Source of the DNA: a virus
Virus record (IMG/VR): IMGVR_UViG_3300025736_000018
Span: 652 to 64,651 of that record
Direction: 5' to 3' (one strand)
DNA length: 64,000 bases
In this document: positions 1-64,000 of the stretch, one piece after another
Numbering within the stretch: position 1 is the stretch's first letter
How the letters are laid out: each line of letters begins with the position of its first letter
Translations under genes and position numbers: made by a program
The notes under the pieces: generated by a model
Database searches by the model: none
Told to the model about the DNA's origin: nothing
Seen by the model: the letters and a program-made list of their open reading frames with translations, nothing else

Positions 1-9082: not shown

Positions 9083-9456
9083 GGGGCTGTAATGGTTTCG
9101 ACAGAGATAGAGAAGATTGAATCGGCACATACCGTGGATAGTTTAACTCAATCACGTTAAAAAACGTTAAACAAAGCTTAAACGCAAACAATTTACAATT
9201 AGCAGCATAGTCTGCCGGTAATTAAGTATACTGTTTATTTCATTCAGTTGCTTTTGTATACCGTCATTAAAAATGAATAAGCTAGTTTGATGATCAACTA
9301 TAGCTAGTCGAAAACTTAAGTTATCTATGCTTTAATTAGTGGCAAGTCAGGCAAACGTTAAGGCGAATTAAAAATAATATAATTTGACTAAGTATGTAAG
9401 TAAGTTGACAGTTAGCTTGTTTTTGGACGTCGGTTCAATTCCGACCAGTTCCACCA
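9083..9456 (+). ncRNA. ssrA: tmRNA (SsrA), tag ANNLQLAA ending in UAG
   Basis: 5' GGGGCTGTAATGGTTTCGACAG; 3' GGACGTCGGTTCAATTCCGACCAGTTCCACCA (tRNA-Ala-like T-arm and CCA); internal frame GCA AAC AAT TTA CAA TTA GCA GCA TAG. Confidence 0.8.
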
Positions 9457-9543
9457 AATTATTAAAAAAGAGGTTTTAAGATAAAAATTAATATAACGAG
9501 AGTTAGTTTTTTAAGAACTATTGAAAATAGGGAGTAAAAAGAA

Positions 9544-9783
9544 ATGTTTCTTAAAAGAAGTTTTTATAGAATAATTACTGCAAAATCATTATCAGAACTC
9601 CAAAAGCTTGTTAATGATAAGTTAGAGAATGGCTGAGAATTAGTATTATACACTCCTTCATATTCAACTTATCATTATGATTATGATAGAAGATATGATT
9701 ATGTAAGAGAGATTGTTTTTAATTGTGATGATCAAGAAACATATCATATAATGAAAGATATACTTAATAACGAGGAGGTATAA
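9544..9783 (+). CDS. small DUF4177-like protein (paralog 3) with in-frame TGA
   Basis: LVNDKLENG-TGA-ELVLYTP aligns with LQDGWKL and KAGWKP of paralogs 1 and 2 (Trp by TGG there). Confidence 0.55.
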
Positions 9784-9845
9784 TTATGAAACTTTAAATG
9801 GAAATCAGGGTTGTATAGCAGTATTATTAATTATACAATGAACAC

Positions 9846-9920
9846 AGGCTCATAGTTCAATGGCTAGAATAAAGGTCTCCAAAGCCTTTGATGTGGGTTC
9901 GAATCCTACTGAGCCTGCCA
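9846..9920 (+). tRNA. tRNA-Trp (anticodon CCA)
   Basis: acceptor AGGCTCA/TGAGCCT, anticodon arm AAGGT-CTCCAAA-GCCTT, T-loop TTCGAAT, encoded CCA. Confidence 0.8.
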
Positions 9921-9981
9921 TTTCTTTTAATTTTTACTATTTTCTGAAAATTAACTATATTATAATTAGGAGGTATAGGTA

Positions 9982-10161
9982 ATGGATATTGTAGAAGAGA
10001 TAATGGAGCTTATAGAAAAGATTAGAGAATTAGACGGTTTAGCTTCTGGAGTATGGAAGACTGCTTTAGGAAATAATTGGCCTGTGGATTATGAGGAAAT
10101 AGCTAAATGTGAAATTGAAATTAAGACAAAAATATATGGTATAATAGAGTGTACTAATTAA
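9982..10161 (+). CDS. small hypothetical protein
   Basis: 59-aa ORF with GGAGG RBS. Confidence 0.35.
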   Translation: MDIVEEIMELIEKIRELDGLASGVWKTALGNNWPVDYEEIAKCEIEIKTKIYGIIECTN

Positions 10162-10173
10162 TTATATATATGT

Positions 10174-10248
10174 GCGCCTATACTCAACCGGTAAGAGGCT
10201 CGTCTGATACGCGAGTAGATGATAGTTCGACTCTATCTAGGCGTACCA
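10174..10248 (+). tRNA. tRNA-Ile (anticodon GAU)
   Basis: acceptor GCGCCTA/TAGGCGT, anticodon arm CTCGT-CTGATAC-GCGAG, T-arm GATAG-TTCGACT-CTATC, encoded CCA; D-stem weak. Confidence 0.7.
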
Positions 10249-10273
10249 ATAAAATTTAAAGGAATAAAAATAA

Positions 10274-10462
10274 ATGATAAAGAGTAAGAAAAAGCTAGAT
10301 ATATTTCTATATCTATTATTAAGAGATTGTGCAATTCCATGTGGTGAAGTCGAAAAATTAGTACAAATAGCAGGAGCAACTGATGATGAAGCAGAATTTT
10401 CCAATGATTATTTAGCAGGTTATGCTAAAGATATACGTAAAAGATTAGAAGAAGGAAAATAA
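10274..10462 (+). CDS. hypothetical protein
   Basis: 62-aa ORF. Confidence 0.4.
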   Translation: MIKSKKKLDIFLYLLLRDCAIPCGEVEKLVQIAGATDDEAEFSNDYLAGYAKDIRKRLEEGK

Positions 10463-10467
10463 AATAT

Positions 10468-10671
10468 ATGAATATTGTAGAAAAACATGCATATAGTGAA
10501 ATAAATAGAATAAGAGAGATTGAACGAGATATACTTGAGTTGCGAAAAAGACTTAGTATTAAAAATTGTTCGAGAGAATCTATTTGAGATTCAATTCAAA
10601 ATTTAGAAGATGAAATTTATGTTATGACAAAAGAAATGGTTGTTTCAATTCTTCAATTAAATGCTGAATAA
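10468..10671 (+). CDS. hypothetical protein (one in-frame TGA)
   Basis: 68-aa ORF continuous if TGA is Trp. Confidence 0.4.
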
Positions 10672-10792
10672 AGAAATATATATATGCGAAAAGTATTACA
10701 CTCACCAAAGATAGGAAGTATTAGTAATGAGAGCATCAGATGTGCAATCATTAAGATAAAGAGGAAAAAAAAGAGGAAAAAAGGAAGAACAA

Positions 10793-11398
10793 ATGAATAG
10801 AATTAATTTTAACAAGTCATTATTATACAATCTTGACACATCAGATTTTTGTAATAGAGAAAACGTAAATTACATTAAAGATTGACTTAGAGAAAATCGC
10901 AGTGGATTATTAATTACGAACAGACAAGTAGGAAAATCTCAAGCTTTGATTGAGCTTTTAGTTGAGGAGTCTAATTCATATTTATTGGCTTTTTCACAAG
11001 CTTCTGCAAGGAATTATTTTAATAAGATTGTAAATTTATATAATAAATATTGTTCATCTTTAATAGATTATGACCCTGAAGGGTTCAAAGAGTTTAAAAA
11101 AGATGTTAAAGAGAGAATAGTTCATATGGGTAGAAATTACCCAATTACAGCATTATCAGGACGACCAGTAATGCCAACTAAATCTTTTTGGAATAATCTT
11201 TATATTGATGAGTATTATTTTAACAAATGTAATAGTGAAAAATTTAAAGGTGCTGTATCAACAATGAAATTTCCGATGGAAATTAAAAAACTTCATGTTG
11301 ATTATAGATGTAGTGAAGAGGAATTAAAAATGACATACAGTGAAGAGCAATATAAAAAAGAGTATTCACTAGATTTTAGAGTAATAGAGGAAAACTAA
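10793..11398 (+). CDS. hypothetical protein with P-loop-like NRQVGKS (one in-frame TGA)
   Basis: ATG 10793 joins the 10946 ORF through KDW(TGA)LREN. Confidence 0.45.
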
Positions 11399-11465
11399 AA
11401 ATGAAATTTATTCAAAAGTGGAATAAGAAAAGAGAAAAATATTTAGGTAGGGTATAAAAAAGACT

Positions 11466-12224
11466 ATGAAAAACAAGAAGATTTTTATAATTAGACCAGT
11501 TAGGCGTACAAACGACGAAATCAATCGAGCAATTGAAGAGTTTAGAGAAGAGATGTATAATGAAGGAGTTGATGTTTATGATCCGCTGCTTTGTACTGAT
11601 CAAACAGTTAATGAGCTAGAAATCTGTTTACAGAATTCAAATGCAATTGAAGCGTGTGATGAGGTTTGGATGTGGTATGATAGAGGAAGTACTGGAAGTC
11701 ATTTTGATATTGGAGTAGCATTTGCAGCAAGAAAGCCGATTTATATAATTAATGATGTTAGCGATTTCGTCAATAGTGCAAGTAAAAACTTCATTAAGAT
11801 GATAGCTGATTATGATAGAATGCTAGACGGTGATCTCCTAAGTATTTATAGTTCAGGAGAATGGATAGAAGGAAAAGAAGAGCCTCACGTTTTACAAGAA
11901 GCTATAGATTTGTTTGAAGATGAAGTAAAAAGACTTCAAGCAAAACAAAATGAAGAAGAACTTCTTCGAAAAGAAGCTACTGATCAGTTAAAGTCAATGT
12001 TAGATGAAAACAATATTGTTGAAGAGGTGTATGATAGATTATTTGATGATGAGCGAATTGACATCGATATCTATATTAAACCTTTTAAAACCGCAGAGCA
12101 TATTGTAGTTGATTTTAGTGTAGCCCAGCCGGAAGAGTCTGAATCGATTATAAATCGTTGTAGAATAGAACCTCGATTGTCTTGGGATTTTGTATCTAAA
12201 ATAAAGGAGAACATAGATGAATAG
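11466..12224 (+). CDS. hypothetical protein, possibly a nucleoside 2-deoxyribosyltransferase-like fold
   Basis: 252-aa ORF; KIFIIRPVRRTNDE...VYDP pattern; weak. Confidence 0.3.
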   Translation: MKNKKIFIIRPVRRTNDEINRAIEEFREEMYNEGVDVYDPLLCTDQTVNELEICLQNSNAIEACDEVWMWYDRGSTGSHFDIGVAFAARKPIYIINDVSDFVNSASKNFIKMIADYDRMLDGDLLSIYSSGEWIEGKEEPHVLQEAIDLFEDEVKRLQAKQNEEELLRKEATDQLKSMLDENNIVEEVYDRLFDDERIDIDIYIKPFKTAEHIVVDFSVAQPEESESIINRCRIEPRLSWDFVSKIKENIDE

Positions 12225-12582
12225 TAAAGTAATAGAAGTATTGAATAAATATGCTGCTATAAAATGGCCAAAAGACTCAGAACCAACAGCTAATGAGAGA
12301 CTTGAAATACTATGGGAATGTGGAACACAATGTGCAAAACTCGATAGAGATCCTCATAGATGGTGGGATGAAATAACAGTAATAAAAGAGTTTAGAATTT
12401 CAAATGGTGAAATATATTATATTGGATATGGTTGGGCTGAAGCAAATAGAGATGAATCAATATTTGATCTAGGCTGGGAATTTGATGAAGATACTATTGA
12501 ATTTTACAAACCGTTTGAAGAAACTGTACTTAGTTACAAGATCATAGATATTAATAAGGTTGACGATACGCCAAAAGAATAA
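12217..12582 (+). CDS. hypothetical protein
   Basis: 121-aa ORF. Confidence 0.5.
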   Translation: MNSKVIEVLNKYAAIKWPKDSEPTANERLEILWECGTQCAKLDRDPHRWWDEITVIKEFRISNGEIYYIGYGWAEANRDESIFDLGWEFDEDTIEFYKPFEETVLSYKIIDINKVDDTPKE

Positions 12583-12591
12583 ATTATATAT

Positions 12592-12667
12592 GCCCGGCTA
12601 GCTCAACTGGAAGAGCATTTGAGTTACATTCAAAAGGTTATAGGTTCAATTCCTATGTCGGGTACCA
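12592..12667 (+). tRNA. tRNA-Val (anticodon UAC)
   Basis: acceptor GCCCGGC/GTCGGGT, D-arm GCTC-AACTGGAA-GAGC, anticodon arm TTTGA-GTTACAT-TCAAA, T-arm ATAGG-TTCAATT-CCTAT, encoded CCA. Confidence 0.8.
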
Positions 12668-12722
12668 GATAGATTAACAAAGTATGTAAGCAATCGAAGG
12701 CAAAAATGAAGAGTAGAGGGTC

Positions 12723-12745
12723 ATGACCAATGATGACCAATGATG
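12723..12745 (+). repeat. direct repeat ATGACCAATG x2
   Basis: seen in the intergenic region after tRNA-Val. Confidence 0.5.
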
Positions 12746-12828
12746 CTCAATTTAAGCCAGAAGACAGACAAAAGTTAGTATGGCAAATGTTTATTCTTCG
12801 CTTACATACTTTTTTTAAGTTACTATTT

Positions 12829-12886
12829 TTTATAACTTGCCTATATTATAATTATCTTATTTTTATAAAACGGAGGTTTATTAAAA
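12829..12886 (+). promoter_or_regulatory. reiterated promoter cassette (copy)
   Basis: GTTACTATTTTTTATAACTTGCCTATATTATAAT then GGAGGTTTATTAAAA-ATG. Confidence 0.55.
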
Positions 12887-13414
12887 ATGGTAAGTAATAG
12901 AATTACTAGAAAAATAATTGATGAGATTATATTAATACATAATACTAACAAGGTTGAATCAATTAATAGAGGCGGTTGCGGGATTGCAGCATTAGCAATG
13001 TTACGATATATAGAAAAGAAATATTCAGAGTACTTAAGTGAAGTTGAAATTGTTTATTTTTATAATGGCATGAGTATGATGATGTCAGAGAATCGTAGTA
13101 TTATAGAAGAGTTAAAAGAAAATAATAATAGTAAAATTCACCCGCATGTACCATCTCATATATTATTGAAATTAGATAAATTTATTTTTGATGTAGAAGC
13201 TAAAGATGAATACGAGAGTTATATTAAATTAGGAAAGTATGAAGGTACTGATATTGTCTCAGTAAGTTCTATTGGAATAGAATTTTTATTAGCTACTATA
13301 AATGATTACTCAATTGCATCTGGATGGAATTTGGACTTTAAAAGAAGAAGTGGAATTAAAAAACTACAAAAAATATATGGCATAGATTTATCTGATATTA
13401 TAATAATAGAATGA
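12887..13414 (+). CDS. hypothetical protein
   Basis: 175-aa ORF after cassette. Confidence 0.55.
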   Translation: MVSNRITRKIIDEIILIHNTNKVESINRGGCGIAALAMLRYIEKKYSEYLSEVEIVYFYNGMSMMMSENRSIIEELKENNNSKIHPHVPSHILLKLDKFIFDVEAKDEYESYIKLGKYEGTDIVSVSSIGIEFLLATINDYSIASGWNLDFKRRSGIKKLQKIYGIDLSDIIIIE

Positions 13415-13440
13415 ATTAAAAAGAAGGAAGTTTACAGATT

Positions 13441-13893
13441 ATGTATATTACAGGAAGTGGAGAGATTATAGAAGATTTTAGCAAAATACTTAATACAATT
13501 AAAGAGAAAATGGCAGCAGGTTGATATCTTGCAATTGGCTGTGATAGTCAAAAAGCTAAAAGAAGACGTCATGTATTTGTACAAGTAATAGCTCTTATAA
13601 ATGAGGGTCACGGTGGAATTTTCTTTGTTAAGAGAATGAGAGAAGATAAAAAATATTCACTCGCTGAAAAATTATATAAAGAAGCTGCAATGTCAATTGA
13701 AGTCGCAGAAGAGTTAATTGCAAATGGTATAGATATTGATAAGCTTGAAATTCATTTAGACTTATCAGAGGGTGGAAAATCTGGTAAATTCATTAAAGGC
13801 ATTGTAGGAATGTGCGGTGCTTATGGTTTTGAATCTAAAATTAAAGATGAAGCATGGGCTTCATCAGGAATAGCCGATAGGTATTCGAGGTAA
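13441..13893 (+). CDS. hypothetical protein (one in-frame TGA)
   Basis: ATG 13441 joins the 13636 ORF via AAGW(TGA)YLAIG. Confidence 0.45.
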
Positions 13894-13897
13894 AAGA

Positions 13898-14110
13898 ATG
13901 GAATGTGTATACTGTAATGGAGATTATAAGCCGTTTGATAGCGCAATATCAATAGTAAAAAATTTAAGTCTGTATTGTGGTGATGTTTATTTTCAAGCTC
14001 GTTGTTCACACTGTGGAAAGGAATCAATCTTTAGAACAAAGATTGAAAATATCTCAGAGCTTGAAGATAACATATCTAAAAATACAGGAATAAGCTTAAA
14101 GATTAAATAA
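13898..14110 (+). CDS. Zn-ribbon protein
   Basis: CVYC...CSHC. Confidence 0.45.
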   Translation: MECVYCNGDYKPFDSAISIVKNLSLYCGDVYFQARCSHCGKESIFRTKIENISELEDNISKNTGISLKIK

Positions 14111-14144
14111 AAAGAACTAATCTTTGATACAAAGAGGAAAATAA

Positions 14145-14471
14145 ATGAACATTAATAAAAGAAATTTTATAGTCGCACTAACTGAATACGTAAATGATAT
14201 TGTCGAATGTTCCATTGAATTAGACAGACATAATAATGATGAATTAGCTCATAGAACAAATGATACAACAGGTCTTCGAACACTATATGGAATGAATGTT
14301 GATAGTGCGCGAAAACGTCTAAATGATTTCTTAGAAAATTCATTACATACTGAAGATGAAGTGATCACAATAATTAAACCACAGAAGAGAGATAATAAAG
14401 TTCTATTAAATCCTAATGAGTTTAGCTCTAGAGAATATTCAAGATTAGTTGATAAAGTATTTGGATATTAA
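14145..14471 (+). CDS. hypothetical protein
   Basis: 108-aa ORF. Confidence 0.5.
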   Translation: MNINKRNFIVALTEYVNDIVECSIELDRHNNDELAHRTNDTTGLRTLYGMNVDSARKRLNDFLENSLHTEDEVITIIKPQKRDNKVLLNPNEFSSREYSRLVDKVFGY

Positions 14472-14482
14472 TTTATTTTTTT

Positions 14483-14554
14483 GTTACTATTTTTTACTTT
14501 CCTCTTATATTATATAATGTAGATTTAAAAAAATATAACTTGGAGGTTATTAAG
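14483..14554 (+). promoter_or_regulatory. reiterated promoter/leader cassette (copy)
   Basis: GTTACTATTTTTTACTTTCCTCTTATATTATAT then AACTTGGAGGTTATTAAG-ATG. Confidence 0.55.
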
Positions 14555-14902
14555 ATGAAAAGAACAATTAGAGATTTAGTTAAAGAGTTAAAAAGTTATA
14601 GCAGAATTGCAATAACAGTAGAAGATCTTGAAATACTCGGATTTGATCTAAACTTTTACGATCTTAAAGATGAAGATGCTATACCAGAATTCATAGAACT
14701 TGAAGCACACGCAACAATTGATACTAACGATCCAAACAACTTATCAAGTAAAAGAGTTGTTTTAAATTTGTATTTTGATGGCGATGATATGGGTCTTCCA
14801 ACAGTTAATAACAAATTTGGCATTTTTGAAATAAAAATAGAATTACAAGAATTAGCAAGATGCTGGTTTATGAAAAATCATAATAATGATTTAGCTGAGT
14901 AG
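14555..14902 (+). CDS. hypothetical acidic protein
   Basis: ATG after the leader. Confidence 0.55.
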   Translation: MKRTIRDLVKELKSYSRIAITVEDLEILGFDLNFYDLKDEDAIPEFIELEAHATIDTNDPNNLSSKRVVLNLYFDGDDMGLPTVNNKFGIFEIKIELQELARCWFMKNHNNDLAE

Positions 14903-15023
14903 GTATACCTCCAGACCTGCTTAGATTGCCTCCTGAGTATGAGGATGTACCTAAACTGCTCAATTTTTCTCTGGAGTAAATTAATTATTAAAAAAAATTT
15001 TCTTACCATAAAAAAGAGCCTCC

Positions 15024-15078
15024 AAGCCGCTCAACCACATGTCGTAAATTACGCATAAGTTGAGCGGTTCTTTTTTTA
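15024..15078 (+). terminator. rho-independent terminator
   Basis: AAGCCGCTCAAC ... GTTGAGCGGTT stem followed by CTTTTTTT. Confidence 0.7.
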
Positions 15079-15092
15079 ATTTAATTTTTAAA

Positions 15093-15154
15093 TTACTTTT
15101 TTTTGATTTTATCTTATATTATAATTATGAAAATAAAAAACAAAGGAGACTAAA
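15093..15154 (+). promoter_or_regulatory. reiterated promoter cassette (divergent copy)
   Basis: AAATTACTTTTTTTTTGATTTTATCTTATATTATAAT upstream of AAAGGAG-ATG. Confidence 0.4.
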
Positions 15155-16084
15155 ATGGAAGCAAAAGTAGATACGATTTATCCAGTTGCAGCTGCACAGA
15201 AAAATATGTCAGTGCATTTTACAGATGTAGAAAGAGCAGATCTACCTGCAATTTTTGGTGCAACCGAAACAAAGATAGTTTCACTAAAAGATGCACTTAA
15301 TGATCCGGGTTATAATGGATTCAATTCTGTTCGCAGAACTGGACGAATAATCGAAAAGAGTGGAGCAATGAGAGATCTCACTCCAGAAGAGGGAATTGTT
15401 ACAATTGTAAGTGATCGCTATCATTTAACTCAACATAAAGAAGTTTTTGATAATGTGTTGAAAGTGCTTGATGAACACAATGTTAATTTTTCAATTCCAA
15501 AACTATATATTGATCAAAGACCAGGACGGAATCGCGCATACGGAAATGTAGTTTTTGATGACGTAAGAGTAAATGTTGACGGATCAGATATTGCTCCTAC
15601 AATTGATATATTCAATTCTACAGATGGTAGTTTACCAGCTGGAATTCTTTTCGGAGCATATCGCTTCAAATGTTTAAACGGAATGTTAGTTGGTGTAAAG
15701 TTCAATATGCAGAAAATGATTCACACACCTTCAATTGTAACGAAATTGAATTTTGAAGAAACATATGAAAAGGTTATGGTTGAATTTAATGAATTAACTC
15801 AATCAATATATCGTATGCAGGAAGTTAAATTCAACGACACAATGCTTGAAACACTTAAGCTAATGGGATTTAACAAAGCATTCATCAAGCACTATCCGGT
15901 TATCGTAGAAAAGTATTTACTTAACAACAGTGAAGATGTTAAGCAAGATACTCTCTGGGCACTCTATTCAACAGCAACGAATTACATTAGTAATTATATA
16001 ATGTTGAAGAACTATTCTGAAGCAATTAAATCACAGAAATTGTTACATCGTTTTATGAATAGTCAGCTAAGGATGGTTGCATAA
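15155..16084 (+). CDS. hypothetical protein
   Basis: 309-aa ORF without TGA. Confidence 0.55.
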   Translation: MEAKVDTIYPVAAAQKNMSVHFTDVERADLPAIFGATETKIVSLKDALNDPGYNGFNSVRRTGRIIEKSGAMRDLTPEEGIVTIVSDRYHLTQHKEVFDNVLKVLDEHNVNFSIPKLYIDQRPGRNRAYGNVVFDDVRVNVDGSDIAPTIDIFNSTDGSLPAGILFGAYRFKCLNGMLVGVKFNMQKMIHTPSIVTKLNFEETYEKVMVEFNELTQSIYRMQEVKFNDTMLETLKLMGFNKAFIKHYPVIVEKYLLNNSEDVKQDTLWALYSTATNYISNYIMLKNYSEAIKSQKLLHRFMNSQLRMVA

Positions 16085-16528
16085 ATGAATATAGCATTTG
16101 ATATACATGGTGTATTATCAGATGTACAAAATATAATTCCGGTGGTCAATGAATTATTGGCTGCCGGACATGATATTTATGTAATATCTGGTACACCTGT
16201 AGACGAGATGAAGGAAGAATTAGAGCAGAAGTATGGATATAGTTTAAGCATATTTAAAGACTTCTTCTCAGTTATTGATCATGTACGTAGAACAAGGCCA
16301 GAGGTTGATATTACAGTCAATTCTTATGGTTGGTGGATTCCTTCTGATGAAATGTGGTGGACAATCAAAGCTGAGATTTGTGAAGAGAACAACATTGATT
16401 TATTAATAGATGATAGTATAGAGTATATGCAAGGTTATCTTGAAGATAAATTCATTTGTTATAATCTAATTGAAAATAATGATATTTTGGACTTCATTAA
16501 AATAGCAATAGAGGAGATTAATAGATAA
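16085..16528 (+). CDS. hypothetical protein, possibly HAD-like hydrolase
   Basis: N-terminus MNIAFDIHGVLSD; weak. Confidence 0.3.
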   Translation: MNIAFDIHGVLSDVQNIIPVVNELLAAGHDIYVISGTPVDEMKEELEQKYGYSLSIFKDFFSVIDHVRRTRPEVDITVNSYGWWIPSDEMWWTIKAEICEENNIDLLIDDSIEYMQGYLEDKFICYNLIENNDILDFIKIAIEEINR

Positions 16529-16753
16529 AATTATGAAAACACTTAGATGTTACTCATCTGATCGGGGTATTTTATTTTTTGGAGTTTACGATGAGAACAG
16601 GTATTTGGGTAACATAATAAGAAATATTCAGGGGACTGATAGAAGAAATAGAAGTTGAAACTATAACCAGATTTTGCAGGTAACAAGGAAGAGCTTCTTA
16701 AAAGAATAAAGAATCAATTAAAATAGCAATAGAGGAGATTAATAGATAAAATT

Positions 16754-17401
16754 ATGGAAAAAACATTAGTAATTGCAGTTGACTTACAAAATGACTTTAT
16801 GAATAAAAATGGAGCTTTATATGTTCCTGGAGCAGAAGATATTAAAGAAGAAGTAAATGACTTTATGTATCGAGCCATGCGAGCTCTTGATACGAATCAC
16901 AAAATATGGTATACAGCAGACTTACATGATTACGATGATGAAGAGATTTCAACACATCCAGATCTTACTAATACTTTTCCTCCACATTGTATTAGGAATA
17001 CTGAAGGATCGTGGCTTATTGATCATGCAACAGGAAATGAATATTCCTCAGAAGCAATACTTGAAGAATCTATGCCGCCGTTTGCTTCCGTATATTATAA
17101 AAACAAGTTTTCTGTATTTGAAGGTAATAGTGCATTTGAAGCTGATATTATAGATGATATGTACAATATCGATAAAATATTTATATTTGGAGTTGCTGGA
17201 GATATTTGTGTTAAGGGTGTGCTTGATGGAATGGTTCAATTAATTGAGTATGGCAGATCAGATTGCAGACAAATAGTTGTTCTTCTTGATTTAATTGCTA
17301 GCATAGACGATAAAAAGTTTATAAAGTATATTAAAAAACTCGTATATGATTATGAATATATTACAGTTGCGTTTTCTGAAGATGTTGTCTTCGAGATATA
17401 A
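16754..17401 (+). CDS. pncA: nicotinamidase/isochorismatase-family hydrolase (PncA-like)
   Basis: LVIAVDLQNDFMNKNGALYVPGA and catalytic-Cys region FIFGVAGDICVKGV. Confidence 0.65.
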   Translation: MEKTLVIAVDLQNDFMNKNGALYVPGAEDIKEEVNDFMYRAMRALDTNHKIWYTADLHDYDDEEISTHPDLTNTFPPHCIRNTEGSWLIDHATGNEYSSEAILEESMPPFASVYYKNKFSVFEGNSAFEADIIDDMYNIDKIFIFGVAGDICVKGVLDGMVQLIEYGRSDCRQIVVLLDLIASIDDKKFIKYIKKLVYDYEYITVAFSEDVVFEI

Positions 17402-17413
17402 AAATAAAATTTT

Positions 17414-17481
17414 TACTATTTTTTGTAATTATATTATATTATATATGTAGAAATTAATAAATGGAGGTTTATTAAAAAAAA
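17414..17481 (+). promoter_or_regulatory. reiterated promoter cassette (copy)
   Basis: TTACTATTTTTTGTAATTATATTATATTATAT then ATGGAGGTTTATT-ATG. Confidence 0.55.
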
Positions 17482-18102
17482 ATGAATGTATTTAAATTAT
17501 TTTATCGGGTGCCAGAGCATCCAAATGTTGAATACGCAGCAGGGATACATAATGAAAAAATAGACTATTCACATTATAGCAAGCTCAGGGATAGCTGGTT
17601 TGGTGAATGGTTGGACGAAAAAGGTATCGATTGCAAAACCTTAACAGAAGAGGAATGTGGAAAGCAGATACTTAATTTTTATAATGATACAATTGATCCA
17701 GCAAATCCTGATCCAAGAAGAATATTTGTTAGTGTTGAAGTAGCAGAAACCAAACCTAAAACTGGAAGGGTAATGTTTCATCAACATGAAGCTGAAATTA
17801 AATATACTCCTGGTAAAAATTGGGCAAGTAAAAAGTTTAAGTTAGAATTAAGCGACAAGAGACCTCTCTCCGGTGCAGAATATAATGCAGGTATTTACAC
17901 CTGCCCTGATTGTGGAAGTCATGTTACCGAAATAGATGCTGAAAATAACTCGCCAAATATAATTGGATTTAATTATCATTATGATGATGTAGTTGTGATT
18001 ATGCAATGTCCGTATTGCTTTTGTAAATACTTTCATCATATTGATGTTGCTTCTTATGAATCGTATAAAAGAATTAAAAAACATCATAAGGAGATTAAAT
18101 AA
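17482..18102 (+). CDS. hypothetical protein with C-terminal Zn-ribbon
   Basis: 206-aa ORF; CPDCG...CPYC. Confidence 0.5.
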   Translation: MNVFKLFYRVPEHPNVEYAAGIHNEKIDYSHYSKLRDSWFGEWLDEKGIDCKTLTEEECGKQILNFYNDTIDPANPDPRRIFVSVEVAETKPKTGRVMFHQHEAEIKYTPGKNWASKKFKLELSDKRPLSGAEYNAGIYTCPDCGSHVTEIDAENNSPNIIGFNYHYDDVVVIMQCPYCFCKYFHHIDVASYESYKRIKKHHKEIK

Positions 18103-19286
18103 TGAGTATTATTAATAGTATCCTAGATAACGACTTATATAAATTTACGATGCAACAATTCGTATTGCATAACTTTAATAATGTCGAGGTCGAATACGAC
18201 TTATCAATTCGTTCTGATGTTGACTTAAGATCGTATAAACTCGATATTGCTGTGGCAATAAGTAACCTACAATTTTTAAAGCTTACATCTGATGAAGATT
18301 GTTATCTTAGAAATTTAAGGTTCTTATCAGAAGATTATGTTGATTGGTTATATAACTTTAAATTTAATCCTGAGGAAGAAGTAAGAGTAACTGAGAAAGA
18401 TGGTCAACTTGCAATTACAATCAAAGGCTTATGGATTAATACTATATTATATGAAGTTCCTATACTTGCAATTATATCTGAAATTTATCATAAAAAAAAC
18501 GACTTAAAGGAGCAAAGTAATTGGTATCATACGACTGTTGAAGCGCGAAATCGTTTAGTTAAAAAGTATAATTATGCCGAAGATATTAGTTCAGATGGTT
18601 TTCATTTTGCAGATTTTGGTACAAGAAGACGACATAGTCGTGAAAATCAAGATAAAGTAATTTCGGAATTATATGGAATAAGTCCTGTAACGTTTGTTGG
18701 GACAAGTAATGTTCACTTTGCAATGAAGCATAGATTAACACCAATTGGTACAATGGCACATGAAGTAATAATGGCTGCACAGGCATTACTCCCACTACCT
18801 ACTCATCAGAAAGATATATTATATTTATGGGCAAAGGAATTTAAAGGCGATCTAGGAATAGCATTATCAGATACTCTTGGAAGTAAAAAATTCTTTGAAG
18901 ATTTTACAGCTGATTTAGCAAAAATGTTTGATGGAGTTAGACATGATAGTGGCGATCCTGAAGATTTTGCAAAAGAGACTATTATGCATTATAAAAAGCT
19001 AGGCATTGATCCGATGACAAAGACAATTGTATTCAGTGATTCGTTAGATTTAGTTAAAGCAAAAAGACTTTTTGATAAGTTTAAGAGTAAAATTAAAATA
19101 TCATTTGGTATAGGAACTAATCTCACTAATGATTGTGATGGAATAAAGCCATTGTCAATTGTAATTAAAATGCAAATGTGTAATGGAATGCCAGTTGTAA
19201 AAATATCAGATACACCTGAGAAGGCAATGTGTAGAAATAAAAATTATTTAGAATTTATGAAGGAGCATGTAAATGGAGAATCTTAG
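18102..19286 (+). CDS. pncB: nicotinate phosphoribosyltransferase (PncB/NAPRTase family)
   Basis: N-terminus ILDNDLYKFTMQQ and the DFGTRRR motif. Confidence 0.8.
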   Translation: MSIINSILDNDLYKFTMQQFVLHNFNNVEVEYDLSIRSDVDLRSYKLDIAVAISNLQFLKLTSDEDCYLRNLRFLSEDYVDWLYNFKFNPEEEVRVTEKDGQLAITIKGLWINTILYEVPILAIISEIYHKKNDLKEQSNWYHTTVEARNRLVKKYNYAEDISSDGFHFADFGTRRRHSRENQDKVISELYGISPVTFVGTSNVHFAMKHRLTPIGTMAHEVIMAAQALLPLPTHQKDILYLWAKEFKGDLGIALSDTLGSKKFFEDFTADLAKMFDGVRHDSGDPEDFAKETIMHYKKLGIDPMTKTIVFSDSLDLVKAKRLFDKFKSKIKISFGIGTNLTNDCDGIKPLSIVIKMQMCNGMPVVKISDTPEKAMCRNKNYLEFMKEHVNGES

Positions 19287-19630
19287 TATTACTATTAGAC
19301 AAGGCTACGGAGGTGATAGAATTATACTTTTTAATCATAGTTTATTTAAGTATAATTGTATTATGCATATCAATTCAGAGCTCAAAGCTGTTGTATGTGA
19401 AAAAGGAACCTTAAGAGCTATCGCATATAGGAATAAATAATATTTTAACACCACCCAGTACAGTAATAGTTGATGTGGTTTTTAAGTTTGAAAAGCTTCC
19501 TGAAACTCTATTTTCTGTATCTTTTTCTGGTACAAAAATAGATGTATGGAGAATAGATGACTCTCCAACACCACATTATGTTAAAAGTTATGACATAACT
19601 TAAAAATTAAAGAAAACGAGGAGTATATAG

Positions 19631-20479
19631 ATGTATAGTAAGGTAAACTATGGGCGAATTTTAAATGAAAATCGACCAATTAAAAAAGTAATTAACTTCC
19701 TAGAGAGAAAATTAGCAGACTCAGGAAAAAAGAATTACATAATTGGATATTCTGGAGGAATCGATTCCGCACTTGTTACAGTGTTGGCAGTAATGGCAGT
19801 TGGAAGTGATCATGTTTTTGCATATAAGCTTCCGTATTTCGAGCATGTAGGTAATTTAATACCTGCTGACGATTATCTTGATAGTCTTGGACTAGATGGA
19901 CATTATATTGAAATGAGCATTAAAGAAACGGTTGATTCGTTTTCAGAAAAGGACAACTATCGTAAAGGAAACATTATGGCAAGAATAAGGATGACACAAC
20001 TCTATAATTCAGCAGCAAGATTTAACGCTCTCGTTTTAAATACTTGTAATATGTCAGAAACACTTGTTGGCTATGAAACTAAATATGGTGACGCTGCTGG
20101 AGATATTGCTCCAATAGTTCATCTTACAAAGACTGAAGTTTGGAAATGGGGAGAGAAATTAGGACTACCAGCAGAGATTCTTAATAAAGTACCTACTGCA
20201 GGATTATGGGACGGACAAACTGATGAAGATGAGCTGGGATTTTTATATGCCGAACTTGATACTGTAATTGAACAATATCGTCATAATTTGACTAATATAG
20301 AGTTATATGAATGGATGGATGCAAGATGGGAAGACTCAACTTATTCATTGCCTGTTCATATTAAAACCTGGTTAAAAATTAGAAAGCTAAATAAAAATTC
20401 TCAGCATAAACTACATCCGATGTCACATTTTAATTGGTGGGAAGCTCAAGAAGATTGGGAAAGATATGGAAATTACTAA
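19631..20479 (+). CDS. nadE: NH3-dependent NAD+ synthetase (NadE)
   Basis: PP-loop IIGYSGGIDSAL; ETKYGDAAGDIAPI. Confidence 0.85.
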   Translation: MYSKVNYGRILNENRPIKKVINFLERKLADSGKKNYIIGYSGGIDSALVTVLAVMAVGSDHVFAYKLPYFEHVGNLIPADDYLDSLGLDGHYIEMSIKETVDSFSEKDNYRKGNIMARIRMTQLYNSAARFNALVLNTCNMSETLVGYETKYGDAAGDIAPIVHLTKTEVWKWGEKLGLPAEILNKVPTAGLWDGQTDEDELGFLYAELDTVIEQYRHNLTNIELYEWMDARWEDSTYSLPVHIKTWLKIRKLNKNSQHKLHPMSHFNWWEAQEDWERYGNY

Positions 20480-20508
20480 CGGGAAACTAGTAAGAAGGAA
20501 GAAATAAA

Positions 20509-20697
20509 ATGAAAACACGCGAATTAGAAATTATAGTATATGGACTCTATAATGGCATCCAAAATATATGGATGAGTGGACCAGTTAGCTCTATTACAAT
20601 TGGTGAAACATTAACAATAAGAACCGGCGATAAGAATAATCTAATATTCAGAGCAGATAAAAATAATGCTGATGAATGGTCAGTGAGGTATTTATAA
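20509..20697 (+). CDS. hypothetical protein
   Basis: 62-aa ORF. Confidence 0.4.
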   Translation: MKTRELEIIVYGLYNGIQNIWMSGPVSSITIGETLTIRTGDKNNLIFRADKNNADEWSVRYL

Positions 20698-21677
20698 AAA
20701 TTATGGAAACTAGAAAAGTACCGACAGGACATATTTGTATAATTAATGGAGACTTAGGAAAGCCGCTTGAATTCTTATCAATTGGTGATTATGGAAAAGA
20801 GCAAAATGTTAAAGCTGAGTTTCTTGGATTAACTAAAGAAATTGAAGGTGTTTCAAATGGAAGTGTAATGCCATTAGAAGAGAAATGGGTTATAACAATT
20901 TCAACTCAATATGGCTGTTCAATGGGCTGTACATTTTGTGATGTACCTAAAGTTGGACCAGGTATTAACGCTACTAGTAATGATCTATTTAATCAGATTG
21001 AACAAGCGCTAATGCTACATCCAGAAGTTAAGCATACAAAAAGACTAAATATACATTATGCAAGAATGGGAGAACCAACATTTAATGCGGATGTACTATC
21101 ACATGCAAAGGTATTGAAGAAGATTACAAGACATTACTTAGGCGATAGTATAGTTCATCCAGTAATCTCAACCATGCTACCAAAAAATAATAGACGTTTA
21201 TATCAATTTATTTTAGAGTGGTGTTTCATTAAAAATACAACATATCTTGGAAATGCTGGATTACAATTTTCAATTAATTCAACATCAGATTTTCAAAGAA
21301 AAGAAATGTTTTCAGGAAGTGCATTAACATTAGAGGAGATTTCAACATTAGGCAATATGATGCCATATCCAATTGGTAGAAAATACGCTCTTAATTTTGC
21401 ATTAGCTGATGAGTATGAAATTGATGCTGCTAAACTTAGAACATTATTTAATCCTGATAAGTTTATGGTTAAAATAACCCCAATGCATTTAACAGATTCT
21501 TGTATAAAAAATAACATCAAAACAACCGGCGGATATGAATACTTTACACCATATAAGCAAATAGAAAGGGAATTGATTGAAGCCGGTTTTGATGTCATAG
21601 TTTTTATACCTTCGTTTGATGAAGATGAAAGTAAAATTACCTGTGGAAATGCTATATTAGCAGAAGGGAGAGTGTGA
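20676..21677 (+). CDS. radical SAM enzyme, RlmN/Cfr-like RNA methyltransferase
   Basis: CxxxCxxC motif in STQYGCSMGCTFCDVPKVG; C-terminal ITCGNAILAEG resembles the RlmN second-Cys region. Confidence 0.65.
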   Translation: MVSEVFIKIMETRKVPTGHICIINGDLGKPLEFLSIGDYGKEQNVKAEFLGLTKEIEGVSNGSVMPLEEKWVITISTQYGCSMGCTFCDVPKVGPGINATSNDLFNQIEQALMLHPEVKHTKRLNIHYARMGEPTFNADVLSHAKVLKKITRHYLGDSIVHPVISTMLPKNNRRLYQFILEWCFIKNTTYLGNAGLQFSINSTSDFQRKEMFSGSALTLEEISTLGNMMPYPIGRKYALNFALADEYEIDAAKLRTLFNPDKFMVKITPMHLTDSCIKNNIKTTGGYEYFTPYKQIERELIEAGFDVIVFIPSFDEDESKITCGNAILAEGRV

Positions 21678-21678
21678 A

Positions 21679-21852
21679 ATGTCTAAGATAAGAAATATTG
21701 TAGAATATGGTCCAAGTTGAAAGAAATCAAAATATATTATTGTTGATATAGACACTTCACATAGAGAACATCAATATAAGTTACGTTTAATTGAAGAGCA
21801 GCCAGATATTTGGCTTCCAGAATATTCCTTTAGAGTAATAGAGGAAAACTAA
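21679..21852 (+). CDS. small hypothetical protein (one in-frame TGA)
   Basis: 58 aa; C-terminus FRVIEEN* repeats the end of the 10793 gene. Confidence 0.35.
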
Positions 21853-21854
21853 AA

Positions 21855-22118
21855 ATGAAAATATTAATAATGGTAAAATGTCCAAATTGTGGACATATAT
21901 TTGAATCAGATGAGACATTCGGCTGGATGCCAGATGAAGATGGAGATCCTACAGTTGAACACCAACACTGTCCTAAGTGTGGTATATCAACTGAACCTGC
22001 ATGGAGTTGTGATTGGTGTCCTAATCAAATAAATTGTAAATTAGAAGAAGAGTGTGGAGCTTGTATTAGTACCGACTTTGATTCATTTGAAATTGTAGAG
22101 GAGCGAGAAGATGTTTAA
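21855..22118 (+). CDS. Zn-ribbon protein
   Basis: CPNCG...CPKCG...CDWC...CGAC. Confidence 0.5.
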   Translation: MKILIMVKCPNCGHIFESDETFGWMPDEDGDPTVEHQHCPKCGISTEPAWSCDWCPNQINCKLEEECGACISTDFDSFEIVEEREDV

Positions 22119-22332
22119 AGAAAGAACACTAGAAGAGAAAATGAAAGATTATGCAAGTGCAGCAGCATTATTTCAAGGCGCATATAGTTGGCTAGTTAAG
22201 GTAACTGACGAAGGACTTGATATATTTAATAATAATATAGACAAAGCTATAGAAAATCTCAATGAGCATTATGCAAACTATAGAGAAAAGGAAGCAGCAT
22301 TAAGACTGCATAAGGAAAAAAGAGATGAATAG
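22111..22332 (+). CDS. hypothetical protein
   Basis: 73-aa ORF. Confidence 0.45.
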   Translation: MFKERTLEEKMKDYASAAALFQGAYSWLVKVTDEGLDIFNNNIDKAIENLNEHYANYREKEAALRLHKEKRDE

Positions 22333-22383
22333 TAGAAGAGTAGAGTATGCAGAAATATTATTCTAAGGGAAGGAGAGACTAAG

Positions 22384-22608
22384 ATGGAAAAATTTACTAG
22401 TAGTTTTATGAGAGACTACAATAATGGAGAATACAGCCTTGAAGATTTTACTGTTCAATTCGGTATCATTGGTCAAGAGAGACACCACGTTAGTGATTTA
22501 TATATTGAATCAGCTGAATATCAATGTGAAGAATTAATTCGTGAAGAAATTAAACTGATCAGCATATATCTCGGTTGGTTTATTATAGATCAGCTTGCAA
22601 TTAAATAA
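22384..22608 (+). CDS. hypothetical protein
   Basis: 74-aa ORF with GGAGAG RBS. Confidence 0.45.
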   Translation: MEKFTSSFMRDYNNGEYSLEDFTVQFGIIGQERHHVSDLYIESAEYQCEELIREEIKLISIYLGWFIIDQLAIK

Positions 22609-22623
22609 GGGAAAAAGAAATAA

Positions 22624-23277
22624 ATGAAAATAATTAAACCAAGTTTTGAAATTGAATCGGAGATAGTTGGTTGAGCTCTACTGAAACATATTGAGAAGGC
22701 AGGTCGAACTGCATATAAAAGTGAAGATAAAATAACTGAAGACTCTGCAGCTAAGTTTGTTAAGATGATAATTGAAAGAGGTCACTTATCAGTATTAGAA
22801 CATTATTCTGTTACCGTAAGAGTAATTTGTGATAGAGGAGTAACACACGAAATAGTTAGACATAGATTAGCAAGCTACACACAGGAAAGCACTAGATATT
22901 GTAATTATAGTAAAAATAAATTTGGTAATGAATTAACGTTCATTGAACCTATATTTTGAAAAGAATCAACAGTAGACGATGCTAGCAAATATATGATTTG
23001 AGCAGATATGATGAGACATATTGAAAAAGCATATATCCGATTAGTCGAATTAGGTGCAAGTCCACAAGAAGCGAGAAGTGTACTCCCGAATTCATTGAAG
23101 ACAGAAATAGTTATGACGATGAATTTAAGAGAGTGGTTACATTTTTTTAAACTTAGAACTTCACTAGCAGCGCATCCGCAAATGAGAGAAATAGCGATTC
23201 CAATGTTAGAAGAGTTTAAAAAACAAATTCCAATAATATTTGATAGTCTTAATATAGTAAATCTTTTAGTAAGATAG
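22624..23277 (+). CDS. thyX: flavin-dependent thymidylate synthase ThyX (three in-frame TGA)
   Basis: ThyX signature RHRLASYTQESTRY; the 22765 and 23008 ORFs join in one frame when TGA is sense. Confidence 0.8.
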
Positions 23278-23307
23278 AGAAAATCGGTAATCAAGTACCG
23301 AGTACAG

Positions 23308-23344
23308 GAAGAGAAGGTTTTTACAAGGTTCCTTCTCTTTTTTT
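23308..23344 (+). terminator. rho-independent terminator (conserved GAGAAGG type)
   Basis: GGAAGAGAAGG ... CCTTCTCT then TTTTTTT; near-identical to the hairpin at 32681. Confidence 0.65.
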
Positions 23345-23368
23345 GTTGTTTATAATTCTAAAAAATTA

Positions 23369-23433
23369 GTTACTATTTTTTGTAATTTGTTTATATTATA
23401 ATTATAAATAAATAACTTGGAGGTTTATTAAAA
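23369..23433 (+). promoter_or_regulatory. reiterated promoter/leader cassette (copy)
   Basis: GTTACTATTTTTTGTAATTTGTTTATATTATAAT then AACTTGGAGGTTTATTAAAA-ATG. Confidence 0.55.
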
Positions 23434-23712
23434 ATGTTAATTAGCGAAAGTCAGTTTAAAGAAATTAGAGCTAGAATGGAAGCTAAAAAAGAAGAATGTA
23501 AGAAAGGTGATCAACTTTATTGTGTCTGGGTTGGTATTAAGTATCCTAAAAATCGATGGAGAGAGGCTAAAGCTCTTGGCGCCAAAAAAGATTCATATTG
23601 GGGCTGGATAGTTTATAGTGGTTCAGTTAATTCAAATGGATTTGATCTCATAGATGAGTCAGATAAGATTGCTCAAGAATATGGTTTATTTAGTGTTTGT
23701 AGATATCTATAA
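23434..23712 (+). CDS. hypothetical protein
   Basis: 92-aa ORF. Confidence 0.55.
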   Translation: MLISESQFKEIRARMEAKKEECKKGDQLYCVWVGIKYPKNRWREAKALGAKKDSYWGWIVYSGSVNSNGFDLIDESDKIAQEYGLFSVCRYL

Positions 23713-23725
23713 AAACGGAGGAAAA

Positions 23726-23953
23726 ATGAAAGAAGCAACAATAAGATTATTAGTCGCAAGTGTAATAGCTGCTACACAAATTGCTTTATTTATTACATGT
23801 TTTCTTAATCCCTATTTCCCGGAAACTAATATTACTGACTTTATTAGCAGCGCTATTTTATTATCAATTACCATGGTAATATCAGCGATTTTTTGGATGT
23901 ATTCAGTTTTATCGTTTTATTTTAAAGTGCAAGAAGAATTGGAAGAGGAGTAA
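23726..23953 (+). CDS. membrane protein
   Basis: ATG after AACGGAGG; two TM helices. Confidence 0.45.
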   Translation: MKEATIRLLVASVIAATQIALFITCFLNPYFPETNITDFISSAILLSITMVISAIFWMYSVLSFYFKVQEELEEE

Positions 23954-23956
23954 ATT

Positions 23957-24139
23957 ATGGATATTAATACACCTATAATGGGCGCATGCTCATTCATTCT
24001 TTTATTTTTAATTATTACATTAGTGGTTGTTATTTTCAATACTGGTAACCCGATATTACTTATTCCGCTTCTTATGGCAAGCGTTCAGTTCATCATAACA
24101 CTATCAACGTTTATTGAGTTGCTTGAAAACGAGTTGTAA
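23957..24139 (+). CDS. small membrane protein
   Basis: 60 aa, two TM helices. Confidence 0.4.
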   Translation: MDINTPIMGACSFILLFLIITLVVVIFNTGNPILLIPLLMASVQFIITLSTFIELLENEL

Positions 24140-24235
24140 AAGATGGAAAAGAAAATAGAAGCTTCGAAAGAAGAAATAAATGAAAAGCTTAATGAAGAGA
24201 TTAGTAAAACCTATATTTGAGAAAGAGGAGATTTA

Positions 24236-24496
24236 ATGACAAACCAAGAAATAGCGGTTGAAATTGCTCAATGGGCAAATAATGGTGACGCCAAGAACTT
24301 AGAGGATATCGAATACAGGAAAATAGGGGATTTTATTTCAGTGAGCTATACCAGTATTTCCACAAGGGTAACTATTGAGTATAATTTTTTATCTGATTAT
24401 ATGCTTGTATACTATTCTCTAAATTTAATTGAAACACCTCGTTACGGAATATTTAACGTAAGGAGAGTAGTAGAACTATTTAGGAGTATGAAATGA
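24236..24496 (+). CDS. hypothetical protein
   Basis: 86-aa ORF. Confidence 0.45.
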   Translation: MTNQEIAVEIAQWANNGDAKNLEDIEYRKIGDFISVSYTSISTRVTIEYNFLSDYMLVYYSLNLIETPRYGIFNVRRVVELFRSMK

Positions 24497-25695
24497 ACGG
24501 AGTAATATTTGAAAAAGATAGTGGAGTAAAACCAATCAAGCATTGGCTACCATTTAATGAAATAGAAGAAGGAGCATTACAACAGGCACGAAACTTAGCA
24601 TCTCTACCATTCATATTTAAACACGTAGCATTAATGCCGGACTGTCACCAAGGATATGGAATGCCGATCGGCGGAGTTATAGCGACTAGAAATGTGGTAA
24701 TTCCAAATGCAGTCGGTGTTGATATTGGTTGTGGAATGTGTGCTGTGAAAACACCATGGAAAACACATGAGATACCACGTAATGAAATATTACGTATTAT
24801 GGCTGAGATTCGTAAAAGAATACCACTTGGAAAAAATAGTCATAATAGTCCTCAGATAGATGCAATGGTAAAATTAATGAATGGTCGTACTGGATACGAT
24901 CTCGGGGAAATTAGCTTTCGTCGCTATGAAGCATCTATGACACAATTAGGAACAATGGGTGGTGGAAATCACTTCATTGAAATTCAGAAAGATAAAGAAG
25001 AGAATATTTGGGTAATGGTTCATTCTGGTTCACGTAACTTAGGTAAAAGAATCGCTGATTATTACAATAATATTGCTATTAAGAATAACAAAATCTGGCA
25101 TACGCAAATTCCTACAGAATATCAATTAGCATTCTTACCGTTTGGTACTGAATATGCTCAAAATTATCTTCGTGAAATGAACTTTGCAGTTGAGTATGCT
25201 TTTGCAAATAGAGCATTAATGATGGAAAGAATTAAAGAATCGTTTGATATTATTATGAGTTGGAAAACTATTGATTTATCTAGCATGATTAATATAGCTC
25301 ATAACTATGCTCAAATGGAGAATCACTTTGGCGAAAATGTTTTAGTTCATAGAAAGGGAGCCACTCTTGCGAGAACAGGAACTATAGGAATTATACCAGG
25401 CTCTCCAGGTACTCCATCGTATATAGTTAATGGACTCGGAAATCCAGATAGCTTTATGTCTTGCTCTCATGGAGCCGGCAGATTGATGTCAAGAACCAAA
25501 GCTCAAAATGAATTGAGCCTTAATGAGCAAATTAAAATATTAGATGATCAAGAAATCATTCATGGAATCAGACATGAAAGAGATTTAGATGAAGCACCTG
25601 GTGCTTATAAAGATATTAATAGTGTTATGTATAATCAGGAAGATCTTGTCAAGGTAGTTACTAAGTTGATGCCGCTAGCAGTAATAAAGGGGTAA
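24493..25695 (+). CDS. rtcB: RtcB RNA 3'-phosphate/5'-OH ligase
   Basis: MPDCHQGYG, VGVDIGCGM, GGGNHFIEIQ, HSGSRNLG, HRKGAT, CSHGAGR. Confidence 0.9.
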   Translation: MNGVIFEKDSGVKPIKHWLPFNEIEEGALQQARNLASLPFIFKHVALMPDCHQGYGMPIGGVIATRNVVIPNAVGVDIGCGMCAVKTPWKTHEIPRNEILRIMAEIRKRIPLGKNSHNSPQIDAMVKLMNGRTGYDLGEISFRRYEASMTQLGTMGGGNHFIEIQKDKEENIWVMVHSGSRNLGKRIADYYNNIAIKNNKIWHTQIPTEYQLAFLPFGTEYAQNYLREMNFAVEYAFANRALMMERIKESFDIIMSWKTIDLSSMINIAHNYAQMENHFGENVLVHRKGATLARTGTIGIIPGSPGTPSYIVNGLGNPDSFMSCSHGAGRLMSRTKAQNELSLNEQIKILDDQEIIHGIRHERDLDEAPGAYKDINSVMYNQEDLVKVVTKLMPLAVIKG

Positions 25696-25702
25696 AAATA
25701 AA

Positions 25703-25784
25703 GTTACTATTTCTTAATTTCTAATTATATTATATTTAGATCTTTTATATTTTAAGGAACTAAAATAACTTGGAGGTTATTAAG
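25703..25784 (+). promoter_or_regulatory. reiterated promoter/leader cassette (copy)
   Basis: GTTACTATTTCTTAATTTCTAATTATATTATAT then AACTTGGAGGTTATTAAG-ATG. Confidence 0.5.
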
Positions 25785-26066
25785 ATGAAAAAAATTTATA
25801 GAGTATGTGCAATGGAAGTACTTAGTATGGACATATATTACAGATATGAATCTTATGATAAACCAGCAGCACATGAATATGTATTGAGATGTTATAGAAG
25901 ATGTAAGAATATGAATCGTGATGAGAACGTAATGAATGATAATCTTACTCTAAAAGAAGCAATCAAATGGTTTAACTTTTATAACACTGAGCGCGAATTT
26001 GGTGGAGCAATTATTCAGGTTTATAATGAAGATACTAAAATCTGGGAGGACGAAAATGGGAAGTAA
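25785..26066 (+). CDS. hypothetical protein
   Basis: ATG after the leader. Confidence 0.5.
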   Translation: MKKIYRVCAMEVLSMDIYYRYESYDKPAAHEYVLRCYRRCKNMNRDENVMNDNLTLKEAIKWFNFYNTEREFGGAIIQVYNEDTKIWEDENGK

Positions 26067-26463
26067 AATTTATAAAGAGCCGTTTAGGGAATTGATTAAG
26101 AAATATCGAAGTATTACTTTGAAGCAGATTGAAGATGATATTGACTCTAATCCTATTGATTCCGCTCTTAGTGAAGCTCGTGTATTGTCGTCTATAATGT
26201 TTACTCCGTATAGGCTTACTGGCTTTGGTGGAAGTGGTTGTATATTATGTAGAGCGTTTAATGGCAATTGCATGTTCTGCTATGGAGCGTATCATGAAGG
26301 TTTTGGAGATTATAATGGCTTAGGATGTCTACATTATGGACATGAAGAGACATATTATAAAATATCTCATGCTCGTGATGCTGAAGACTTACTCAACGCT
26401 TTCAATGAAAGAGCTAACCATATAGAAAAGTGGTTAAAAGGATTCAAAGATGGAAGAGATTAA
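26056..26463 (+). CDS. Cys-rich protein, KEPF...ELIKKYRSIT family (paralog 1)
   Basis: conserved N-terminus KEPFRELIKKYRSIT and C-terminus LNAFNERANHIEKWL. Confidence 0.5.
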   Translation: MGSKIYKEPFRELIKKYRSITLKQIEDDIDSNPIDSALSEARVLSSIMFTPYRLTGFGGSGCILCRAFNGNCMFCYGAYHEGFGDYNGLGCLHYGHEETYYKISHARDAEDLLNAFNERANHIEKWLKGFKDGRD

Positions 26464-26833
26464 TAAAGAACCATTTAAAGAATTGATTAAGAAATATCGA
26501 AGTATTACTTCGGAGCAAATTGAAAAAATTAGTAAATGTGAATTTTGCATGGGAGATGTTGCAGCTGAACTAACTGGATGGGGCTGTACGCTAACTTGTA
26601 TTTTATGTTTAACCTTTAAAGAAGAATGTTCAAAATGTTATGGTATTGAATGTGGAGTAAATCGCAAGAAATATGCCTGTGTGGGAGGGGTGCATGAAAA
26701 AACATATGCTAATATTGGAGAAGCTCAGACATTTAACGAACTTTTCAATGCTTTTAATGAAAGAGCTAATCATATAGAAGAATGGTTAGAGGGATTTGAC
26801 GATGAGTTTGAAGATGAGAAAACTAAGGAGTAG
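26450..26833 (+). CDS. Cys-rich protein, same family (paralog 2)
   Basis: KEPFKELIKKYRSIT ... FNAFNERANHIEEWL. Confidence 0.5.
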   Translation: MEEINKEPFKELIKKYRSITSEQIEKISKCEFCMGDVAAELTGWGCTLTCILCLTFKEECSKCYGIECGVNRKKYACVGGVHEKTYANIGEAQTFNELFNAFNERANHIEEWLEGFDDEFEDEKTKE

Positions 26834-26835
26834 AA

Positions 26836-27276
26836 ATGCACAAAAAAATAAAAGAGGCTTTTCAAAGTCTATTATCTAGTTATGAAAATATTTCTATAGA
26901 AGACATCAAAGTATATGAAGATGAATTTAAGCGATATCGCGATTCAGATATAACAAAAAGATCACCTTATTTACCAGATAAATTCGGCAGATATGTAATG
27001 AAAAAAAAATTTGGATTAGGAACTGATGATTTTATATTGTGCTGGACCGCTTGGGAAGTCGCTAGAAATTGCTTTAATACAATTCATTTTGATAAAAGAC
27101 ATGTATGTAAATTTTGTTTCGGAAATTTAGGAGGATGTGTTGATAAGAGCTTAGACGTAACAGCGCATAACATTCACGTTTCTGAAACTCCGGCAGAGTT
27201 GCTTGGTAATATTAAAGAGAGAGTTATAGTAATTAAAAAATGGCTAAAGGAGCACGGATATGAGTCAGCAGAGTAA
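26836..27276 (+). CDS. Cys-rich protein, divergent member of the same family (paralog 3)
   Basis: shared C-terminal pattern IKERVIVIKKWL and Cys spacing. Confidence 0.4.
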   Translation: MHKKIKEAFQSLLSSYENISIEDIKVYEDEFKRYRDSDITKRSPYLPDKFGRYVMKKKFGLGTDDFILCWTAWEVARNCFNTIHFDKRHVCKFCFGNLGGCVDKSLDVTAHNIHVSETPAELLGNIKERVIVIKKWLKEHGYESAE

Positions 27277-27589
27277 TACCGCACCTTGGATAATAGCTCT
27301 AGTACTTATATTTGGCCTAGGATTTATGACAGCAGCCAGCTATCTTACAGAGAATGAGTCTCATAAACCTTTAGAATATACAGTTACAAATCAATATGGA
27401 TTTTTGATTGATGTTAATAATGACATCATGCAGAGAGCATGTGTATTCCATAATATTGGTCCTGATGATATTCGATGGGATATTGAAAACAAAACTTTTT
27501 CATTTTATAGAAAAAATGGCGAACACTGTAAAGTATTTACTAATGCCTTTATGAAAGAATTAAGTAAGGAGAATTATGTTTTGGGATAA
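27260..27589 (+). CDS. hypothetical secreted/membrane-anchored protein
   Basis: hydrophobic N-terminus PWIIALVLIFGLGFMTAASY. Confidence 0.45.
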   Translation: MSQQSNTAPWIIALVLIFGLGFMTAASYLTENESHKPLEYTVTNQYGFLIDVNNDIMQRACVFHNIGPDDIRWDIENKTFSFYRKNGEHCKVFTNAFMKELSKENYVLG

Positions 27590-27956
27590 AAAATTTGATA
27601 GAAAAGAAATTAAGAAAGCTAAAACATTTATTCGTCCAGAAGAAAAACCTAGAAATGTAAAGGCTGGAAATAAGAAAAAAAACTTTAGAGTATATGGTAA
27701 GAATTGGCCATGGCAACATCTCTATGATATGTACATTAATCTAGGTGATTTTGTAACTGCAAGAAAAATGTGTGAACAAAAAGAAAGAATATCTTTTCTA
27801 GATCATGAGTTAGATTATATAAATTCATACAAAACTCTTAAACAAGCTCAAAATGCAATGAGTTCATATAATAAAAAAAGCTATTATAAACTTGAAATTA
27901 GAGAGTTAAATGAAAATATAAAGGAGTGGGTGACAATTGAAAAGTTTAATGACTAA
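27576..27956 (+). CDS. hypothetical protein
   Basis: 126-aa ORF. Confidence 0.45.
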   Translation: MFWDKKFDRKEIKKAKTFIRPEEKPRNVKAGNKKKNFRVYGKNWPWQHLYDMYINLGDFVTARKMCEQKERISFLDHELDYINSYKTLKQAQNAMSSYNKKSYYKLEIRELNENIKEWVTIEKFND

Positions 27957-28206
27957 GATAGTAACTCAACAACAAGAAGTCTTATACTTCTTGCAAAGTA
28001 CACAAACATATAATATTTGTAATATGATTAAAGACTTAGGAAATAATGAGTTTTCAAAAAGACTAAAAGAATTAGATAAAACTAAAATTGGAAAAATTAA
28101 TCATAAAGACGGCACTATAGATTCATATGATATACTCAGAAATGATGTGATTGGGTATGTAATAATCAATAAACTAAGAGTTAGGGTAGAGTGGAAATTA
28201 ATTTAA
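27937..28206 (+). CDS. hypothetical protein
   Basis: 89-aa ORF. Confidence 0.45.
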   Translation: MKSLMTKIVTQQQEVLYFLQSTQTYNICNMIKDLGNNEFSKRLKELDKTKIGKINHKDGTIDSYDILRNDVIGYVIINKLRVRVEWKLI

Positions 28207-28210
28207 AAAA

Positions 28211-28272
28211 GTTACTATTTTTTATAATTTGATTATATTATTAATGAAATTAGTAAACGGAGGTTAATTAGA
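28211..28272 (+). promoter_or_regulatory. reiterated promoter cassette (copy)
   Basis: GTTACTATTTTTTATAATTTGATTATATTATT then ACGGAGGTTAATTAGA-ATG. Confidence 0.55.
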
Positions 28273-28656
28273 ATGGAAATTAATAAAAAGCCTTTTTTAG
28301 AATTGATTAAAAAGTATCGAAGTATTACTATAGCTGAAATTCAAGCTATTAAAGATTCTGGAGTCAGCGGATTTAATATCATTGCAATGCATTTAACAGG
28401 ATTTGGAGGAAGTACATCTTGTATATTATGTAGAGCATTTGATCACCGCTGTAAATATTGTTACGGAATAGAGACTTATTTTAATGAAGTCATTATGAAA
28501 GAGCACAGAGCACAATTCGGTTGTCTACATAATGATCATGAAAAGACATATTATAGAATTAAAAATGCGGGAACTGTAGACGACTTACTCAATGCTTTTC
28601 AAGCACGAGTAGATCACATTGAAAGGTGGTTGGAAAAATTTGAAGAAGAAAAATAA
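28273..28656 (+). CDS. Cys-rich protein, same family (paralog 4)
   Basis: KKPFLELIKKYRSIT ... LNAFQARVDHIERWL. Confidence 0.5.
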   Translation: MEINKKPFLELIKKYRSITIAEIQAIKDSGVSGFNIIAMHLTGFGGSTSCILCRAFDHRCKYCYGIETYFNEVIMKEHRAQFGCLHNDHEKTYYRIKNAGTVDDLLNAFQARVDHIERWLEKFEEEK

Positions 28657-28875
28657 ATGAAAGTTTTAAAATATTATAACATTAATGAAACAGGAACTAA
28701 TACATTTCCAGAAATGGAACATGCAGACTACTTCTATGTTAACTCAGCAGAGGATGTAATTATTATTTTAACTAACTCCGGTTATTCTATATATCAATTA
28801 TTGAATGGCGAATTTACATTTATAGATGAATATGATTATTTTTATGAATCTTATGAATTAGCAAAGGAGTTATAA
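28657..28875 (+). CDS. hypothetical protein
   Basis: 72-aa ORF. Confidence 0.4.
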   Translation: MKVLKYYNINETGTNTFPEMEHADYFYVNSAEDVIIILTNSGYSIYQLLNGEFTFIDEYDYFYESYELAKEL

Positions 28876-28877
28876 GA

Positions 28878-39040: not shown

Positions 39041-39117
39041 ATTAAAGCTGTAACTTATTATGAGAGTTTGTATGAGTGATTGGTTGACTAAATAGCTAAA
39101 TTTTTATAATAAATAAC

Positions 39118-39209
39118 TTACTATTTTTGCCTTTTCTTTTATATTATCATTGTAGTATAAGAAAGGGCATTATTTTATTATAATTAAAAGAAAGAAGGAA
39201 AATAAATTT
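39118..39209 (+). promoter_or_regulatory. reiterated promoter cassette (degenerate copy)
   Basis: CTTACTATTTTTGCCTTTTCTTTTATATTATCAT ... AAGGAAAATAAATTT-ATG. Confidence 0.4.
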
Positions 39210-40010
39210 ATGCAAATATCACACGAATCACCGTTATGCTTATTAGAAGAGAGTAGAAAATATAATGATTATGATTATGCTCTAGTTCATCTATTTGATA
39301 GTAATGGCAAATATTATAATTTTTTTGAAGAGTCATTGAAATTAGGAAGACGCGTTATTTTAGATAATAGTATATTTGAACTTGGTACCGCTTTTGATGC
39401 AGAAGAGTTTTCACAATGGATTCACACATTAAATCCGACTGATTATATAGTTCCAGACGTTTTAGAGGATTGTGATGGAACTATTGCACAGTTTGAGAGT
39501 TGGATAGAGAATCATGGAGATCTACCAGGAAATAAAATAGGAGTAGTCCATGGAAAGACATATGAAGAAATGGTTAAGTGTTATCAATATATGGAACGAA
39601 ATGCTGATAAAATAGCTTTTAATTTTGTTGATAAAGTGTATGATGATTTTTGCATGCAAGGAGATATTGGACTTGATTTTGGTAGAATGACTGGTAGAAT
39701 GGATTTGATCCAAAAAATGGTTGAAGATGGTATCATTAATACAAATATAAAGCATCACATATTAGGTTGTGTATTACCTCAAGCAGGTAAGTTTTACAAA
39801 CAATTTGATTGGATAGAATCCGTTGATACATCAAACCCTATCATTCACGGTATACTAAATATTAAATATCAAGAACAAAAAGGCTTATTTACAAAGAATA
39901 AAATAAAAATGGTTGATATCTTTGATAAAAAAGTTGATAGAGAACAATGGAATGACATACAATATAACATTGAACAATTCAGAAAGATTTGGAGTATAAA
40001 TGAACATTAA
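39210..40010 (+). CDS. hypothetical protein; candidate TGT/DpdA-like 7-deazaguanine transglycosylase
   Basis: sits between QueC and FolE2; ILDNSIFELG loosely resembles the TGT-family LDSGGFQ motif. Confidence 0.3.
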   Translation: MQISHESPLCLLEESRKYNDYDYALVHLFDSNGKYYNFFEESLKLGRRVILDNSIFELGTAFDAEEFSQWIHTLNPTDYIVPDVLEDCDGTIAQFESWIENHGDLPGNKIGVVHGKTYEEMVKCYQYMERNADKIAFNFVDKVYDDFCMQGDIGLDFGRMTGRMDLIQKMVEDGIINTNIKHHILGCVLPQAGKFYKQFDWIESVDTSNPIIHGILNIKYQEQKGLFTKNKIKMVDIFDKKVDREQWNDIQYNIEQFRKIWSINEH

Positions 40011-40833
40011 TGATATAAAACTACTTAATAATGATACTGTATTTATGATGACCTGTGGGAAGGTTAAATATCATTTTGAATATGATGTGCCGTTACATAA
40101 ACTTTACAAAGGAGCATTTCATAATGCAAGACAAGATTTTATAAATTTAGTCGCGGGTAAAAATAATTACTACTACGTCACACCATCAGGTCCAGGGATT
40201 GTTTCTGCAACAACATTGTGTGGTTATTATGATATGATAACGCCTAATTGTAAATTAATCGATGAAACTTTTATAATCAAACATAGAGAAAATGCATATA
40301 AACATTCTCCAATTCTTAAAACTGCAAAAAATGTATATTATATTGGTGACATTAGATATTTTACTTTTTTACAAAAAGTTTTTTATGATAAAAATATTAT
40401 TATGATTTTTAATGAAAAATCAGGTATGGGGACTCAAATAGGGCTTTTAAGAAGGTTTGTAAATTATTATAATAAGCCAACATATTTTAAACATTTAAAA
40501 ATACAAGATGACAATAAAATTATAATTCTTTATAAGAGAAATAAAGTAGAATTTCTTAATGTCTTTACAAAAAAAGATAATTTATATATTAATGATGTTG
40601 AGATAAAACCACATACATATATTAATAAATTTTTGAAAAATAATAAAATAGACGTGGCAAAATACATACCACGTTCTAATTCAAGAATATTATTATCAAT
40701 AGTTAGTAAAATAATTAATCCAGTTTTTGGCTGTAACTGGGTAAAGGAAGAAATTAAATTTGACGATAAAATTGATTATTATTTAAACAAATACTTCAAT
40801 AAAAATATTGTTAAATTATTAAAGGAAACATAA
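40000..40833 (+). CDS. hypothetical protein
   Basis: 277-aa ORF. Confidence 0.5.
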   Translation: MNINDIKLLNNDTVFMMTCGKVKYHFEYDVPLHKLYKGAFHNARQDFINLVAGKNNYYYVTPSGPGIVSATTLCGYYDMITPNCKLIDETFIIKHRENAYKHSPILKTAKNVYYIGDIRYFTFLQKVFYDKNIIMIFNEKSGMGTQIGLLRRFVNYYNKPTYFKHLKIQDDNKIIILYKRNKVEFLNVFTKKDNLYINDVEIKPHTYINKFLKNNKIDVAKYIPRSNSRILLSIVSKIINPVFGCNWVKEEIKFDDKIDYYLNKYFNKNIVKLLKET

Positions 40834-41361
40834 ATGAGAATAGCATTATCCGGTGCCCAGAGTGTTGGAAAATCTACAATATTGAAGGCAATGAAAAAAT
40901 TGCCTGAATTTAGTAATTACGAATTTGTAGAAGAAATTGTCAGAAATTTACATAAAAAATATGGAATTCAAATTAATGAACAAGGAAACGGAGACACTCA
41001 GTTGATGATTGCTAACGCTCATTATTTTAACGGATTCAAAAAGAATGTAGTTCTGGATAGGTGTATATTGGATTGTCTTGTTTACACTCACTTATTGGAA
41101 GATAACATTGAATATTGGATTTTTAACTATATACATAATCTATGGGAAAGGGAAATGGAAAAGATTGATTACGTCTTTTACTTTCCACCAGAGTTCAAAA
41201 TAGTTGATGATGGTTTCCGGAGTTTAGATGAAGAGTTTCAACTAAAGACTCATGAAGTTTTTCACAACTATATTGGTCGAAATAATGTAACCAATGTACA
41301 TACAATTATTGGAACGGTAGAGGAAAGAATGAAAAAAATAAAAGATATAATAGGAGTATAG
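40834..41361 (+). CDS. P-loop NTPase/kinase (AAA_28, NadR-kinase-like)
   Basis: Walker A IALSGAQSVGKSTIL. Confidence 0.45.
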   Translation: MRIALSGAQSVGKSTILKAMKKLPEFSNYEFVEEIVRNLHKKYGIQINEQGNGDTQLMIANAHYFNGFKKNVVLDRCILDCLVYTHLLEDNIEYWIFNYIHNLWEREMEKIDYVFYFPPEFKIVDDGFRSLDEEFQLKTHEVFHNYIGRNNVTNVHTIIGTVEERMKKIKDIIGV

Positions 41362-41367
41362 AATTAA

Positions 41368-42318
41368 ATGAGTTTACCCGACGTACAACAAAACACAACT
41401 GGATTTAAAAAGCTTCCAATAGAGAAAGTTGGAGTGAGAGGAATCAAAGTTCCCTTTCATATATTCCAGAAAGGTAATTCAAAAAGCTTCAGTACAATAG
41501 CAACAATTTCAAGCTACTGTAATCTTGTAGAAGATGTTAAAGGGATAAATATGTCTCGCATTAGCAGAGCAATTAATGAAGTGTTGCAGAGAAATAAAGA
41601 TGGATTTACAAATTTAAATGATTTTGTATATGCGCTTCAAGAGGCTCATGGAGCAACTGATATTTATATTAAGGCAAATTTTGAATATTTATATGATACA
41701 TTATCTCCAATTGAAAAGGTATCGTCAATAGAGCCGGTCAATATTACATTTGAGAGTAAACTAAAAGATGATAAATTATTCAACTACATTACAGTTAAAA
41801 CTACTGAGATGTCATTATGTCCTTGTAGCAAAGAAATGTCATTATTAAAAAATAACCTGACAATGACTGAGAGTTTACTTATACAACATGCTCAATTTCC
41901 TCCGGTATTACTTAATAAAATAAACAATGCTGGCTTTGGAGCACATAATCAAAAATCTACAATTGAGGTTACATTTGAATTTATAGAAGGAAGAACAATG
42001 TGAATCGAAGATATAATGGAAATTATTAGAGAAAATGTATCATCTCCTACATGATCAACTCTTAAAAGAGGAGACGAGAAATATGTAACTGAAAGGTCTT
42101 ATATGGGTGGGTATTATGATGAGAATAAGAAATTTGTAGATACTGGCGGTGGTCCAATGTTTGTAGAAGACATTGTTAGAAATATAGCTTTTGAATTAGA
42201 TAAAGAATTAGATAACAGAATATTAGACTATTCTATTATAGTTAACAATCATGAATCTATTCATTCAGACGATATAATGGCTACTGCAATAATGACAGCA
42301 GGGCGAGAATTAAAATAA
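41368..42318 (+). CDS. folE2: GTP cyclohydrolase I type 2 (FolE2/MptA-like; two in-frame TGA)
   Basis: LPDVQ...IEKVGVRGIKVP, MSLCPCSKEMS, C-terminal HESIHSDDIMATA; the 41368 and 42103 ORFs share one frame. Confidence 0.6.
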
Positions 42319-42325
42319 AAAAGTA

Positions 42326-42400
42326 GTTACTATTTTTTGTAATTTGCTTATATTATATATATATGTAAGATTAAAAAAATATAACTTGGAGGTTATTAAA
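42326..42400 (+). promoter_or_regulatory. reiterated promoter/leader cassette (copy)
   Basis: GTTACTATTTTTTGTAATTTGCTTATATTATAT then AACTTGGAGGTTATTAAA-ATG. Confidence 0.55.
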
Positions 42401-42679
42401 ATGAGAGAAAGAACACAGGTGCAGGATTTTAAAGCAGAAAGAAAGTTAAAATATGTAAGTTCACATGCAAATAAGATTTCAAAAGATGATATGCAGTTGA
42501 TCTATAATGAACATGATATAGAAAAAAAGCGCACAATGGTTATTAAAATCATAAATGACTTCGCATACAAAGGTAAGCAAGCGCTTTTTTTGAAAAAAGT
42601 TAAAAGTACTAATAGTACTATAGGGCTAGATATAATAGCTTCAAATCTATACTTATTCGCTGAAGGACTTTATGTATAA
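42401..42679 (+). CDS. hypothetical protein
   Basis: ATG after the leader. Confidence 0.5.
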   Translation: MRERTQVQDFKAERKLKYVSSHANKISKDDMQLIYNEHDIEKKRTMVIKIINDFAYKGKQALFLKKVKSTNSTIGLDIIASNLYLFAEGLYV

Positions 42680-45600
42680 GGTATATTTAGCAAGACTCGA
42701 AAGAGGTCAACTTCCAGGTTGACCTTATTGTGTATATAAAATAGGTATTACTCAATTTGATAATGCTCTTATACGATTACGATATGCAGGTGCTGATGAG
42801 CCCAATCCTATTATAAAAACATTTCCAATAACTAAAATTATAAAGACAATTACTGTTGAAAATGAAGATCAAGCATTAAAAATTGAAGCAGAGATCATGA
42901 AAAGAACTATTAATTGAGCAAAGGATAAGAGATTTCACAATTGATACGAACCAGATCAAGTATCTGGAATTACTGAAATGCGAAAATGAGATAGAGCAGA
43001 GGTTCGATATGTGACTCACTTAATGAATAATACTCAGTTAATACTCGAGGATAAAGAAGTTATATTTTTTAAAAAGGAACAATTAATAATGAAACAAATA
43101 TTTAACATACATAATCATAGTACATTTTCAATACATGATGGAGTAGGTACTCCAGATCAGTGAGCAAAATATATCAGCGAAAATCCAGAGCAACATGTAC
43201 AAGCAATATCATTATCTGAACACGGTACACTAAACGGAATGATGGAAACTTTTAATGCAGCAAAAAAATATAATTTAAAATATATGCCTTCGGTTGAAAT
43301 ATATCTTGAAGATAAATATAATTTTGATAATCCACGCGAAAATCAAAAAGGTCATCTTGTTTTATTTGGAGTAAACAAGAGAGGTTATGAGCAAATAATT
43401 CAAATTAATAATTTAGCTATTCAACGTGGGCAAATACTTAAAATGAGAAGCGGAAAGCGAGTTACTGTAGTTACATTAGATATATTAGAAGAAGTAATTA
43501 GAGACGAAAGAGGAAACGTAAAATGTTCAGGAGCTTGCGTTGGTGGATATTGGAATCTGCCTATTCTTAAAAATAACGATATTAGAGCTGCTCATGAAAA
43601 TCTCATTAAAATAATGGAAATATTTGGTAAAGAAAATACTTATATTGAATACCAAGTATACTTAGATGATACGGATAAGCAACTTAGAGTAAATTGTGCT
43701 AATAAAATTTTTAAAGAGAAATATGATCTTAAAGCTATTGTAACTTCTGATGCTCATATAATTAAAAAAGACGATGTAAAATATCAAGCGGTTGCTGTAG
43801 CAATGGGTTGGAAAACAACATTGGAGCAATTTCTTAAAGTAGGCCATCTTCATTATTCAGTTTGGTTAAAAAATTCTGATGAGTTTTTTGAAGCATTGGA
43901 AATTAAAGAATTTGGAATAACAGAAGAGGATATGAGTGAAGCAATAAATGAAACGCTTAATATTTTTGATGAATTAGAAGAGATAGAATTATTTCAACCT
44001 CAAGTGTTCACATATCATAATAGTACAGAAGAAGAAAAATTACAAAAGTTTTCTGATCTTGTTTATAGTGGCTGGAATGAAAAAATAGATGGTATTATTC
44101 CAGTGGAAGAGCGTACACAATATATGGAACGTTTAGCTTATGAAACAAAATTATTACGCAAGAAAAATTTTATTGACTATTTTTTAGCTGTAAGTGAAAT
44201 TGTTGAAGAGGGTAGAAAACAAGGAATTGTATTTGGTGTAGGTCGTGGCTCAGCAGCTTCAAGTTTGGTTTCCTATTTGTTAAATATTACTAATCTAGAT
44301 CCAATAAAATATAATTTGATTTTTGAAAGATTTATTAGTGAAGATAGAATTGATTATCCTGATATTGATGTAGATTGCTCAAATAGAGAAGATCTAATAA
44401 ATATTATTCAAAGTCTCTATCCAAATAGTGACGTTACTGTTGTTGCTAATAAAAGTAAGTTAGGTCTCAAAAATTTAATTAATTATATGTTTAAGGTTTT
44501 TAATATTACATATCCAAAGAAAGACTATGTTTCTTCTGGATACTACTTTTCAGATTTAGTTGACAAATATAATCTTGATCAATATGATGTTGATTCGTTT
44601 ATGGAATTAGCTGAAGTAGAAGATTTAGAACAACATTTTAATAATAAATTTCCTAACTATAATCTTCACTATATGTTTAACTTATTAATTAAGAACCTAT
44701 CTAACATAGGTATTCATGCAGGAGGAGTTTGTATTCTTCCTAAGGGACAAAGTATTGTTCCTCTGACACCTGTAGCAAATGATAAATATGCGCATGGCTC
44801 TGGCTATTCTGAATCTGGTAATTACAGAGAGTTAGAATATGTAGGTCAAATTAAATTTGATTTCTTAGGCATTAGAACATTACGTATATTTGAAGATGTA
44901 GGTAAATTATTAAGAGAGAAATATGATGATTGGAATTTAGATAGAGTAAATAAATTATTAGAATTTGAAGGTGTTAATGTTGATGATAATATGGTATATG
45001 ATAGAATTAATACTACACTTACAGACGGATTTTTTCAAATTAGTTCTAGCGGAATGAAACAATTAATATGCGATCTTAAGCCTTCTAATATTGAAGAGCT
45101 TGCCCAATTGATTGCTTTATATCGTCCAGGTCCATTACAAGCTGGAATGAATAAAACTATGAAGGGAGTAAAGAATGGAGAGATAAAAGAAAGATCTCTT
45201 TGGCCTGAAGACTTACTATCTCACTTAGAGCCTATTATTAAGAATACTAGCTATCATATTCTATATCAAGAGCAATTAATGCATATAGGAAAAGCTATAG
45301 GAGATTATAGTATTATTGATTTAAATAATTTCCGTAATTTCTTATCTAAGGGGAATCCAATGAGAGAAAGTAATCCAAAGAAATTTGCTGAATGGCAAAA
45401 GAAATTTTACGATTCTTTCATTGAAAATGGAGCAAAAAAAGGAATTTCAAATAAATCGTTAGAGTTACTATGGGAAAAAATGAAGCAATTCTCAAAATAT
45501 TCATTCGTTAAAGCACATGCTGTTAGTTATGCACATAACGCCTTTATGTGCGCTTACTTATCACAATATTATCCAATAGAATGGTATACTGCAATGCTGC

Positions 45601-46481
45601 GTCATGAAGATCCTATAGAGTTCTTGCCAATTGTTAAAGAGCAAATTGAACAATTAGGATTAGAGATTCAAATTATCCCTCCGCAGATTAATAATATTTA
45701 TCGCGAATCAACTAATATTAATAATAAAGTTATTATTTTAGGTATTAATCAAATTAAAGGAATTGGCGTTAGAGCATCTGAAGAGTTAAACAATATTGCA
45801 AATATTCACTATGACAATTTCCAAGAGTTTCTCACATCAAAAGATTATTCTAAGCGGGTAATTAATAAAGGAATTGTGGAAAAGCTAATTAAAATTGGAT
45901 TCTTTAATACTATAGAGCCTGATCGTGCTAAATTATTAATCAAATATATGAAGTCTATAGTTAAACTTAAGAAAGGTGAGAAGCCTCCTGAAATTAATCG
46001 AAGTAATTTTTTATCTAAACTATATAATTTCAATGCATCAGAAGATTTGTTTTTCTTCAAAGCTGAAATGAGTATGATTGGAACCTCATTAACTTCATTT
46101 CCATATCAAGCTTTAGCTAATCAAGTAGATGCTATGGTACGAGACGATGTAAGAAAATATGCACGTGGTGAAGAAATTTACTTAGAAGTTTTAGCTGGTA
46201 TTGATTCTATTAAAATTAAACAAACTAAAACAAAAAAAGAGTTTCTAAGTCTTAAATTGAGAACTATTAGTGGTAAGTTTATATGGTGTAATTTGTTTGA
46301 TAGCAAAATGAAGCATATTGAAGAGCAATGGCAATTAAATTTAAAGAATGAAGATTATAGTGATACAATATTGATGTTTTACTATACAGAGAGTGGAAGC
46401 TGGAAGAATCTTTTAGATTTGGTACCACTACAAAAATTTATAGAAGTAAAAGAACAGGTAGATAAAAATGGAAAAGATTAA
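42672..46481 (+). CDS. dnaE: DNA polymerase III alpha-like replicase (DnaE/PHP) read contiguously with an N-terminal T5orf172/MUG113 domain; six in-frame TGA, all in the first 165 codons
   Basis: MYKVYLARLERGQLPGW(TGA)PYCVYKIGIT matches the T5orf172 start; no stop before the PHP motif IHNHSTFSIHDGVGTPDQW(TGA)AKY; 1080-aa TGA-free DnaE core from 43239. Confidence 0.6.
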
Positions 46482-47385
46482 TTTAATAACTGAAGAGATA
46501 GATGACGATAGAAAATACTTACATATTTCTAATTCTCAAGTAACCACATATATGGGTTGTCCATATCATTATTACTTACAGAAAGTAAAAAAGCTAGGCA
46601 CGGGTTCTGGATCAATATTTACAGTATTTGGAACAGCAATGCATAAAACTATTCAAGAATATTTACGTGTAATGTTTGGGGAATCTGTAAAAAAAGCTAA
46701 TACAATAGATTTACCGACGTTGTTAAAGAAATCTATGATCAAAGAGTGTATAAAAGAAGAAAAGAAAATTAAAGATAGTGGTAAAGCATTAATTATGTCA
46801 GATGATTTTCGAGATATATATTATGATGGTATAGAAATTATAAATTTCTTTCTTAAGAAGAGAGGTAAATATTTTAATACTAGAAAGCATGAGTTACTCA
46901 GTATTGAAGAGGAGTTATACATACCAACTATTAATGGCATAAAGTTTAAGGGATTCATTGATGTAGTAATCAAGGATAAATTAACAGGACGAATAAATTT
47001 AATTGATTTAAAGACTTCATATAGTGGTTGGAATGATAAAAAGAGAAAGGATGTTAAAGTAAGAATGCAGCTTAATTTATATAAATATTTTTATAGTGCT
47101 AAGCATAATATTCCGCTTGATATGATAGACACTGAATTCTTAATACTAAAAAGAAAAGTATATGATGAAAATTGCGATTGGACAATTCCTCGCATGCAAA
47201 AATTTATACCACCGAGTTCTGAGAGAACAATACAAAAGTATTTAGCAATATGTAAAGATGCTATAGAGAATATATTTACTGAAAATGGTAAATATATTAA
47301 TGATGCAAATAAATATCCAAAACAAAAATCAGTTGATAGTTGTAAGTATTGTGAGTTTAAAGGAACTAAGCATTGCGATCAATGA
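46468..47385 (+). CDS. PD-(D/E)XK exonuclease (RecB/Cas4-like) with C-terminal Cys cluster
   Basis: GFIDVVIKD...INLIDLKTS (D...D/ExK) and CKYCEFKGTKHC. Confidence 0.6.
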   Translation: MEKINLITEEIDDDRKYLHISNSQVTTYMGCPYHYYLQKVKKLGTGSGSIFTVFGTAMHKTIQEYLRVMFGESVKKANTIDLPTLLKKSMIKECIKEEKKIKDSGKALIMSDDFRDIYYDGIEIINFFLKKRGKYFNTRKHELLSIEEELYIPTINGIKFKGFIDVVIKDKLTGRINLIDLKTSYSGWNDKKRKDVKVRMQLNLYKYFYSAKHNIPLDMIDTEFLILKRKVYDENCDWTIPRMQKFIPPSSERTIQKYLAICKDAIENIFTENGKYINDANKYPKQKSVDSCKYCEFKGTKHCDQ

Positions 47386-47407
47386 CGACTAAAGAAGGAA
47401 AAGTAAG

Positions 47408-47716
47408 ATGGTAGACAAAGAAATAATTAAAAAAAGAAAAGCTGAGTATGGTGATGCAATTGAAAACATAGCTCACTTTTGAAATGCATATTTAGATTTT
47501 GATTTAGATTCGCTTGATAAACTTACACCGTGGGATGTTTGTATGATGATGGCTTTGATGAAAGACGCTAGACTAGTCTGTATTTTAAACAAAGCACCAT
47601 CCGATGTAGATATAGATGAGTTTAGAAAAACTGATCCTTCATATATTGATAATATAAAAGATAGAGAAAACTATCACTGGATAGCAAATAACTGAGAAGA
47701 ATATAAAACTTTATAA
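47408..47716 (+). CDS. hypothetical protein (two in-frame TGA)
   Basis: 102 aa continuous if TGA is sense. Confidence 0.4.
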
Positions 47717-47746
47717 ATTAGTTTATACAACAAAGTTGTTACTATT

Positions 47747-47803
47747 TTTTGTAATTATATTATATTATATATGTAGAAATTAATAAATGGAGGTTTATTA
47801 AAA
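47747..47803 (+). promoter_or_regulatory. reiterated promoter cassette (copy)
   Basis: GTTACTATTTTTTGTAATTATATTATATTATAT then ATGGAGGTTTATTAAAA-ATG. Confidence 0.55.
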
Positions 47804-47986
47804 ATGAAAAAAGATTTATTAGAACTTTTAGAAGAGTTAAAAAAATATGATCCATCTGTTGAAGAGATTAAAATGCTTAATAAAATTACAGAAAAGTATC
47901 CAAAACTCAAGCATTTAAAAAGTTGTACCCATAGGTTAGCATTAATTATTGATATTGAACGTATCTTGAGGAGAATAGATGACTAA
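47804..47986 (+). CDS. hypothetical protein
   Basis: 60-aa ORF after cassette. Confidence 0.45.
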   Translation: MKKDLLELLEELKKYDPSVEEIKMLNKITEKYPKLKHLKSCTHRLALIIDIERILRRIDD

Positions 47987-48028
47987 AAAAGAGAGCACGA
48001 ATTAGCTGTAGAAATTCTTAAGCTTGTA

Positions 48029-48283
48029 ATGGATAATAGATTCGTACATAGCATCGGACGCGACGCCGAAGTTTATGTGTGGAATCTCATTTTAAGAATT
48101 GATTCTTGTGGCAATGTTTTTGAATATGATTCTAAAAATGACGGAATTATTTTTTATTATGACGAAGATATTAAGCAAAGATTATTAGGTGGAGTTATAG
48201 AACGTGGAAGGCGAATAAAAAATGTTACAAAAGTAATTGAAAAAGCAAATGCTTTTCTTAATGAACGGAGGATGGATGAATAA
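48029..48283 (+). CDS. hypothetical protein
   Basis: 84-aa ORF. Confidence 0.45.
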   Translation: MDNRFVHSIGRDAEVYVWNLILRIDSCGNVFEYDSKNDGIIFYYDEDIKQRLLGGVIERGRRIKNVTKVIEKANAFLNERRMDE

Positions 48284-48602
48284 AGAAGAAAGAAAACGAA
48301 TAATGGAAAGAGAAAAGGTAATAGCGATATTTGAGCAAGCAACTGGATCTCGTTTAAGTATAGATCAAAGCGAAGCTCTTACATATGAAGTTAATAATGT
48401 TTCATTGATAATACAATGTGTACACTATACTCTTGAATATTTTGCTTATAGAAATGAAGATTGGCTTTCACTTTATAATACTAGAGCAATTATGATAGGT
48501 TATGGTAAATTTAAAGACTATAAGATAAGTGAAAGAGTTCGTAGTGTGGTATCAACTGTTGGAAAAATGAAAAGGATTATTAAGAATCACGAGTGGGATT
48601 AG
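48276..48602 (+). CDS. hypothetical protein
   Basis: internal ATG after GGAGGA; overlaps the upstream stop in ATGAATAA. Confidence 0.45.
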   Translation: MNKEERKRIMEREKVIAIFEQATGSRLSIDQSEALTYEVNNVSLIIQCVHYTLEYFAYRNEDWLSLYNTRAIMIGYGKFKDYKISERVRSVVSTVGKMKRIIKNHEWD

Positions 48603-48606
48603 AACT

Positions 48607-48903
48607 ATGATAGAAATTAATGCAAAACTTGAAGTGCTAGTTGAAGATGCACACAATTATAAAATTGATTGGAATCACTTAAATCAAGCTGGTAAACTAA
48701 TTGGTTTAGAGCCAGTATATGATTTATCACGTTTAAGAATTGTCGATCACGATCTCATTTTAGTTGAAGTAAGAGAAAATTGGACAGCAAAATGGACTAA
48801 CCTTTTTCATGAACAATATTATATTCTATCAAAGTCCGAGTTCGTTAAAAAGTGTGAAGAGTTAAAAATATATTTTATTGTAAAGATAAATAATAGGAGT
48901 TAA
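48607..48903 (+). CDS. hypothetical protein (paralog pair A)
   Basis: KIDWNHLNQAGKLIGLEPVYD ... FVKKCEELKIYFIV. Confidence 0.5.
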   Translation: MIEINAKLEVLVEDAHNYKIDWNHLNQAGKLIGLEPVYDLSRLRIVDHDLILVEVRENWTAKWTNLFHEQYYILSKSEFVKKCEELKIYFIVKINNRS

Positions 48904-48905
48904 AA

Positions 48906-49211
48906 ATGATACCGATAACAGTTAATAGGAGATGGTTAGATAATAAAATGCAACATTATCCATTTGACTGGGATGAGTTGATGGAGAGTGGTGAAATAAT
49001 CGGCTCTATTCTTGTATACAAACCTAACGGATGTGTCGCTGGAGAAGAAACCGTAGTTGCAAGAACTATAGATCTTCACGGAAAACAACTTATCAAATGG
49101 ATACATGTTGATACTTATATCAATAGTTGTATGCTATATACGAAAGAAGAATTTATAAAAAAATGTAAATCACTGAATGTAAACTTTTTAATTAGTTTTA
49201 GGAGAGATTAA
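48906..49211 (+). CDS. hypothetical protein (paralog pair B)
   Basis: PFDWDELMESGEIIGSILVYK ... FIKKCKSLNVNFLI. Confidence 0.5.
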   Translation: MIPITVNRRWLDNKMQHYPFDWDELMESGEIIGSILVYKPNGCVAGEETVVARTIDLHGKQLIKWIHVDTYINSCMLYTKEEFIKKCKSLNVNFLISFRRD

Positions 49212-49214
49212 AAA

Positions 49215-49451
49215 ATGGAAAAGCGCGTAATATTAATAGTTGAAGAGGCGATTCAACAAGCAACCGCTGACACTGGCGATGACCTAGTAAATATAGAATT
49301 TGTATGGGAGAATTGTAAATCACAGATAAGTAGAGATAATTTTAATGCATATATTAATTCTTTAATTGGAGTAGGAGATATTAAAAGGCATTATTGCAGA
49401 AATACTGAAGTAGCTATTATTGTATTTGCTGATTATCTTAATAAGAGTTAA
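49215..49451 (+). CDS. hypothetical protein
   Basis: 78-aa ORF. Confidence 0.45.
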   Translation: MEKRVILIVEEAIQQATADTGDDLVNIEFVWENCKSQISRDNFNAYINSLIGVGDIKRHYCRNTEVAIIVFADYLNKS

Positions 49452-49457
49452 TTAGAG

Positions 49458-49784
49458 ATGAAAACAACAATAAAAGATATTTTTAATGAAAAAATATTTC
49501 AAGGCTTATTTGAAGTAGAGACAATGATTGATGATATGATTTATGATGTAGCACAACATAGTGCTCCGGTAGTTAATCGTACTATTGAAATATTGAGTAC
49601 AATCAAAGCAATATGCATGCTTTATGTTGAGAATAACTATATCATTAAGTCAGAAGAAGATTACGATAGATTATGTAAGCAAATGGATTATTATATGGAT
49701 CTAGACGAAGATATGTTACCAGAACAGCGTGCTGATTTAGAATTAATAGCATTAATTGTAGAAAAATATGAGAAAAAAATATAA
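49458..49784 (+). CDS. hypothetical protein
   Basis: 108-aa ORF. Confidence 0.45.
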   Translation: MKTTIKDIFNEKIFQGLFEVETMIDDMIYDVAQHSAPVVNRTIEILSTIKAICMLYVENNYIIKSEEDYDRLCKQMDYYMDLDEDMLPEQRADLELIALIVEKYEKKI

Positions 49785-49792
49785 TTATTTAA

Positions 49793-49861
49793 GTTACTAT
49801 TTTTTGTAATTTTATTATATTATATATAAGTAAATTTAAGAATAACTTGGAGGTTATTAAA
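49793..49861 (+). promoter_or_regulatory. reiterated promoter/leader cassette (copy)
   Basis: GTTACTATTTTTTGTAATTTTATTATATTATAT then AACTTGGAGGTTATTAAA-ATG. Confidence 0.55.
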
Positions 49862-50203
49862 ATGGAAAAGATTAATAAAATTATGGAACTAGTTAGAGAA
49901 TACGGAGAAGCTTGTAGCAAAGTAACTCAAATGGAATCTAAGAGTAGAAGTAATATTAAAGCTAGTGTTTTAGCTCATCAATACCTAAAACCATATTATA
50001 AATTTGATGAAATTCGTCGCAATCTCGAAGCAGAAATTCCATTTGAGATATCACTTGGCGATCATGTTTTAGTTCCAATGGATGAGGTTTCTTTTCCGCT
50101 ATTTGAAGGTGTAGTACGTGAATTCGGAGTAGCTCCTTCTAGCGCCAATGATAACTATTATGGGAATGATGAAGATCAACCTCTTATTAGAGTATTAGGA
50201 TAA
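49862..50203 (+). CDS. hypothetical protein (VREYGEAC family)
   Basis: ATG after the leader. Confidence 0.5.
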   Translation: MEKINKIMELVREYGEACSKVTQMESKSRSNIKASVLAHQYLKPYYKFDEIRRNLEAEIPFEISLGDHVLVPMDEVSFPLFEGVVREFGVAPSSANDNYYGNDEDQPLIRVLG

Positions 50204-50207
50204 GTTA

Positions 50208-50408
50208 ATGGACTATAACGAAAAACTACTCAAAGCAGTAAAAAACTACGGTTACGCAATGATGGATATGATAGAATTTCAACATACTGGAGATATGAAA
50301 AAAGTAACTTTTCGAGAAAGATTAAGAGAATTTAGACATGACGCTGAAGAAAAATATAATATAGTTACTCAAATAGTACAAGAAGGTGACAATGGACAGT
50401 CTACTTAA
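50208..50408 (+). CDS. hypothetical protein
   Basis: 66-aa ORF. Confidence 0.4.
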   Translation: MDYNEKLLKAVKNYGYAMMDMIEFQHTGDMKKVTFRERLREFRHDAEEKYNIVTQIVQEGDNGQST

Positions 50409-50559
50409 ATTAGTTAAGGAATATGGAGAAGCTTGTGATAGGCTAGCAACAATAGCGGGAAATAAGCATGTTGATTCAAGTGCAGTATATGATGAACTTG
50501 TAATTAAAAACAGAAAATTTGATGAGATTCAAAAAATAATTGAAACAGCTACTAAATGA
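50392..50559 (+). CDS. small protein, paralog of the 49862 product; ends at TGA, or at 50604 if TGA is read through
   Basis: MDSLLKLVKEYGEAC... similar to MELVREYGEAC; TGA at 50557. Confidence 0.35.
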   Translation: MDSLLKLVKEYGEACDRLATIAGNKHVDSSAVYDELVIKNRKFDEIQKIIETATK

Positions 50560-50597
50560 AATATAATTGCTACAAAGCGAATTAAAGAGTGTAAACA

Positions 50598-50819
50598 ATG
50601 GTAAGTAAAATTAAACAAATACTTGAAATGATTGAAGAGCATGCTAAATTTTCTATGATGGCTGATTATGAAGCAATTAAAAAGCCTAGTGAATTAGACA
50701 TGGAAGCATATCGTAAGTTTACAGAAGATAAAGATAATAAGCTTGACGAGATTCGACATTTTCTTGAATTTGAATTTTGTTTAGCTGATAAAGCGGATGA
50801 TATAATTGAAGAATGGTAA
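50598..50819 (+). CDS. hypothetical protein
   Basis: 73-aa ORF with AAAGAG RBS. Confidence 0.45.
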   Translation: MVSKIKQILEMIEEHAKFSMMADYEAIKKPSELDMEAYRKFTEDKDNKLDEIRHFLEFEFCLADKADDIIEEW

Positions 50820-51235
50820 AAATACTAATAACAGGGAACTCGATATTCCAAAGTAATAATTTAATAAAGGACTTCATCTTTGAATTATCAAAGAGATATA
50901 ATAAAGATGAAGTCGTCATTGCTACGTTTGCAAGTGATTATGGTGTTGAGAAGTTTGTAAGAAAATACGCTTTAGAATTTAATGTCAATTATGGAGAATT
51001 TAACCCATACCATTGTGAACAAAAAATGTATGAAATAATGCCAGCACATCTATTCAATAAAAAATATCATAAACGCAATTTTGTAATAAGAGATTCTTTT
51101 GCTATTAAATGGGCAACAATGTTAATATTTTGCTTAGGACAATCAAACGGTAATTATATAATAAATGAAGCAAATCAAAAAAAAATAAATCTTGCTAAAA
51201 AGCATAATAAAATAATAAAATATATTAAGGAGTAG
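50813..51235 (+). CDS. hypothetical protein
   Basis: 140-aa ORF. Confidence 0.45.
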   Translation: MVKILITGNSIFQSNNLIKDFIFELSKRYNKDEVVIATFASDYGVEKFVRKYALEFNVNYGEFNPYHCEQKMYEIMPAHLFNKKYHKRNFVIRDSFAIKWATMLIFCLGQSNGNYIINEANQKKINLAKKHNKIIKYIKE

Positions 51236-51537
51236 TGTGTATGATGCATTTAATTTGTGAAAACAGTAATCAAATTCATGCGGTTTTGTACTTACCGGAT
51301 GAAGAACAGTTGATAGTACAATTTAAGTCAGGGAGCTCGTTTTATGTATATAAGGGTGTAACCTTAGACATATTTGAAGAGTTCAAAGTGGCAGAAAGTC
51401 ACGGTAGTTATTTAGCTAGAAACATCAAAGGTCGTTACATTTTTGAAAAAGGACTTAGTGTAAGTCAACATAATGAGTGGAAAAAAGTTTTTTGGACAAA
51501 GACTGAACAATCAATAGTAGTAGAAGAAGAGAAATAG
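51235..51537 (+). CDS. hypothetical protein
   Basis: 100-aa ORF. Confidence 0.45.
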   Translation: MCMMHLICENSNQIHAVLYLPDEEQLIVQFKSGSSFYVYKGVTLDIFEEFKVAESHGSYLARNIKGRYIFEKGLSVSQHNEWKKVFWTKTEQSIVVEEEK

Positions 51538-51552
51538 AAACAGGAGAGTTGA

Positions 51553-51783
51553 ATGAAAAGGTATTACGAAATTAAAGTTGTAGAAACAATTGAAATTGAT
51601 CTGCCTAAAGGTGGAGTCAAAGAAAAGGAAATAACAAGTAAACATTTAATGGAAGCAGATTCAATTGTTGAAGCAATTGTAAAGGTATATGAAGGAATAT
51701 ATCATAATGCTACTGATGTTCGAGTTATATCCGCCAACGAAAAGCATTATGCTGAAGTTACATTAAAAAAGGAAACAGAATAA
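51553..51783 (+). CDS. hypothetical protein
   Basis: 76-aa ORF. Confidence 0.45.
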   Translation: MKRYYEIKVVETIEIDLPKGGVKEKEITSKHLMEADSIVEAIVKVYEGIYHNATDVRVISANEKHYAEVTLKKETE

Positions 51784-51812
51784 CACACAAGGTTATTAAT
51801 TTTAAAAAAAGA

Positions 51813-53321
51813 ATGATTAATGAAGAGGACAAGAACGTAAAGAGTCAAAAAAAATGAGCAATTGGAGATATTAGAAACGGATATCCGGTATTGCCATTAG
51901 AAGAAAGAAAAACAATTCTCTTGCTTAGTGACGATGCTAGAATGCATTCCGGCGTCGGGACTATGTCAAGAGAAATTGTTTTGGGCACCTGTCACTATTT
52001 TAATTGAGTTCAAATAGCTGGAGCAATTAAAAATCCAGATATAGGTAAAATAGTAGAGCTTTCGCAATCAACAGTAGATGCAACTGGCGTACCGGATGCT
52101 CAATTTAAATTATATCCAGTAAACGGATATGGTAATCCAAACGTATTAAGGATGGTATTAGCAAATGAACCTCAAGTTAACGGATTATTACATTTTACAG
52201 ATCCAAGATTCTGAGGTTGGCTATATCAAATGGAAAATGAAATTAGACAATCAATTCCAATAATGTATTGAGCTTTGTGAGACAATCTACCATACCCAAA
52301 ATGAAATAGAGATTTTTATAGAAGTTGTGATTTAATAATGAGTATTTCTAAACAATCAAAAAATATACATGATGTTGTATTAAAAGGTTATGCAAAAAAA
52401 GAAAATATTGAGGTTACATATGTGCCGCATGGCATAAATCCTAATGTTTTCTTTCCTATTGAAAATAAAGAGAATGATGTTGAGTATTCCAATTTTAAAA
52501 ATACAGTTCTAAATAGAGAAGAATATGATTTCATTATTCTTTATAATAATAGAAACCTCGGTAGAAAACGTACAGCTGATATTATGACTGCATTTCAATC
52601 CTTTAGTGAGAAGGTAGGTAATAAGAAAAAGCCTTTGCTACTAATGCGTACAGATATTAGTGATGATGGAGGTACAAATCTTCATGCAGTATATAGAGAC
52701 CTAATGCCCGAGATTAATGTAAAGTTTATACCAAGTAAAATATCACCTAGTCAAATGAACTATTTATATAACATGTCAGATTTAACAATTAATGTCTCTT
52801 CAGCTGAAGGATTTGGATTAGCTTCTGCAGAATCTATAATGGCAGGTACTCCGATATTAGTTAATTGTACCGGTGGGCTTCAAGATCAATTAAGAATGGT
52901 CAATGATGATCATTCACCAGTAGAATTTACAGAAGATTTTCCGAGTAACTCTTGTGGAGTACATAGAATTCATGGTCCATGAGCATTTGTAGTTTGACCT
53001 CAACAAAATCTGATAGGCTCTCCGCCAACTCCATATATCTATGATGATAGAGCAAGCATTAATGATATTACAGAAAAGATGTATGAAGCGTTTAGCTTAT
53101 CTAAAAAGAATATGAATGATAGAGCAGTGAAAGGACGTAAGTGAATATTAAATAATCTATCATCTCCCATTATGTGTGAAAAAATGACGAAAGATATTTC
53201 CAAATGTGTATATAGTTTCAAAGGTAGAAAGCATTTTGATATTTTTAAAATAGAAAGCAATGAGAAAGATGATAATACACTTGCTGGAATATGAGATGAA
53301 ACAATTAAAAAGTGATTATAG
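51813..53321 (+). CDS. glycosyltransferase, GT-B fold (GT4-like), about 11 in-frame TGA
   Basis: 502-aa frame from ATG 51813 to TAG 53319-53321; MNYLYNMSDLTINVSSAEGFGLASAESIMAGTPIL matches the GT4 C-terminal motif. Confidence 0.7.
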
Positions 53322-53331
53322 GTTTTAAAAA

Positions 53332-54981
53332 ATGAACTATAGAAACAATTCAACAAATATAACAAAAGTACTTTATGGGCCTGATTTGACAAAAGAATTA
53401 CAATCAGGAATTGAAAAGCTCGCAACAATAATTGCATCAACACTCGGTCCTAGGGGAAAAAATGTAATTATAAATAATAAGAAGAATAATATCCCTTTCA
53501 TTACAAACGATGGAGCTACCATAGCAAAGAGTATCTGTCTTGATAATGATTATGAAAATGCAGCAGTACAGCTCTTGAAACAAGCAGCATTAAAAACTGA
53601 GTCTGATGCTGGTGATGGAACAAGTACTGCTATTGTTTTGGCTAATGCAATTATAATGAATACAAGAACTGCAATGGAAGAGTATCCAAATCTTAATGTT
53701 AATAAGCTAAAAAGAGATCTTGATTATTGATTAGAAATTGCATTAGGATATATTGACAAGCAATCATTTGAGCTAAAAACAATTGATGAAGTAAGACATA
53801 TAGCTACAATATCAGCAAACAATGATGAGAGTATAGGAAACATTATAGCTGAAGCAATTGAGCTGGTTGGTAATGATGGAATAATTAACGTAGAGGAATC
53901 TCAAACAGGACTTACAGAAGTCATTAAAGTAGTTGGAATGGAAATTAAAAAGCCAATTATATCACCATATTTCATCAACAATCAACAAAAAGGAAATACC
54001 GATTTTAACGAAGAAACATATATATTAATTATAGATGATAAAGTATATCAACTAAGTAAACTATTACCAGCTCTTCAAGCTGCAACTAAAAGTAATAAAC
54101 CTATATTGATTATAGCTGAAAATATTGAAGGCGAAGCTCTTAGTGGACTAGTTGTTAATGCAGTTAAAGGTAACTTAAAAGTTTGTGCAATAGAAGCTCC
54201 TCATTTTGGTGACGAGCGTAGAAAAGCGCTTGAGGATATAGCCAAATTTACAGGTGCAACAATTTTGAGCAGTAAATATGGACCTCACACATTAGATAAT
54301 TTTGAGAATAAATTTCTCGGTGTAGCAAAGAGAGTTACTGCCGGATCGAGCTGTGTTATTCAAGAAGGTAAAGGTACAGGGTTAGAAGCTTATAAAGAAG
54401 GATTAAAACATCAGCTTAAAGATGAAGATAATAAACTTGCACTTAGAGACAAAGAAATATTAAATATTAGATTAGCTAACTTATCAGCAAACGTTGCAGT
54501 ATTAAAAGTTGGAGCTAGTACTGATGCTGAATTAATTGAAAAAAAAATGAGAATTGATGATGCAATTAGAGCTACTAAATGTGCTATAGAAGAGGGAATA
54601 ATTACAGGTGGAGGAATGTCCTTTTATAAAACATCATTAATATTAGGAAGAGAGTGAGATAAAAATTGAAGTGATGAGACAAGTGTCGCTAAAGCAATAT
54701 TGCAGAAATCATTACAAAGTCCACTACAAACAATAATTCAAAATTACGGTGGCGATGAAAATGAAATATTAATTAAGATTTTTAATGAAGATACTCCAAA
54801 CGTAACATTTAATGCTAATGATGGAAAAATAGTCAACGCATTTGAACACGGTATTATTGATCCAGTGAAAGTAGTTAAGAGCGCTTTAACAAATGCAGTA
54901 AGTATTGCAGGAATGATAATTACAACAACTGCAGCAATAATATATGATAAGGAAAAAAATAATGAATACATCAGTTACTAA
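53332..54981 (+). CDS. groL: GroEL-like chaperonin (three in-frame TGA)
   Basis: DAGDGTSTAIVLA, equatorial ATP-site GGG, C-terminus IDPVKVVKSALTNAVSIAGMIITT; the 53332, 53938 and 54700 ORFs share one frame. Confidence 0.8.
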
Positions 54982-56275
54982 GAAAAAAGAAGAAAAAGAG
55001 AAAGACAAAACATTTTGCTTACTTCATGGACCATTTAACACAGTTTCTGGTTACGGAGCACATGCAAGAGATATTGCAAGAGCAATAATTAAAAAATACC
55101 CCGATTGAGATATTAGATTATTTGACTGTCCATGAGGAAACACCCCAAGAAACTATTTAATGAAGTGAAGAGACGATGATTTAATAAATAGATTATTACA
55201 TGACGGGAAATTACCGCGAAAACCAGAAATATATATTCCAGTACTAATACCTCCTGAATTTAATCCAATAGGAAAATTTAATATTGGTATTACAGCCGGG
55301 ATAGAGACGACATTATGTCATCATTCATGATTAGAAGGTATAAATAGAATGAATTTAAATATTGTACCATCTAAGCATGCTAAAGACGTATTTGAAAAGT
55401 CTAATTACAGCAAGAGAAACAAAGGTAATAATGAAGTCATCGGACAATTAAAATCTGAAAAGTCTATTGAAGTTTTATTTGAAGGTGTAGATACGGAAAT
55501 GTTTCATAAAACGGATATGATTTCTAAAGAGGTCGCTGATTGTATGGATCAAGTTGAAGAGTCATTTGCATTCTTATTTGTAGGGCATTGATTAGACGGA
55601 GCATTTACTCATGATAGAAAAGATATTGGTGGATTAATAGAAACGTTTATCAATACATTTAAAAACAAACAAGTAAAGCCAGCATTAGTCCTAAAGACTA
55701 GTGGTGCGACATTTTCAATTATTGATAGAGAAAATATAATGGAAAAGATAAAGCAAATAAGGCATGATGATACTATGCCAAATATATATCTTATTCATGG
55801 TGATATGTCAGACAAGGATATTAATGGACTATACAATCATCCAAAAATTAAAGCTATGATATCATTAACGCACGGAGAGGGATATGGAAGACCATTAGCT
55901 GAATTTGCCGCTTGTGGTAAGCCAATTATTGCAACAAACTGATCTGGACATATAGATTTTCTTCATCCTAATTATTCAGTATTAATAAGTGGTGAATTAA
56001 GAAATGTACATAAGTCTGCAGCTAGAGAAGGTATGATACTTGAAAATAGTCAATGATTTTATGCAAACTATGCGAAAGTAAAAGAAGCATTATTAGATGT
56101 ATATAAGAATTATGGAAAACACAAAAAGAAAGCTGTCAAGCAAGCTGATATAATTAATAAGCATTATACATTGGATGCTATGGCAGATAAGCTATTTGAA
56201 ATATTTGAAAAGTATCTACCTGTATTTCCAAAAGAAATTCAATTAGCATTACCAAAATTAAAGAAGGTCGAGTAA
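54962..56275 (+). CDS. glycosyltransferase, GT-B fold (six in-frame TGA)
   Basis: SLTHGEGYGRPLAEFAACGKPIIATNW(TGA)SGHIDFL matches the GT1/GT4 nucleotide-sugar motif; start overlaps the GroEL end. Confidence 0.65.
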
Positions 56276-56881
56276 ATGAAAAAAGAAGAAGAGAAGACTA
56301 GTAGAAGTCTTAGTGATTTAAATAGTAAAATAATTAAAGTAGTTGAACCAAATGTAATATTTTTTTATGCTGAACGTTTAGACTATGAAAGTTCATTAGA
56401 GCTTAATGCAGCTATATGTGAGGTAACAAATTATGTTGAAAAGACAAACAAAACACAAACAAATCTAGAAAATTATACTGACCACATTGACTTACATATT
56501 TTTTGTCCAGGTGGACTAGTCTCTGCTGCATTTAGTAGCGCAAATATAATTAAAAGTAACTCGATAAATATTCATACATATATTGACGGATATGCAGCAT
56601 CTGGTGGAACAATAATTAGTATGGCTGGACATAAGAGATATATGTATAAAAAATCAGTTGCGCTAATTCATGAACCTTTTGGTGGGTTCATTGGAAAAGC
56701 TTCTGATTTTGCAATTGAAAAAGAAAATGCTGATTTAGAATTTGCTAGAGTATTAAATTATTACTCAGAAATTATGGATATTTCGAAAGATGCCATTTCT
56801 GAATTATTGAAAGAGGAGAGATTATTAAACGCAACACTTTGTCTCAAGTATGGAATTGTTGATAAAGTATTACAAAATTAA
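56276..56881 (+). CDS. ClpP-like serine protease (S14 family), candidate prohead protease
   Basis: FCPGGLVSAA (oxyanion loop), GYAASGG (Ser), ALIHEP (His). Confidence 0.7.
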   Translation: MKKEEEKTSRSLSDLNSKIIKVVEPNVIFFYAERLDYESSLELNAAICEVTNYVEKTNKTQTNLENYTDHIDLHIFCPGGLVSAAFSSANIIKSNSINIHTYIDGYAASGGTIISMAGHKRYMYKKSVALIHEPFGGFIGKASDFAIEKENADLEFARVLNYYSEIMDISKDAISELLKEERLLNATLCLKYGIVDKVLQN

Positions 56882-56903
56882 AAAAAGAGAATTAAAAAAG
56901 AAA

Positions 56904-57617
56904 ATGCAAAAACAACAGACGAAAGAGCAGTTAGAGAAAATATTTAAAGACAGAAAGTTCAACGTAGAAATTAAAGAATTTGAATCATCAGCAGAGGACG
57001 GTCTCAAATTTGTAGAAAAACGAGATGATATTGAGGATAGCTCAAAAGATATCCAGCTCGATGAATTATATGAAAATGAAGATGTGACTCCAGCAAACAT
57101 TCAAGCACAGCTTGATAACTATGAAGAAATGGAAGAGTTTCCTTCAACAGTAAAAAGAATTCAATGTCCGAGATGTAGTTCAATGAACTGTTTCGAAGAA
57201 GAATTCCCAGAATTATCAGATGGAACAAAAATGAATGGATATTTATGTAAGAATTGCGGTTATGTTTCCAATAGTGAATTTAAACACGACAGTATTTATT
57301 ACACAAATGCAATTAATAGACTTCCTACTATGGTAAAGAATCTAGAATTCTATGATGAAAAAAGAGAAATCTATTGGTTTCTTGCAATAGTGCAAACCGA
57401 CAATGGTTATGTATTTCCAGAACCTGATGAAAAAGATTGACATTGAACATATTGACCAACTATATTTATTCCGGAAGAAGAAAAAGAAAACTATCCAATA
57501 AAAGTGGACGGAGAAACTATAGGCTATTACGAACATAGATATGATATCGATAAAGCTCAACAATTTGATAAGACAGACTTCTATAAAGCACTTAGAGCTG
57601 TTGGACTAGAAGAGTAA
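56904..57617 (+). CDS. acidic Zn-ribbon protein, possible scaffold (three in-frame TGA)
   Basis: CPRCSS...CKNCG; sits after the ClpP-like protease. Confidence 0.4.
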
Positions 57618-57626
57618 AATTAAACT

Positions 57627-58133
57627 ATGTCATCAAATTTTGCAAAGAAAAAAAAGAAGAAGAAAACCAGTACTAAAGATTTTTCTAGACAACATGAAAA
57701 AAATATTGAAAAGAAAATAAAAACTACACTTGGTAAGCTAACTCCTGGTATGATTGCAAGATTTAATTATAGGGGTAAGGATGTACATGAGCCTCGCCCC
57801 TTAGTACTTATTTTAAATCCAAGATGAAAGAATCATTGTCATGCGATTGCATTACGTGTGCTAACTGAAGCAGAATTAATGCAATTAGCTAAAATGGTTA
57901 AACTTAGTGTTGGACAAAAAATAGCAAAAAAAGTTAAATTCTTACGATTAGGAACAAAGGCAGATATTGGAAACCCAGAAAGATTTTACAAACAAAAAAT
58001 AAAGCCTTATATGAGAAGAATAGATGAAAACGCATATCGTACATATAATACTCGCGGAATATCTAATGTTAATATTATTGATTATAGGTTTAAAGATATG
58101 GATCTAAGAACTTCAAAAAAGATTAAGAAATAA
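57627..58133 (+). CDS. basic hypothetical protein (one in-frame TGA)
   Basis: the 57627 and 57858 ORFs are in frame across one TGA. Confidence 0.45.
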
Positions 58134-58161
58134 ATTACTATTTTTAAAGGAAAGCTTATAT

Positions 58162-58402
58162 TATGATTAATACAATAGAAAAAATGGGGATCTTTTTAAC
58201 CAAGAAAAGATTTGTTAAAGCAACACAGCTTGATGAAATGGAAGAGATTATTGATAAAAACGGTGAGAAGTTTGTAGGCTTGCCAGGCGATTGAAAAATA
58301 ATTGATGAAAGCGGATACATATACTTCATAAGTAAATGAAAATTTAAAGAGTTGTATCAACCATATAATGATGCTGCATTTGATATGTATATAAAGTTAT
58401 AA
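58162..58402 (+). CDS. small protein with apparent +1 frameshift at AAAAAC-C-GGT (58255-58262)
   Basis: frame 0 MINTIEKMGIF...IIDKN then frame +1 GEKFVGLPGDW(TGA)KIIDESGYIYFISKW(TGA)KF...MYIKL*. Confidence 0.35.
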
Positions 58403-58414
58403 AAAGAGAATTAA

Positions 58415-58613
58415 ATGAAATTAATATGTGAGATCAAAGCAGTAAGTGATGCTTATAGAACAAGAGAAGAGTGTGGCTGAAGAGCAGGCAACGTGCAGAT
58501 TGGCGATGAGATAAGTAAAGTCATTGAAATATCAGATTCTGTAGTACGAGATACTCTACTTGTTGAATCTATAAAAAAAGAATTAATAGAGTTTATACAA
58601 AATTTAAATTAAA
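58415..58613 (+). CDS. small protein with apparent +1 frameshift at CTT-T-GTT (58559-58565)
   Basis: MKLICEIKAVSD...RDTLL then frame +1 VESIKKELIEFIQNLN*. Confidence 0.35.
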
Positions 58614-58631
58614 AAGAAGGAAGAAAAGAAG

Positions 58632-58847
58632 ATGAGAGTAAAATTTAATTATGAAGTTAACGAAATATTTCATGAAATTGAAATTGAAGCATGTAAAATT
58701 GAAGAAATAAAAAGCTTATTAGGTATTGTAATGTCTATAATTAATAATGAGTCAATGAAAGAAGTTCATATAGATCCGCTAGAAGACGAAGACGAAGGCG
58801 AAGGTGCTGCAGTTGATGAATTACCAACGACAGTGAAATGGAGATAA
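58632..58847 (+). CDS. hypothetical acidic protein
   Basis: 71-aa ORF. Confidence 0.45.
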   Translation: MRVKFNYEVNEIFHEIEIEACKIEEIKSLLGIVMSIINNESMKEVHIDPLEDEDEGEGAAVDELPTTVKWR

Positions 58848-58852
58848 ATAAA

Positions 58853-59170
58853 ATGAAAGTAGAAATTGAAGCTGATGATTATAATGCATTTAGAATCGCT
58901 TTGGAAGCTGCTGTAGAATTGATTAAGACAAAAAATCTTAAAAATACAGAAACGCATATACATTATCATTATAGCTATACATTTCCTAATTTTTGAGATA
59001 AGCCTGGTATCCCATTCTGGAGAGAATCCTTGTGGAATCCAGATTATCTAGATCAAATAACGTCAATATCTTGTGATGGAAGTGATTCAACTTATACATT
59101 TTCATCAACTTCAGATGAGCCAACTCATATTGATGGCATCAACTTTGACGGACCAATGAGTATATTTTAA
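58853..59170 (+). CDS. hypothetical protein (three in-frame TGA)
   Basis: 105 aa continuous: ...TFPNFW(TGA)DKPGIPFW(TGA)RESLW(TGA)NPDYL. Confidence 0.4.
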
Positions 59171-59192
59171 TAAAAAAGCTTAGGAGGAGTTT

Positions 59193-59858
59193 ATGATAAG
59201 TATTAGCTACGCGATTACCGTTTGTAACGAAGCTGAACAATTAGCTGAATTACTTGATAAGCTATTAGAAAAAATTGATATAAATGATGAGATAGTTATT
59301 CTTCATGATGAAGAAAATACAACACAAGAAGTTATAGAAGTTTGTAGAAATTATCAATATCAGTTTGGCAAGGGAATGGTACAAGGATTTTCACACAAGT
59401 TAAATAATGATTTTGCAGCACACAAAAATTTTCTAAATCAATGTTGCACGAAAGACTTCATCTTTCAAATAGACGCTGATGAAACTCCTAATTGTGCTTT
59501 ACTTAATAGTATTAAAGGAATAATTAATGAAAACCCCACTGTAGAGTTATATTATATACCTCGCATAAATACTGTTAGTAATATTACAGATGATCATATT
59601 AAGAAGTGGGGATGGAAAGTAAATGAGTACGGGTGGATAAATTTTCCAGATCATCAGAGTAGAATATATAAAAGAGATAATGAAAGAATATTTTGGGTAA
59701 ATCCAGTACATGAACGAATAATAGGTCACGAGCAGTTTGCACTACTTCCAGGACAACCGGAATATTGTCTATATCATAGAAAAGATATAAAGAAGCAAGA
59801 AGATCAAAACAAGTTTTATAATCAAATAATGAAAGGGCGTATAACGTTTACAAGGTAG
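59193..59858 (+). CDS. glycosyltransferase family 2 (GT-A fold)
   Basis: N-terminus ISISYAITVCNEAEQL and the DxD motif FQIDADE. Confidence 0.65.
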   Translation: MISISYAITVCNEAEQLAELLDKLLEKIDINDEIVILHDEENTTQEVIEVCRNYQYQFGKGMVQGFSHKLNNDFAAHKNFLNQCCTKDFIFQIDADETPNCALLNSIKGIINENPTVELYYIPRINTVSNITDDHIKKWGWKVNEYGWINFPDHQSRIYKRDNERIFWVNPVHERIIGHEQFALLPGQPEYCLYHRKDIKKQEDQNKFYNQIMKGRITFTR

Positions 59859-59864
59859 AGATAA

Positions 59865-61163
59865 GTGAAGAGAAAAGAAGCAATAGAACAATTTGTAAGT
59901 AACTTTAAAGAAATATATGGAATTAATAATTTTTGCCATAACGACAAAGACCCAAAGAAGGTATACTACTCAGGCCCTGTATTTGGAGAAGAAGAAACAG
60001 TTGCAATGATTGAAAGTATTCTGACTAGTAAATGACTTTCTGCTGGAGCTGCAGTAAATCAATTTGAGCATATGTTAGCTAAAAAGTATAATCAGAAATA
60101 CTCAATTATGTTAAATTCTGGAAGCTCAGCAAATCTGGTATTAATTAACGCATTAAAAATACTTTTTAAATGAGATAATAATAGCGAAATAATTCTATCA
60201 GTTGTGGGATTTCCAACTACATTAGCTCCAATAATTCAAAATAATCTTAAGCCAGTTTTTATTGATATTGAAATGGACACTCTTAATTTTGACATATCAC
60301 TTATTGAAAAAAAGATAAACAAAAATACAAAAGCAATAGTTATATCACCAGTTCTCGGTAATCCTCCAAACATGGATGAAATAACAAAAATAGCAACAGA
60401 ATATAATCTACATATTATATTAGACAACTGCGATTCGTTAGGTAGTAGATGAGACGATAAATATTTATCAGATTATGCAATTGCTAGTTCATATTCATTT
60501 TATCCAGCTCATCATATTACAACAGGAGAAGGTGGAGCAATAACAACAAACAATCAAGAACTAATTAAAATAGCAAGAAGTCTAATTAATTGAGGTAGAG
60601 CTTGTACATGCATTGGTGAAGAAAATTTAGGTAAAGACGGTTCGTGTGGTAAAAGGTTTTCAAAATGACTAGATGGATACGATAAAATAGTTGACCATCG
60701 TTATGTGTTTTCTAATATTGGATATAATCTTAAGCCGCTCAATTTGCAAGGAGCGATAGGTATTGAGCAACTCAAAAAGGTTGATGATTTTTTTATAAAG
60801 AGAAGAATTGCGAAATTTATAATAGGAAGATTATTTACTGATAATATTTATGGAGTGAGAATACCTGAAGAGAACAGAGAAGCGTACATAAGTTGGTTTG
60901 GTACTCCTGTTATATGTGATAATAATGAAATAAAAACTAAGTTAGTTCAACATTTAGAAAATAATGACATTCAAACGAGAAATTATTTTGCTGGAAACAT
61001 ATTAATACATCCAGGATTTAAACATCTAGGAAATTATAATGATTATCCAATAGCAAATGAAGTGCTAGATAGGGTATTTTTTGTTGGTGCAAGTCCTCAA
61101 TATGACAGCAACACTTTTCAGCATATTAAAAGAGTATTGAAGGCGTTTAAAAATGGTAATTAA
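59865..61163 (+). CDS. DegT/DnrJ/EryC1-family PLP enzyme, ColD/E1-like sugar 3-dehydratase (five in-frame TGA; GTG start)
   Basis: YYSGPVFGEEE...SKW(TGA)LSAG...NSGSSANLVLINAL; PLP-Lys position is His in SFYPAHHITTGEGG, as in ColD (SFYYSHH). Confidence 0.65.
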
Positions 61164-61239
61164 AGCAATATGTCACTACATGCCTTGAGATTTAGATTTA
61201 GCAATACTTAATGTTAATACAATAAAAAAATCAAGCTAT

Positions 61240-62055
61240 ATGCTACAAGATGGTGATAAGCTAATTGTAGCACTTACATTAAATTTATCAAGTTATATAG
61301 TTGATTGGTATAAATCTGAAATTTCTATAGATCTTTTAAAAGACAAGTTTCAAAGATTGTCACATATTATTGGAAATACTTCAAAAATAAGCTATCAGCT
61401 AAAAGTATTTTTAGGAGATGCTCTTTACGGACATCTTGACTCTCAAAGAGAGTCAATAAAAGAAGATAACGTTGATGGTTATATTCAATATTGCCCAGAT
61501 ATATATTTCAGTGAAACACTAATTCCTTTATATTTTCAAGCTGCCAAAATGATTAAAGAAAAATATTTCGTTGTTGCAGCACAGACTCCTAAACTATGAG
61601 ACAACACATGAGACGTACTACTTAATAGTAGATATAAAGATATGAATTTTAAAAATATGCAATATCAAAATATTAATATATATGATATTAATAATGATAT
61701 ATCACAGAATCAAAATTGAGGAAGACTTATACTTTTGCCAACAATTAAGTTTGCTGGATGAATGGATTATTACAGTAAAGGCTTTGCAGAACAATTATTT
61801 CCTGTACCTGATGATTGACACGGATATGGCTCTTGAGACTTATATTGTATAATACTTGGTAATGATCTAATACGTAAAGGATTTCCGCTTAAACAATATG
61901 TTATAGAAAATCAAATAATTTCACAACGATATTTATTTGATGGAGAGAACGTACATAATAATACACTAACAATGCCGTATCGAGAATTAATTTGTAGAAA
62001 GAATATTCCTGATCAAAGAGAAGTATTTGAATCAACATTACAACAAAAACTTAAT
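61240..62055 (+). CDS. hypothetical protein (six in-frame TGA)
   Basis: 271-aa continuous frame checked codon by codon; stop TAA 62053-62055. Confidence 0.45.
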
Positions 62056-62078
62056 GAGTGAAAAGCTTATGCAATAAA

Positions 62079-63074
62079 AGAAGGATTATAAAAAAAATGA
62101 AAGAAAGAAAACGTAAAAGAATATTAATCACTGGTGGATCTGGAATGGTTGGTCAATATATGAAAGATGAAGCAGAGCGTTGAGGTTATGATGTTTTTAA
62201 TAAAGTAAAATACTTATCAAGTGTTGATTGTGATTTACAAAGTACAACACAAACACGAGCTTGCTTCAAAATATTTAAACCTGATATAGTAATACATTTA
62301 GCAGCTAAAGTAGGCGGAATTATTACAAACTCACTAGAACCTGTGGAGTTTTATGAAGAGAACACATGTATTAATATAAACGTTGTTAAGATGTGTCATG
62401 AATATAATGCTAAATTAATAGCAATGGGTAGTACATGCTCATATCCAGATAAAGTTGATAAGTATCCAATGACAGAAGAGGATATATTTAATGGACCTCC
62501 TACTTGAGATCATTTTGCATATGCAATGTCAAAGAGAGGATTAATTACTCATATTGAATCATATAACAAAGAGTATAATAAAAATTGATGTTATATTATA
62601 CCATGTAATATATATGGAAAATATGATAAATATGATCAATATAATGGACACTTTTTATCATCTTTTATAAAAAGAATTACAACATTAGTAGAAACTACAA
62701 CATCAATAGAGTTATTTGGTACTGGAGAACCTTTAAGACAACACATATATGCCGGAGATGTAGCAAAAATATTATGGATTATGATTAATCGTAATATTAC
62801 AGAAAGTTTTAATGTTTGTCCAGATGAAAATTTAAACATTAATCACATTGCTGAAACAACACTGCAAAGTTGTTTAAGAGAAGATTTAAAAATTGTACAT
62901 AACCCTACAAAACTTGACGGTCAGTATAGAAAAGATGTATCAAATACTAAAATGAAGAATATTTTTGAAGATAAATGTATATCATTTGATTTTACTCCAC
63001 TAAGCGCTGGTATACGTCTTGTATATGATTATTTAATAGAGCAGCAAGAGTCTTTAGAATTAGGTAGTTGGTAA
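62079..63074 (+). CDS. GDP-L-fucose synthase-like epimerase/reductase (Fcl/ColC-like; four in-frame TGA); start unresolved
   Basis: ILITGGSGMVGQ, HLAAKVGGI, GSTCSYP, YAMSKR; no in-frame ATG/GTG/TTG between the stop at 62076 and the conserved N-terminus. Confidence 0.6.
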
Positions 63075-63080
63075 AAAATA

Positions 63081-63302
63081 ATGAATAAGGAAATAGCTAT
63101 GAAATACGGAGATTTAATTAGATTAAGAGAAGAGTTTATGGAAGAATCATGTTATGAAAGTTTTAGAGATCACACATTTGTTTTTATGGGTGAAATGAAT
63201 CAAATGCCAGGTCATTGTATTTTAATTCAGATACACACGGGGAAAGTACACGTAGGTTATCATACAGATAGCTTTAGACTATTAACAGATGATGAAGTAT
63301 AA
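63081..63302 (+). CDS. hypothetical protein
   Basis: 73-aa ORF. Confidence 0.4.
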
Positions 63303-63303
63303 A

Positions 63304-64000
63304 ATGGAAAAACACGATAAAATTAGCAAGGTAATGATTACTACAGAAGATGGTTTAAAATTTGACTTGGCTGATGCTGCACGAAGGTTTCCGGAAATTA
63401 TACGTGATGAAATTGATAGAGAAATATTAGAAAAGCTTCGTAAATCAGCACCAAAATTTCCAAAAGAGATGAAAGTAGCACTAATCACAGGTATATCAGG
63501 TCAGGATGGAAGCTATTTAGCAGAGCTATTACTTGAAAAAGATTACGAAGTGTGAGGTACTCTTAAAAGAAATTCAGTAGCTGAAAACCAATCTAGTAGA
63601 ATTAATCATATTAGATCACAACTACATTTAGAGTATGCTGATATGACAGATATGGCGTCGCTAATACGAGTTTTATCTATGTGTAAGCCAGATGAGGTAT
63701 ATAACTTAGCAGCTCAATCGCATGTACAGATATCATTTAATCAACCAATATATACAACTAATACTATTGTAATGGGAATAATTAATTTGCTTGAAGCAGT
63801 TAAATTAATATGTCCAGAAGCTAGAATATATCAAGCATCTTCTTCAGAAATGTTTGGCAATAGTATTGATGAAGACGGATATCAAAGAGAAACAACGCCA
63901 ATGCATCCTGTGAGTCCGTATGGTTGTGCTAAACTATTTGCGCATAAATTATGTCAAACATATAGAGCATCATATAATATGTATATCAGTTGTGGAATAT
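63304..64000 (+). CDS. gmd: GDP-mannose 4,6-dehydratase (Gmd), 3'-truncated by the window edge; alternative start ATG 63469
   Basis: [28 protein letters not shown](TGA)-[34 protein letters not shown]. Confidence 0.8.

Follow-up and report, generated by a model that had tools for sequence, protein, structure and literature searches.

A tmRNA gene in an uncultured jumbo phage that recodes TGA, and the PTH2-like/tRNA(CUA) gene pair upstream of it

Introduction

Does a 374-nt element in the DNA of an uncultured virus encode a working tmRNA, and what might a phage gain from carrying one in a genome that suppresses a stop codon? The element lies in a 64,000-nt stretch of IMG/VR record IMGVR_UViG_3300025736_000018, analysed here as a whole and called the window below. 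An earlier note, made from the sequence alone, had described it as a tmRNA whose tag frame closes with UAG, a codon that an amber-suppressor tRNA of the same phage could read, and had taken this as a sign that the phage manages ribosome stalling. Here we follow up that description, treating the RNA itself, the genome and genetic code around it, its neighbours and their conservation, and then the readings of its function.

The tmRNA gene

The gene is a one-piece tmRNA gene of 374 nt with CCA encoded (9083-9456, + strand). ARAGORN called a tmRNA at exactly these positions, with tag ANNLQLAA*, and the Rfam tmRNA model RF00023 matched the same interval end to end (model positions 1-374) at 121.4 bits, well above the gathering threshold of 47 (E 6e-47). 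Both programs return the coordinates that had been given from the letters alone, and the covariance-model search that had been suggested as a check bears the call out. The canonical 5′ end and the tRNA-Ala-like 3′ end that had been described are both present in the sequence; the former reads GGGGCTGTAATGGTTTCGAC (also given as GGGGCUGUAAUGGUUUCGAC) and the latter GGACGTCGGTTCAATTCCGACCAGTTCCACCA (also given as GGACGUCGGUUCAAUUCCGACCAGUUCCACCA). The gene is unchanged (100% identity) across five independent metagenome assemblies, and is therefore not an assembly artefact. Directly upstream, an ORF of 131 aa from the ORF list (8686-9081, + strand), without family match in Pfam or PHROG, has its TAA stop 1 nt short of the tmRNA 5′ end; this implies that the two are transcribed together and that the 5′ end of the tmRNA is made by processing. 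Promoter and terminator scans stayed at background level and are uninformative in such AT-rich DNA.

The tRNA-Ala-like domain has all of its parts: a 7-bp acceptor stem with G3:U70, a discriminator A, CCA and a T-arm. The 5′ strand of the acceptor stem, GGGGCUG (9083-9089, + strand), pairs with CAGUUCC (9446-9452) in the sequence, the Rfam alignment and the MFE fold alike. This stem (tmRNA 1-7/364-370) includes G4:U69 as well as G3:U70, the alanine identity pair, and is followed immediately by A73 and the encoded CCA at 9453-9456. The T-arm, GUCGG-UUCAAUU-CCGAC (9429-9445, + strand; tmRNA 347-351/359-363), reaches maximal posterior probability in the Rfam alignment and is also found in the MFE fold. 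The long P2 helix is present; its segment P2a is weak (20-28/335-343, 9 bp, four of them G:U), and its further segments include 45-50/310-315. The RNA is AU-rich, with many G:U pairs, and its nested MFE has a z-score of only -1.53, as expected of an RNA that is pseudoknotted and AU-rich.

The pseudoknots, whose folding had been put forward as a further check, divide into one that stands out from shuffled sequence and others that do so less or not at all. A complementarity search gives PK1 as an H-type pseudoknot (9133-9172, + strand) with stems 51-55/70-74 (CGUGG/UCACG) and 59-65/84-90 (GUUUAAC/GUUAAAC), whose score was matched by 2 of 200 shuffles. The region in which PK2-PK4 are expected (9216-9391, + strand; tmRNA about 134-309) is of suitable length and AU-rich, and its candidate stems have low posterior probabilities in the Rfam alignment. 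Of these three, PK3 alone lies somewhat above the shuffles (equalled by 9/200), and PK2 (73/200) and PK4 (22/200) are indistinguishable from chance. With no orthologous tmRNA from a related phage, there are no homologues for covariation and hence no covariation support. PK2-PK4 are dispensable in E. coli tmRNA.

From the end of PK1 it is 11 nt to the resume codon (G102), which has U and A at -5/-4, as in E. coli. The tag reading frame, GCA AAC AAT TTA CAA TTA GCA GCA TAG (9184-9210, + strand; tmRNA 102-128), comprises the eight sense codons of ANNLQLAA, with the resume codon GCA at 9184-9186 and the stop TAG at 9208-9210. ARAGORN and the sequence give the same frame, so that the tag, its LAA end and its UAG stop are as the earlier note had read them, and the geometry of resume codon and frame is that of a tmRNA (GCA 11 nt after PK1, an open frame, a stop). 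In the folds the UAG (tmRNA 126-128) lies inside the loop of a 4-bp hairpin (120-123/130-133), a much reduced helix 5.

The source genome

The window belongs to an uncultured jumbo phage with a genome of at least 176 kb and 30% G+C, without close described relatives. An RNA ligase encoded 1.8 kb upstream of the tmRNA recurs with an identical protein sequence (100%) on 22 contigs, of JGI, ENA and SRA-derived assemblies, the longest of them 176 kb. Contigs of this phage in the range of 87-176 kb include ENA ERZ27315921 k141_139540. Ten loci that were retrieved are 99.5-100% identical to the window, and all five that span the tmRNA carry it unchanged. A search with a gene near the right end of the window returned only a 1.8-kb contig. 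There was no DNA match among 50,697 GenBank phage records (blastn), and the best match of the DnaE protein among GenBank phages is 27% identical.

Every ORF in the ORF list lies on the + strand, most ORFs of the window are without family match, and tRNAs are interspersed among small ORFs. Recognisable genes encode DnaE, a PD-(D/E)XK nuclease, ThyX, dUTPase, NAD salvage, GroEL and sugar-modifying enzymes, to which are added a 7-deazaguanine set (QueC/QueD/QueE/FolE2) and a head maturation protease (phrog_94, 110 bits). The last is the ClpP-like ORF at 56276-56881, which is thereby ruled out as a partner protease for the tag. A group of genes for RNA repair and translation comprises the RNA ligase, RtcB with a cREC-REC protein, a CCA-adding enzyme, nine tRNAs and a PTH2-like protein. 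One of the tRNAs, tRNA-Trp (CCA) at 9846-9920 (+ strand; ARAGORN, Rfam 65.4 bits), lies 390 nt downstream of the tmRNA and has U11-A24 in its D-stem.

Pfam scans found no SmpB among the window ORFs of at least 70 aa; host SmpB would therefore be needed, or one encoded elsewhere in the phage genome. The window likewise holds no release factor (RF1 included) and no TrpRS, and Pfam scans found no integrase in it.

Genetic code

This phage reads TGA as Trp, and the recoding is graded or block-wise. In-frame TGA occurs inside the conserved domains of GroEL, ThyX, DnaE, DegT, glycosyltransferases and an epimerase, and with TGA as sense the ORF coverage rises to 86%. The TGA share of Trp codons goes from 0/19 in the first 8-9 kb or so to 22/33 in the last 8 kb, and the sum of TGG and TGA is steady at about 1.4% of codons throughout the window. 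In the DegT-family enzyme, comparison with PDB homologues aligns two of the five TGA positions with conserved Trp and one with Tyr. TGA as Gly (code 25) was rejected because the sum of TGG and TGA is constant and TGA aligns with Trp. The TGA-free block contains the PTH2-like gene, tRNA(CUA), the RNA ligase and the ORFs as far as the tmRNA. No tRNA(UCA) was found by ARAGORN or by Rfam, the latter run at the gathering threshold on the entire window and more permissively (E up to 0.1) on positions 1-14000; among code-4 phages, only about 35% have a detectable tRNA(UCA) suppressor (bioRxiv 10.1101/2021.08.26.457843).

TAG, by contrast with TGA, is kept as a stop. It terminates 21 of the 102 ORFs of at least 70 aa, with new start codons directly after it, and reading through it would lengthen ORFs by a median of 30 codons. 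Recoding of TAG (code 15) was rejected on the same count of terminated ORFs, and no ORF fusion is supported. The earlier description of a genome that recodes stop codons thus stands for TGA, read as Trp in-frame in conserved domains, and falls for TAG.

The PTH2-like protein and tRNA(CUA)

The neighbours that the earlier note had given the tmRNA (a PTH2-like protein, a tRNA set and a tRNA of the amber-suppressor type) are all real. The tRNA(CUA) (4378-4452, + strand; ARAGORN, Rfam tRNA 61.4 bits) lies 4.6 kb upstream of the tmRNA and is an amber-suppressor type, type I tRNA with G73, an encoded CCA and the anticodon loop CUCUAAA; a similarity-based isotype comparison gave no assignment of its amino acid. 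It begins 21 nt downstream of the end of the PTH2-like ORF (3731-4357, + strand), which encodes 208 aa in a helical N-terminal half and a C-terminal PTH2-fold domain (about residues 110-208).

This ORF scores 20.9 bits against Pfam PTH2 (PF01981), under the cut-off of 23, and falls in PHROG 3668 ('hydrolase'). When a profile made from four distant homologues was run against PDB, archaeal Pth2 was the sole match (E 0.27). Its AlphaFold model has a pLDDT of 81.7, and the best 12 Foldseek matches in PDB are all Pth2/Bit1, with probability 1.0 and target-normalised TM 0.57-0.70. The sub-threshold Pfam score, the profile match to Pth2 alone and these 12 structural matches are our reasons for the name PTH2-like, which holds at fold level. 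All members of the family have a Q..HA motif and, further on, an acidic D motif. In the alignment to AF2095 the phage proteins have Ala or Gln in place of the 'GK' Lys, a residue with a presumed catalytic role, so that canonical activity of the PTH2-like protein is not assured.

Four metagenome contigs encode homologues of the protein, and in three of them tRNA(CUA) adjoins the gene. A tmRNA whose tag ends in ...LQLAA is present as well on one of these three, L140; on the fourth contig (L142, 1.1 kb) only a tRNA-Ser is visible. The family alignment, scanned against IMG/VR, yielded 135 relatives, from which 80 loci were fetched and searched for tRNA(CUA). It was present on the same strand in 73 of the 80 viral loci and within 1 kb in 69; it was the nearest tRNA in 67, lay downstream in 61, and at 15 loci was the sole tRNA kind in about 20 kb. 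The loci range in G+C from 27 to 67% and contain 61 distinct tRNA(CUA) sequences. A tblastn search of GenBank phages with the window's own protein found no match. A GC-rich member of the family was used as query instead, and with it the family was seen to include cluster C mycobacteriophages, Xanthomonas phage XacN1, Stenotrophomonas jumbo phages and several published huge phages. In the cultured mycobacteriophage Cane17, a gene annotated 'peptidyl tRNA hydrolase' has tRNA(CUA) 250 nt downstream of it, and a tmRNA comes a further 5.2 kb on, an order and a spacing that match those in the window. The PTH2-like gene and tRNA(CUA) form a module that is conserved in many phages.

The fetched PTH2-like loci showed no TAG-specific gain in ORF coverage, and the pair is therefore no sign of TAG recoding; in L140 all three stops serve as terminators. 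PTH2 has already been noted in jumbo phages (PMC7824862), and CUA suppressors have been reported from XacN1, with no identifiable target (PMC5852040). We found no paper in the literature that points out the linkage of PTH2 with tRNA(CUA). It is conceivable, though doubtful, that the PTH2-fold protein and tRNA(CUA) make up a dedicated, undescribed two-gene unit in phages that keep TAG as a stop, and that together with the tmRNA in some lineages (this phage and the cluster C mycobacteriophages) they amount to a termination/rescue kit. In one version the nascent chain would pass to tRNA(CUA) at UAG and then be released by the PTH2-like protein, amounting to RF1-independent termination or controlled read-through; the UAG-terminated tmRNA tag of this phage would in that version come under the same control.

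Function of the tmRNA

As far as the sequence can show, every element needed for trans-translation is intact, and we therefore take the RNA as functional. It is probably a standard one-piece tmRNA of an uncultured TGA-recoding jumbo phage, one that would give extra ribosome rescue in infection. We infer its expression and charging, the proteins that it works with and its use to the phage as follows. The tmRNA would be cut from a polycistronic transcript, RNase P making the 5′ end and the CCA being already encoded, and host AlaRS would charge it with alanine via G3:U70. With EF-Tu and SmpB, the latter supplied by the host or by a part of the phage genome outside the window, it would enter ribosomes that have stalled on reaching the 3′ end of an mRNA without a stop codon. 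Translation would resume on the GCA at position 102, adding (A)ANNLQLAA, and RF1 would terminate at the UAG; the C-terminal LAA would then mark the product for ClpXP-type proteolysis.

The value to the phage probably lies in added rescue capacity, infection itself creating non-stop complexes. TGA-to-Trp suppression and tRNA(CUA) would drive ribosomes past normal stops, and the RNA ligase, RtcB, CCA-adding enzyme and PTH2-like protein encoded nearby suggest that RNA is damaged. Nonsense suppression and read-through are a documented source of trans-translation substrates and non-stop complexes, according to Ueda et al. 2002 as cited in PMC3985003. The management of stalled ribosomes in a stop-suppressing genome, which the earlier note had proposed, is, we infer, a plausible role.

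A different outcome of tagging is unlikely. The phage tmRNA might out-compete that of the host, and its tag might be handled differently by host adaptors or proteases, changing the fate of rescued proteins. The tag is indeed short, without an SspB-type site and with an unusual ...QLAA end, and the tmRNA of the L140 phage likewise ends ...LQLAA. A degenerate pattern for the tag, run against representative genomes of 185,579 bacterial and archaeal species, had 4 chance matches, none of them a tmRNA, so that no host can be inferred from it. However, the tag retains a C-terminal LAA, the main ClpX determinant.

We think it quite unlikely that the tag is switched by the suppressor, as it would be if tRNA(CUA) read the tag UAG to give ...LQLAA-X-SAGN, hence rescue without a degron, or if the PTH2-like protein controlled the timing. 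In favour of it are the UAG at the end of the tag and the genuine tRNA(CUA) gene 4.6 kb upstream. The next in-frame stop, TAA (9223-9225, + strand), comes four codons past the tag TAG on translation, and the read-through product would be ANNLQLAA-X-SAGN, without a C-terminal LAA. The comparison with other phages, however, gives no backing to the suppressor as a reader of the tag's own stop, a coupling that had been part of the earlier description. Seven further phage tmRNAs were compared, six near a PTH2-like gene (L140, L164, L166, L168, L194 and L223; the L223 locus as fetched is without tRNA(CUA), and the L168 tag call is doubtful) and that of Cane17; five of their tags stop at UAA and two at UGA, never at UAG, and a coupling of suppressor and tag stop is therefore no conserved design. 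Nor is a UAG stop remarkable in this phage: since TGA is sense and UAG closes about a fifth of the ORFs (some 21%), a UAG tag stop is expected by chance in about 1 case in 5, and its coincidence with a suppressor is no evidence of design. If suppression were efficient, the 21 phage proteins whose ORFs end in TAG would be lengthened too, by a median of 30 codons. The UAG that closes the tag is a normal stop codon.

No close relatives of the tmRNA were found by blastn among the 50,697 GenBank phages or by exact and degenerate patterns in IMG/VR. A metagenome scan with a pattern for the termini returned, among the matches listed, almost only tmRNAs with ANDERFALAA tags, which we take to be betaproteobacterial, and these were at most 65% identical. 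The ends of the RNA and the AN..LAA form of its tag look proteobacterial, which is weak evidence of its origin. On IMG/VR contigs, five distant relatives of the phage were reached via their RNA ligase (43-47% identity); no tmRNA is present within 10 kb of the RNA ligase in these five, and tRNA arrays are. The gene is therefore a lineage-specific acquisition of putative benefit, and the tmRNA is an accessory function of the phage, not a core one.

A host ssrA copy that was picked up, for example by integration at ssrA, and has since been drifting without a role in infection would fit that absence from distant relatives, as well as the AT-richness, the many G:U pairs (G4:U69 and those of P2a among them), a helix 5 of only 4 bp, and PK2 and PK4 scores like those of shuffled sequence. 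We nonetheless judge decay of this kind very unlikely. The acceptor stem with G3:U70, the T-arm, PK1, its spacing to the resume codon, the U-A at -5/-4 and the LAA frame with its stop are all intact; the gene is full length, unlike the 3′ fragment typical of attachment sites; the window has no integrase; and the same neighbourhood recurs in unrelated phages.

That the window might instead come from a bacterial chromosome or plasmid natively on code 4, with its own ssrA, is scarcely credible, for although low G+C and TGA as Trp are also Mollicutes-like features and genes for GroEL, NAD salvage and sugar modification are present, it has a head maturation protease, a strictly one-strand gene order, mostly ORFs without family match with tRNAs among small ORFs, and closest protein relatives on viral contigs, and its first 9 kb or so without in-frame TGA (0/19 Trp codons) would be unexpected for native code 4.

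Significance

With this tmRNA, an uncultured lineage without close relatives joins the known large phages that carry their own rescue RNA, and it makes a link between stop-codon suppression and the load on trans-translation worth testing. Why phages without TAG recoding should carry amber-suppressor tRNAs has so far gone unexplained. The tight linkage of such tRNAs with the PTH2-like gene (73/80 viral loci, and a cultured, genetically tractable mycobacteriophage) offers a concrete gene pair for study, and it is this PTH2-like/tRNA(CUA) pair that most deserves to be pursued.

Comparison with known systems

With bacterial one-piece SsrA (RF00023) the phage RNA shares a full-length model match, G3:U70 with ACCA, the T-arm, P2, PK1, the 11 nt from PK1 to a GCA resume codon, the LAA tag end and an in-frame stop. 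It differs in being phage-encoded and AU-rich, with many G:U pairs, a very short tag of 8 codons and a helix 5 of 4 bp; there is no SmpB gene nearby, and the tag occurs in no tmRNA of the 185,579 species genomes.

The code-4 phages described previously, with stage- or block-wise recoding (bioRxiv 10.1101/2021.08.26.457843), resemble this one in that TGA is Trp in part of the genome and translation genes are TGA-free. They differ in their gut microbiome origin, and no tmRNA is mentioned for them; the window, for its part, holds no tRNA(UCA), RF1 or TrpRS, and has a tRNA(CUA) without TAG recoding.

The tmRNAs of metagenomic huge phages and of phage G likewise sit with tRNAs and translation genes in very large genomes. 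tmRNA and SmpB have been recorded in huge phages (PMC7162821), tmRNAs of huge phages and phage G have been described (PMC12484599), and IMG/VR locus L022 is another phage example. Some huge phages carry SmpB and release factors, whereas the window has none, and sequence similarity to the huge-phage tmRNAs is confined to the universally conserved ends.

A parallel in gene order is found with the cluster C mycobacteriophages (Bixzunavirus, for example Cane17/Bxz1), in which a PTH2-like gene, tRNA(CUA), other tRNAs and, about 5 kb on, a tmRNA follow one another on one strand, in the order that the present phage has at 3731-4357, 4378-4452 and 9083-9456. The tmRNA, the PTH2-like gene and a 'Pyl' or 'pyrrolysine' (CUA) tRNA are on record for the cluster C arrays (PMC5966550). 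Cane17 differs in its GC-rich Mycobacterium host, in having no DNA or tag similarity to this phage, and in a tag of 25 codons with an ALV end and a UGA stop; in this work it gave no sign of stop-codon recoding, whereas the window phage recodes TGA. The earlier remark that tmRNA genes are rare in phages can accordingly stand as far as uncommon: they have already been described (PMC7162821, PMC12484599, PMC5966550), and cultured cluster C mycobacteriophages carry theirs in the same gene order.

Conserved gene pair

Genes for a PTH2-fold protein and for a tRNA whose anticodon is CUA occur together as a conserved pair, found in the window (3731-4452), in three metagenome contigs (L140, L141 and L143), among 80 IMG/VR loci (L144-L223) fetched through relatives of the protein, and in cultured cluster C mycobacteriophages (Cane17, L224). 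A same-strand tRNA(CUA) is present in 73 of the 80 IMG/VR loci; counted over the same 80, it lies within 1 kb of the PTH2-like gene in 69, downstream of it in 61, and is the only kind of tRNA in 15. No TAG recoding was seen in the loci carrying the pair, and we found no description of the linkage in the literature.

Xanthomonas phage XacN1 (L225) has a PTH2-like domain in the C-terminal part of ORF364 (record 243756-244595), a 280-aa 'hypothetical protein' distant from any tRNA. Both of its CUA suppressor tRNAs lie in the terminal repeats, so that here the two components co-occur at the genome level without adjacency.

On the phage-like contig ERR6015524_124386 (L140, 183-612), a PTH2-like gene, tRNA(CUA) and a tmRNA occur together. 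The tag of this tmRNA has 27 codons, the C-terminal sequence ...LQLAA and the stop UGA; the LQLAA ending is common to this tmRNA and that of the window, which are otherwise unrelated.

In a distant relative (L001, an IMG/VR contig of 106 kb), a group I intron (7951-8205; Rfam, 63.3 bits) sits inside the stretch that is rich in tRNAs.

RNA-repair genes and possible DNA-modification genes

RNA-repair genes are scattered through the window (6086-7252, 24493-25695, 32764-34251 and about 35001-35444). They encode an RNA ligase that includes a PHA02142 OB domain, RtcB, a cREC-REC protein (a cyclic-phosphate processing receiver) and a CCA-adding enzyme carrying an HD domain, a combination suggestive of protection from host nucleases that act on tRNAs or anticodons. 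The full 7-deazaguanine precursor pathway (QueD, QueE, QueC and FolE2) and an adjoining dUTPase gene lie at 36683-42318, and ThyX is encoded apart from them (22624-23277); together these suggest modified DNA bases.

TGA recoding

From about 9.5 kb onward, TGA encodes Trp in the ORFs of the window, with a gradient across positions 1-64000: ORF codons in the first 8 kb number 0 TGA versus 19 TGG, and those in the last 8 kb 22 versus 11. The left-end genes for translation and RNA repair fit the standard code. A TGA-rich block (51813-63074) encodes a full-length GroEL-like chaperonin (53332-54981), a head maturation protease in its middle (56276-56881), two GT4 glycosyltransferases and one GT2, an NAD-dependent epimerase and a homologue of the DegT-family sugar dehydratases/aminotransferases.

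No tRNA(UCA) was found within the 64-kb window, and given this the tRNA-Trp(CCA) at 9846-9920, whose D-stem has the pair U11-A24, might help to read TGA. The Hirsh variant of Escherichia coli tRNA-Trp, the classical UGA suppressor, has this same pair, which also occurs naturally in some bacteria.

Follow-up and report, generated by a model that had tools for sequence, protein, structure and literature searches.

A phage gene cluster predicted to encode a PncA-type nicotinamidase, PncB and NadE, with no NaMN adenylyltransferase recognised in the surrounding sequence

The DNA analysed here, which we refer to as the window, is a 64 kb stretch from a large phage of low GC in whose genome TGA encodes Trp. 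The sequence examined consisted of the window and 8.7 kb upstream of it, which together are part of a genome of 176 kb or more; among public contigs with these genes the longest has 176,279 bp, and the size class treated by Li et al. (2024) is >200 kb. Three genes, for a PncA-like hydrolase, PncB and NadE, are tightly packed on the + strand at the positions where the initial annotation had placed them, and none of them contains a TGA codon. The identities proposed for them were borne out by Pfam and NCBIfam profiles, by solved relatives and by conserved residues. A scan of the 14.4–22 kb region for promoters and terminators gave no enrichment over shuffled sequences.

The first gene of the trio (16754..17401, + strand) encodes a protein of 215 aa that we predict to be a PncA-type nicotinamidase, an enzyme that converts nicotinamide to nicotinate and NH3. 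The product scores barely over the cut-off of the Pfam Isochorismatase family PF00857 (29.8 bits; cut-off 27) and far under that of the NCBIfam nicotinamidase equivalog PRK11609 (30.7 against 174), and it belongs to a divergent phage subfamily. Its top solved relatives are Mycobacterium tuberculosis PncA (3PL1, 2e-10) and yeast Pnc1 (2H0R, 7e-10), and several of its homologues carry the JGI name nicotinamidase/pyrazinamidase. The initial annotation had linked the PncA-like identity to the catalytic Cys/Asp/Lys triad, and alignment located this triad at D10/K116/C152, invariant across 31 aligned homologues, as are the residues of the metal site, D56/H58/H78. D10 and C152 align with D8 and C138 of the M. 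tuberculosis enzyme, K116 aligns with the Lys that serves in catalysis in 5ZN8, a Lys of the short-loop type, and D56, H58 and H78 correspond to M. tuberculosis D49, H51 and H71. An Asp/His/His metal site sets nicotinamidases apart from other isochorismatase-like enzymes.

The second gene (18102..19286, + strand) encodes a protein of 394 aa with both domains of nicotinate phosphoribosyltransferase (Pfam NAPRTase_N, 113 bits; NAPRTase, 230 bits). It matches the equivalog TIGR01514 with 436 bits (cut-off 269.55) over residues 3–390 and NCBIfam NF003704 with 485 bits (cut-off 379). On the strength of these equivalog-level matches the product is predicted to be a true PncB and not an enzyme of the NadV/NAMPT type, which had been named initially as the alternative. 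PncB forms NaMN from nicotinate, PRPP and ATP.

The third gene (19631..20479, + strand) encodes a 282-aa protein whose profile scores are well over the curated cut-off (TIGR00552, 186 bits against 63.65; Pfam NAD_synthase, 188 bits), as expected from its initial identification as an NAD+ synthetase. The PP-loop motif SGGIDS is seen in its sequence, and Pfam and NCBIfam profiles detected no glutaminase domain. We classify the predicted enzyme as a single-domain, NH3-dependent NadE, the reaction of which produces NAD+ from NaAD, ATP and NH3. Its best solved relative is that of Pyrococcus horikoshii (2E18, 7.6e-45), followed by that of Francisella (3FIU, 3.2e-34), an enzyme described as an NMN synthetase in PMC3376133; NaAD is the presumed substrate in this case.

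Two neighbouring ORFs had been described initially as a Zn-ribbon protein between pncA and pncB and a HAD-like gene upstream, and both descriptions proved correct. The ORF at 17482..18102 (+ strand) encodes a protein of 206 aa in which two small phage modules are fused, an N module at residues ~19–87 and a C module at ~118–204, the latter being a 4-Cys Zn ribbon. Its stop overlaps the start codon of pncB, and the ORF is, judged from this arrangement, translationally coupled to pncB. The product of 16085..16528 (+ strand) is a cap-less HAD-fold protein in which an invariant D-x-H replaces the usual D-x-D, and it may be a putative accessory phosphatase. We considered whether the N module and the Zn ribbon are functionally tied to the NAD genes and regard this as not established: the modules adjoin NUDIX or PncA only in the close relatives L010, L011 and L012, and the neighbour of their more distant homologues is a gene for a radical SAM protein or for an ATP-dependent ligase. 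A radical SAM gene at 20676 was likewise rejected as a member of the cluster, as it shows no relationship to the genes of this kind that lie near the homologues in L001 and L013. The Zn-ribbon fusion and the HAD-fold product are lineage-specific neighbours and not the absent enzymes of the pathway.

The enzyme that would connect PncB with NadE, a NaMN adenylyltransferase producing NaAD, had not been recognised initially, and wider searches gave the same result. Neither the 64 kb window nor the 8.7 kb preceding it contained a NadD, NadM or NadR adenylyltransferase. Pfam searches that covered almost every ORF of the window revealed no CTP_transf_like, NUDIX or NMN transporter domain, and the sole HxGH motif present belongs to a small Cys-rich protein. 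A profile built from 46 phage NMNAT genes retrieved nothing from the six-frame translation of the window (best E 0.1), nor did tblastn. The cluster therefore falls short of the full Preiss-Handler set in the definition of Li et al. (2024), NadD/NadM being absent from the window and from the 8.7 kb upstream of it.

The initial annotation had suggested that one of the unknown neighbours might fill this step and that a nucleotidyltransferase fold might be found in the 17482 and 16085 products, and neither suggestion held. The two proteins are a two-module fusion and a HAD fold, respectively, and each gave a probability of at most 1% when compared by hhalign with the phage NMNAT profile. We also considered the ORF at 40000–40833, which adjoins a gene for an AAA_28 protein, as a divergent NMNAT that could form a split NadR with that protein. 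It gave weak signals to phage NMNAT by tblastn and hmmsearch (E 0.2); hhalign assigned it 0.3%, it has no HxGH motif, and we rejected it.

To place the arrangement among other viral loci, we assembled a census of 27 dereplicated IMG/VR loci in which a span of 10 kb holds PncA, PncB and NadE, taken as found in IMG/VR, so that prophage or host contamination may be among them. An adenylyltransferase is present in 18 of the 27, usually inside the cluster, and a frequent order is PncA-PncB-NadE-NMNAT-Nudix. The other nine, the window included, are without an NMNAT or HxGH-motif gene; L001, with contiguous NadE-PncA-PncB, is an example of this type. Relatives of the phage carry mosaic islands of NAD genes, such as NADAR, HAD-like, NUDIX, PncA, PnuC, NadR and PncB in L016, PncA, NadE and NadD in L020, and Tpt1, NUDIX, PncA, Zn ribbon and PncB in L010. 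The Sinorhizobium phage Phosso has annotated NadE, PncB and NMNAT genes, and an adjoining unnamed hydrolase matches the PncA profile.

The identities of the three enzymes support the earlier proposal of a Preiss-Handler-type (deamidated) route from nicotinamide. The novelty attributed to it was, on the other hand, overestimated: Li et al. (2024, Microbiome; PMC11662467) had described Preiss-Handler clusters in jumbo phages, for example pncB-nadD-nadE in Kuafu_71, and Phosso and the frequent complete IMG/VR modules also precede it. The gene set is thus already known in large phages, and the window provides one more example and not a new pathway. Like the "NAD-jumbo phages", Phosso and the IMG/VR modules, it comes from a large phage, has clustered pncB and nadE together with pncA, follows the deamidated route and is known from genes alone. 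It differs from them in that NadD/NMNAT and Nudix are absent from the window, a Zn-ribbon ORF splits pncA from pncB, and TGA encodes Trp. The three enzyme families, with their catalytic residues kept, are the same as in the bacterial PncA-PncB salvage of Escherichia coli and M. tuberculosis, but here a phage carries the genes, and the visible set lacks the NadD step.

The phage NAD+ pathways that have been demonstrated by experiment are NARP1, NARP2 and NARP3, and the cluster is none of these. NARP2 (Nampt and Nmnat; NadV/NatV of Vibrio phage KVP40) resembles it as a phage-coded route from nicotinamide through a mononucleotide to NAD+, but NARP2 is amidated, takes two steps (Nam to NMN to NAD+) and includes its own adenylyltransferase. 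In the window, a PncB equivalog takes the place of NadV, PncA and NadE are needed and the adenylyltransferase is absent; the Nampt (NadV) and Nmnat pair was not found there with NCBIfam, Pfam or the NMNAT profile. NARP1 (Adps and Namat) and NARP1-AP, which adds the Macro-domain phosphatase Adpp, are similar in rebuilding NAD+ from cleavage products, and NARP1-AP is a precedent for a phosphatase-type accessory gene beside such a pathway. NARP1, however, reuses ADP-ribose, whereas the window has no ADPR-handling gene and its phosphatase-fold neighbour is of the HAD type and not a Macro domain. Pfam searches of nearly all ORFs identified no PRPP-synthetase-like domain, and the only phosphoribosyltransferase is the PncB equivalog. 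NARP3 consists of PnuC and a bifunctional NadR (Sci Adv 2026, PMC13464706), both of which occur in L016 beside the same PncA, HAD-like and PncB genes. In the window, Pfam detected neither an NMN_transporter nor an NMNAT domain, which leaves just a stand-alone AAA_28 protein 20 kb from the cluster.

We think it probable that the three enzymes constitute a reduced, deamidated NAD+ salvage module that relies on host NadD. PncA would deamidate nicotinamide to nicotinate, which PncB would join with PRPP, at the expense of ATP, to make NaMN. The conversion of NaMN to NaAD would be provided by the host through its NadD, or by a gene in another part of the phage genome, and NadE would then amidate NaAD to NAD+ with free ammonia. 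The infected cell would be expected to rebuild NAD+ from nicotinamide more quickly. The sequence shows which three enzymes are encoded and that the window has no adenylyltransferase; the dependence on host NadD, like any effect on NAD+ levels, we infer.

What such a module would be for is less clear, and one possibility, somewhat less likely than not in our view, is a general auxiliary metabolic role unconnected with defence, in which NAD+ would be topped up for replication and NAD-using enzymes or in a host whose own NAD synthesis is poor. The trio resides among host-like housekeeping genes, the window also coding for ThyX, RtcB, a CCA-adding enzyme, tRNAs, tmRNA, que genes, GroEL and ClpP, and NadE occurs on its own in cyanophages and Bacillus phage G. 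Moreover, 174 jumbo phages carry NAD synthesis genes together with many NAD-consuming enzymes and would complement host pathways (Li et al. 2024, PMC11662467). Against a metabolic role, no strongly NAD-consuming enzyme, such as an NAD-dependent ligase or an ADP-ribosyltransferase, was found in the window. The role is also not separable by sequence from counter-defence, and both may hold together.

NAD+ is a central resource contested by bacteria and phages, and the module may plausibly contribute to counter-defence. NAD+-cleaving defence enzymes also release nicotinamide, on which the first enzyme of the trio would act. That the cluster is dedicated to this function in the manner of the NARPs, rebuilding NAD+ by way of host NadD from nicotinamide freed by Sir2, TIR, SEFIR and DSR effectors, seems to us somewhat unlikely. 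NAD+ reconstitution is established for other phage enzyme sets (NARP1, NARP2 and NARP3), relatives pair PncA with the ADPR-handling genes NUDIX, NADAR and Tpt1, and nine of the 27 loci share the trio without NadD. However, phage Preiss-Handler sets are known from genome surveys alone, and the route is longer and costlier in ATP than NARP1 or NARP2 and needs a host enzyme besides. In addition, the window contains no ADPR-recycling gene, and the trio's neighbours within it are tRNA, RNA-repair and nucleotide genes, known anti-defence genes not being among them. If the route raised NAD+ in infected cells, it would constitute a fourth reconstitution route, one dependent on a host enzyme, and would account for the omission of the adenylyltransferase from about one-third of such phage clusters.

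A more far-reaching version, which we consider doubtful, is that the NadD-less trio is a selected, recurrent phage design and not a decayed one, which would feed the essential NadD of the host from both sides and beat NAD-depleting defence, with the D-x-H HAD-fold and Zn-ribbon proteins of this lineage as new accessory or regulatory parts. Taken as it is, the finding contributes an example from a phage in which TGA encodes Trp and a rough frequency of the NadD-less arrangement, and it opens no new question.

Another scenario is that the NadE protein is a Francisella-type NMN synthetase, converting NaMN to NMN for an NMN adenylyltransferase, and that the AAA_28 protein (40834..41361, + strand; Pfam AAA_28, 60 bits) is a nicotinamide riboside kinase. 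We think that this is improbable. It is true that Francisella 3FIU, described as an NMN synthetase (PMC3376133), is the second-best solved relative, and that the AAA_28 protein is weakly similar to NadR kinase domains (3.5e-4 with the Lactococcus lactis domain 6GYE; BLASTP E 0.013 with NadR of a relative). The best relative, however, is the archaeal 2E18, and the M. jannaschii enzyme of the same group is an NaAD-specific NAD synthetase without NMN synthetase activity (PMC3376133); an adenylyltransferase would still be absent. Furthermore, the best PHROG match of the AAA_28 protein is "thymidylate kinase" (phrog_2107, 6e-30), ahead of the NadR-type phrog_3462 (4e-13). Its gene is flanked by QueC and FolE2 inside a queD/queE/queC/folE2 (7-deazaguanine) cluster 20 kb from the NAD genes, and we therefore do not assign it to NAD metabolism. 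The initial description of a NadR-kinase-like P-loop protein thus stands as to the P-loop, while the likeness to NadR is weak and no tie to NAD emerged.

Least credible is the idea that the pathway is self-sufficient through a novel type of NaMN adenylyltransferase encoded at 17482, 16085 or 40000. In its favour, the coupling of the 17482 ORF to pncB and the position of its C module, kept in L010, could be cited; the profile comparisons described above have already largely refuted it.

We also inspected the 344-nt spacer between pncB and nadE for a decayed nadD and discarded this idea, as the spacer showed no similarity, no Rfam match and no unusual RNA folding (z −1.2). It does contain an ORF of 55 aa (19273..19440, + strand), which is called as a gene in public annotations.

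The gene set recognised in the initial annotation, namely a PncA-like protein (16754-17401), PncB (18102-19286) and NadE (19631-20479), was confirmed by profile scores, solved relatives and conserved residues. PncB scored 436 with TIGR01514 against an NCBIfam equivalog cut-off of 269.55, and both NAPRTase domains were found; judged by these matches, it is not the NadV/NAMPT-type enzyme that had been considered as an alternative. NadE, predicted to be a single-domain NH3-dependent NAD synthetase, scored 186 with TIGR00552 (cut-off 63.65) and has P. horikoshii 2E18 as its best solved relative. The profile scores of the PncA-like protein were weak (Pfam, 29.8 against 27; NCBIfam, 30.7 against 174); among solved structures, M. 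tuberculosis PncA and yeast Pnc1 matched it best. Loss of the Cys/Asp/Lys triad had been a concern, and alignment of 31 homologues placed the catalytic residues D10/K116/C152, as well as the metal ligands D56/H58/H78, in invariant columns. We accept the protein as a putative divergent nicotinamidase.

No adenylyltransferase accompanies these genes in the window by any of the searches used. CTP_transf_like, NUDIX and NMN transporter domains were not found in a Pfam scan that covered almost every code-4 ORF of 75 aa or more, concatenated for searching (DnaE and GroEL, identified by eye, were left out). The single HxGH motif across all frames sits in a small Cys-rich protein. With a profile made from 46 phage NMNAT genes there was no match in the six-frame translation of the window (best E 0.1), tblastn against the window for NMNAT returned nothing, and the 8.7 kb of upstream sequence taken from a 106.5 kb contig were also negative for an adenylyltransferase.

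The proposal that a gene of unknown function next to the set fills the NadD step was rejected, as the 17482-18102 product consists of two small phage modules and the 16085-16528 product has a HAD fold. A word-indexed search with the former found no match besides itself. By HMMER, in a scan that took in 1.8 billion representatives, the N part (about residues 19-87) and the C part (about 118-204) matched distinct families of free-standing proteins some 90 aa long, the C-part family having a conserved CPxC...CPxCFxKxYxH Zn ribbon. The closest relative, viral locus L010, reads Tpt1, NUDIX, PncA, C module, PncB; farther homologues adjoin unrelated genes, so that a functional link with NAD metabolism is not established. 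Phosphatases of the HAD fold normally carry Asp-x-Asp. The family of the 16085-16528 protein and its homologues P0026-P0030 has an invariant Asp-x-His (DIHGV), pointing to altered chemistry or to a role other than that of a phosphatase.

The P-loop protein at 40834, previously described as NadR-kinase-like, is not counted in the set here. It belongs to AAA_28 (60 bits); its top PHROG carries the annotation thymidylate kinase, with a NadR-type PHROG scoring lower, and it matched the kinase domain of L. lactis NadR with an E of 3.5e-4. Its gene is flanked by those of QueC and FolE2, some 20 kb away from the NAD set, in a 7-deazaguanine (preQ0-type) cluster (36683-42318) that also holds QueD/PTPS, radical-SAM QueE, a dUTPase-like gene and two ORFs without assigned function (39210-40010 and 40000-40833); the cluster probably serves DNA or tRNA base modification. 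The ORF directly upstream of the P-loop protein was ruled out as an NMNAT.

Complete salvage or Preiss-Handler pathways have been described in 174 jumbo phages, among them a pncB-nadD-nadE cluster (Li et al. 2024, PMC11662467). The cultured Sinorhizobium phage Phosso has annotated NadE, PncB, MutT and NMNAT genes and an unnamed hydrolase matching the PncA profile. A nucleoside 2-deoxyribosyltransferase gene adjoins its NAD cluster; in the window, a 252-aa ORF (11466-12224) has a weak match to that family (20.6 bits, below cut-off), likewise marked as weak in public annotation. Agrobacterium phage Atu_ph07 has annotated PncB and ADP-ribose pyrophosphatase genes, and unannotated ORFs near these match the PncA and NMNAT profiles. 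A search of IMG/VR with the PncA alignment yielded 80 loci, which were taken as recorded, annotated over flanks of up to 10 kb with locally built profiles, and dereplicated at 80% PncA identity into 61 clusters. PncB and NadE lay within 10 kb of PncA in 27 of the 61. An NMNAT-family gene was also present in 18 of these 27, typically in the order PncA-PncB-NadE-NMNAT-Nudix; in the other nine (the window and viral loci L001, L026, L030, L033, L034, L074, L087 and L090) neither an NMNAT-family gene nor an HxGH-motif ORF was found with these profiles in the 10-kb flanks. The window therefore represents a common phage module in reduced form, and this NMNAT-less PncA-PncB-NadE form recurs among the viral loci. 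Related phages carry mosaic NAD islands (L016, 1900-7989; L020, 10001-13194; L021, 3519-9627; L010, 74-2376) with varying combinations of NADAR, HAD-like, NUDIX, PncA, PnuC, NadR, PncB, NadE, NadD and Tpt1 genes, together with a macro-like ORF assigned by eye alone. In L016, the NARP3 pair (PnuC and NadR) occurs together with PncA and PncB.

The interpretation first given to the window is thus partly supported: the enzymes and the Preiss-Handler-type route stand, whereas a substitute NadD among the unknown genes does not. Most likely, PncA would convert nicotinamide to nicotinate and PncB nicotinate to NaMN, host NadD would form NaAD, and NadE would complete NAD+; the NH3-dependent NadE could in principle draw on the ammonia that PncA sets free. 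The enzymes differ from those of the experimentally proven phage NAD+ reconstitution routes NARP1, NARP2, NARP3 and NARP1-AP. A counter-defence role is plausible because Sir2/TIR-type NADases yield nicotinamide, and the data fit a general metabolic role equally well. That NadE is instead a Francisella-type NMN synthetase appears less likely, because P. horikoshii NadE, the solved protein closest to it, comes from an archaeon and the assayed archaeal enzyme, that of M. jannaschii, is specific for NaAD and has no detectable NMN synthetase activity (PMC3376133).

The source of the window is a large phage. Its 64 kb are about 30% G+C, with nearly every gene on the + strand, and are rich in small ORFs without known family, alongside PHROG matches. 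Protein-level relatives are found in huge phages; PncB shares 41-44% identity with the uncultured phage records LR756500, LR756501, LR756503 and LR756511, and genes identical to those of the window are present on many metagenome contigs, which reach 176 kb. Among the genes checked, the closest phage relative belongs to a radical SAM gene (20676-21686; phrog_24834, 2.7e-143), whose product is 64% identical to a protein of Bacteroides phage Versailles (58 kb), a similarity that may point to a host related to Bacteroidota. Nine tRNA genes and a full-length tmRNA (9083-9456; tag ANNLQLAA; Rfam 121 bits) form an array at 1606-12667. An RNA repair/maturation set (6086-7252, 24493-25695, 32764-34251 and 35001-35444) comprises RNA ligase (PHA02142 OB fold / RNA_ligase), RtcB, an HD-domain CCA-adding enzyme, and a cREC_REC cyclic-phosphate-processing receiver domain. 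Four Cys-rich paralogues, 127-146 aa long (26026-27276 and 28273-28656), for which no family match was found, have the motifs EPFxELIKKYRSIT and NAFNERANHIExWL in common, as seen in the translations. A sugar-modifying block (51813-63074) contains two GT4 glycosyltransferases, a GT2, an RfbH-like 3-dehydrase and an NAD-dependent epimerase, with GroEL (53332-54981) and ClpP (56276-56881) embedded in it.

This block has the heaviest TGA codon use in the window, where TGA is a sense codon, most likely for Trp; genes were therefore re-called under code 4. Read as sense, TGA merges the 51.7-63 kb region into long ORFs. ThyX (22624-23277) has three TGAs in frame, and two TGAs of the RfbH-like dehydrase (60006-61163) align with conserved Trp of 3BCX. 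The TGA share of Trp codons climbs from 0% at 0-8 kb to 68% at 56-64 kb. No tRNA with a TCA anticodon was found in the window despite this recoding. A tRNA with anticodon CTA (4378-4452) would read TAG, and yet 24 of the 119 called genes, pncB among them, stop at TAG. The coordinates of the NAD genes hold, since none has a TGA and all terminate with TAA or TAG; together with the HAD-like gene these genes use TGG for all 22 Trp codons and are thus readable in the standard code.

Follow-up and report, generated by a model that had tools for sequence, protein, structure and literature searches.

The DpdA3 system of 7-deazaguanine DNA modification has been reported to replace guanine completely, and the DpdA of the Flavobacterium phage immuto_2-6A has been placed in the DpdA3 subfamily (PMC10516641). 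The gene order of immuto_2-6A (QueD, QueE, …, DpdA, TMK, QueF, two small genes, polymerase, …, GroEL) is like that of the window analysed here, a stretch of 64,000 nucleotides from an uncultured phage (IMG/VR record IMGVR_UViG_3300025736_000018, positions 652 to 64,651), and the DpdA3 of the window (p266) is 45% identical to the DNA guanine transglycosylase of immuto_2-6A and 44% identical to a CP220 protein. Unlike immuto_2-6A, which has a family A polymerase, the window phage has DnaE, and the two small genes upstream of the immuto_2-6A polymerase have no homology to the two genes at the corresponding place in the window, p92 and X. X is in fact absent from cultured phages: blastn and tblastn searches of 50,697 cultured or deposited phages gave no match for the DNA of the locus or for X, and only matches of ~26% identity for DnaE. 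The second described system of relevance is the T5orf172 family, to which X had been assigned and for which a role in recombination has been suggested (PMC7824862).

A reading frame open from X into DnaE

A single frame without TAA or TAG runs from ATG 42672 to TAA 46479-46481 (1269 codons). It starts inside the upstream gene, whose TAA lies at 42677-42679, with the 8-nt overlap described in the initial annotation, and it reads, as also described there, without a stop into the PHP motif HNHSTFSIHDG, ATG 43089 being codon 140 and the motif following next. The in-frame TGAs are codons 17, 82, 91, 106 and 164. Five had been counted in the 139 upstream codons; this is the number for the whole frame, and the upstream part has four. 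The fifth lies in the PHP domain, and the statement that the DnaE core is free of TGA holds only downstream of 43163. The features of the locus are as follows.

36683..42318, plus strand: 7-deazaguanine DNA-modification module (precomputed Pfam on identical contigs)
42331..42400, plus strand: conserved intergenic cassette, promoter-like and with a ribosome-binding site (…CTTATATTATATATATATGTAAGATTAAAAAAATATAACTTGGAGGTTATTAAA-ATG), heading p92, X and DnaE in that order
42401..42679, plus strand: p92, small gene matching phrog_12669 (function unknown)
42672..43088, plus strand: X, GIY-YIG-superfamily (T5orf172/MUG113-like) ORF of 139 codons with a family-conserved start and without a stop of its own
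42720..42989, plus strand: span with the four in-frame TGAs of X (42720, 42915, 42942 and 42987)
43041..43088, plus strand: linker of 48 nt, in frame and stop-free, past the end of family homology
43057..43070, minus strand: inverted exact copy of the 14-nt cassette core (AAAAAATATAACTT)
43065..43075, plus strand: T6A5 homopolymer tract, with run lengths identical in all seven assemblies
43072..43079, plus strand: ribosome-binding-site-like AAAAGGAA (AAAGGAA), 10 nt upstream of ATG 43089
43089..46481, plus strand: DnaE-type (family C) DNA polymerase of 1130 codons with the conserved start MKQIFNIHNHS
43161..43163, plus strand: the sole TGA of DnaE (its codon 25, 24 codons after ATG 43089)

The concern that a stop codon or frameshift might be hidden between 42672 and 43089 was not borne out, as the same junction is found across seven independent metagenome assemblies that differ in sample and assembler (JGI, ENA, Logan; contigs L005, L007-L010 and L056/L057). 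At the junction, L007-L010 match the window DNA at 100% identity, L056/L057 show no indels, and L005, which begins 38 nt upstream of ATG 43089, shares the T6A5/start segment. A one-off assembly error is therefore excluded. A pattern search for junctions with other homopolymer lengths gave no match in two further collections of metagenome and viral contigs, which evidently lack this phage, since the pattern does match the window and five loci that contain the junction. The fusion is known from only two haplotypes, 99.975% identical, with six SNPs over 23.8 kb, two of which (43049-43050) fall in the linker. These SNPs and the low model confidence at its end mark the linker as the part under least constraint. 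The zero-frame peptide that spans the junction would read …EVIFFKKEQLIMKQIFNIH…. Gene callers give three answers for the locus: 1269 aa, 1130 aa, or 1080 aa plus 50 aa.

Pfam domains in the order expected of a DnaE occupy residues 146-1088 of the long frame: PHP (PF02811, 8.5e-19), DNA_pol3_alpha (PF07733, 1.8e-50), DNA_pol3_finger (PF17657, 4.4e-26) and HHH_6 (PF14579, 9.3e-11). Unlike in bacterial DnaE matches, the OB-fold (PF01336) was not detected in the window DnaE. The relatives P0011 (59% identical) and P0012 begin at the residue equivalent to M140; relatives thus start at the PHP motif, and an extra N-terminal domain is not native to this polymerase by descent. The suggested search for a DnaE with an N-terminal T5orf172 domain came back empty, none of the top 120 DnaE matches having a GIY-YIG-clan domain, and a search of IMG/VR with DnaE found no related loci. 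At the boundary between the X and DnaE domains, the sequence still has a ribosome-binding site and an ATG. With a predicted duplex of -5.6 kcal/mol, the site of ATG 43089 equals those of genes 38372 and 40834, a value matched by only 13% of non-start ATGs, and independent initiation at ATG 43089 is plausible from the sequence.

The X family and its genomic setting

X had been described as a typical T5orf172 domain. At the level of Pfam this fails: Pfam and PHROGs searches of the 139-aa segment gave no match even at E<=10, whether TGA was translated as W, G or X, precomputed Pfam domains are absent from the close homologs, and majority-consensus sequences of the family gave no clan match. At the superfamily level, a T5orf172/MUG113-like character is supported indirectly, by fold and by distant members. 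One of the latter, P0198, reaches 18.9 bits on T5orf172 (PF10544; cut-off 20) and 19.4 bits on MUG113 (PF13455; cut-off 22.3), in both cases over near full profile length, and the family profile has weak matches in the PDB to UPF0213 (E 0.012) and UvrC (E 0.5). The AlphaFold model of X (pLDDT 80.3, falling below 50 at residues 135-139) predicts a fold, a three-stranded sheet plus helices, resembling the GIY-YIG nucleases SLX1, UvrC and I-TevI, and viral structure matches include T5orf172-annotated proteins. X has both the predicted fold and the motif order of the GIY-YIG/URI superfamily, with a GIY-like Tyr on beta-strand 1, Y/F-K-x-G-x-T, Arg, Glu and …TE… as in T5orf172 and MUG113, whereas its family differs from these in a conserved block of its own (FHNWYEP…SGITEMRKW), in a length of ~120 aa and the lack of an additional DNA-binding domain, and in being tied to deazaguanine clusters. 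Predicted fold and distant members place X and its unannotated family within the GIY-YIG/URI superfamily, next to T5orf172/MUG113. Homologs are 34-58% identical, and the conserved Y5, K23, G25, R35, E72, G99 and E102 are all kept in the window; the conserved Arg and Glu would be compatible with nuclease activity.

Members of this family usually stand alone. Among 1.84 billion proteins there are 64 representatives, nearly all 100-180 aa long and stand-alone, and all 55 matches of an alignment search measure 100-153 aa. X is stand-alone in 43 of 44 other loci; its homologs have a stop of their own, 3-102 nt past the homology, in 40 of the 41 IMG/VR loci as well as in L001, one X-homolog locus running off the contig end, and no DnaE lies within 5 kb of an X homolog in the 41 IMG/VR loci or L001. 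There are two fusions to other enzymes, P0175, in which X precedes a UvrD-like helicase on a standard-code contig, and P0154, in which it precedes a DpdA3-family protein. Like the window frame, both have an N-terminal X, then a linker of 25-40 aa, then a DNA-acting enzyme; unlike it, neither has a polymerase as the partner, and each is a single representative.

Homing endonucleases of the free-standing GIY-YIG type combine the nuclease with a C-terminal DNA-binding module, are typically >200 aa long and occur sporadically between collinear genomes. This identity was ruled out for X by the length of its family members (100-153 aa), the lack of a second domain, and a conserved partner and context.

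The partner is a small gene upstream of X, present in at least 13 loci. p92 is 49% identical to an 86-aa gene at the same position in the syntenic contig L006, and a C-terminal motif like that of p92 was recognized by eye in a 71-77-aa gene directly upstream of the X homolog in 11 other loci. The context is the 7-deazaguanine module, which in the window comprises QueD, QueE, dUTPase, QueC, DpdA3 (39210-40010), p277, a thymidylate-kinase-like gene and QueF-like GCHY-1. Elsewhere, QueE, DpdA3 or QueC lies within 5 kb of the X family member in ~30 of 44 loci, with DpdA3 immediately downstream in five and ~0.5 kb off in a sixth. The cassette ahead of p92 has near-identical counterparts, so that gene starts 8114, 14555 and 42401 are all preceded by one and 49862 by a variant, and its core 14-mer is over-represented (10 matches versus 1.9 expected). 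Together with 42371-42387, the inverted copy at 43057..43070 makes up an inverted repeat (17 nt, 94%) on either side of p92 and X. A scan for sigma-70 promoters and terminators around the junction gave results at chance level, except for one hairpin (42703-42726).

Among relatives, the gene order is shared by L006 alone (ERZ23491197 scaffold_14759), in which QueC, DpdA3, a TMK-like gene, GCHY-1, the small partner (p86), X and DnaE follow one another as in the window but X and DnaE are separate genes. It is a distant relative, the nearest of the fused lineage: DnaE is 59% identical, with a shared N-terminus MK(Q)IFNIHNHST, and X 43%. The L006 X has 125 aa and ends at a TAG (3956-3958) that aligns opposite window codon 124. 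A 54-nt spacer with a strong AAAGGAGG site follows, then the TTG start of DnaE ('MKIFNIHNHSTYS'). The window linker matches this intergenic spacer in position and length.

Reading of TGA as tryptophan

From the positions of its TGAs, which are Trp or aromatic in relatives, the phage reads TGA as Trp. Codons 91 and 106 correspond to near-invariant tryptophans of the X family (W91 and W106), and L006 has TGG at the same positions; opposite the TGA of DnaE, P0011 and P0012 have W and P0009 and P0010 have Y, while the codon in L006 is TGG. Taking TGA as sense raises plus-strand ORF coverage from 74% to 88%, and TGA-rich ORFs yield full-length Pfam domains. Gly (code 25) was ruled out as the meaning of TGA, since TGAs sit on near-invariant Trp. 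The neighbouring dUTPase, QueC and GCHY-1 also require TGA to be Trp; as they and DnaE depend on it, TGA must be decoded when the region is expressed. The usage is uneven: Trp is TGA in all four cases in X and in only one of thirteen in DnaE, where the other 12 are TGG (Fisher p ~0.002), whereas in L006 all Trp codons are TGG. Candidate TGA stops are the tandem TGA TGA at 31356-31361 and, in several genes, TGAs that precede the gene end by 2-18 codons.

A tRNA(UCA) was not found among the 10 tRNA/tmRNA genes of the window or the nine more in the 7 kb upstream (genome ~176 kb), the tRNAs present including a CUA suppressor and Trp(CCA); an Rfam scan gave only tRNAs and one tmRNA. In a survey of TGA-to-Trp (code 4) phages, a UCA suppressor tRNA was detected in only 35% (bioRxiv 10.1101/2021.08.26.457843). 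The window shares with those phages in-frame TGA at conserved Trp, uneven TGA use and a TGA-poor block holding tRNA genes. Unlike in them, replication and nucleotide-metabolism genes here also contain TGA, and a CUA amber suppressor tRNA is present although TAG is a stop; the source here is environmental, judging from sample names only, whereas the survey phages are from gut.

Origin of the joined frame

The initial annotation left two alternatives, that the replicase carries an N-terminal GIY-YIG-like domain or that the upstream ORF is gated by recoding while the polymerase is also made from ATG 43089. The domain is indeed encoded at the level of the ORF; by descent X is a separate gene, because its family is stand-alone, L006 has a stop and spacer, DnaE relatives start at the PHP motif, and Trp codons are discordant. 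As to the second, separate initiation is plausible, but the gating is not different in kind, since DnaE itself needs TGA 43161 to be read. At most, should suppression be incomplete, the four extra TGAs would make the yield of fusion lower than that of free DnaE.

The reading that we consider probable is that two ancestrally separate cistrons were joined by loss of a stop, giving both a fusion and free DnaE. X normally stands alone as a gene, usually after the small partner and usually inside DpdA3-type 7-deazaguanine clusters; the p92-X pair lies directly upstream of dnaE here and in L006, probably as part of one transcription unit. The stop of X would then have been lost, the former spacer of ~50 nt happening to be open and in frame, and we estimate the chance of ~17 open spacer codons in 30% GC DNA at ~0.3, which is not improbable. 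The T6A5 tract points to how: with T7 the sequence has an in-frame TAA, and with T5 or A4 the upstream ORF ends at TAATAA 43084-43089, overlapping ATG 43089. Because one base more or less restores a stop, an indel in the homopolymer is the likely cause. With TGA read as Trp, ribosomes from ATG 42672 would run into dnaE and produce a 1269-aa X-DnaE, while those starting at ATG 43089, with its own ribosome-binding site, would make the ordinary 1130-aa polymerase. With five TGAs in the fusion and one in DnaE, incomplete suppression would favour free DnaE. We infer both the stop loss by indel and the dual products, as we do the role of X as a DNA-acting accessory of the modification or recombination machinery. 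Most likely the fusion is a tolerated accident of stop loss and no designed two-domain replicase; that it is tolerated is indicated by the recurrence of the lineage in seven assemblies. The fusions in P0175 and P0154 leave room for a functional one.

Such an adaptive fusion, with a replicase deliberately bearing an N-terminal GIY-YIG (URI) module as its main or essential product, is the alternative that fares best, although we regard it as unlikely. Through the module, an accessory that nicks or binds DNA, belonging either to the DpdA3 system or to recombination-dependent replication, might be tethered to the fork. In its favour are the family's place N-terminal to other DNA enzymes in P0175 and P0154, the retention in X of all family-conserved residues, the recurrence of the fused lineage and the recombination role proposed for T5orf172 proteins. 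Family-C polymerases moreover tolerate N-terminal domains ahead of PHP, as in PolC. Against it, the arrangement is unique among 64 X-family representatives and ~4300 DnaE matches, X and DnaE are separate in the syntenic L006, and Trp codon usage is discordant between the two parts; the linker is spacer-like, the ancestral start persists together with a ribosome-binding site, and one homopolymer indel is all that separates the linker from two different natural stops. The specific form in which X, as a DpdA3 accessory, is deliberately tethered to the replicase and couples nicking or base exchange to the fork, with the ratio of fused to free protein set by ATG 43089 and the four extra TGAs, seems to us quite unlikely.

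It is very unlikely that no fusion is made because frameshifting or transcriptional slippage on U6A5 / U-AAA-AAG ends X, with DnaE coming only from 43089, possibly by translational coupling. The +1 frame has the stop TAATAA overlapping ATG 43089 and the -1 frame a TAA at 43103-43105, TAATG stop-start overlaps are usual in this genome (TAA abuts ATG at 38372 and 40834), and AAA-AAG followed by a GGA-rich stretch resembles the lysine slip site of dnaX. But the heptamer is imperfect, with U rather than A ahead of AAAAAG, no prominent stimulatory structure is predicted (the fold of 43000-43180 has a z-score of -1.7, not significant), Rfam shows no known frameshift element, out-of-frame TAAs are expected in 30% GC DNA anyway, and a zero-frame fraction remains even at efficient sites.

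Alternatively, X could be decaying, or TGA could be a stop in this operon, ribosomes halting at codon 17 with no consequence at the protein level. Four TGAs in 106 codons, the first inside a 10-bp hairpin, would fit, as would the chance that some of the phage's genes still end at TGA and the failure to find a tRNA(UCA) in the window and the 7 kb upstream. We hold this to be highly improbable: X keeps all family residues without a frameshift, TAA or TAG, two of its TGAs at near-invariant Trp are the pattern of a recoded functional gene and not of decay, and DnaE, dUTPase, QueC and GCHY-1 likewise need TGA to be Trp. An artefact of sequencing or assembly, in which a miscounted homopolymer masks a real stop, is barely credible, for although a single-base error in T6A5 would make or remove a stop, seven contigs that differ in sample and assembler and cover two haplotypes all have the identical sequence, and systematic Illumina errors are not expected in a run as short as 6 nt.

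Since the joining of X and DnaE by stop loss most likely produced a tolerated accident, the fusion itself is of modest importance. The locus is a concrete case of gene callers disagreeing in a recoded phage, one in which synthesis of the replicase depends on read-through of one TGA. If the fusion is made and active, the replisome would be physically linked to an accessory factor of DNA hypermodification or recombination, and we know of no other family-C replicase with an N-terminal URI/GIY-YIG module; it would be the first. What is newly defined here is an unannotated small GIY-YIG-like family that recurs, with its small partner, in DpdA3-type 7-deazaguanine clusters, and that is a candidate for a missing component of the DpdA3 system.

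An open frame with TGA read as tryptophan

From ATG 42672, the reading frame runs without TAA or TAG up to 46479-46481, giving 1269 codons that join a GIY-YIG-like ORF of 139 codons (X, 42672-43088) to DnaE (43089-46481). As the initial annotation had it, the frame is open through DnaE and its ATG overlaps the end of the preceding gene by 8 nt, the overlapping stop being that of the small gene p92 (42401-42679). It also had the upstream ORF read into DnaE, for which Pfam gives matches to PHP, DNA_pol3_alpha, DNA_pol3_finger and HHH_6 at residues 146-1088. Its count of five in-frame TGAs is correct (codons 17, 82, 91, 106 and 164), but the 139 codons of X contain only four of them; the fifth (43161) is inside the PHP domain, 24 codons after ATG 43089, so the polymerase is not TGA-free as had been stated.

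TGA encodes Trp in this phage. In alignments, codons 91 and 106 are opposite near-invariant Trp residues of X homologs, and codon 164 is opposite W in both of the nearest DnaE relatives and opposite Y in two more; all three are TGG in L006, a syntenic metagenomic relative. When TGA is read as sense, + strand ORF coverage rises from 74% to 88%, with most of the gain past 36 kb, and TGA-rich ORFs yield full-length Pfam domains (glycosyltransferases, Cpn60, DegT, epimerase). TAG still serves as a stop, 24 times. A search of the window and 7 kb upstream found no tRNA(UCA); tRNA-Trp(CCA) and an amber suppressor tRNA(CUA) are both present. In a survey of recoded phages, just 35% of those using code 4 had a detectable TGA suppressor tRNA, and recoding of replication genes was variable (10.1101/2021.08.26.457843).

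Trp codon choice is strongly graded along the window (1-37000 versus 51813-64000). The first 37 kb, which hold the tRNAs, RNA ligase, RtcB and CCA-adding enzyme, use mostly TGG, and beyond 51.8 kb there is almost only TGA, as in a glycosyltransferase (11 TGA, 1 TGG), the Cpn60 chaperonin (3 and 0) and the likewise TGA-rich ClpP-like, DegT and epimerase genes. At 31356-31361, two TGAs in tandem close a 20-codon ORF immediately ahead of a plausible Band_7 gene start, and several TGAs (positions 21675, 24494, 47383 and 13412) lie 2-18 codons ahead of TAA or TAG gene ends. TGA may keep its stop function in some genes of this phage, and its meaning may depend on context or timing. The CUA-anticodon tRNA (4378-4452; labeled 'Pyl' by ARAGORN) is an amber suppressor, although the recoded codon is TGA and TAG is a stop.

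The GC content of 30%, the placement of nearly all long ORFs on the + strand, the tRNA array and tmRNA, and matches to metagenomic contigs of up to 176 kb together point to a large uncultured phage as the source of the window. The phage-encoded tmRNA (9083-9456; Rfam 121 bits; tag ANNLQLAA) sits within a tRNA gene array that has at least 19 members and reaches upstream of the window, accompanied by an RNA-repair and tRNA-maintenance set in which the CCA-adding enzyme carries an HD domain:

6086-7252, 24493-25695 and 32764-34251: RNA-repair and tRNA-maintenance genes (RNA ligase, RtcB, CCA-adding enzyme)

The junction and its probable two-gene ancestry

The segment that joins X to DnaE is as follows:

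43041-43088: linker between the X homology and ATG 43089; 48 nt, stop-free in frame, close in length to the L006 spacer

The 1.1 kb around the junction is 100% identical in four contigs of the same lineage (L007-L010); a fifth (L005), which starts only 38 nt upstream of ATG 43089, has the same start segment, including the homopolymer tract T6A5. Contigs L056 and L057, of a second haplotype, have no indels and differ by 6 SNPs over 23.8 kb, two of them in the linker. The junction is not an artefact: these concordant contigs were assembled by JGI, ENA and Logan from different samples, and none shows the stop or frameshift between 42672 and 43089 that the initial annotation had named as a refutation. 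Samples holding the phage include those behind SRR5459189, SRR7527650 and JGI 3300025669. Gene callers differ on the locus, with predictions of 1269 aa, of 1130 aa, and of 1080 aa plus 50 aa in the 90% cluster. One junction-spanning peptide of the predicted fusion is EVIFFKKEQLIMKQIFNIHNHSTF.

L006 has the gene order of the window (QueC, DpdA3, TMK-like, GCHY-1, small partner, X, DnaE) and a DnaE 59% identical to that of the window. Its X, however, is a separate 125-aa gene with a TAG stop, whereas that of the window has no stop. Between it and DnaE lie 54 nt of spacer with AAAGGAGG, and the L006 DnaE then begins at a TTG start giving MKIFNIHNHSTYS. Among other DnaE relatives, P0012 starts at the same position after removal of a gene-caller extension, and P0009 and P0010 start with MNKFLNLHAHS and LEKLLNLHAHS. 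These starts argue that ATG 43089 is the ancestral DnaE start and, with the separate X gene of L006, that the ancestral state is two genes.

The X family homology stops near codon 122, with the L006 stop opposite codon 124, and what follows looks like a former intergenic spacer. By our estimate, about one stop loss in ten would leave an open, in-frame spacer this long by chance alone, so that no special explanation is needed. The linker holds AAAAGGAA 10 nt 5' of ATG 43089, with a predicted pairing energy of -5.6 kcal/mol that equals those of neighbouring genuine starts and is reached by only 13% of other ATGs; a structure model is of low confidence at the linker end. With T7 in place of T6, the T6A5 tract would give an in-frame TAA, and with T5 or A4, X would end at a TAATAA overlapping ATG 43089; stops directly abutting the next ATG occur elsewhere in the genome (e.g., at 38372 and 40834). 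The two halves also differ in Trp codons: 4 TGA and 0 TGG in X versus 1 TGA and 12 TGG in DnaE (Fisher p ~0.002). X-DnaE would be classed as a domain fusion by stop loss, with a T5orf172-like module.

P0009, P0010 and P0012 (loci L058 and L059), the next DnaE relatives at 46-47% identity, carry an intein (Intein_splicing/Hint) after the motif KYSF(N/V)K; it is absent from the DnaE of the window and of L006.

The X family and its deazaguanine context

The initial annotation had called X a typical T5orf172 domain, but neither Pfam nor PHROGs gives a match, whatever residue is placed at TGA, and X does not qualify as a member of the Pfam families T5orf172 or MUG113. Seven close homologs are 50-58% identical, and the family has 64 representatives among 1.84 billion proteins; a profile-based search gave 55 matches, all of 100-153 aa and none Pfam-annotated. 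Conserved throughout are Y5, K23-x-G25, R35, A68…E72 and G99-I-T-E102, and close members have in common a FHNWYEP…SGITEMRKW block. Distant members score just below the cut-offs over near-full profiles of T5orf172 (18.9 bits, cut-off 20) and MUG113 (19.4 bits, cut-off 22.3), and the best PDB matches of the family profile are the GIY-YIG proteins UPF0213 (E 0.012) and UvrC. Although modest, these scores support placing the family in the GIY-YIG/URI superfamily, beside T5orf172/MUG113. A role in recombination has been proposed for T5orf172 URI endonucleases in a comparative study (PMC7824862).

X homologs typically stand alone. In 40 of 41 IMG/VR loci and in L001, the homolog has its own stop 3-102 nt past the homology end, the remaining one running off its contig; across these 41 loci and L001, no homolog has an in-frame TGA and none has a DnaE within 5 kb. 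A QueE, QueC or p266 homolog (p266 being the DpdA3 at 39210-40010) lies within 5 kb in ~30 of 44 loci. The p266 homolog is directly downstream in five loci and ~0.5 kb away in a sixth, FolE follows in six others, and in 11 further loci a small gene that by eye is p92-like is directly upstream; the L006 partner gene is 49% identical to p92. p266 itself shares 45% identity with the enzyme annotated as DNA guanine transglycosylase in Flavobacterium phage immuto_2-6A and 44% with a CP220 protein, and the DpdA3 subfamily, including the immuto_2-6A enzyme, is credited with complete guanine replacement (PMC10516641). A stand-alone gene with so conserved a deazaguanine context does not behave like a homing endonuclease, and the X family seems to be an accessory of the DpdA3 module.

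Positions 36683-42318 of the window hold a complete module for 7-deazaguanine DNA modification, whose transglycosylase (39210-40010) is of the DpdA3 type. That of immuto_2-6A is syntenic with it up to the polymerase, which is family A in that phage and DnaE, at the same position, in the window; this looks like non-orthologous replacement.

Predicted expression and standing of the fusion

In the most likely mechanism, the genes p92, X and dnaE would be expressed from one of four copies of a cassette:

8047-8113, 14488-14554, 42331-42400 and ~49790-49861: conserved intergenic cassette, ~70 nt

Its pattern is …CTTATATTAT(A/T)TATA…TGTAAGATT-AAAAAAATATAACTTGGAGGTTATTAA(A/G)-ATG, and the copies lie immediately 5' of the 42401 unit and of gene starts at 8114, 14555 and 49862; it is probably a phage-specific promoter with leader and predicted ribosome-binding site. 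Downstream of the 42331-42400 copy, initiation at 42672 would use an AAGGA site and be coupled to p92, and these ribosomes would run into dnaE to give the 1269-aa fusion, because there is no in-frame stop of any kind before Trp codon 43161. Ribosomes starting at 43089 would give a 1130-aa polymerase. If TGA suppression is incomplete, free DnaE, with one TGA, may be favoured over the fusion, with five. Since DnaE is itself gated by TGA, the earlier idea of a recoding-gated upstream ORF can hold only in this quantitative sense.

A 17-nt inverted repeat, 94% complementary (42371-42387 and 43057-43073), brackets p92 and X. Its right arm, which reproduces the 14-nt core of the cassette exactly but in inverted orientation, falls in the linker, just 5' of the DnaE ribosome-binding site; candidate explanations for the repeat are a long-range RNA stem, an antisense promoter and a recombination scar. 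A 10-bp hairpin, GAGGTCAACTTCCAGGTTGACCTT (42703-42726), lies 30 nt into X with the codon-17 TGA in its 3' arm, in a variable segment of the family; L006 lacks it.

Since the lineage recurs, the fusion is evidently tolerated, with no sign of selection for it. That the fusion is adaptive draws some support from two others, P0175, in which the family is N-terminal to a UvrD-like helicase (L011 4001-5941, a standard-code phage-like contig), and P0154, in which it is N-terminal to a DpdA3-family protein (phrog_19058), and we regard this as unlikely. Frameshifting or slippage on the U6A5 tract could restore termination, although with no positive signal for it this is improbable. That X is untranslated is very doubtful, given that its conserved residues are intact and its TGAs fall exactly at conserved Trp positions. 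An assembly error at the junction is scarcely credible, as seven contigs agree.

The fused ORF is already in the database as a prediction, P0008, which is the sole DnaE fusion among the 64 family representatives; we found no published description of it. The search for further polymerases with an N-terminal T5orf172 domain, as the initial annotation had envisaged, came up empty: among the best 120 DnaE homologs listed, none has a GIY-YIG-clan domain. The small GIY-YIG-like family and its partner gene in DpdA3 deazaguanine clusters may be a more useful lead than the fusion.

Follow-up and report, generated by a model that had tools for sequence, protein, structure and literature searches.

In-frame TGA is confirmed as a real sense codon in part of an uncultured tailed phage from Ace Lake, Antarctica, where its frequency and structure lie far beyond chance. 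Comparisons with homologous proteins show that it encodes tryptophan (code 4) and not glycine (code 25), and a permutation analysis supports a strongly gene-specific use of the codon. The DNA that we analysed (64,000 nucleotides, hereafter the window) is part of a large, AT-rich (30% GC) phage, and all genes in it lie on the + strand. When TAA and TAG alone were taken as stops, 123 non-overlapping ORFs occupied 91% of the window, and 34 of them contained in-frame TGA (81 TGA vs. 213 TGG in total), in agreement with a first, sequence-only reading that had named at least 25 genes as continuous only when TGA is translated. That reading was also right that genes end in TAA (98) or TAG (24) and that TGA is never required as a terminator; in a standard-code relative, the marine Tara Oceans contig L022, TGA terminates 6 of 24 genes.

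TGA as a sense codon

In the proposed comparison of translation tables, ORFs running from stop to stop with 200 aa or more covered 28% of positions 51801-64000 under code 11; with code 4 the coverage was 85%, and reading TAG as sense brought no gain in this region (28%). Pfam homology continued unbroken over the TGAs of Cpn60 (30-534, 3 TGAs), DegT (2-375, 5 TGAs), Epimerase/Fcl (9-241, 3 TGAs) and Gmd (65-237, 1 TGA), and the Fcl-like protein could be aligned with a PDB GDP-L-fucose synthase over residues 7-308, spanning all of its TGAs. No special sequence context was found around in-frame TGA, and thus it behaves as a normal sense codon.

Assignment to tryptophan

When the GT4-family glycosyltransferase was aligned with 119 non-self homologues, seven of its 11 TGAs fell in Trp-majority columns (Trp in 119/119, 119/119, 117/119, 112/119, 88, 84, and 72 homologues) and none of the 11 in a Gly column; one was in a Tyr/Leu column and three were in variable or gapped termini. 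The TGAs of the Trp columns are TGG in L022, which also has TGG opposite five of the seven TGAs of the second glycosyltransferase, and TAT opposite one. For the DegT/ColD-like protein, the best PDB matches were 3bcx and ColD, with two TGAs opposite Trp (the W of 'WLTTG' and of 'DWGRDC' in 3bcx) and one opposite Tyr/Phe. The small-protein family on which the sequence-only reading had relied is consistent with this, as two paralogues carry TGG (..DGWKL.. and ..AGWKP..) and the third, at 9544, carries TGA (..NG-TGA-EL..). The TGAs of GroEL occupy variable positions and are therefore uninformative on the amino acid. The earlier choice of Trp over Gly (7 Trp, 0 Gly in the tabulation) is thus upheld.

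Two regimes of tryptophan codon use

Trp was encoded only by TGG in 71 of the 105 Trp-containing genes (174 TGG, 0 TGA). About 89 genes had no in-frame TGA, as sense or stop, and so give one and the same protein whether the standard code or code 4 applies. To this set belong the tRNA cluster region, genes for tRNA repair and translation (RNA ligase, RtcB, the CCA-adding enzyme, the tmRNA neighbourhood), PncB, NadE, QueD, and QueE. In the remaining ~34 genes TGA is an ordinary Trp codon. These cluster in one block of 18 kb or more, with ThyX, dUTPase, FolE2, QueC, and the 5' part of the DnaE ORF outside it (Table 1). The patchiness described earlier is borne out by the per-gene heterogeneity (G = 241.6; 20000 permutations gave values no higher than 186.6), and the list of genes said to lack TGA stands for RtcB, the CCA-adding enzyme, PncB, NadE, QueD, and QueE. 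It fails for QueC (two TGAs, codons 223 and 236 in a gene of 239 codons), for the radical-SAM 'RlmN-like' gene (one TGA, three codons upstream of the stop), for the PD-(D/E)XK exonuclease (one TGA, seven codons upstream of the stop), and for the DnaE core (one TGA in the PHP domain, ORF codon 164).

Within the TGG-only set of 71 genes, 69-88% of the codons for Lys, Glu, Gln, Leu(TTR), and Arg(AGR) end in A, while 78% of the Trp codons in the 51.8-64 kb module were TGA, level with the A-bias of other NNA/NNG pairs. Neither non-Trp synonymous codon usage nor GC3 set the gene classes apart (p = 0.29 and 0.60), which suggests that selection, and not a foreign origin, keeps the TGG-only genes free of TGA.

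The TGA-rich block holds a GDP-sugar pathway (Gmd, a ColD/E1-like dehydratase, an Fcl/ColC-like reductase), glycosyltransferases, GroEL, and a ClpP-like protease, and runs at least 5.8 kb past 64000 (TGG/TGA: Gmd 0/7, counted on the complete gene from L007; GT10 0/5; TPP enzyme 3/4). Among the three glycosyltransferases thought to need TGA, two do; the GT2 gene is a TGG-only exception inside the block. A strain-variable cassette (58424-58859) is replaced in L010 and L011. Relatives of the block include L022 and the divergent L021, which also has in-frame TGA, and matches occur in Flavobacterium and Microcystis phage records. No structural or lysis genes were recognised in the window, including among the TGA-rich genes, and hence the timing of the latter is deduced. 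The suggestion that late genes are recoded was not supported: the TGA-rich genes seen here encode GDP-sugar enzymes, glycosyltransferases, GroEL, ThyX, dUTPase, FolE2, and QueC.

The DnaE ORF is itself divided: TGA serves for each of the first five Trp codons (codons 17-164) and TGG for each of the twelve that follow, an order with 1 chance in 6188, and this internal boundary is unexplained by a simple timing gate. The canonical DnaE N-terminus starts at an internal ATG (43089) preceded by an AAGGA ribosome-binding site; the label 'T5orf172' previously given to the N-terminal part found no Pfam or PHROG support.

Repeated sigma70-like promoter-plus-leader units (GTTACTATTTTTTGTAATT..TTATATTATA..AACTTGGAGGTTATTAAA-ATG) occur ~18 times, as 17 exact copies (17 on the + strand and 0 on the - strand in a regex scan) and a single variant near 15103; position 58135 has a weaker copy. 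The promoter-proximal genes were TGA-free in 16 of 18 cases, and the TGA fraction rose from 0.04-0.13 within 500 nt of a promoter to about 0.57 beyond 3 kb, a trend that was only marginal in a circular-shift test (p = 0.057). ThyX is the final gene upstream of a terminator-like hairpin and the next promoter.

Table 1 Features of the window relevant to TGA use.
Feature	Position	Strand	TGA	TGG	Basis or remark
tRNA, anticodon CUA (amber-suppressor type)	4378..4452	+			ARAGORN; Rfam tRNA, 61.4 bits
Phage tmRNA, tag peptide ANNLQLAA	9083..9456	+			ARAGORN; Rfam RF00023, 121 bits
tRNA-Trp, anticodon CCA	9846..9920	+			ARAGORN, Rfam, direct sequence reading
ThyX	22624..23277	+	3	1	Pfam Thy1, E = 1.4e-52
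dUTPase and QueC	37862..39091	+	3 and 2	0 and 1	Pfam dUTPase, QueC
FolE2 GTP cyclohydrolase	41368..42318	+	2	0	Pfam GCHY-1, E = 4e-59
DnaE ORF	42672..46481	+	5	12	Pfam PHP, DNA_pol3_alpha, finger, HHH_6
Promoter-plus-leader unit	49794..49861	+			Last full unit upstream of TGA-rich block
GT4-family glycosyltransferase, 502 aa	51813..53321	+	11	1	Pfam Glycos_transf_1 / GT4-conflict
GroEL/Cpn60 homologue, 549 aa	53332..54981	+	3	0	Pfam Cpn60_TCP1
Second group-1 glycosyltransferase	54962..56275	+	7	0	Pfam Glycos_transf_1
ClpP-like protease, 201 aa	56276..56881	+	0	0	Pfam CLP_protease, E = 2.5e-23
Six small genes (together)	56850..59170	+	8	4	No Pfam or PHROG match
GT2 glycosyltransferase	59193..59858	+	0	4	Pfam Glycos_transf_2
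DegT / ColD-E1-type sugar 3-dehydratase	60006..61163	+	5	1	Pfam DegT_DnrJ_EryC1 2-375; start 59865 in public gene calls
312-aa protein	61153..62091	+	8	1	Single 312-aa gene in public assemblies; no Pfam or PHROG match
GDP-L-fucose synthase (Fcl/ColC)-like epimerase-reductase	62097..63074	+	3	2	Pfam Epimerase 9-241
GDP-mannose 4,6-dehydratase (Gmd)	63289..64000, cut by window end	+			Pfam GDP_Man_Dehyd

tRNA genes and a candidate decoder

The phage carries a tRNA cluster, reconstructed from window positions 1-12.7 kb and 17 kb upstream, of 25 tRNA genes (one CUA) and a tmRNA gene over about 30 kb, covering every amino acid except Tyr. No UCA anticodon was found in the cluster by ARAGORN or Rfam at permissive thresholds. 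The idea that the phage supplies the suppressor tRNA was thus not borne out, and a search extended beyond the window, ~87 kb in all, found no tRNA(UCA), RF1, RF2, or TrpRS. The sole suppressor-type tRNA, the tRNA(CUA) that is also present in a second assembly (L013), reads TAG and not the recoded TGA.

The tRNA-Trp(CCA) of the cluster is a candidate near-cognate reader of UGA. Its D stem (G10.U25, U11-A24, U12-A23, C13-G22) has A24 paired with U11, the pair that G24A produces in the Hirsh UGA suppressor of E. coli, likewise a tRNA-Trp(CCA) (PMC13092985). Another type, with a 4-bp anticodon stem, is known from Blastocrithidia and some code-4 bacteria without tRNA-Trp(UCA) (PMC13092985); unlike it, the phage tRNA has a 5-bp anticodon stem (A27-U43 to U31.G39). 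Variants A24 and/or C9 are common (2,414 of 3,438 bacterial 4-bp-stem tRNA-Trp(CCA) genes; PMC13092985), so the U11-A24 feature is not diagnostic.

Comparison with known recoded systems

Comparable recoding has been described before in gut phages, in which code 4 is used by some crAss-like phages and by the clades Jade, Sapphire, and Agate (Borges et al., bioRxiv 10.1101/2021.08.26.457843; Cook et al., PMC11210395). As in gut phages, TGA in the Ace Lake phage stands opposite Trp, close relatives use the standard code, TGA is limited to a subset of genes with replication and other genes remaining standard-code compatible, and, as in most of the code-4 ones, no Sup-UCA tRNA was detected (here in ~87 kb). 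It differs from them in its origin (an Antarctic marine-derived lake), in its separate lineage (DnaE identity to cultured phages no higher than 27%), in carrying TGA, as far as seen here, in sugar-nucleotide, glycosyltransferase, chaperonin, and nucleotide-metabolism genes and not in structural or lysis genes, in its 25-tRNA cluster that holds an amber-type tRNA(CUA) and no cognate suppressor, and in having no RF1 or TrpRS operon in the ~87 kb examined.

Mycoplasma and Spiroplasma phages likewise have TGA as Trp, only TAA and TAG as stops, and AT-rich genomes. Unlike in these, two thirds of the Trp-containing genes here are TGA-free despite the A-bias elsewhere, and both the environment and the gene content (T4_Y16D, NUMOD3, a large tRNA set, tmRNA) differ from those of known Mollicute phages. 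The TGA-free genes are legible in two codes, as in code-11-compatible phages of Absconditabacteria/Gracilibacteria (PMC10746230); unlike in the code-25 phages of these lineages (TGA = Gly), TGA is opposite Trp and not Gly.

Host code and origin of the two regimes

We give about an even chance to a change of code brought about by the phage while it infects a host that itself uses the standard code. Standard-code hosts infected by code-4 phages are documented, and only 15-35% of such phages have a detectable Sup-UCA tRNA (bioRxiv 10.1101/2021.08.26.457843; PMC11210395). The boundary inside the DnaE ORF, the lack of recognisable late, structural, or lysis genes among the TGA-rich ones, the TGG-only GT2, the mixture within one pathway (TGA in FolE2 and QueC, none in QueD and QueE), the sole suppressor-type tRNA reading TAG, and the lack of tRNA(UCA), RF1, RF2, or TrpRS in the sequence examined count against such a switch. 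The phage RtcB is nearest to Bacteroidota (54-59% identity). The strong GGAGG ribosome-binding sites and the -35/-10 promoters of the phage are not Bacteroidota-like.

Less probably, the phage shares its code with a code-4 host, for instance some uncharacterised lineage, wall-less or related to Bacillota, from the lake's anoxic zone, in which TGA would be read by the host tRNA-Trp(UCA). This would be consistent with a nearly complete phage tRNA set that has no UCA tRNA, with TGA unused as a stop in every gene class, and with TGA in ordinary metabolic genes and not late genes. It does not explain, however, why none of the 174 Trp codons is TGA in 71 genes with such A-ending preferences, genes that otherwise match the TGA-rich ones in codon usage, and the phage tRNA-Trp has CCA and not the UCA form typical of code-4 systems. 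Known code-4 bacteria are also mostly host-associated and not free-living aquatic, which counts against such a host. Tenericutes and Firmicutes reach 4% and 6% in the lake's lower zone (PMC7416419), Bacillota phages are the best cultured DnaE matches (only ~26% identity), and 22 of 27 INPHARED code-4 phages are Mycoplasma/Spiroplasma phages sharing the host code (PMC11210395), yet UGA to Trp is predicted in only 0.5% of 42,109 bacterial genomes (PMC13092985).

It is unlikely that the patchiness is mainly historical and not regulatory, with TGA-rich genes or pieces recombined from long-recoded relatives and TGG-only ones from standard-code relatives, so that segments had spent unequal time in TGA-reading genomes. 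The sharp change inside the DnaE ORF, the TGG-only GT2 adjoining the strain-variable cassette within the block, orthologues with mainly TGG in L021, a relative that is also recoded, and mainly TGA in the phage, and the documented occurrence of close phage relatives with different codes (bioRxiv 10.1101/2021.08.26.457843) fit such a mosaic, but composition and synonymous codon usage are equal in both classes. It would also make recent imports of 71 of the 105 Trp-containing genes, even though promoter and leader repeats are shared, and it accounts for the distribution only and is silent on the decoder.

Decaying pseudogenes or low-level natural read-through, with TGA still a stop, are highly improbable and effectively refuted: a few TGAs lie only a few codons short of a TAA or TAG and start and stop overlap as ATGA at 24493, but enrichment toward gene ends is not significant (p = 0.11-0.24), genes with up to 11 TGAs keep full-length homology with TGAs at invariant Trp positions that are TGG in L022, differences between assemblies in TGA-bearing genes are mostly synonymous, and the same arrangement recurs at 99.8-100% identity in many samples over years.

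For the switch of code in a standard-code host, we infer the host code, the timing, and the decoder. The UGA reader could be a tRNA(UCA) encoded where the genome is still unsequenced, or else the phage tRNA-Trp(CCA) with its U11-A24 pair, either presumably dependent on a weakened RF2. Since TGA stops have been purged genome-wide, no read-through would follow the switch. The bilingual, TGA-free genes would be translated first, while the host is on the standard code, and the infected cell would then be converted to TGA = Trp, which would unlock the TGA-bearing genes.

The phage and its source

The window has 30% GC, a GC skew that is positive throughout, and every gene on the + strand. Near-identical contigs (99.8-100% identity to the window) occur in many assemblies, one of which, IMG metagenome 3300031227, comes from Ace Lake in the Vestfold Hills, Antarctica (PMC9324843). 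A large cluster of tRNA genes is accompanied by a tmRNA gene. The protein-coding genes include those for RNA ligase, RtcB, a CCA-adding enzyme and a protein with a cREC receiver domain; PncB and NadE; QueC, QueD, QueE and FolE2; ThyX and dUTPase; and a polymerase of the DnaE type and a PD-(D/E)XK nuclease. Sugar-nucleotide enzymes, glycosyltransferases, GroEL and a ClpP-like protein are encoded together in one block. A DNA-level search with the window returned zero matches to cultured phages, and DnaE shares at most 27% identity with that of any cultured phage. Judged by these similarities, this is a phage lineage without a close cultured relative. Hints at the host are weak and conflicting: RtcB is most similar to the RtcB of Bacteroidota MAGs (54-59% identity) and points weakly to Bacteroidota, DnaE is closest to Bacillota phages, and ribosome binding relies on strong GGAGG sites. 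Coordinates of the features are collected in the table.

Coordinates of features in the window and in contigs (L numbers) from other assemblies of the same phage
Feature	Source	Position	Remarks
GT4 glycosyltransferase	window	51813..53321
Second glycosyltransferase	window	54962..56275
GT2 glycosyltransferase	window	59193..59858
DnaE ORF, N-terminal part	window	42672-43163	139 extra N-terminal codons in frame, no TAA/TAG before the canonical start
tRNA-Trp(CCA)	window	9846-9920
tRNA(CUA)	window	4378-4452	well-formed, amber-suppressor type, in the tRNA cluster; also in L013
tmRNA	window	9083-9456	tag peptide ANNLQLAA; Rfam 121 bits; among tRNA genes, adjoins tRNA-Trp(CCA)
tRNAs with Leu anticodons (UAA, CAA, UAG)	L018	11309-11385, 11830-11906, 14310-14387	upstream of window
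Sigma-factor-like gene	L018	805-1653	minus strand; ~20 kb upstream of window, just outside the tRNA cluster; phrog_351, E = 3e-19; one in-frame TGA
tRNA-repair/translation toolkit: PTH2-like hydrolase (weak match), RNA ligase, RtcB, CCA-adding enzyme + HD domain, cREC	window	3731-4357, 6086-7252, 24493-25695, 32764-34251, 35001-35444	all TGA-free
Three small paralogues	window	2542-2855, 9544-9783	common G-W-(K/E) motif; scattered among tRNA genes; first (2542-2706) has a weak DUF1737 match in public gene calls
Tandem family of small Cys-rich paralogues	window	26026-27276, 28273-28656	..PF.ELIKKYRSIT...NAFNERANHIE.WL..; zero Pfam matches; every member TGG-only
Short tandem repeat (GGAAAATATT) x 4	window	~30745-30790	intergenic in the ORF set used
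Strain-variable cassette	window	58424-58859	other genes (125 and 119 aa) in L010 and L011, with flanks ~99.9% identical
First ThyX	window	22624-23277
Second ThyX	L007	19196-19894	minus strand, ~5 kb past window end; sole minus-strand gene seen near the window; closes the TGA-rich block
Promoter-like units (~18)	window	2867, 5588, 8044, 9934, 12820, 14484, 15103, 17413, 23370, 25704, 28212, 32730, 34953, 39118, 42327, 47739, 49794, 58135	+ strand only

TGA is a sense codon

If TAA and TAG alone are read as stops, the window yields 123 non-overlapping ORFs with a coverage of 91%, and 34 of them contain in-frame TGA (81 TGA vs. 213 TGG in total). Between 51801 and 64000, the share of the DNA in ORFs of at least 200 aa rises from 28% with code 11 to 85% with code 4. 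Pfam and PDB alignments cross one to five TGAs in one uninterrupted stretch in GroEL (residues 30-534), DegT (2-375), Fcl (9-241, and a PDB GDP-fucose synthase over residues 7-308) and Gmd (65-237), and the public gene calls on the same DNA already give full-length products (502, 549 and 437 aa). ORFs end at TAA (98), at TAG (24) or at the window edge, and never at TGA; L022, a standard-code Tara Oceans relative, uses TGA as the stop in 6 of 24 genes (25%). These results bear out the sequence-only reading in its main points, namely that TGA is sense (code 4), as coding density and homology both indicate, and that it is never needed as a terminator.

Several other readings of these codons were rejected. 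That TGA might terminate some genes shortly before their apparent ends (for example at the 24493 ATGA overlap or in the tail of QueC) was dismissed, as enrichment of TGA toward gene ends among Trp-type codons is not significant (p = 0.11-0.24). The bases neighbouring in-frame TGAs show nothing unusual and no special read-through context, and the TGA-bearing ORFs are not pseudogenes. Recoding of TAG is rejected as well: reading TAG as sense brings zero gain in ORF coverage, new starts come after the TAG-terminated genes, the five same-frame neighbour pairs at TAG stops are about the chance expectation, and TAG-ended genes have neither tandem-stop adaptation nor back-up stops.

To assign the amino acid, we placed X at each TGA of GT4 and aligned the product to 119 non-self homologues (~45% identity, many from Tara Oceans). 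Seven of the 11 TGAs fall in Trp-majority columns (119/119, 119/119, 117, 112, 88, 84 and 72 of 119), one in a Tyr/Leu column and three at termini that are variable or gapped; Gly is the majority residue opposite none of the TGAs, as the sequence-only reading had expected when it favoured Trp over Gly. L022 has TGG opposite seven GT4 TGAs and opposite 5/7 TGAs of the second glycosyltransferase, with no in-frame TGA among its 92 Trp codons, and DegT gives two further TGA-Trp matches against PDB 3bcx. The small paralogue family with its GW-K/E alignment is as first described. We conclude that TGA is tryptophan. Gly lies opposite TGA in two isolated matches in all, both in a single divergent relative, L021 (SRR29699978). 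This relative is more AT-rich and keeps the gene order ThyX-GT4-GroEL-GT-ClpP at ~50% amino-acid identity; in-frame TGA occurs there too, now and then at Trp positions that are TGA in our phage, but more often the codon is TGG. Code 25 (TGA = Gly) and selenocysteine are rejected, given that the TGAs occupy invariant Trp columns. TGA-to-Trp recoded phages are a known class (bioRxiv 10.1101/2021.08.26.457843; PMC11210395), to which this phage belongs.

tRNA cluster and candidate decoder

ARAGORN and Rfam, Rfam also at permissive thresholds, located nine tRNA genes in the window along with a tmRNA gene; no UCA anticodon was among them. Using other assemblies of the same phage, we extended the cluster upstream to a DNA ligase gene; as a whole it comprises 25 tRNA genes for all amino acids but Tyr, mostly with U34 anticodons. 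Bacterial tRNA-Leu typically has a long variable arm; the three upstream tRNAs with Leu anticodons are only 77-78 nt and are therefore without one. No cognate tRNA-Trp(UCA) was found in the window, 21 kb upstream (including the whole cluster) or 5.8 kb downstream, where there is no tRNA, in a search that spanned ~87 kb of a larger genome. RF1, RF2 and TrpRS domains were likewise not detected by Pfam in the window ORFs (every ORF from 300 aa upward and most from 120 aa upward). The proposal that the phage supplies its own suppressor tRNA was thus not borne out by the sequence covered, which yielded neither tRNA-Sup(UCA) nor RF2-related genes: the cluster lacks UCA and has CUA. L023, a related Ace Lake phage (42% GC) that resembles standard-code phages, likewise lacks a tRNA with a UCA anticodon.

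The anticodon of tRNA(CUA) is not the one for the recoded TGA, and TAG is the stop of 24 of the 123 genes, without back-up stops. It shares at most 59% identity with other tRNAs of the cluster and is not clearly derived from any. The D stem of tRNA-Trp(CCA) consists of G10.U25, U11-A24, U12-A23 and C13-G22. A24 is the Hirsh mutation, which makes E. coli tRNA-Trp(CCA) a UGA suppressor (PMC13092985). A 2026 survey reported code-4 bacteria in which tRNA-Trp(UCA) is missing, and found variants with A24 and/or C9 to be common in the 4-bp-stem tRNA-Trp(CCA) genes it catalogued (PMC13092985). The phage gene carries A24, but such variants are common, and it is therefore a candidate reader of TGA and not proof of one.

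Two regimes of TGA use

The use of TGA differs strongly from gene to gene (TGA/TGG heterogeneity, G = 241.6 vs. a maximum of 186.6 in 20000 permutations), and the difference stays significant when just the first 51.8 kb are considered (3 of 20000). In the module at 51.8-64 kb, 78% of Trp codons are TGA, which is the level expected of an unconstrained sense codon; in every gene class, 69-91% of the codons for Lys, Glu, Gln, Leu(TTR) and Arg(AGR) end in A. Across 71 other genes, TGA accounts for 0 of 174 Trp codons. The patchiness noted from the sequence is therefore right, and sharper than reported, with corrections to single genes: QueC, the radical-SAM gene and the exonuclease, given as TGA-free, each contain TGA, as does the DnaE PHP domain, and GT2, counted among the TGA-dependent glycosyltransferases, contains none.

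Synonymous usage (Trp excluded) and GC3 do not differ between TGA-rich and TGG-only genes (p = 0.29 and 0.60), which rejects a foreign origin of the TGA-rich genes on these measures. Composition therefore does not mark the TGG-only genes as foreign either, and the absence of TGA from them looks selected. In total, 89 genes (including 18 without a Trp codon) contain no in-frame TGA in any role and read identically under codes 11 and 4; their mutational bias and codon usage are those of the TGA-rich genes. Past the window, the TGA-rich block runs on for at least 5.8 kb (Gmd, 0 TGG/7 TGA; GT10, 0/5; TPP enzyme, 3/4) and is bounded there by the second ThyX gene, in convergent orientation, and a new promoter. 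The first TGA of a gene lies at a mean relative position of 0.39, vs. 0.38 expected, and N-terminal 'gating' is rejected on this basis. Population contigs show no TGA/TGG polymorphism at TGA codons, with differences too few (38) for this comparison.

We favour a switch of code that the phage imposes on a standard-code host, to which we would give about an even chance, because it alone explains the total exclusion of TGA, as sense codon and as stop, from the 89 genes. A code-4 host would account for the missing suppressor and for the TGA-rich genes being ordinary metabolic ones, but it gives no account of the 0/174: code sharing of the Mollicute type expects TGA in all gene classes at the level of mutational bias, and we observe 0/174 in 71 genes vs. 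78% in the module at equal NNR bias. We consider such a host rather unlikely.

The DnaE ORF combines both regimes. Its first five Trp codons, all within the first 164 codons, are TGA and the next twelve are TGG (1 chance in 6188). The canonical DnaE start is an internal ATG at 43089 (MKQIFNIHNHS) with its own AAGGA ribosome-binding site; the part before it has zero Pfam or PHROG matches, which leaves the T5orf172 label first given to this ORF unconfirmed. A purely historical mosaic would fit this ORF, the TGG-only GT2 beside the strain-variable cassette and the unequal TGA content of the shared genes here and in L021, but codon usage is uniform and we judge it improbable as the full explanation; mosaic history may well lie on top of either a code switch or a code-4 host.

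Promoters and transcription layout

A promoter-plus-leader unit, GTTACTATTTTTTGTAATT-N-TTATATTATA ... AATAACTTGGAGGTTATTAAG-ATG, is present in 17 exact copies and one variant at ~15103. Most promoter-like units (GTTACTATTTTTTGTAATT..TTATATTATA) have a conserved leader with GGAGG and ATG at its end, several lie directly after terminator-like hairpins, and a further copy, located upstream of the window, shares ~92% identity with the 74-nt ones at 17413 and 47739. Genes right behind the units are TGA-free in 16 of 18 cases, and TGA is likewise absent from the tRNA and translation region. As a fraction of Trp codons, TGA makes up 0.04-0.13 at less than 500 nt from a promoter and ~0.57 beyond 3 kb. 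This trend has p = 3e-9 in a codon-level Mann-Whitney test, p = 0.057 in a circular-shift control that respects clustering, and p = 0.02 with the module left out; it is only suggestive of promoter-distal, later-expressed genes being the recoded ones. No late-promoter motif was seen 5' of the TGA genes, and TGA use is split within one pathway (QueC/FolE2 vs. QueD/QueE). The window contains no identified structural or lysis gene, and the earlier statement that late genes are recoded is not borne out by the sequence covered.

Comparison with known recoded phages and implications

Known TGA-to-Trp phages also keep their replication genes readable in the standard code, and Sup-UCA tRNA is detected in only 15-35% of known code-4 phage genomes (bioRxiv 10.1101/2021.08.26.457843; PMC11210395). 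The phage differs from the lifecycle-switch model of Borges, in which a matching phage suppressor tRNA goes along with the accessory code-change genes RF1/TrpRS: the ~87 kb covered contain a CUA and no UCA tRNA, and Pfam found neither gene among the window ORFs.

It is conceivable, if quite unlikely in our estimate, that TGA is recoded without a cognate suppressor. In this scheme, the phage tRNA-Trp(CCA), with its U11-A24 Hirsh pair, would read UGA as Trp by near-cognate decoding after transcription from the strongly promoted, TGA-free tRNA cluster. Side effects might be handled by the phage tmRNA, the PTH2-like hydrolase and a putative anti-RF2 activity. Bilingual TGA-free genes near promoters and TGA-bearing genes far from them could then form a built-in translational timer.

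What is new here is the environment and the lineage; the two-regime signature is unusually clean. Phage stop-codon recoding has so far come mainly from human and animal guts, and our data place code-4 recoding in a polar, marine-derived lake. For annotation, the standard code fragments the GDP-sugar, glycosyltransferase and GroEL module of this phage. Within a single genome, Trp codons at mutational equilibrium in one gene set and the exclusion of TGA from the other offer a clean internal contrast. This sharpens the question of what decodes TGA in a phage whose tRNA set is nearly complete yet lacks UCA, for which the A24 tRNA-Trp(CCA) is a concrete, testable candidate.

Follow-up and report, generated by a model that had tools for sequence, protein, structure and literature searches.

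A predicted dideoxy-sugar and glycosyltransferase island in a TGA-recoded aquatic phage

Introduction

Phages that carry their own nucleotide-sugar enzymes and glycosyltransferases have been described before. Cyanophage S-SCSM1 encodes a GDP-mannose 4,6-dehydratase (GMD), Fcl and fucosyltransferases (PMC9602691), and analogous cyanophage islands are usually interpreted as remodelling the host envelope (PMC9602691, PMC12801897). Glycosylation of mycobacteriophage virions has been published (Freeman 2023, as cited in PMC12619734), and glycans with as many as three sugars, involving several GT-B enzymes and phage NDP-sugar enzymes, are documented on phage DNA (PMC13326640; bioRxiv 10.1101/2023.12.21.572611). 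Phages S-B05, S-B43, S-H68 and RN05-S, moreover, carry an E1-like gene 47% identical to the one described here, within a ~17-kb glycosyltransferase island. A sequence-only reading of the present DNA, which held such pathways to be essentially undescribed for phages, was thus mistaken on that point. With respect to the chemistry, the characterised Fe-S-dependent 3-dehydrases act on CDP- or dTDP-sugars, and the sole characterised GDP-specific enzyme, ColD, is cluster-free (PMC8987622).

Here we examine a ~17-kb gene block in a large uncultivated aquatic phage, of which positions 51813-64000 lie in the window (the whole 64,000-nt stretch analysed). The block should, by our prediction, convert GDP-mannose to unusual 3,6-dideoxy, probably branched, sugars, and transfer these to an acceptor.

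Results

Within the window, the island genes are all encoded on the plus strand (Table 1). Spacing in the island is operon-like, with genes overlapping by 11-20 nt or sitting 4 nt apart, and the island runs ~5 kb beyond the window end. Genes named in the sequence-only reading were found on that strand at, or within ~18 nt of, the positions it gave, with Pfam support for the glycosyltransferases, GroEL, ClpP, and the DegT, epimerase and GMD families. Many of the genes have bacterial homologues and our search found no UCA suppressor tRNA, which would suit a bacterial polysaccharide cluster, from a code-4 organism or a chimeric assembly; nevertheless such an origin is extremely improbable. The arrangement is repeated on many independent contigs from JGI, ENA and Logan, of which the longest spans at least 176 kb (contigs L010 and L018 are 99.9% identical to the window); the genes on one side of the island are those for phage RNA ligase, RtcB, DnaE and DpdA, and those on the other are baseplate wedge genes; it is syntenic with a cultured Immutovirus; and the early genes, unlike those of a code-4 cell, use TGA neither to terminate nor as a sense codon. 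In the 16 genes of this stretch we counted 46 in-frame TGA and 13 TGG codons, versus 0 and 45 in 11 annotated early genes, and for 13 of 17 tested TGA positions Trp makes up 90% or more of the homologous residues in the alignment column. By these comparisons we consider the heavy TGA recoding proposed earlier to be real, with TGA read as Trp. TGA usage in island genes resembles that of the downstream baseplate genes.

Table 1. Predicted features of the island within the window
Coordinates	Strand	Length (aa)	Feature	Evidence
51813..53321	+	502	GT-B glycosyltransferase 1 (GT-B1), GT4-like; 11 TGA codons; first gene of conserved core	Pfam
53332..54981	+	549	GroEL-like chaperonin	Pfam Cpn60_TCP1, E 6e-60
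54962..56275	+	437	GT-B glycosyltransferase 2 (GT-B2); second gene of conserved core	Pfam, PHROG
56276..56881	+	201	ClpP-family serine protease	Pfam CLP_protease, E 2.5e-23
56850..57617	+	255	Protein with acidic N-terminal half and Cys4 zinc-ribbon-like motif	Sequence
57627..59170	+	168, 79, 65, 71, 105	Five small ORFs, function unassigned	Gene calls on identical JGI contigs
59193..59858	+	221	GT2 (GT-A) glycosyltransferase, soluble; third gene of conserved core	Pfam Glycos_transf_2, E 2e-9
59865..61163	+	432	E1/SpnQ-type PMP- and [2Fe-2S]-dependent NDP-4-keto-6-deoxyhexose 3-dehydrase; GTG start	Pfam DegT_DnrJ_EryC1, E 8.5e-75
61153..62091	+	312	GT-A-fold glycosyltransferase, earlier unannotated; 8 TGA codons	AlphaFold2 and Foldseek
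62097..63074	+	325	ColC-like GDP-4-keto-(3,)6-deoxyhexose epimerase/reductase	Pfam Epimerase, E 1e-45
63099..63302	+	67	ORF, function unassigned	Gene call on identical contigs; no family match
63304..64000	+	232 (N-terminal codons)	GDP-mannose 4,6-dehydratase (GMD), runs off window	Pfam GDP_Man_Dehyd

The enzymes predicted to act first are GMD and the 3-dehydrase. Full-length GMD (taken from L010/L018) has 378 residues including a ~56-aa N-terminal extension, matches GDP_Man_Dehyd at E 5e-109, and shares 44% identity with E. coli Gmd; it scores 358 bits against TIGR01472, versus 110 and 91 against dTDP- and CDP-type dehydratases, and no other 4,6-dehydratase was found in the window and ~14 kb downstream. 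All equivalog-level NCBIfam scores fall under cutoff, at 358 of 415 bits for Gmd, 364.5 of 423 for RfbH (dehydrase) and 165 of 500 for GDP-L-fucose synthase, the top match of the Fcl-like enzyme. The dehydrase, an identical copy of which occurs on 12 contigs, matches E1/RfbH in the PDB (3bcx, E 7e-72) more strongly than ColD (7e-53). In its motif SFYPAHHITTGEGG, previously highlighted for a Lys-to-His replacement, our alignment places the second His, and not Lys, opposite E1 His220 and the ColD active-site His. This residue and Cys193/251/253/261 are kept here and in 59/59 homologues, whereas ColD lacks three of these four [2Fe-2S] cysteines. As all four are present, the dehydrase is of the E1/SpnQ type and hence needs an electron donor, so that of the former "ColD/E1-like" label the E1 half stands, and the ColD half does not. 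No E3, ferredoxin or flavodoxin gene was found in the window and ~14 kb downstream. Given the substrates of characterised Fe-S 3-dehydrases, use of a GDP-sugar by the phage enzyme would be new.

The Fcl-like enzyme aligns with human GDP-fucose synthase (PDB, E 2e-49), and its active-site stretch IIPCNIYGKYDKYD agrees with that of E. coli O55 ColC (IIPCNLYGKYDKFD) but not of Fcl (VMPTNLYGPHDNFH). It retains the Ser, Cys, Tyr and Lys, while His179 is replaced by Tyr in a GKYDKY motif, the same type as in O55 ColC; this signature is drawn from one reference sequence, and related phage Fcl-like genes have Asn, not Tyr. The family and a GDP-colitose-synthase-like character had been anticipated correctly, with the start misplaced at 62079, which is not a start codon, whereas the first ATG lies at 62097. 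The canonical His is also missing from Fcl-like genes found together with a His-type 3-dehydratase, in five related IMG/VR loci and in the huge phage LR756502. Another related locus, L069, has the same Fcl-like motif, and no dehydratase inside the fetched flank.

Past the window end lie genes for a GT10-like (fucosyltransferase-family) enzyme, a YerE-like ThDP (TPP) enzyme, a YerF-like SDR and a GT2-like enzyme. The closest solved relative of the TPP enzyme is JanthE (8rph, E 3e-112, full length; plant AHAS only 1e-63), a YerE-like ketone-accepting carboligase (PMC12188165, PMC12247030), and the SDR gene starts 4 nt after the TPP gene. The best match of this SDR in a bacterial O-antigen-type cluster is itself encoded directly downstream of a 51%-identical TPP gene. 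On the strength of these homologies, the pair probably adds a branched-sugar arm of the yersiniose type.

The gene content thus fits the earlier proposal of a route from GDP-mannose to a GDP-3,6-dideoxyhexose, in that a GMD-type 4,6-dehydratase, a His-for-Lys 3-dehydratase and an Fcl-family enzyme are all encoded, with substrates predicted by homology. The genes might, however, serve two separate pathways, in which GMD and the Fcl-like enzyme would supply GDP-L-fucose to the GT10-like enzyme, while the dehydrase and the YerE/YerF-like pair would act on host CDP- or dTDP-4-keto-6-deoxyglucose, such that neither a GDP-3,6-dideoxy sugar nor colitose is made. GMD and Fcl alone form a complete known pathway in S-SCSM1 (PMC9602691), the dehydrase is nearest to CDP-specific E1, the characterised YerE takes a CDP-sugar (PMC9306805), and the bacterial cluster whose TPP enzyme is 51% identical encodes a second NTP_transferase along with a 4,6-dehydratase taken as CDP-type. 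We nonetheless regard two pathways as unlikely. Neither a cytidylyl- nor a thymidylyl-transferase, nor any 4,6-dehydratase besides GMD, is encoded in the island or the ~78 kb surveyed; on one related contig (L028), a GMD of 67% identity occurs together with a dehydratase of the ColD type (HH, no CxC), a YerE-like TPP enzyme, and also a homologue of the new GT-A enzyme; and at least six related loci have E1-type genes adjoining GMD genes of 65% identity. We favour GDP chemistry because GMD is the sole 4,6-dehydratase found, the Fcl-like enzyme has the ColC motif and lacks the canonical His, which is also missing from related Fcl-like genes, the GT10-like enzyme carries a GDP-fucose-binding motif (FNxxxENT...GYxTEK...IPIYWG), and L028 has this gene combination.

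Of the glycosyltransferases, GT-B1 matches Pfam Glycos_transf_1 and GT4-conflict (E 5e-9 to 8e-10) and phrog_2170 (E 1e-21), and is 39% identical to Immutovirus gp89 and 40% to its homologue in Microcystis phage Mel-JY01. GT-B2 matches Glycos_transf_1 (E 1e-6) and, over its full length, phrog_2170 (glycosyltransferase; E 6e-24), with 44% identity to gp90, and GT2 is 40% identical to gp92. These three had been recognised from the outset, and the count was too low. The ORF that shares its first 11 nt with the 3' end of the dehydrase gene has no match in Pfam, PHROG or NCBIfam, yet its AlphaFold2 model (mean pLDDT 90.9) returned GT-A-fold glycosyltransferases for nearly all of the best 50 Foldseek PDB matches (E ~2e-6), which indicates a fourth glycosyltransferase in the window; its homologues recur adjoining YerE-like TPP enzymes. 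The GT10-like and GT2-like enzymes beyond the window are two more. No transmembrane helix is predicted in any island protein, GT-B1 and GT2 included, and the island contains no Wzx, Wzy, WaaL, Gtr or initiating transferase.

For GT-B2, relatives are encoded on at least 538 IMG/VR contigs. The core order exonuclease, GT-B1, GT-B2, (x255), GT2 recurs at 40-50% identity (80/80, 77/80 and 71/80 related viral loci for GT-B1, GT-B2 and GT2), and in cultured phages of hosts from two phyla (Flavobacterium and Microcystis), whereas the sugar genes downstream of it vary among the 80 loci. In relatives the core always follows a PD-(D/E)XK nuclease gene, within a replication and nucleotide-metabolism module. 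The 255-aa protein, formerly a putative scaffold, has no Pfam or PHROG match that would support that role; between residues 106 and 251 it shares 27% identity with Immutovirus gp91, encoded between the GT-B2 and GT2 orthologues, and a relative occupies the same position in 35/80 loci; in relatives it is the C-terminal half that is retained within the glycosyltransferase core. Among the small ORFs that follow, Pfam and PHROG scans gave no family match for the products of 168, 79 and 105 aa, and the first has a relative in 0/80 loci.

The suggestion that the sugar genes lie beside morphogenesis genes fares poorly. The closest clear structural genes, those of the baseplate wedge, begin ~6.3 kb past the island, and no capsid, portal or tail-tube genes adjoin it. 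The GroEL-like chaperonin (37-40% identical to phage GroELs) is encoded elsewhere in relatives, upstream of the exonuclease gene preceding the core in 22/80 loci and in Immutovirus; from this distribution we judge it interleaved here and not a conserved island member. ClpP has a relative in 0/80 loci, and no phage record exceeds 34% identity to it (28-32% for alignments spanning most of its length), as expected of an insertion specific to this phage. Its family is clear, while the prohead-protease role once attached to it is not established: the top NCBIfam match, "head maturation protease, ClpP-related", reaches 89.6 bits, under the cutoff of 120, with a PHROG head maturation protease match at E 3e-31. 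Both are passengers at this position, outside the pathway.

Discussion

Together these findings suggest a variable sugar cassette joined to a conserved glycosyltransferase core. GMD would convert host GDP-mannose to GDP-4-keto-6-deoxy-D-mannose, from which the E1-type dehydrase may remove the 3-OH, drawing electrons, like SpnQ, from a host ferredoxin/flavodoxin system, which we propose as no E3 is encoded nearby. The resulting GDP-4-keto-3,6-dideoxyhexose would be a branch point: the ColC-like enzyme may yield GDP-L-colitose, while the YerE-like enzyme may place an acyl branch of two carbons or longer on C4, with reduction by the YerF-like SDR to a yersiniose-like branched 3,6-dideoxyhexose. 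Six soluble glycosyltransferases (two GT-B, GT2, the new GT-A, GT10-like and GT2-like) might then build an oligosaccharide in the cytoplasm. Least certain is the final step, in which a phage-intrinsic acceptor, most likely virion proteins, would be modified late in infection. We hold this whole reading tentatively, and prefer virion proteins only marginally to the host envelope or DNA. We propose an intrinsic acceptor because the core is conserved across hosts of two phyla while the sugar genes vary, because membrane-bound, exporting and initiating functions are missing from the island, because TGA usage is like that of the baseplate genes, and because virus-made virion glycans have precedents (among them Freeman 2023). 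Counting against virion proteins, YerE-like enzymes belong to bacterial LPS clusters (PMC12247030), and the conserved acceptor could alternatively be Und-PP-GlcNAc or another lipid intermediate universal among hosts. The place of the core within the replication module of relatives fits DNA or host targets equally.

Remodelling of the host envelope is possible, if somewhat doubtful. The soluble enzymes would act on Und-PP-sugar or inner-leaflet LPS core, with export by host flippases and ligases, and the altered cell surface might block superinfection or stop progeny sticking to debris. GT2, GT4, GT10 and YerE-like enzymes are typical of LPS/O-antigen clusters (PMC12247030), the nearest TPP homologues sit in bacterial O-antigen-type clusters with Wzy, and because transmembrane helices are normally missing from peripheral O-unit glycosyltransferases, their absence here is compatible. 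Against this, initiating transferase, flippase, polymerase, ligase and Gtr component are all missing from the island, the window showed no lysogeny genes, the core is retained in Flavobacterium and Microcystis phages despite differing host envelopes, and the heavy TGA recoding is like that of late structural genes. Hypermodification of DNA, where an oligosaccharide on a modified base shields phage DNA from host nucleases and the variable cassette reflects an arms race with modification-dependent restriction, seems distinctly improbable. The nuclease-linked position of the core would suit it, as would the DpdA, QueC, QueD, QueE, dNMP-kinase-like and two ThyX genes of this phage; however, no ThyA-type hydroxymethylase/hydroxylase, TET/5mYOX or cytosine methyltransferase was found in ~78 kb, the DpdA subtype is missing in Mel-JY01, which has the core, and DNA modification offers no precedent for a set of six glycosyltransferases with sugars of the colitose and branched dideoxy types.

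Among known systems, the island is a variant, and not the first of its sort: a similar block occurs in hundreds of related phage contigs, and the cultured Flavobacterium Immutovirus, although distantly related, is syntenic with this phage and shares the same core.

Gene content of the island

The island forms a plus-strand gene array in a window of 30% GC, in which GC skew is positive throughout and essentially all genes lie on the plus strand. Searches of Pfam, NCBIfam, PHROGs and PDB sequences bore out every gene named in the sequence-only reading of this DNA (Table), although the start of the Fcl-family SDR moved from 62079 to 62097. Many JGI, ENA and Logan contigs, of which the longest reaches at least 176 kb, encode proteins identical to the dehydrase, the ThDP enzyme and the product of ORF 61153-62091, and two near-identical copies (L010 and L018, which match the window at 99.9% identity where they overlap it) extend the array past the window end, through further sugar genes to a ThyX gene on the opposite strand, small ORFs and baseplate wedge genes.

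Table. Features of the window and of the adjoining region (positions beyond 64000 are window-equivalents)
Feature	Position	Strand	Basis or remark
tRNA array around the tmRNA	~1.6-12.7 kb		Arg, Thr, two Ser, two Ile, Trp, Val
tRNA, anticodon CTA	4378-4452		ARAGORN label 'Pyl'
RNA ligase (phrog_968), RtcB, CCA-adding tRNA nucleotidyltransferase	6086-7252, 24493-25695, 32764-34251		RNA-repair set
tmRNA	9083-9456		predicted tag ANNLQLAA
tRNA-Trp(CCA)	9846-9920		
NAD+ salvage/synthesis set	16754-20479		includes isochorismatase-like gene (possible nicotinamidase)
NAPRTase-family gene	18102-19286		NAD+ set
NadE	19631-20479		NAD+ set
Radical-SAM gene	20676		
ThyX (Thy1), first	22624-23277	+	contains TGA
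Band_7	31296		
7-deazaguanine DNA-modification module	36683-42318		QueD (PTPS), QueE (radical SAM), QueC, DpdA-like, dNMP-kinase-like, GCHY-1-type GTP cyclohydrolase
dUTPase-like gene	37862		
QueC	38372		
DpdA-like transglycosylase	39210-40010		
GCHY-1	41368		
DnaE-type Pol III alpha subunit	42672-46481		1269 aa
Exonuclease, PD-(D/E)XK	46468		
GT-B1	51813-53321	+	family searches
Cpn60 (GroEL)	53332	+	family searches
GT-B2	54962-56275	+	family searches
ClpP-family protease	56276	+	family searches
x255 (255 aa)	56850-57617	+	
GT2	59193-59858	+	family searches
DegT-family dehydrase	59865-61163	+	family searches
Predicted GT-A glycosyltransferase	61153-62091	+	structure model
Fcl/ColC-like SDR	62097-63074	+	
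GMD	63304 to ~64440	+	family searches; remainder from L010/L018
GT10-like gene	64424-65248		L010/L018
ThDP enzyme, 604 aa, three-domain	65229-67043		L010/L018
SDR, 296 aa	67047-67937		L010/L018
GT2-like gene, 392 aa	67927-69105		L010/L018
ThyX (Thy1), second	~69102-69800	-	L010/L018 (L018 13874-14572); contains TGA
Baseplate wedge genes, preceded by small ORFs	from ~75433		L010/L018

The earlier count of three glycosyltransferases is too low, as ORF 61153-62091, whose first 11 nt are shared with the end of the dehydrase gene, is predicted from its modelled fold to be a fourth in the window and to represent a new GT-A family. Its product has no match in Pfam, NCBIfam or PHROGs, and its 42 homologues all lack annotation. 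An AlphaFold2 model built from the homologue alignment reached a mean pLDDT of 90.9, and nearly all of its top 50 Foldseek matches in the PDB are GT-A-fold glycosyltransferases (E ~2e-6, TM ~0.4), including chlorovirus hyaluronan synthase, LARGE1, collagen galactosyltransferase, mimivirus R699 and GalNAc-T2. Past the window, the GT10-like protein matches Pfam Glyco_transf_10 (E 9e-8) and the alpha-1,3-fucosyltransferase FucT of H. pylori (2nzw, E 6e-10), with FNIAIENTSHEGYFTEKILDCFLLKSIPIYWG aligned to FNLCFENTQGYGYVTEKIIDAYFSHTIPIYWG in an alignment that spans the C-terminal GDP-fucose-binding motif.

An E1-type dehydrase in a colitose-like gene setting

The DegT-family protein (Pfam DegT, E 8.5e-75) had been proposed to be a ColD/E1-like 3-dehydratase with a diagnostic His-for-Lys replacement. 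The protein does contain the motif in question, SFYPAHHITTGEGG. In SFYPAHHIT it is the second His that lines up with His220 of E1, the 3-dehydrase of the CDP-3,6-dideoxyhexose pathway, and the residue is His in 59/59 homologues in a 62-sequence alignment. The catalytic Lys that would mark an ordinary aminotransferase is thus replaced by His; a related Flavobacterium phage, used as control, retains Lys (SLQAIKHITS) in the DegT gene that occupies the corresponding place. The His-type assignment therefore stands, and of the two types, scores and [2Fe-2S] cysteines point to E1 rather than ColD. All four E1 cluster ligands (C193, C251, C253 and C261) are kept in the dehydrase and its 59/59 closest homologues, with CxC-x11-C spacing versus CxC-x7-C in E1, whereas ColD lacks three of the four; in the PDB, E1 (3bcx, E 7e-72) outscores ColD (2gms, E 7e-53), and identity to E. 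coli O55 ColD is 34%. The best NCBIfam model is RfbH, at 364.5 bits under an equivalog cutoff of 423, and the genes for the dehydrase, the GT-A protein, the ColC-like enzyme, a 67-aa ORF and GMD are contiguous, so that the dehydrase gene, like that of ColD, has GMD and a ColC-type gene as neighbours.

In E1 and SpnQ the cluster receives electrons, from E3 in the former and from general ferredoxin/flavodoxin systems in the latter, while in ColD the intermediate is hydrolysed and PMP is regenerated by glutamate (PMC8987622). The gene calls and Pfam matches of identical contigs span ~14-64 kb of the window plus 14 kb downstream and include no E3, ferredoxin or flavodoxin, so the dehydrase may rely on host reductases, as SpnQ does. 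The same stretch, together with the largest ORFs of the first ~14 kb, likewise holds no Fer2/FAD/NAD-binding reductase, cytidylyltransferase or CDP-type dehydratase; the enzyme is E1/SpnQ-like in its predicted action but probably not a canonical member of the CDP pathway. Its overlap with the dehydrase gene and a length close to that of AscD led to the predicted GT-A gene being weighed as an E3-like partner; it was rejected, as it has neither an Fe-S nor a flavin domain and its fold is GT-A.

For the flanking SDR and GMD, the ColC, ColD, Fcl and Gmd references were taken from the O-antigen and colanic-acid loci of E. coli O55:H7. The Fcl-like enzyme retains the Ser/Cys (STC) and YxxxK residues, and is 29% identical to ColC and 27% to Fcl overall. 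Its His179 loop reads GKYDKY, against GKYDKF in ColC and GPHDNF in E. coli Fcl and human GFS, and its 14-residue stretch IIPCNIYGKYDKYD has two differences from ColC, in a comparison with a single ColC reference. The enzyme thus resembles ColC, and is predicted to be a GDP-L-colitose synthase. Where Fcl-like genes accompany a His-type 3-dehydratase in the huge phage LR756502 and five related phage contigs, the canonical His gives way to Asn; a sixth related locus (L069) has the same Asn-type motif, with no dehydratase within the fetched flank. In this small sample, the pattern is consistent with His-less Fcl-like enzymes acting on a 3-deoxy substrate. The GMD matches PF16363 over its full profile (positions 1-332 of 332, E 5e-109), is 44% identical to E. 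coli Gmd, and scores 358.3 bits with TIGR01472, below the equivalog cutoff of 415, versus 110 and 91 bits with the dTDP- and CDP-type models.

A YerE/YerF-like pair beyond the window end

The ThDP enzyme contains the GDG...NN ThDP motif and is predicted to be a YerE-like sugar-branching carboligase. Acetolactate synthases (AHAS) score at most 218 bits against it, with all NCBIfam AHAS models under their cutoffs, and its second PDB match is 5ahk (278 bits), which we take to be PpYerE. The best solved relative, 8rph (379 bits, E 3e-112, residues 3-598 of 604), is JanthE, a YerE-like ketone-accepting carboligase (PMC12188165). In the yersiniose pathway YerE joins an acetyl group to CDP-3,6-dideoxy-4-keto-glucose at its C4 ketone, and reduction by YerF yields yersiniose A (PMC9306805, PMC12247030). 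The YerF-like SDR of 296 aa begins 4 nt after the ThDP gene, and its best match in a bacterial O-antigen-type cluster (31%, E 2e-28) is an SDR directly after a 51%-identical ThDP gene, in a cluster that also has an E1-like DegT gene. The pairing recurs in loci L029 and L068. Matches in a collection of isolated phages reach at most 33% identity and are AHAS-like only, several in records resembling host DNA, and the pair appears to be the first viral YerE/YerF-type sugar-branching pair.

Two other phage-like contigs have rare-sugar islands that are richer than this one. In L028 (IMG 3300072551) a YerE-like ThDP enzyme is joined by a pair of HpcH/HpaI aldolases like those of the erwiniose pathway, together with a 4Fe-4S protein, E1_dh/Transket_pyr subunits, FkbM methyltransferases and a radical-SAM enzyme, and in L029 (Logan ERR6862845) the pair accompanies a DegT gene, epimerases and a methyltransferase.

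One GDP-sugar pathway or two

We favour a single GDP-based pathway whose colitose and branched-sugar arms would part once 3-deoxygenation has taken place. The grounds are that the sole 4,6-dehydratase found in the ~78 kb covered (the window and ~14 kb downstream) is GMD-type, that the ColC-like and GT10-like enzymes belong to families that act on GDP-L-sugars, and that no nucleotidyltransferase gene is encoded in the same stretch. In addition, a 67%-identical GMD in L028 adjoins a ColD-type dehydratase (HH, no CxC), the YerE-like enzyme and a homologue of the predicted GT-A protein, and in at least six related viral loci a 65%-identical GMD is paired with an E1-type dehydrase. As characterised Fe-S 3-dehydrases use CDP- or dTDP-sugars (PMC8987622), two unconnected sugar pathways retain some weight, and we consider them unlikely. 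Both dehydratase types occur in the unannotated 642-kb huge phage LR756502 (locus L003, 433198-458382), where a ColD-type enzyme (HH, no CxC) directly follows a gene 47% identical to Fcl, and a separate E1-type dehydrase is 52% identical to that of the window.

A conserved core with a variable cassette

A GT-B2 profile search found relatives on at least 538 IMG/VR viral contigs, from which the best 80 loci were compared. GT-B1 is present in 80/80, the exonuclease in 77/80, GT2 in 71/80 and x255-like genes in 35/80. Of the other genes, His-type DegT genes occur in 28/80, GMD in 21/80, GT10 in 14/80, Fcl-like genes in 13/80, the 392-aa GT2-like gene in 9/80, the ThDP enzyme and the predicted GT-A gene in 5/80 each, and the YerF-like SDR in 2/80. 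Because the core is syntenic in all 80 loci while the genes after GT2 vary, the island is one cassette variant of a widespread island with a conserved core. This comparison also changes the standing of the morphogenesis genes with which the glycosyltransferases had been said to be interleaved. The supposed scaffold, x255, is part of the conserved glycosyltransferase core, and the interleaving with GroEL and ClpP is a local rearrangement among the 80 best loci, GroEL being present in 22/80, upstream of the exonuclease in every case, and ClpP in 0/80. Family scores of the ClpP protein lean toward a prohead protease, below cutoff, and neither a portal nor a capsid gene adjoins it.

Among cultured phages, the nearest relatives are Flavobacterium phages vB_FspM_immuto (Immutovirus, 160 kb), which share DpdA (45% identity), the dNMP-kinase-like gene (38%), the exonuclease (35%) and GroEL (38%), and keep GT-B1 (39%), GT-B2 (44%), the C-terminal half of x255 (27%), GT2 (40%) and then a DegT-family gene in the same order. 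Microcystis phage Mel-JY01 has the order nuclease, GT-B, GT-B, GT-A. Four glycosyltransferase orthogroups are common to at least 80% of large Flavobacteriia phages, which use PolB (PMC12619734). What is new here is the combination of predicted GMD-type, Fe-S dehydrase, ColC-like and YerE/YerF-type chemistry, a putative new GT-A family, and a core/cassette architecture with a cultured relative. That architecture resembles an O-antigen locus, and a hypervariable cassette behind a conserved core implies diversifying selection on a phage-made glycan. Large aquatic phages devote 10-20 kb to glycan genes, and the GMD, Fe-S 3-dehydrase, ColC-like enzyme and YerE/YerF-type pair offer concrete, testable enzymology.

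The glycan acceptor

We marginally favour virion proteins as the acceptor, a reading we hold to be possible rather than probable. An acceptor intrinsic to the phage would suit a core that keeps 40-50% identity in phages of different host phyla next to a variable cassette, island proteins that are all soluble and free of transmembrane helices, and TGA use like that of neighbouring structural genes. The island's gene calls include no proteins for glycan export or ligation. Chloroviruses and mimivirus glycosylate their virions with enzymes of their own. Among phages, glycosylation of capsid and tail tube is on record for mycobacteriophages (Freeman 2023, cited through PMC12619734). Should virion proteins prove to be the acceptor, then capsid or tail glycosylation would be widespread in environmental phages and more than a mycobacteriophage curiosity.

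The host envelope, as the usual reading of cyanophage islands (PMC9602691, PMC12801897), is an acceptor only slightly less likely here. The LPS pedigree of YerE-type enzymes fits it, and a universal lipid-linked acceptor could also account for core conservation; for O-antigen conversion of the Gtr/Wzy type, the gene calls contain no GtrA/GtrB/GtrC, Wzx/Wzy or acetyltransferase membrane proteins, and the surveyed ORFs contain no integrase that would suit a temperate lifestyle. Attachment to DNA seems improbable. Hypermodification clusters (RB69, DLP3, RL38JI, and metagenomic 5hmC glycosyltransferases) are documented in which multiple GT-B enzymes and NDP-sugar genes of the phage put oligosaccharides on its DNA; these clusters lie in nucleotide-metabolism modules and yield variable glycans (PMC13326640), and the present core is likewise located in such a module. 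However, the sugar chemistry of the island is far more elaborate, a base-activating enzyme (ThyA homologue or TET) was not found in the ~78 kb covered, and a link to DpdA fails. That link, of the core to 7-deazaguanine DNA modification by analogy with glycosylated queuosine, is unsupported, in that Mel-JY01, LR756508 and RM378 carry GT-B1 relatives and lack the DpdA subtype that is common to Immutovirus and Campylobacter CP220-like phages. Some other acceptor takes the probability that is left. As cultured Immutovirus phages share the core, the question is open to bench work.

Taken as a whole, the boldest reading is unlikely to hold in every part: a bifurcating GDP pathway new to cells, in which an Fe-S E1-type enzyme would act on GDP-4-keto-6-deoxymannose and supply both a ColC-like colitose synthase and the YerE/YerF-like pair, the latter giving a 4-C-branched 3,6-dideoxyhexose of manno origin linked to GDP, with the products capping a virion-protein glycan that is built by a core conserved across hundreds of aquatic phages, and with a swappable cassette. 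If it is true, then an Fe-S dehydrase on a GDP-sugar would be a third cofactor/nucleotide combination alongside ColD and E1/SpnQ, the GDP-linked 4-C-branched 3,6-dideoxyhexose would be a sugar never described, and the cassette would be a phage 'serotype' locus.

TGA recoding and genome setting

Under table 11 the 51.8-64 kb region splits into short ORFs, which become a continuous gene array when TGA is read as sense, raising plus-strand ORF coverage in the last 12 kb from ~0.54-0.67 to 0.84-1.0. The 16 genes of 51813-64000, with boundaries as in identical public contigs, contain 46 in-frame TGA and 13 TGG codons. Of 17 TGA positions checked across three proteins, 13 correspond to columns in which homologues have Trp at 90% or more, so TGA encodes Trp in this phage (code 4); TGA as Gly (code 25) was rejected since these columns are Trp. 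Recoding is confined to a subset of genes: the island is heavily TGA-containing, and 11 annotated early genes (including RNA ligase, NAPRTase-like, NadE, RtcB and the CCA-adding enzyme) have 0 TGA and 45 TGG codons, and never use TGA as a stop. Such partial stop-codon recoding is a known phage pattern (PMC11210395, PMC9523058).

Across positions 1-64000 three classes of TGA use can be seen, in which early genes avoid TGA both as stop and as sense, a middle group is partly recoded (the radical-SAM gene, the first ThyX, Band_7, the dUTPase-like gene, QueC, GCHY-1, DnaE with 5 TGA and 12 TGG, and the exonuclease), and the island is almost fully recoded; this gradation looks like a translational timing signal. 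No UCA suppressor tRNA occurs in the window or in five flanking loci (L009, L018, L019, L025 and L026). On a speculative reading of its sequence, the phage tRNA-Trp(CCA) seems to form a U11:A24 pair in the D stem, as the classical Hirsh UGA-suppressor tRNA-Trp does. Without TAG stops some ORFs in the first 24 kb lengthen, but none is a convincing read-through gene, and TAG was kept as a stop. A tRNA with anticodon CTA, which would decode TAG, is present although TAG is an ordinary stop in the window and TGA the recoded codon; the genome may contain TAG-recoded genes outside the window, or else this tRNA has another purpose.

In addition to ten tRNAs and one tmRNA, the window encodes RNA ligase, RtcB and the CCA-adding enzyme, a set consistent with countering host tRNA-cleaving defences, as well as NAD salvage enzymes, a DnaE-type polymerase, a PD-(D/E)XK exonuclease, and QueC, QueD and QueE with a DpdA that shares 45% identity with the Immutovirus protein and 43% with its counterparts in Campylobacter CP220-type phages. 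The polymerase has an N-terminal extension of ~130 aa without assignment, and its gene as query found no DNA-level match in the phage collection; core-sharing relatives use other replicative polymerases (PolA in Immutovirus, PolB in Mel-JY01). The second of two ThyX genes is the only minus-strand gene seen, and directly abuts the island end.

Comparison with known systems

Chlorovirus PBCV-1 encodes GMD, GMER and cytoplasmic glycosyltransferases, and mimivirus has fibril glycans. Such viruses combine NDP-sugar enzymes with soluble glycosyltransferases that need no host export machinery. The island likewise pairs NDP-sugar enzymes with soluble glycosyltransferases, but has no adjacent capsid gene, and we know of no report of colitose-type or branched dideoxyhexose sugars from any virus. 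With the GDP-L-colitose pathway of E. coli O55/O111 and Yersinia pseudotuberculosis (Gmd, ColD and ColC), it shares a GMD-type enzyme, a His-type 3-dehydratase, an Fcl-family enzyme with GKYDK[FY], and a nearby glycosyltransferase of the fucosyltransferase family. It differs in the E1/SpnQ [2Fe-2S] motif that ColD lacks, in having no ManB, ManC, Wzx or Wzy, and in its viral, TGA-recoded context. The CDP-3,6-dideoxyhexose/yersiniose A pathway (E1/AscC-RfbH, E3/AscD, YerE and YerF) has in common with it an E1-type dehydrase with His220 and Cys193/251/253/261, and a ThDP enzyme directly before an SDR, like the yerE-yerF and erwE-erwF pairs (PMC9306805). By contrast, the 4,6-dehydratase of the island is GMD-type rather than CDP-glucose-type, it has neither cytidylyltransferase nor E3 reductase, and its dehydrase falls under the RfbH equivalog cutoff, with CxC-x11-C spacing.

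The sequence-only reading considered such a pathway essentially undescribed for phages, which was too strong, as published work and GenBank already contain phage-encoded GMD, Fcl and E1-like enzymes accompanied by numerous glycosyltransferases (PMC9602691). The 'cell wall/LPS' islands of T4-like cyanophages (S-SCSM1, S-SCSM2R, P-SSM2; S-B05, S-B43, S-H68, RN05-S), which are lytic aquatic myoviruses (PMC9602691, PMC12801897), also cluster NDP-sugar enzymes (among them GMD and Fcl together, or an E1-like dehydrase at 47% identity) with many small soluble glycosyltransferases, but they lack the GT-B1/GT-B2/GT2 core and a YerE-like enzyme, and are not recoded. Immutovirus and at least 538 IMG/VR contigs share the gene order of exonuclease, GT-B1, GT-B2, x255 C-terminal homologue, GT2 and DegT-family gene, and Immutovirus also shares DpdA, the dNMP-kinase-like gene and GroEL. 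Its DegT protein retains the catalytic Lys of an aminotransferase and its cassette looks to be of the amino-sugar type, whereas the cassette described here comprises GMD, E1-type, ColC-like and YerE/YerF-like genes, with GroEL and ClpP inserted between the genes of the core.

Follow-up and report, generated by a model that had tools for sequence, protein, structure and literature searches.

GroEL-like chaperonins are known from viruses in the hundreds, and 40% of viral GroELs are accompanied by a co-chaperonin gene according to one survey (Marine et al. 2017, PMC5649160), which also describes a virioplankton 'GroEL-only' clade and a set of sHSP-associated viral chaperonins, both without a neighboring co-chaperonin gene and with the ATP site kept. 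Pseudomonas phage EL gp146, together with OBP gp246 and the protein of AR9, likewise represents the Cpn60 family in phages without an adjacent co-chaperonin, and in EL gp146 indels are numerous, conservation is limited to the nucleotide pocket, and the H/I groove is occluded (PMC7185714). In phage T4, gp31 acts with host GroEL, a case in which a phage adapts the chaperonin machinery to its own ends, presumably the folding of its capsid (PMC6318259). Phage GroELs are also collected in PHROG 5725, which includes those of Flavobacterium phage vB_FspM_immuto, Vibrio phage K469, Bacteroides phage DAC23, and human fecal phage MT835992; these phages are large (157–180 kb), and several of their GroELs have no GGM tail. 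Finally, gut phages of the Jade, Sapphire, and Agate clades read TGA as tryptophan (Trp); they are low in G+C, exceed 100 kb, favor TAA, and use TGA as Trp in late modules while early and replication genes mostly keep the standard code (Borges et al., 10.1101/2021.08.26.457843). That paper provides a late-gene recoding model for phages and does not mention chaperonins (zero occurrences).

The gene analyzed here lies at 53332..54981 on the + strand of a window of 64,000 nucleotides (the whole stretch of viral DNA under study, from IMG/VR record IMGVR_UViG_3300025736_000018). Judging from sequence comparison and a structural model, the locus probably encodes a functional phage-borne group I chaperonin, a GroEL/Cpn60 homolog of 549 aa when TGA is translated as Trp. 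It resembles the published descriptions of the 'GroEL-only' and sHSP-associated viral chaperonins in its lack of a neighboring co-chaperonin gene and in its ATP site, but those come from marine contigs, and neither a glycosyltransferase (GT)–GroEL–GT order nor code 4 is among the neighbor associations in the consulted portion of that survey (PMC5649160). With EL gp146 it shares the loss of the D83–K327 pair and a divergent ring–ring interface; unlike EL gp146 as described (PMC7185714), it has a conventional GroEL sequence and predicted fold with its groove residues intact. T4 is mirrored in reverse: T4 gives the lid and borrows the cage, whereas the phage studied here gives the cage and probably borrows any lid. 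The Jade, Sapphire, and Agate phages match it in low G+C, size, preference for TAA, and regional TGA bias. The PHROG 5725 proteins belong to the same family but are only 37–40% identical to the chaperonin, compared with 43–44% for the best bacterial GroELs, and it therefore represents a separate lineage. Both immuto, with its GroES-GroEL operon, and the IMG/VR relative L009 carry an adjacent GroES gene, whereas the gene studied here does not, and the PHROG 5725 phages also differ in having other neighbors, with neither the glycosyltransferase/head-protease setting nor the TGA recoding seen in this genome.

The chaperonin and its functional residues

With TGA as a sense codon, the frame is a single ORF of 549 codons that ends in TAA and contains no frameshift. 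The product matches the Pfam model PF00118 (Cpn60_TCP1) with 203.7 bits (E = 6e-60; gathering cut-off 34.3 bits), residues 30–534 covering profile positions 1–484 of 490; it matches PDB GroELs with E values of 4e-112 to 1e-98 across residues 13–544 and the PHROG 5725 'chaperonin groEL' profile with an E value of 1.5e-121 (residues 11–542 on positions 5–537 of 540). Bacterial GroELs from E. coli and Salmonella (PDB 1AON and 1KP8) and an ancestral FCB-group chaperonin (9RWR) align over the full length with E values of 1e-101 to 4e-112, and cellular GroELs in general are 36–44% identical to it over their full length. On these alignments, the match to GroEL is far above chance and spans the whole protein. 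An earlier note on this DNA, made from the letters alone, had described a 549-aa GroEL-like protein aligning along its length and had quoted the motifs DAGDGTST, GGG, and a C-terminal IDPVKV...AG(M/L)IITT stretch; these observations hold, with SDAGDGTST at residues 91–99, GGG at 426–428, and GIIDPVKVVKSALTNAVSIAGMIITT at 507–532. Three NCBIfam GroEL subfamily models are passed (NF000592 with 480.4 against a cut-off of 397, NF009487 with 475.9 against 352, and NF009489 with 469.4 against 464). The score of 478.7 for the equivalog model TIGR02348 is under its cut-off of 582.1, so that the same function as cellular GroEL is not guaranteed.

An AlphaFold (AF2) model of the chaperonin (pLDDT 88.9, pTM 0.79) is confident over the whole length and contains the complete three-domain GroEL fold with equatorial, intermediate, and apical domains. 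A Foldseek search with this model returned open-state GroEL, EcHsp60, and mtHsp60 chains with TM scores of 0.84–0.91 and rmsd values of 2.3–3.8 Å over ~533 columns, and the EL chaperonin structure is absent among the best 50 fold matches. The protein (P0001) occurs as an exact copy on at least 22 contigs, and the source lists for it name neither NCBI nor UniRef. The DNA of the gene is 100% identical in all eight contigs recovered, which therefore offer no population signal of purifying selection.

The residues for ATP/Mg binding and hydrolysis are kept (T30–P33, D52, D87–T91, D398, G415–G416, and D495), the only changes in the ATP site being the conservative T90S and A481N. In the apical groove that binds substrate and the GroES mobile loop, seven of eight residues are identical (Y203, F204, L234, L237, L259, V263, and V264), the same fold, ATP site, and seven groove residues being shared with bacterial GroEL; the exception, Y199, is replaced by Ile, and other members of the phage clade have Ile or Leu at this position. 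The inter-ring contacts K105, A109, E434, R452, E461, S463, and V464 are replaced by T, E, D, Q, D, N, and E, respectively, so that none of the seven is identical to E. coli. The D83/K327 bridge is lost and G375 is Asn, while R197/E386 are conserved as K/D. The C-terminal GGM repeat tail is typical of GroEL, but membership of the family does not need it; it is absent here, where the protein ends in AAIIYDKEKNNEYISY, and the relatives end in ISLYGE or DVYSF. Relative to enterobacterial GroEL the chaperonin is 36% identical, has an N-terminal extension, and lacks both the GGM tail and an upstream groES gene, and it differs from bacterial GroEL in being phage-borne and encoded with TGA as Trp. 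A divergent apical region with insertions had been proposed, but the apical domain is 39% identical to that of Salmonella GroEL, with five extra and three missing residues in runs of at most 3. Divergence is greatest in the equatorial domain, where identity falls to 32% and 14 residues are extra, most of them in an eight-residue N-terminal extension. Loss of the GGM tail together with the diverged inter-ring contacts suggests altered ring–ring behavior, perhaps with a cycle shifted in favor of single rings, and each of the changes in the inter-ring contacts, D83/K327, G375, or the GGM tail could alter or weaken the canonical cycle.

Neighborhood and relatives of the chaperonin gene

The chaperonin gene is part of a co-oriented string on the + strand in which a GT4-type glycosyltransferase gene, a 10-nt gap, the GroEL gene, a 20-nt overlap, a second glycosyltransferase gene, a 0-nt gap, and a ClpP-like head protease gene follow one another. 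The upstream glycosyltransferase (51813..53321; 502 aa, with 11 in-frame TGA codons and 1 TGG) passes the cut-offs of Glycos_transf_1 (36.5 bits) and GT4-conflict (38.8 bits), matches phrog_2170 at 1.3e-21, and has chlorovirus glycosyltransferase B736L (3oy2, 6e-8) as its best PDB match; its gene ends with K-W(TGA)-L-TAG, 10 nt 5' of the GroEL ATG. The downstream glycosyltransferase (54962..56275; 437 aa, seven TGA and no TGG) overlaps the 3' end of the GroEL gene, passes the Glycos_transf_1 cut-off with 28.6 bits, and matches phrog_2170 at 6e-24 over its full length. The placement of the chaperonin between two glycosyltransferases in a phage genome, as the earlier note had it, is thereby borne out, the surrounding sequence being phage-like. 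The two enzymes are weak paralogs (25% identity over 203 aa, E = 2e-5). We also considered a GtfA/GtfB-like pair of a glycosyltransferase and a chaperone-like partner and set it aside, as the PDB search gave only 3oy2 (6e-8) and weak generic GT4 matches.

The ClpP-fold protease (56276..56881, +, 201 aa) starts 1 nt past the stop codon of the second glycosyltransferase gene. It matches Pfam CLP_protease at 2.5e-23, among PHROGs it scores best with phrog_94 'head maturation protease' (3e-31), and its best NCBIfam model is 'head maturation protease, ClpP-related' (89.6 bits, under the 120-bit cut-off); it is most likely a prohead (head maturation) protease. That it is instead a genuine ATP-dependent ClpP, working together with GroEL as a 'proteostasis module', is a minor possibility, since in PHROGs as well as in NCBIfam it scores better with head-maturation profiles than with those of ClpP. 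Two tightly packed ORFs follow (56850..58133, +; 255 aa and 168 aa, with three and one in-frame TGA codons), neither with a Pfam or PHROG match, and a large nucleotide-sugar pathway is encoded 3' of the string. A scan for promoters and terminators across 49.5–60 kb gave counts no higher than in shuffled sequence and is therefore uninformative on operon limits.

The contig of this large uncultivated phage (ena:ERZ27316532:k141_521487) is 176,279 bp long, has all genes on one strand, and carries a tRNA array and a tmRNA. Its phage-type genes comprise PHROG matches, a T4_Y16D domain, NUMOD3 homing-endonuclease-like genes, and the head-protease match; genes for tRNA repair (RNA ligase, RtcB, and CCA-enzyme), DnaE, and dozens of small ORFs without a Pfam match are also present. 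In the 84 kb examined (the window and 10 kb on each side) we found no cellular core genes (ribosomal protein, rRNA, or central metabolism) and none for capsid, portal, terminase, or lysis proteins; what suggests a 'late morphogenesis block' in this region is therefore the match of the ClpP-like protease together with the enrichment in TGA. Weak hints at the host are a GGAGG leader and a DnaE whose nearest relatives are in Firmicutes phages at 26–27% identity.

In a TBLASTN search of the phage collection, 233 records contained GroEL-like genes; a few of these records are bacterial contigs, and some of the genes lie beside a phage GroES gene. Together with the PHROG family and the virioplankton surveys (PMC5649160), this count does not agree with the view that phage chaperonins are confined to a few jumbo phages; the associated idea that they act without a co-chaperonin does not stand as a rule either, given the phage GroES neighbors and the 40% of viral GroELs cited above. 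The chaperonin is at most 40% identical to any GroEL-like match in that collection, and no homolog above 69% identity was found. A MegaBLAST search with 20 kb around the gene against the phage collection gave no match, which indicates that there is no close sequenced relative. Scans of IMG/VR with an exact 26-mer and with the promoter/leader motif each gave zero matches, a scan with a protein pattern gave one relative (38%) with an adjacent GroES gene, and a search of metagenome contigs for the repeated leader motif returned solely a 3.7-kb piece of the same window. In a neighbor-joining tree six phage sequences form one clade, for which the tree has no informative cellular sister group. The order of GT4, GroEL, GT, and a nearby ClpP-like head protease recurs in relatives whose GroELs are 45–49% identical to the chaperonin, and in these relatives the genes beside GroEL also contain in-frame TGA codons. 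In the relative L016 an HSP20 gene lies directly upstream of GroEL, echoing the viral sHSP association reported in the survey (PMC5649160).

Tryptophan at TGA codons

The chaperonin frame contains three in-frame stops of the standard code, all of them TGA, at 53728..53730, 54655..54657, and 54667..54669 (+; codons 133, 442, and 446). The earlier note placed all three in variable loops; this is correct for codons 442 and 446, which lie in a variable loop of the equatorial domain (441–447), but codon 133 belongs to a helix predicted in the equatorial domain (residues 123–143), and its Trp is conserved in the closest relative. This ortholog (P0002, 68% identical) has a TGG-encoded Trp opposite codon 133 (RELDYWLK vs. 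RDLDYWLE). In a ColD/E1-like sugar dehydrase encoded at 59865–61163, TGA stands opposite the W of 'WGRxC' and of 'G-WLTTG' in PDB 3bcx. Across the window ORFs there are 74 in-frame TGA codons, which are mostly avoided in ~80% of the window and clustered in one block: ORFs before 51.8 kb have a TGA:TGG ratio of 36:196 and those beyond it one of 38:13 (Fisher p = 5e-16), while the sum of both codons is steady at 1.50% and 1.42% of codons, respectively. These patterns indicate that TGA is read as Trp, preferentially in the block from ~51.8 kb. Under this reading the coding density is 78% instead of 67%, or ~90% when shorter ORFs are counted too; TAA is the favored stop, and the G+C content of the window is ~30%. 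The JGI gene calls for this phage, made with the standard code, split other TGA-containing genes as well. The 84 kb examined yielded at least 19 tRNAs, among them Trp(CCA) as well as a CUA suppressor, and none with a UCA anticodon; a UCA suppressor tRNA was detected in only 35% of code-4 genomes (Borges et al., 10.1101/2021.08.26.457843).

The same evidence bears on three other accounts of the gene. If the TGA codons were true stops, table 11 would cut the frame into three ORFs of 132, 239, and 93 aa and the locus would be a decaying pseudogene, an idea to which the splitting of similar genes by the JGI standard-code calls lends some appearance; however, frame breaks other than TGA, which the earlier note had named as the sign of a pseudogene, do not occur, the ortholog has TGG at codon 133, TGA stands opposite a conserved Trp in another enzyme, the ORFs of the window contain 74 in-frame TGA codons at a constant total Trp-equivalent frequency, the catalytic residues are all intact, and the model is confident throughout. 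TGA codons that are sense codons do not make a pseudogene, and this reading, to which we assign a negligible probability, is effectively refuted. Hardly any probability attaches to a meaning of TGA other than Trp, be it Gly (code 25), selenocysteine, or low-level stochastic read-through: code 25 phages exist (10.1101/2021.08.26.457843) and for two of the three TGA codons, both in an unconserved loop, alignment does not reveal the residue, but W occupies the TGA positions in PDB homologs as TGG does in the ortholog, Trp would otherwise fall to 0.36% of late-block codons compared with 1.5% elsewhere, and 11 TGA codons in one 502-aa protein are incompatible with selenocysteine or leaky read-through. 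That the gene is the cellular groEL of a native code-4 bacterium, for instance a mollicute or one of the tiny insect endosymbionts whose genomes measure ~150–200 kb, is highly improbable. Code 4, ~30% G+C, a contig of ~176 kb, DnaE, tRNAs, and tmRNA would fit such a cell, but the missing core genes in the 84 kb, the small Pfam-less ORFs, phage-only PHROGs, head-protease match, T4_Y16D, NUMOD3, and tRNA-repair genes all argue against it, as do the lack of an upstream groES gene and the GroEL score under the equivalog cut-off, and the block pattern of TGA is the one published for phages (10.1101/2021.08.26.457843) and not that of a code-4 cell.

Co-chaperonin and proposed role

No GroES-like ORF lies beside the chaperonin gene, in agreement with what had been noted from the sequence, and the search of the genome for cpn10 that was suggested at the time found none with Pfam in 84 kb of the ~176-kb genome. 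A GroES HMM search likewise gave no match, while the untrained GroES of L009, used as a positive control, was recovered at E = 2e-22, and no cpn10 is present on the relatives' contigs. Since the GroES-binding groove is kept and no cpn10 is encoded nearby, the chaperonin most likely works with host GroES or with a phage cpn10 encoded in the remainder of the genome.

An autonomous chaperonin of the type of EL gp146, OBP gp246, and AR9, cycling through single rings and preventing aggregation or folding clients without a GroES-like lid, is the reading implied by the earlier note and is possible but on the unlikely side. The absence of cpn10 from the window, from 10 kb on each side, and from the relatives' contigs is what it would lead one to expect, a 'GroEL-only' viral clade exists (PMC5649160), and the unconserved inter-ring residues and the loss of D83–K327 and GGM parallel what is reported for EL (PMC7185714). 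Against it, full-length identity to cellular GroELs is 36–44% and the apical indels comprise at most 3 residues, whereas EL is described with numerous indels; the H/I groove residues are all retained bar Y199, and without a lid there would be no cause to keep them for GroES docking, though substrate binds there too; canonical GroEL and mtHsp60, which depend on a co-chaperonin, head the fold matches; and the cpn10 search took in 84 kb, less than half of the genome. An EL-like mechanism free of a co-chaperonin is not indicated.

The chaperonin would form heptameric rings and fold phage late proteins in an ATP-driven manner, its most plausible clients being either the major capsid protein or its large glycosyltransferase neighbors. 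Because a full-length product needs three TGA codons to be read through, it would be made only after the cell switches to decoding TGA as Trp, that is, late in infection and together with the virion morphogenesis genes. A more far-reaching proposal, which we regard as quite unlikely, is that the GT4–GroEL–GT–ClpP-like protease string and the nucleotide-sugar pathway make up a virion-building unit of a TGA-recoding lineage, in which a tail-less chaperonin biased toward single rings would fold the capsid and/or the glycosyltransferases that decorate it, gated by the code switch. If true, this would be the first case of a chaperonin tied in its function both to the glycosylation of virions and to a switch of the genetic code.

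Phage GroELs are an established but little-studied class, to which the chaperonin described here adds a new lineage. A standard-code annotation shatters its gene into three fragments. Lying in a TGA-rich block, it offers a clean case of a host-like auxiliary gene that is expected to need a code switch for its expression, and its linkage to a GT4 pair and a head-protease-like gene, which is still found where protein identity has dropped to 45%, hints that it serves specific clients.

Identity and Functional Anatomy of the Chaperonin

The chaperonin gene at 53332–54981 (+) is a single frame of 549 sense codons followed by a TAA stop. The earlier note had taken frame breaks beyond TGA read-through as the mark of a pseudogene; translation of the gene revealed no frameshift, and each of the three internal stops is a TGA (53728, 54655, and 54667, i.e., codons 133, 442, and 446). 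Under table 11 the frame is split into ORFs of 132, 239, and 93 aa. In an AlphaFold2 model constructed from 46 homologs (mean pLDDT 88.9, pTM 0.79), codon 133 lies inside a predicted helix (residues 123–143) and codons 442 and 446 lie inside a loop (residues 441–447).

For all protein comparisons, TGA was translated as Trp. The product matches the Pfam model Cpn60_TCP1 along its entire length (203.7 bits against a cut-off of 34.3), GroELs in PDB over residues 13–544 (E = 4e-112 to 1e-98), and PHROG 5725 'chaperonin groEL' (E = 1.5e-121), which bears out the GroEL-like identity proposed before; the motifs SDAGDGTST, GGG, and GIIDPVKV...SIAGMIITT on which that proposal drew are all found in the translation. 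Three GroEL subfamily models of NCBIfam are passed above their cut-offs, and the equivalog cut-off of TIGR02348 is not reached (478.7 vs. 582.1). Superposition of the model on open-state GroEL, EcHsp60, and mtHsp60 chains gives TM values of 0.84–0.91. The product is a group I chaperonin.

Residues were compared in an alignment to Salmonella GroEL using E. coli numbering, which shows a GroEL-type ATPase that is intact in sequence and has kept its substrate/GroES groove. The ATP site retains T30–P33, D52, D87-G88-T89-(T90S)-T91, I150/S151, D398, G415/G416, N479/A480, I493, and D495. The apical groove, which binds non-native protein and the GroES mobile loop, is identical at Y203, F204, L234, L237, L259, V263, and V264; Y199 is replaced by Ile, a change that most members of the phage clade share, and R197/E386 are retained as K/D. 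All seven inter-ring contact residues are changed (K105T, A109E, E434D, R452Q, E461D, S463N, and V464E), D83/K327 are S/G, R13 is not conserved, and G375 is replaced by Asn. The (GGM)n tail is absent, the C-terminus instead reading ...YDKEKNNEYISY. Identity to Salmonella GroEL is 32% in the equatorial, 44% in the intermediate, and 39% in the apical domain. Because apical indels are few and small (insertions of +1, +1, and +3 residues, deletions of −1 and −2), the description of a divergent apical region with insertions does not hold; the longest extra segment is an extension of 8 residues at the N-terminus.

Reading of TGA Codons

Four independent lines of evidence establish that TGA encodes Trp and is not a stop. 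The closest relative, P0002 (68–69% identical), has RELDYWLK, with Trp encoded by TGG, where the window GroEL has RDLDYWLE. In a ColD/E1-like sugar 3-dehydrase gene (59865–61163), TGA codons align with the W of WGRxC and the W of G-WLTTG in PDB 3bcx, and a third TGA aligns with Tyr/Phe. Among the ORFs of the window TGA:TGG is 36:196 before 51.8 kb versus 38:13 after (Fisher p = 5e-16), and the TGA+TGG share of codons is steady (1.50% before, 1.42% after); counting TGG alone, Trp would make up only 0.36% of codons in the late block of TGA-rich genes from 51.8 kb on. When TGA is read as a sense codon, ORFs of at least 80 aa cover 78% of the + strand instead of 67%, and ORFs of at least 50 aa about 90%, and the 119 ORFs then end in TAA (96) or TAG (23). 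On these four lines we rejected the reading of GroEL as a pseudogene as well as the code-25 and selenocysteine readings of TGA.

The switch in codon usage near 51800 is sharp, and a minority of genes upstream of it carry two to five TGA each (ThyX, dUTPase-like, QueC, GTP-cyclohydrolase-like, and DnaE). The phage has a tRNA with a CUA (amber-suppressor) anticodon, though the recoded codon is TGA and TAG terminates 23 of the 119 ORFs (loci: 4378–4452 (+), 9846–9920 (+), and L013, 1–20342). Among the tRNAs of the window and 10 kb on either side (84 kb in all), none has a UCA anticodon. The tRNA-Trp(CCA) has a U11:A24 pair, an arrangement known from the Hirsh UGA suppressor and native to B. subtilis tRNA-Trp. 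JGI standard-code gene calls break up TGA-containing genes of the phage and its relatives (L014 3888–4400; JGI contig; L017 741–749): ThyX is cut to 64 + 89 aa and a 500-aa glycosyltransferase to 344 + 103 + 128 aa, and on L017, a relative's contig, the glycosyltransferase upstream of GroEL is called two codons short, at a conserved penultimate TGA (K-W-I/L-stop).

Genome Setting

At least 22 contigs, drawn from several samples, encode the exact chaperonin protein; the longest contig is 176,279 bp and has the window as its middle third. The gene is 100% identical at the DNA level in 8 of 8 copies fetched. The window has a G+C content of about 30%, and every gene called in it is + strand. Together with the 10 kb upstream it encodes a tmRNA and at least 19 tRNAs. 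Its phage-like gene content comprises T4_Y16D, RNA ligase, RtcB, CCA-adding enzyme, and NUMOD3-type genes, ThyX, QueD/QueE/QueC, NAD salvage genes, a PD-(D/E)XK exonuclease, and a DnaE-type polymerase, along with many ORFs that have no Pfam match or have PHROG matches restricted to phage. Genes for ribosomal components or central metabolism are absent from the 84 kb, which argues against a code-4 bacterium or endosymbiont as the source. The assignment to a phage is strong, on grounds other than hallmark structural genes, and short of proven because no terminase, portal, or capsid gene was seen in the same 84 kb. The nearest sequenced phages are very distant: Megablast of 20 kb around the gene against the phage collection gave no match, and DnaE is at most 27% identical to theirs, mostly phages of Firmicutes and human-faecal contigs.

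The tmRNA lies within the tRNA array at 9083–9456 (+) (Rfam RF00023, 121 bits, full length; ARAGORN tag peptide ANNLQLAA). The RNA-repair and tRNA-maintenance set (RNA ligase, RtcB, and CCA-adding enzyme) and an NAD salvage pair (NAPRTase and NAD synthase), at 6086–7252, 24493–25695, 32764–34251, and 18102–20479, fit a large, translation-manipulating phage. A preQ0/7-deazaguanine pathway (QueD (PTPS), QueE (radical SAM), QueC, and a GTP-cyclohydrolase-like gene; 36683–39091 and 41368–42318) is of a kind that serves DNA modification in some phages. A 266-aa ORF (39210–40010) matches the phage-only phrog_19058 (5e-60), and four successive paralogous ORFs with the common motif EPFKELIKKYRSIT and no assigned function form a small tandem family at 25999–28656. 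Besides the window's own ThyX (22624–23277), a second ThyX about 9 kb downstream of the window (L011, a stretch reaching past its downstream end, 16004–16702 (−)) is the sole gene of the 84 kb seen on the minus strand.

Six exact copies of ATAACTTGGAGGTTATTAA(G/A)ATG, with 0 expected by chance, are present on the + strand of the window (8094–8116, 14535–14557, 25765–25787, 32777–32799, 42381–42403, and 49842–49864), each with a −10-like TTATATTAT(A) box about 20–35 nt upstream. The repeat looks like a promoter and leader/Shine-Dalgarno cassette at the head of six transcription units, and the strong GGAGG within it would fit a host whose translation relies on Shine-Dalgarno sequences. All six copies are in the TGG-using part of the window and none in the TGA-rich block after 51.8 kb.

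Gene Neighborhood, Co-chaperonin, and Proposed Role

GroEL is located between two glycosyltransferases, as the earlier note stated. The upstream GT4-type gene (51813–53321; 502 aa; 11 TGA, 1 TGG), whose best solved homolog is the chlorovirus glycosyltransferase B736L, ends K-W(TGA)-L-TAG 10 bases ahead of the GroEL ATG; the downstream gene (54962–56275; 437 aa; 7 TGA, 0 TGG), a weak paralog of the upstream one, overlaps the 3′ end of GroEL, including its stop, by 20 nt. It is followed without a spacer by a 201-aa ClpP-fold protease (56276–56881) whose best match in both PHROGs and NCBIfam is to head-maturation proteases, not ClpP proper. This spacing suggests that the TGA-enriched, closely packed string is co-transcribed; a consensus promoter/terminator scan of 49.5–60 kb gave counts no higher than shuffled sequence did. 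Two ORFs without assigned function then precede a large nucleotide-sugar cluster (59193–64000 and L011 6095–16007) encoding a GT2, the 3-dehydrase (PDB 3bcx, 8e-69), two or three epimerases/reductases, a GDP-mannose-dehydratase-like protein, a GT10 (fucosyltransferase family), a TPP-dependent enzyme, and another GT-like ORF. Such a gene set suggests that a deoxy- or dideoxy-hexose glycan is made, with the virion, the host surface, or DNA as possible targets.

In an NJ tree the five relatives P0002–P0006 group with the window GroEL as one clade. Identity to the window GroEL is 69% for P0002, 45–49% for P0003–P0006, 43–44% for the best bacterial GroELs, and 37–40% for GroELs of sequenced phages. 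The contigs of P0003 and P0006 (L015 and L016) have the common order PD-(D/E)XK, KTSC, GT4 (about 500 aa on L015, called as 311 aa on L016), GroEL, and an ORF of ~420–450 aa, beyond which additional sugar genes and a ClpP-like gene were seen for P0003 only. Their GroELs contain no Trp codon at all, and genes nearby have in-frame TGA (e.g., the ORF that follows GroEL on L016 has 9 TGA and 0 TGG); on the short P0002 contig the upstream gene ends K-W(TGA)-I-TAA, parallel to that of the window. The GT/GroEL/GT/protease neighborhood is thus conserved within a small lineage of phages that recode TGA. An HSP20 small heat-shock gene immediately upstream of the L016 GroEL (5263–5661; GroEL 45% identical to the window's) echoes the sHSP–chaperonin association of virioplankton described by Marine et al. 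2017 (PMC5649160).

The absence of an adjacent GroES-like gene was confirmed. No called gene from 10 kb upstream to 10 kb downstream of the window (84 kb of the 176,279-bp contig) matches Cpn10 in Pfam, so the cpn10 search proposed for the genome is negative for those 84 kb; phmmer and jackhmmer with GroES and gp31 queries gave no match, and a GroES HMM, run with filters off on the window, the flanks, and the contigs of the relatives, gave no match with an E below 2.6. As a positive control, the HMM recovered the GroES beside the GroEL of L009, an IMG/VR locus absent from its training set (E = 2e-22).

We infer that the chaperonin forms heptameric rings and folds phage late proteins. Candidate clients would be the capsid protein, by analogy with T4 gp23, GroEL, and gp31, and the large neighboring glycosyltransferases. 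On the late-gene gating model (Borges et al., 10.1101/2021.08.26.457843), its translation would have to wait until TGA is decoded as Trp. Retention of the docking groove makes host GroES the most likely partner, with a phage cpn10 encoded beyond the 84 kb as a possible alternative. The lost tail and inter-ring residues may bias the cycle toward single rings, as in mtHsp60 or EL. An autonomous chaperonin acting without a co-chaperonin, like gp146 of Pseudomonas phage EL, is possible but less supported: in gp146, as described (PMC7185714), only the nucleotide pocket is conserved and the groove is occluded, whereas the window GroEL keeps the groove residues.

Phage chaperonins are not confined to a few jumbo phages, as had been assumed: 233 records of the phage collection have GroEL-like matches, some with an adjacent GroES, PHROGs has a dedicated phage GroEL family, and Marine et al. 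2017 (PMC5649160) describe hundreds of virioplankton GroELs, with a GroEL-only clade and associations with sHSPs among them. For large phages of low G+C, late genes recoded with TGA = Trp have likewise been published (10.1101/2021.08.26.457843), and the locus therefore belongs to a known class. What is new here is the GroEL lineage, the code-4 context of a chaperonin gene, and the conserved association of that gene with a head-protease-like gene and two GT4 genes.
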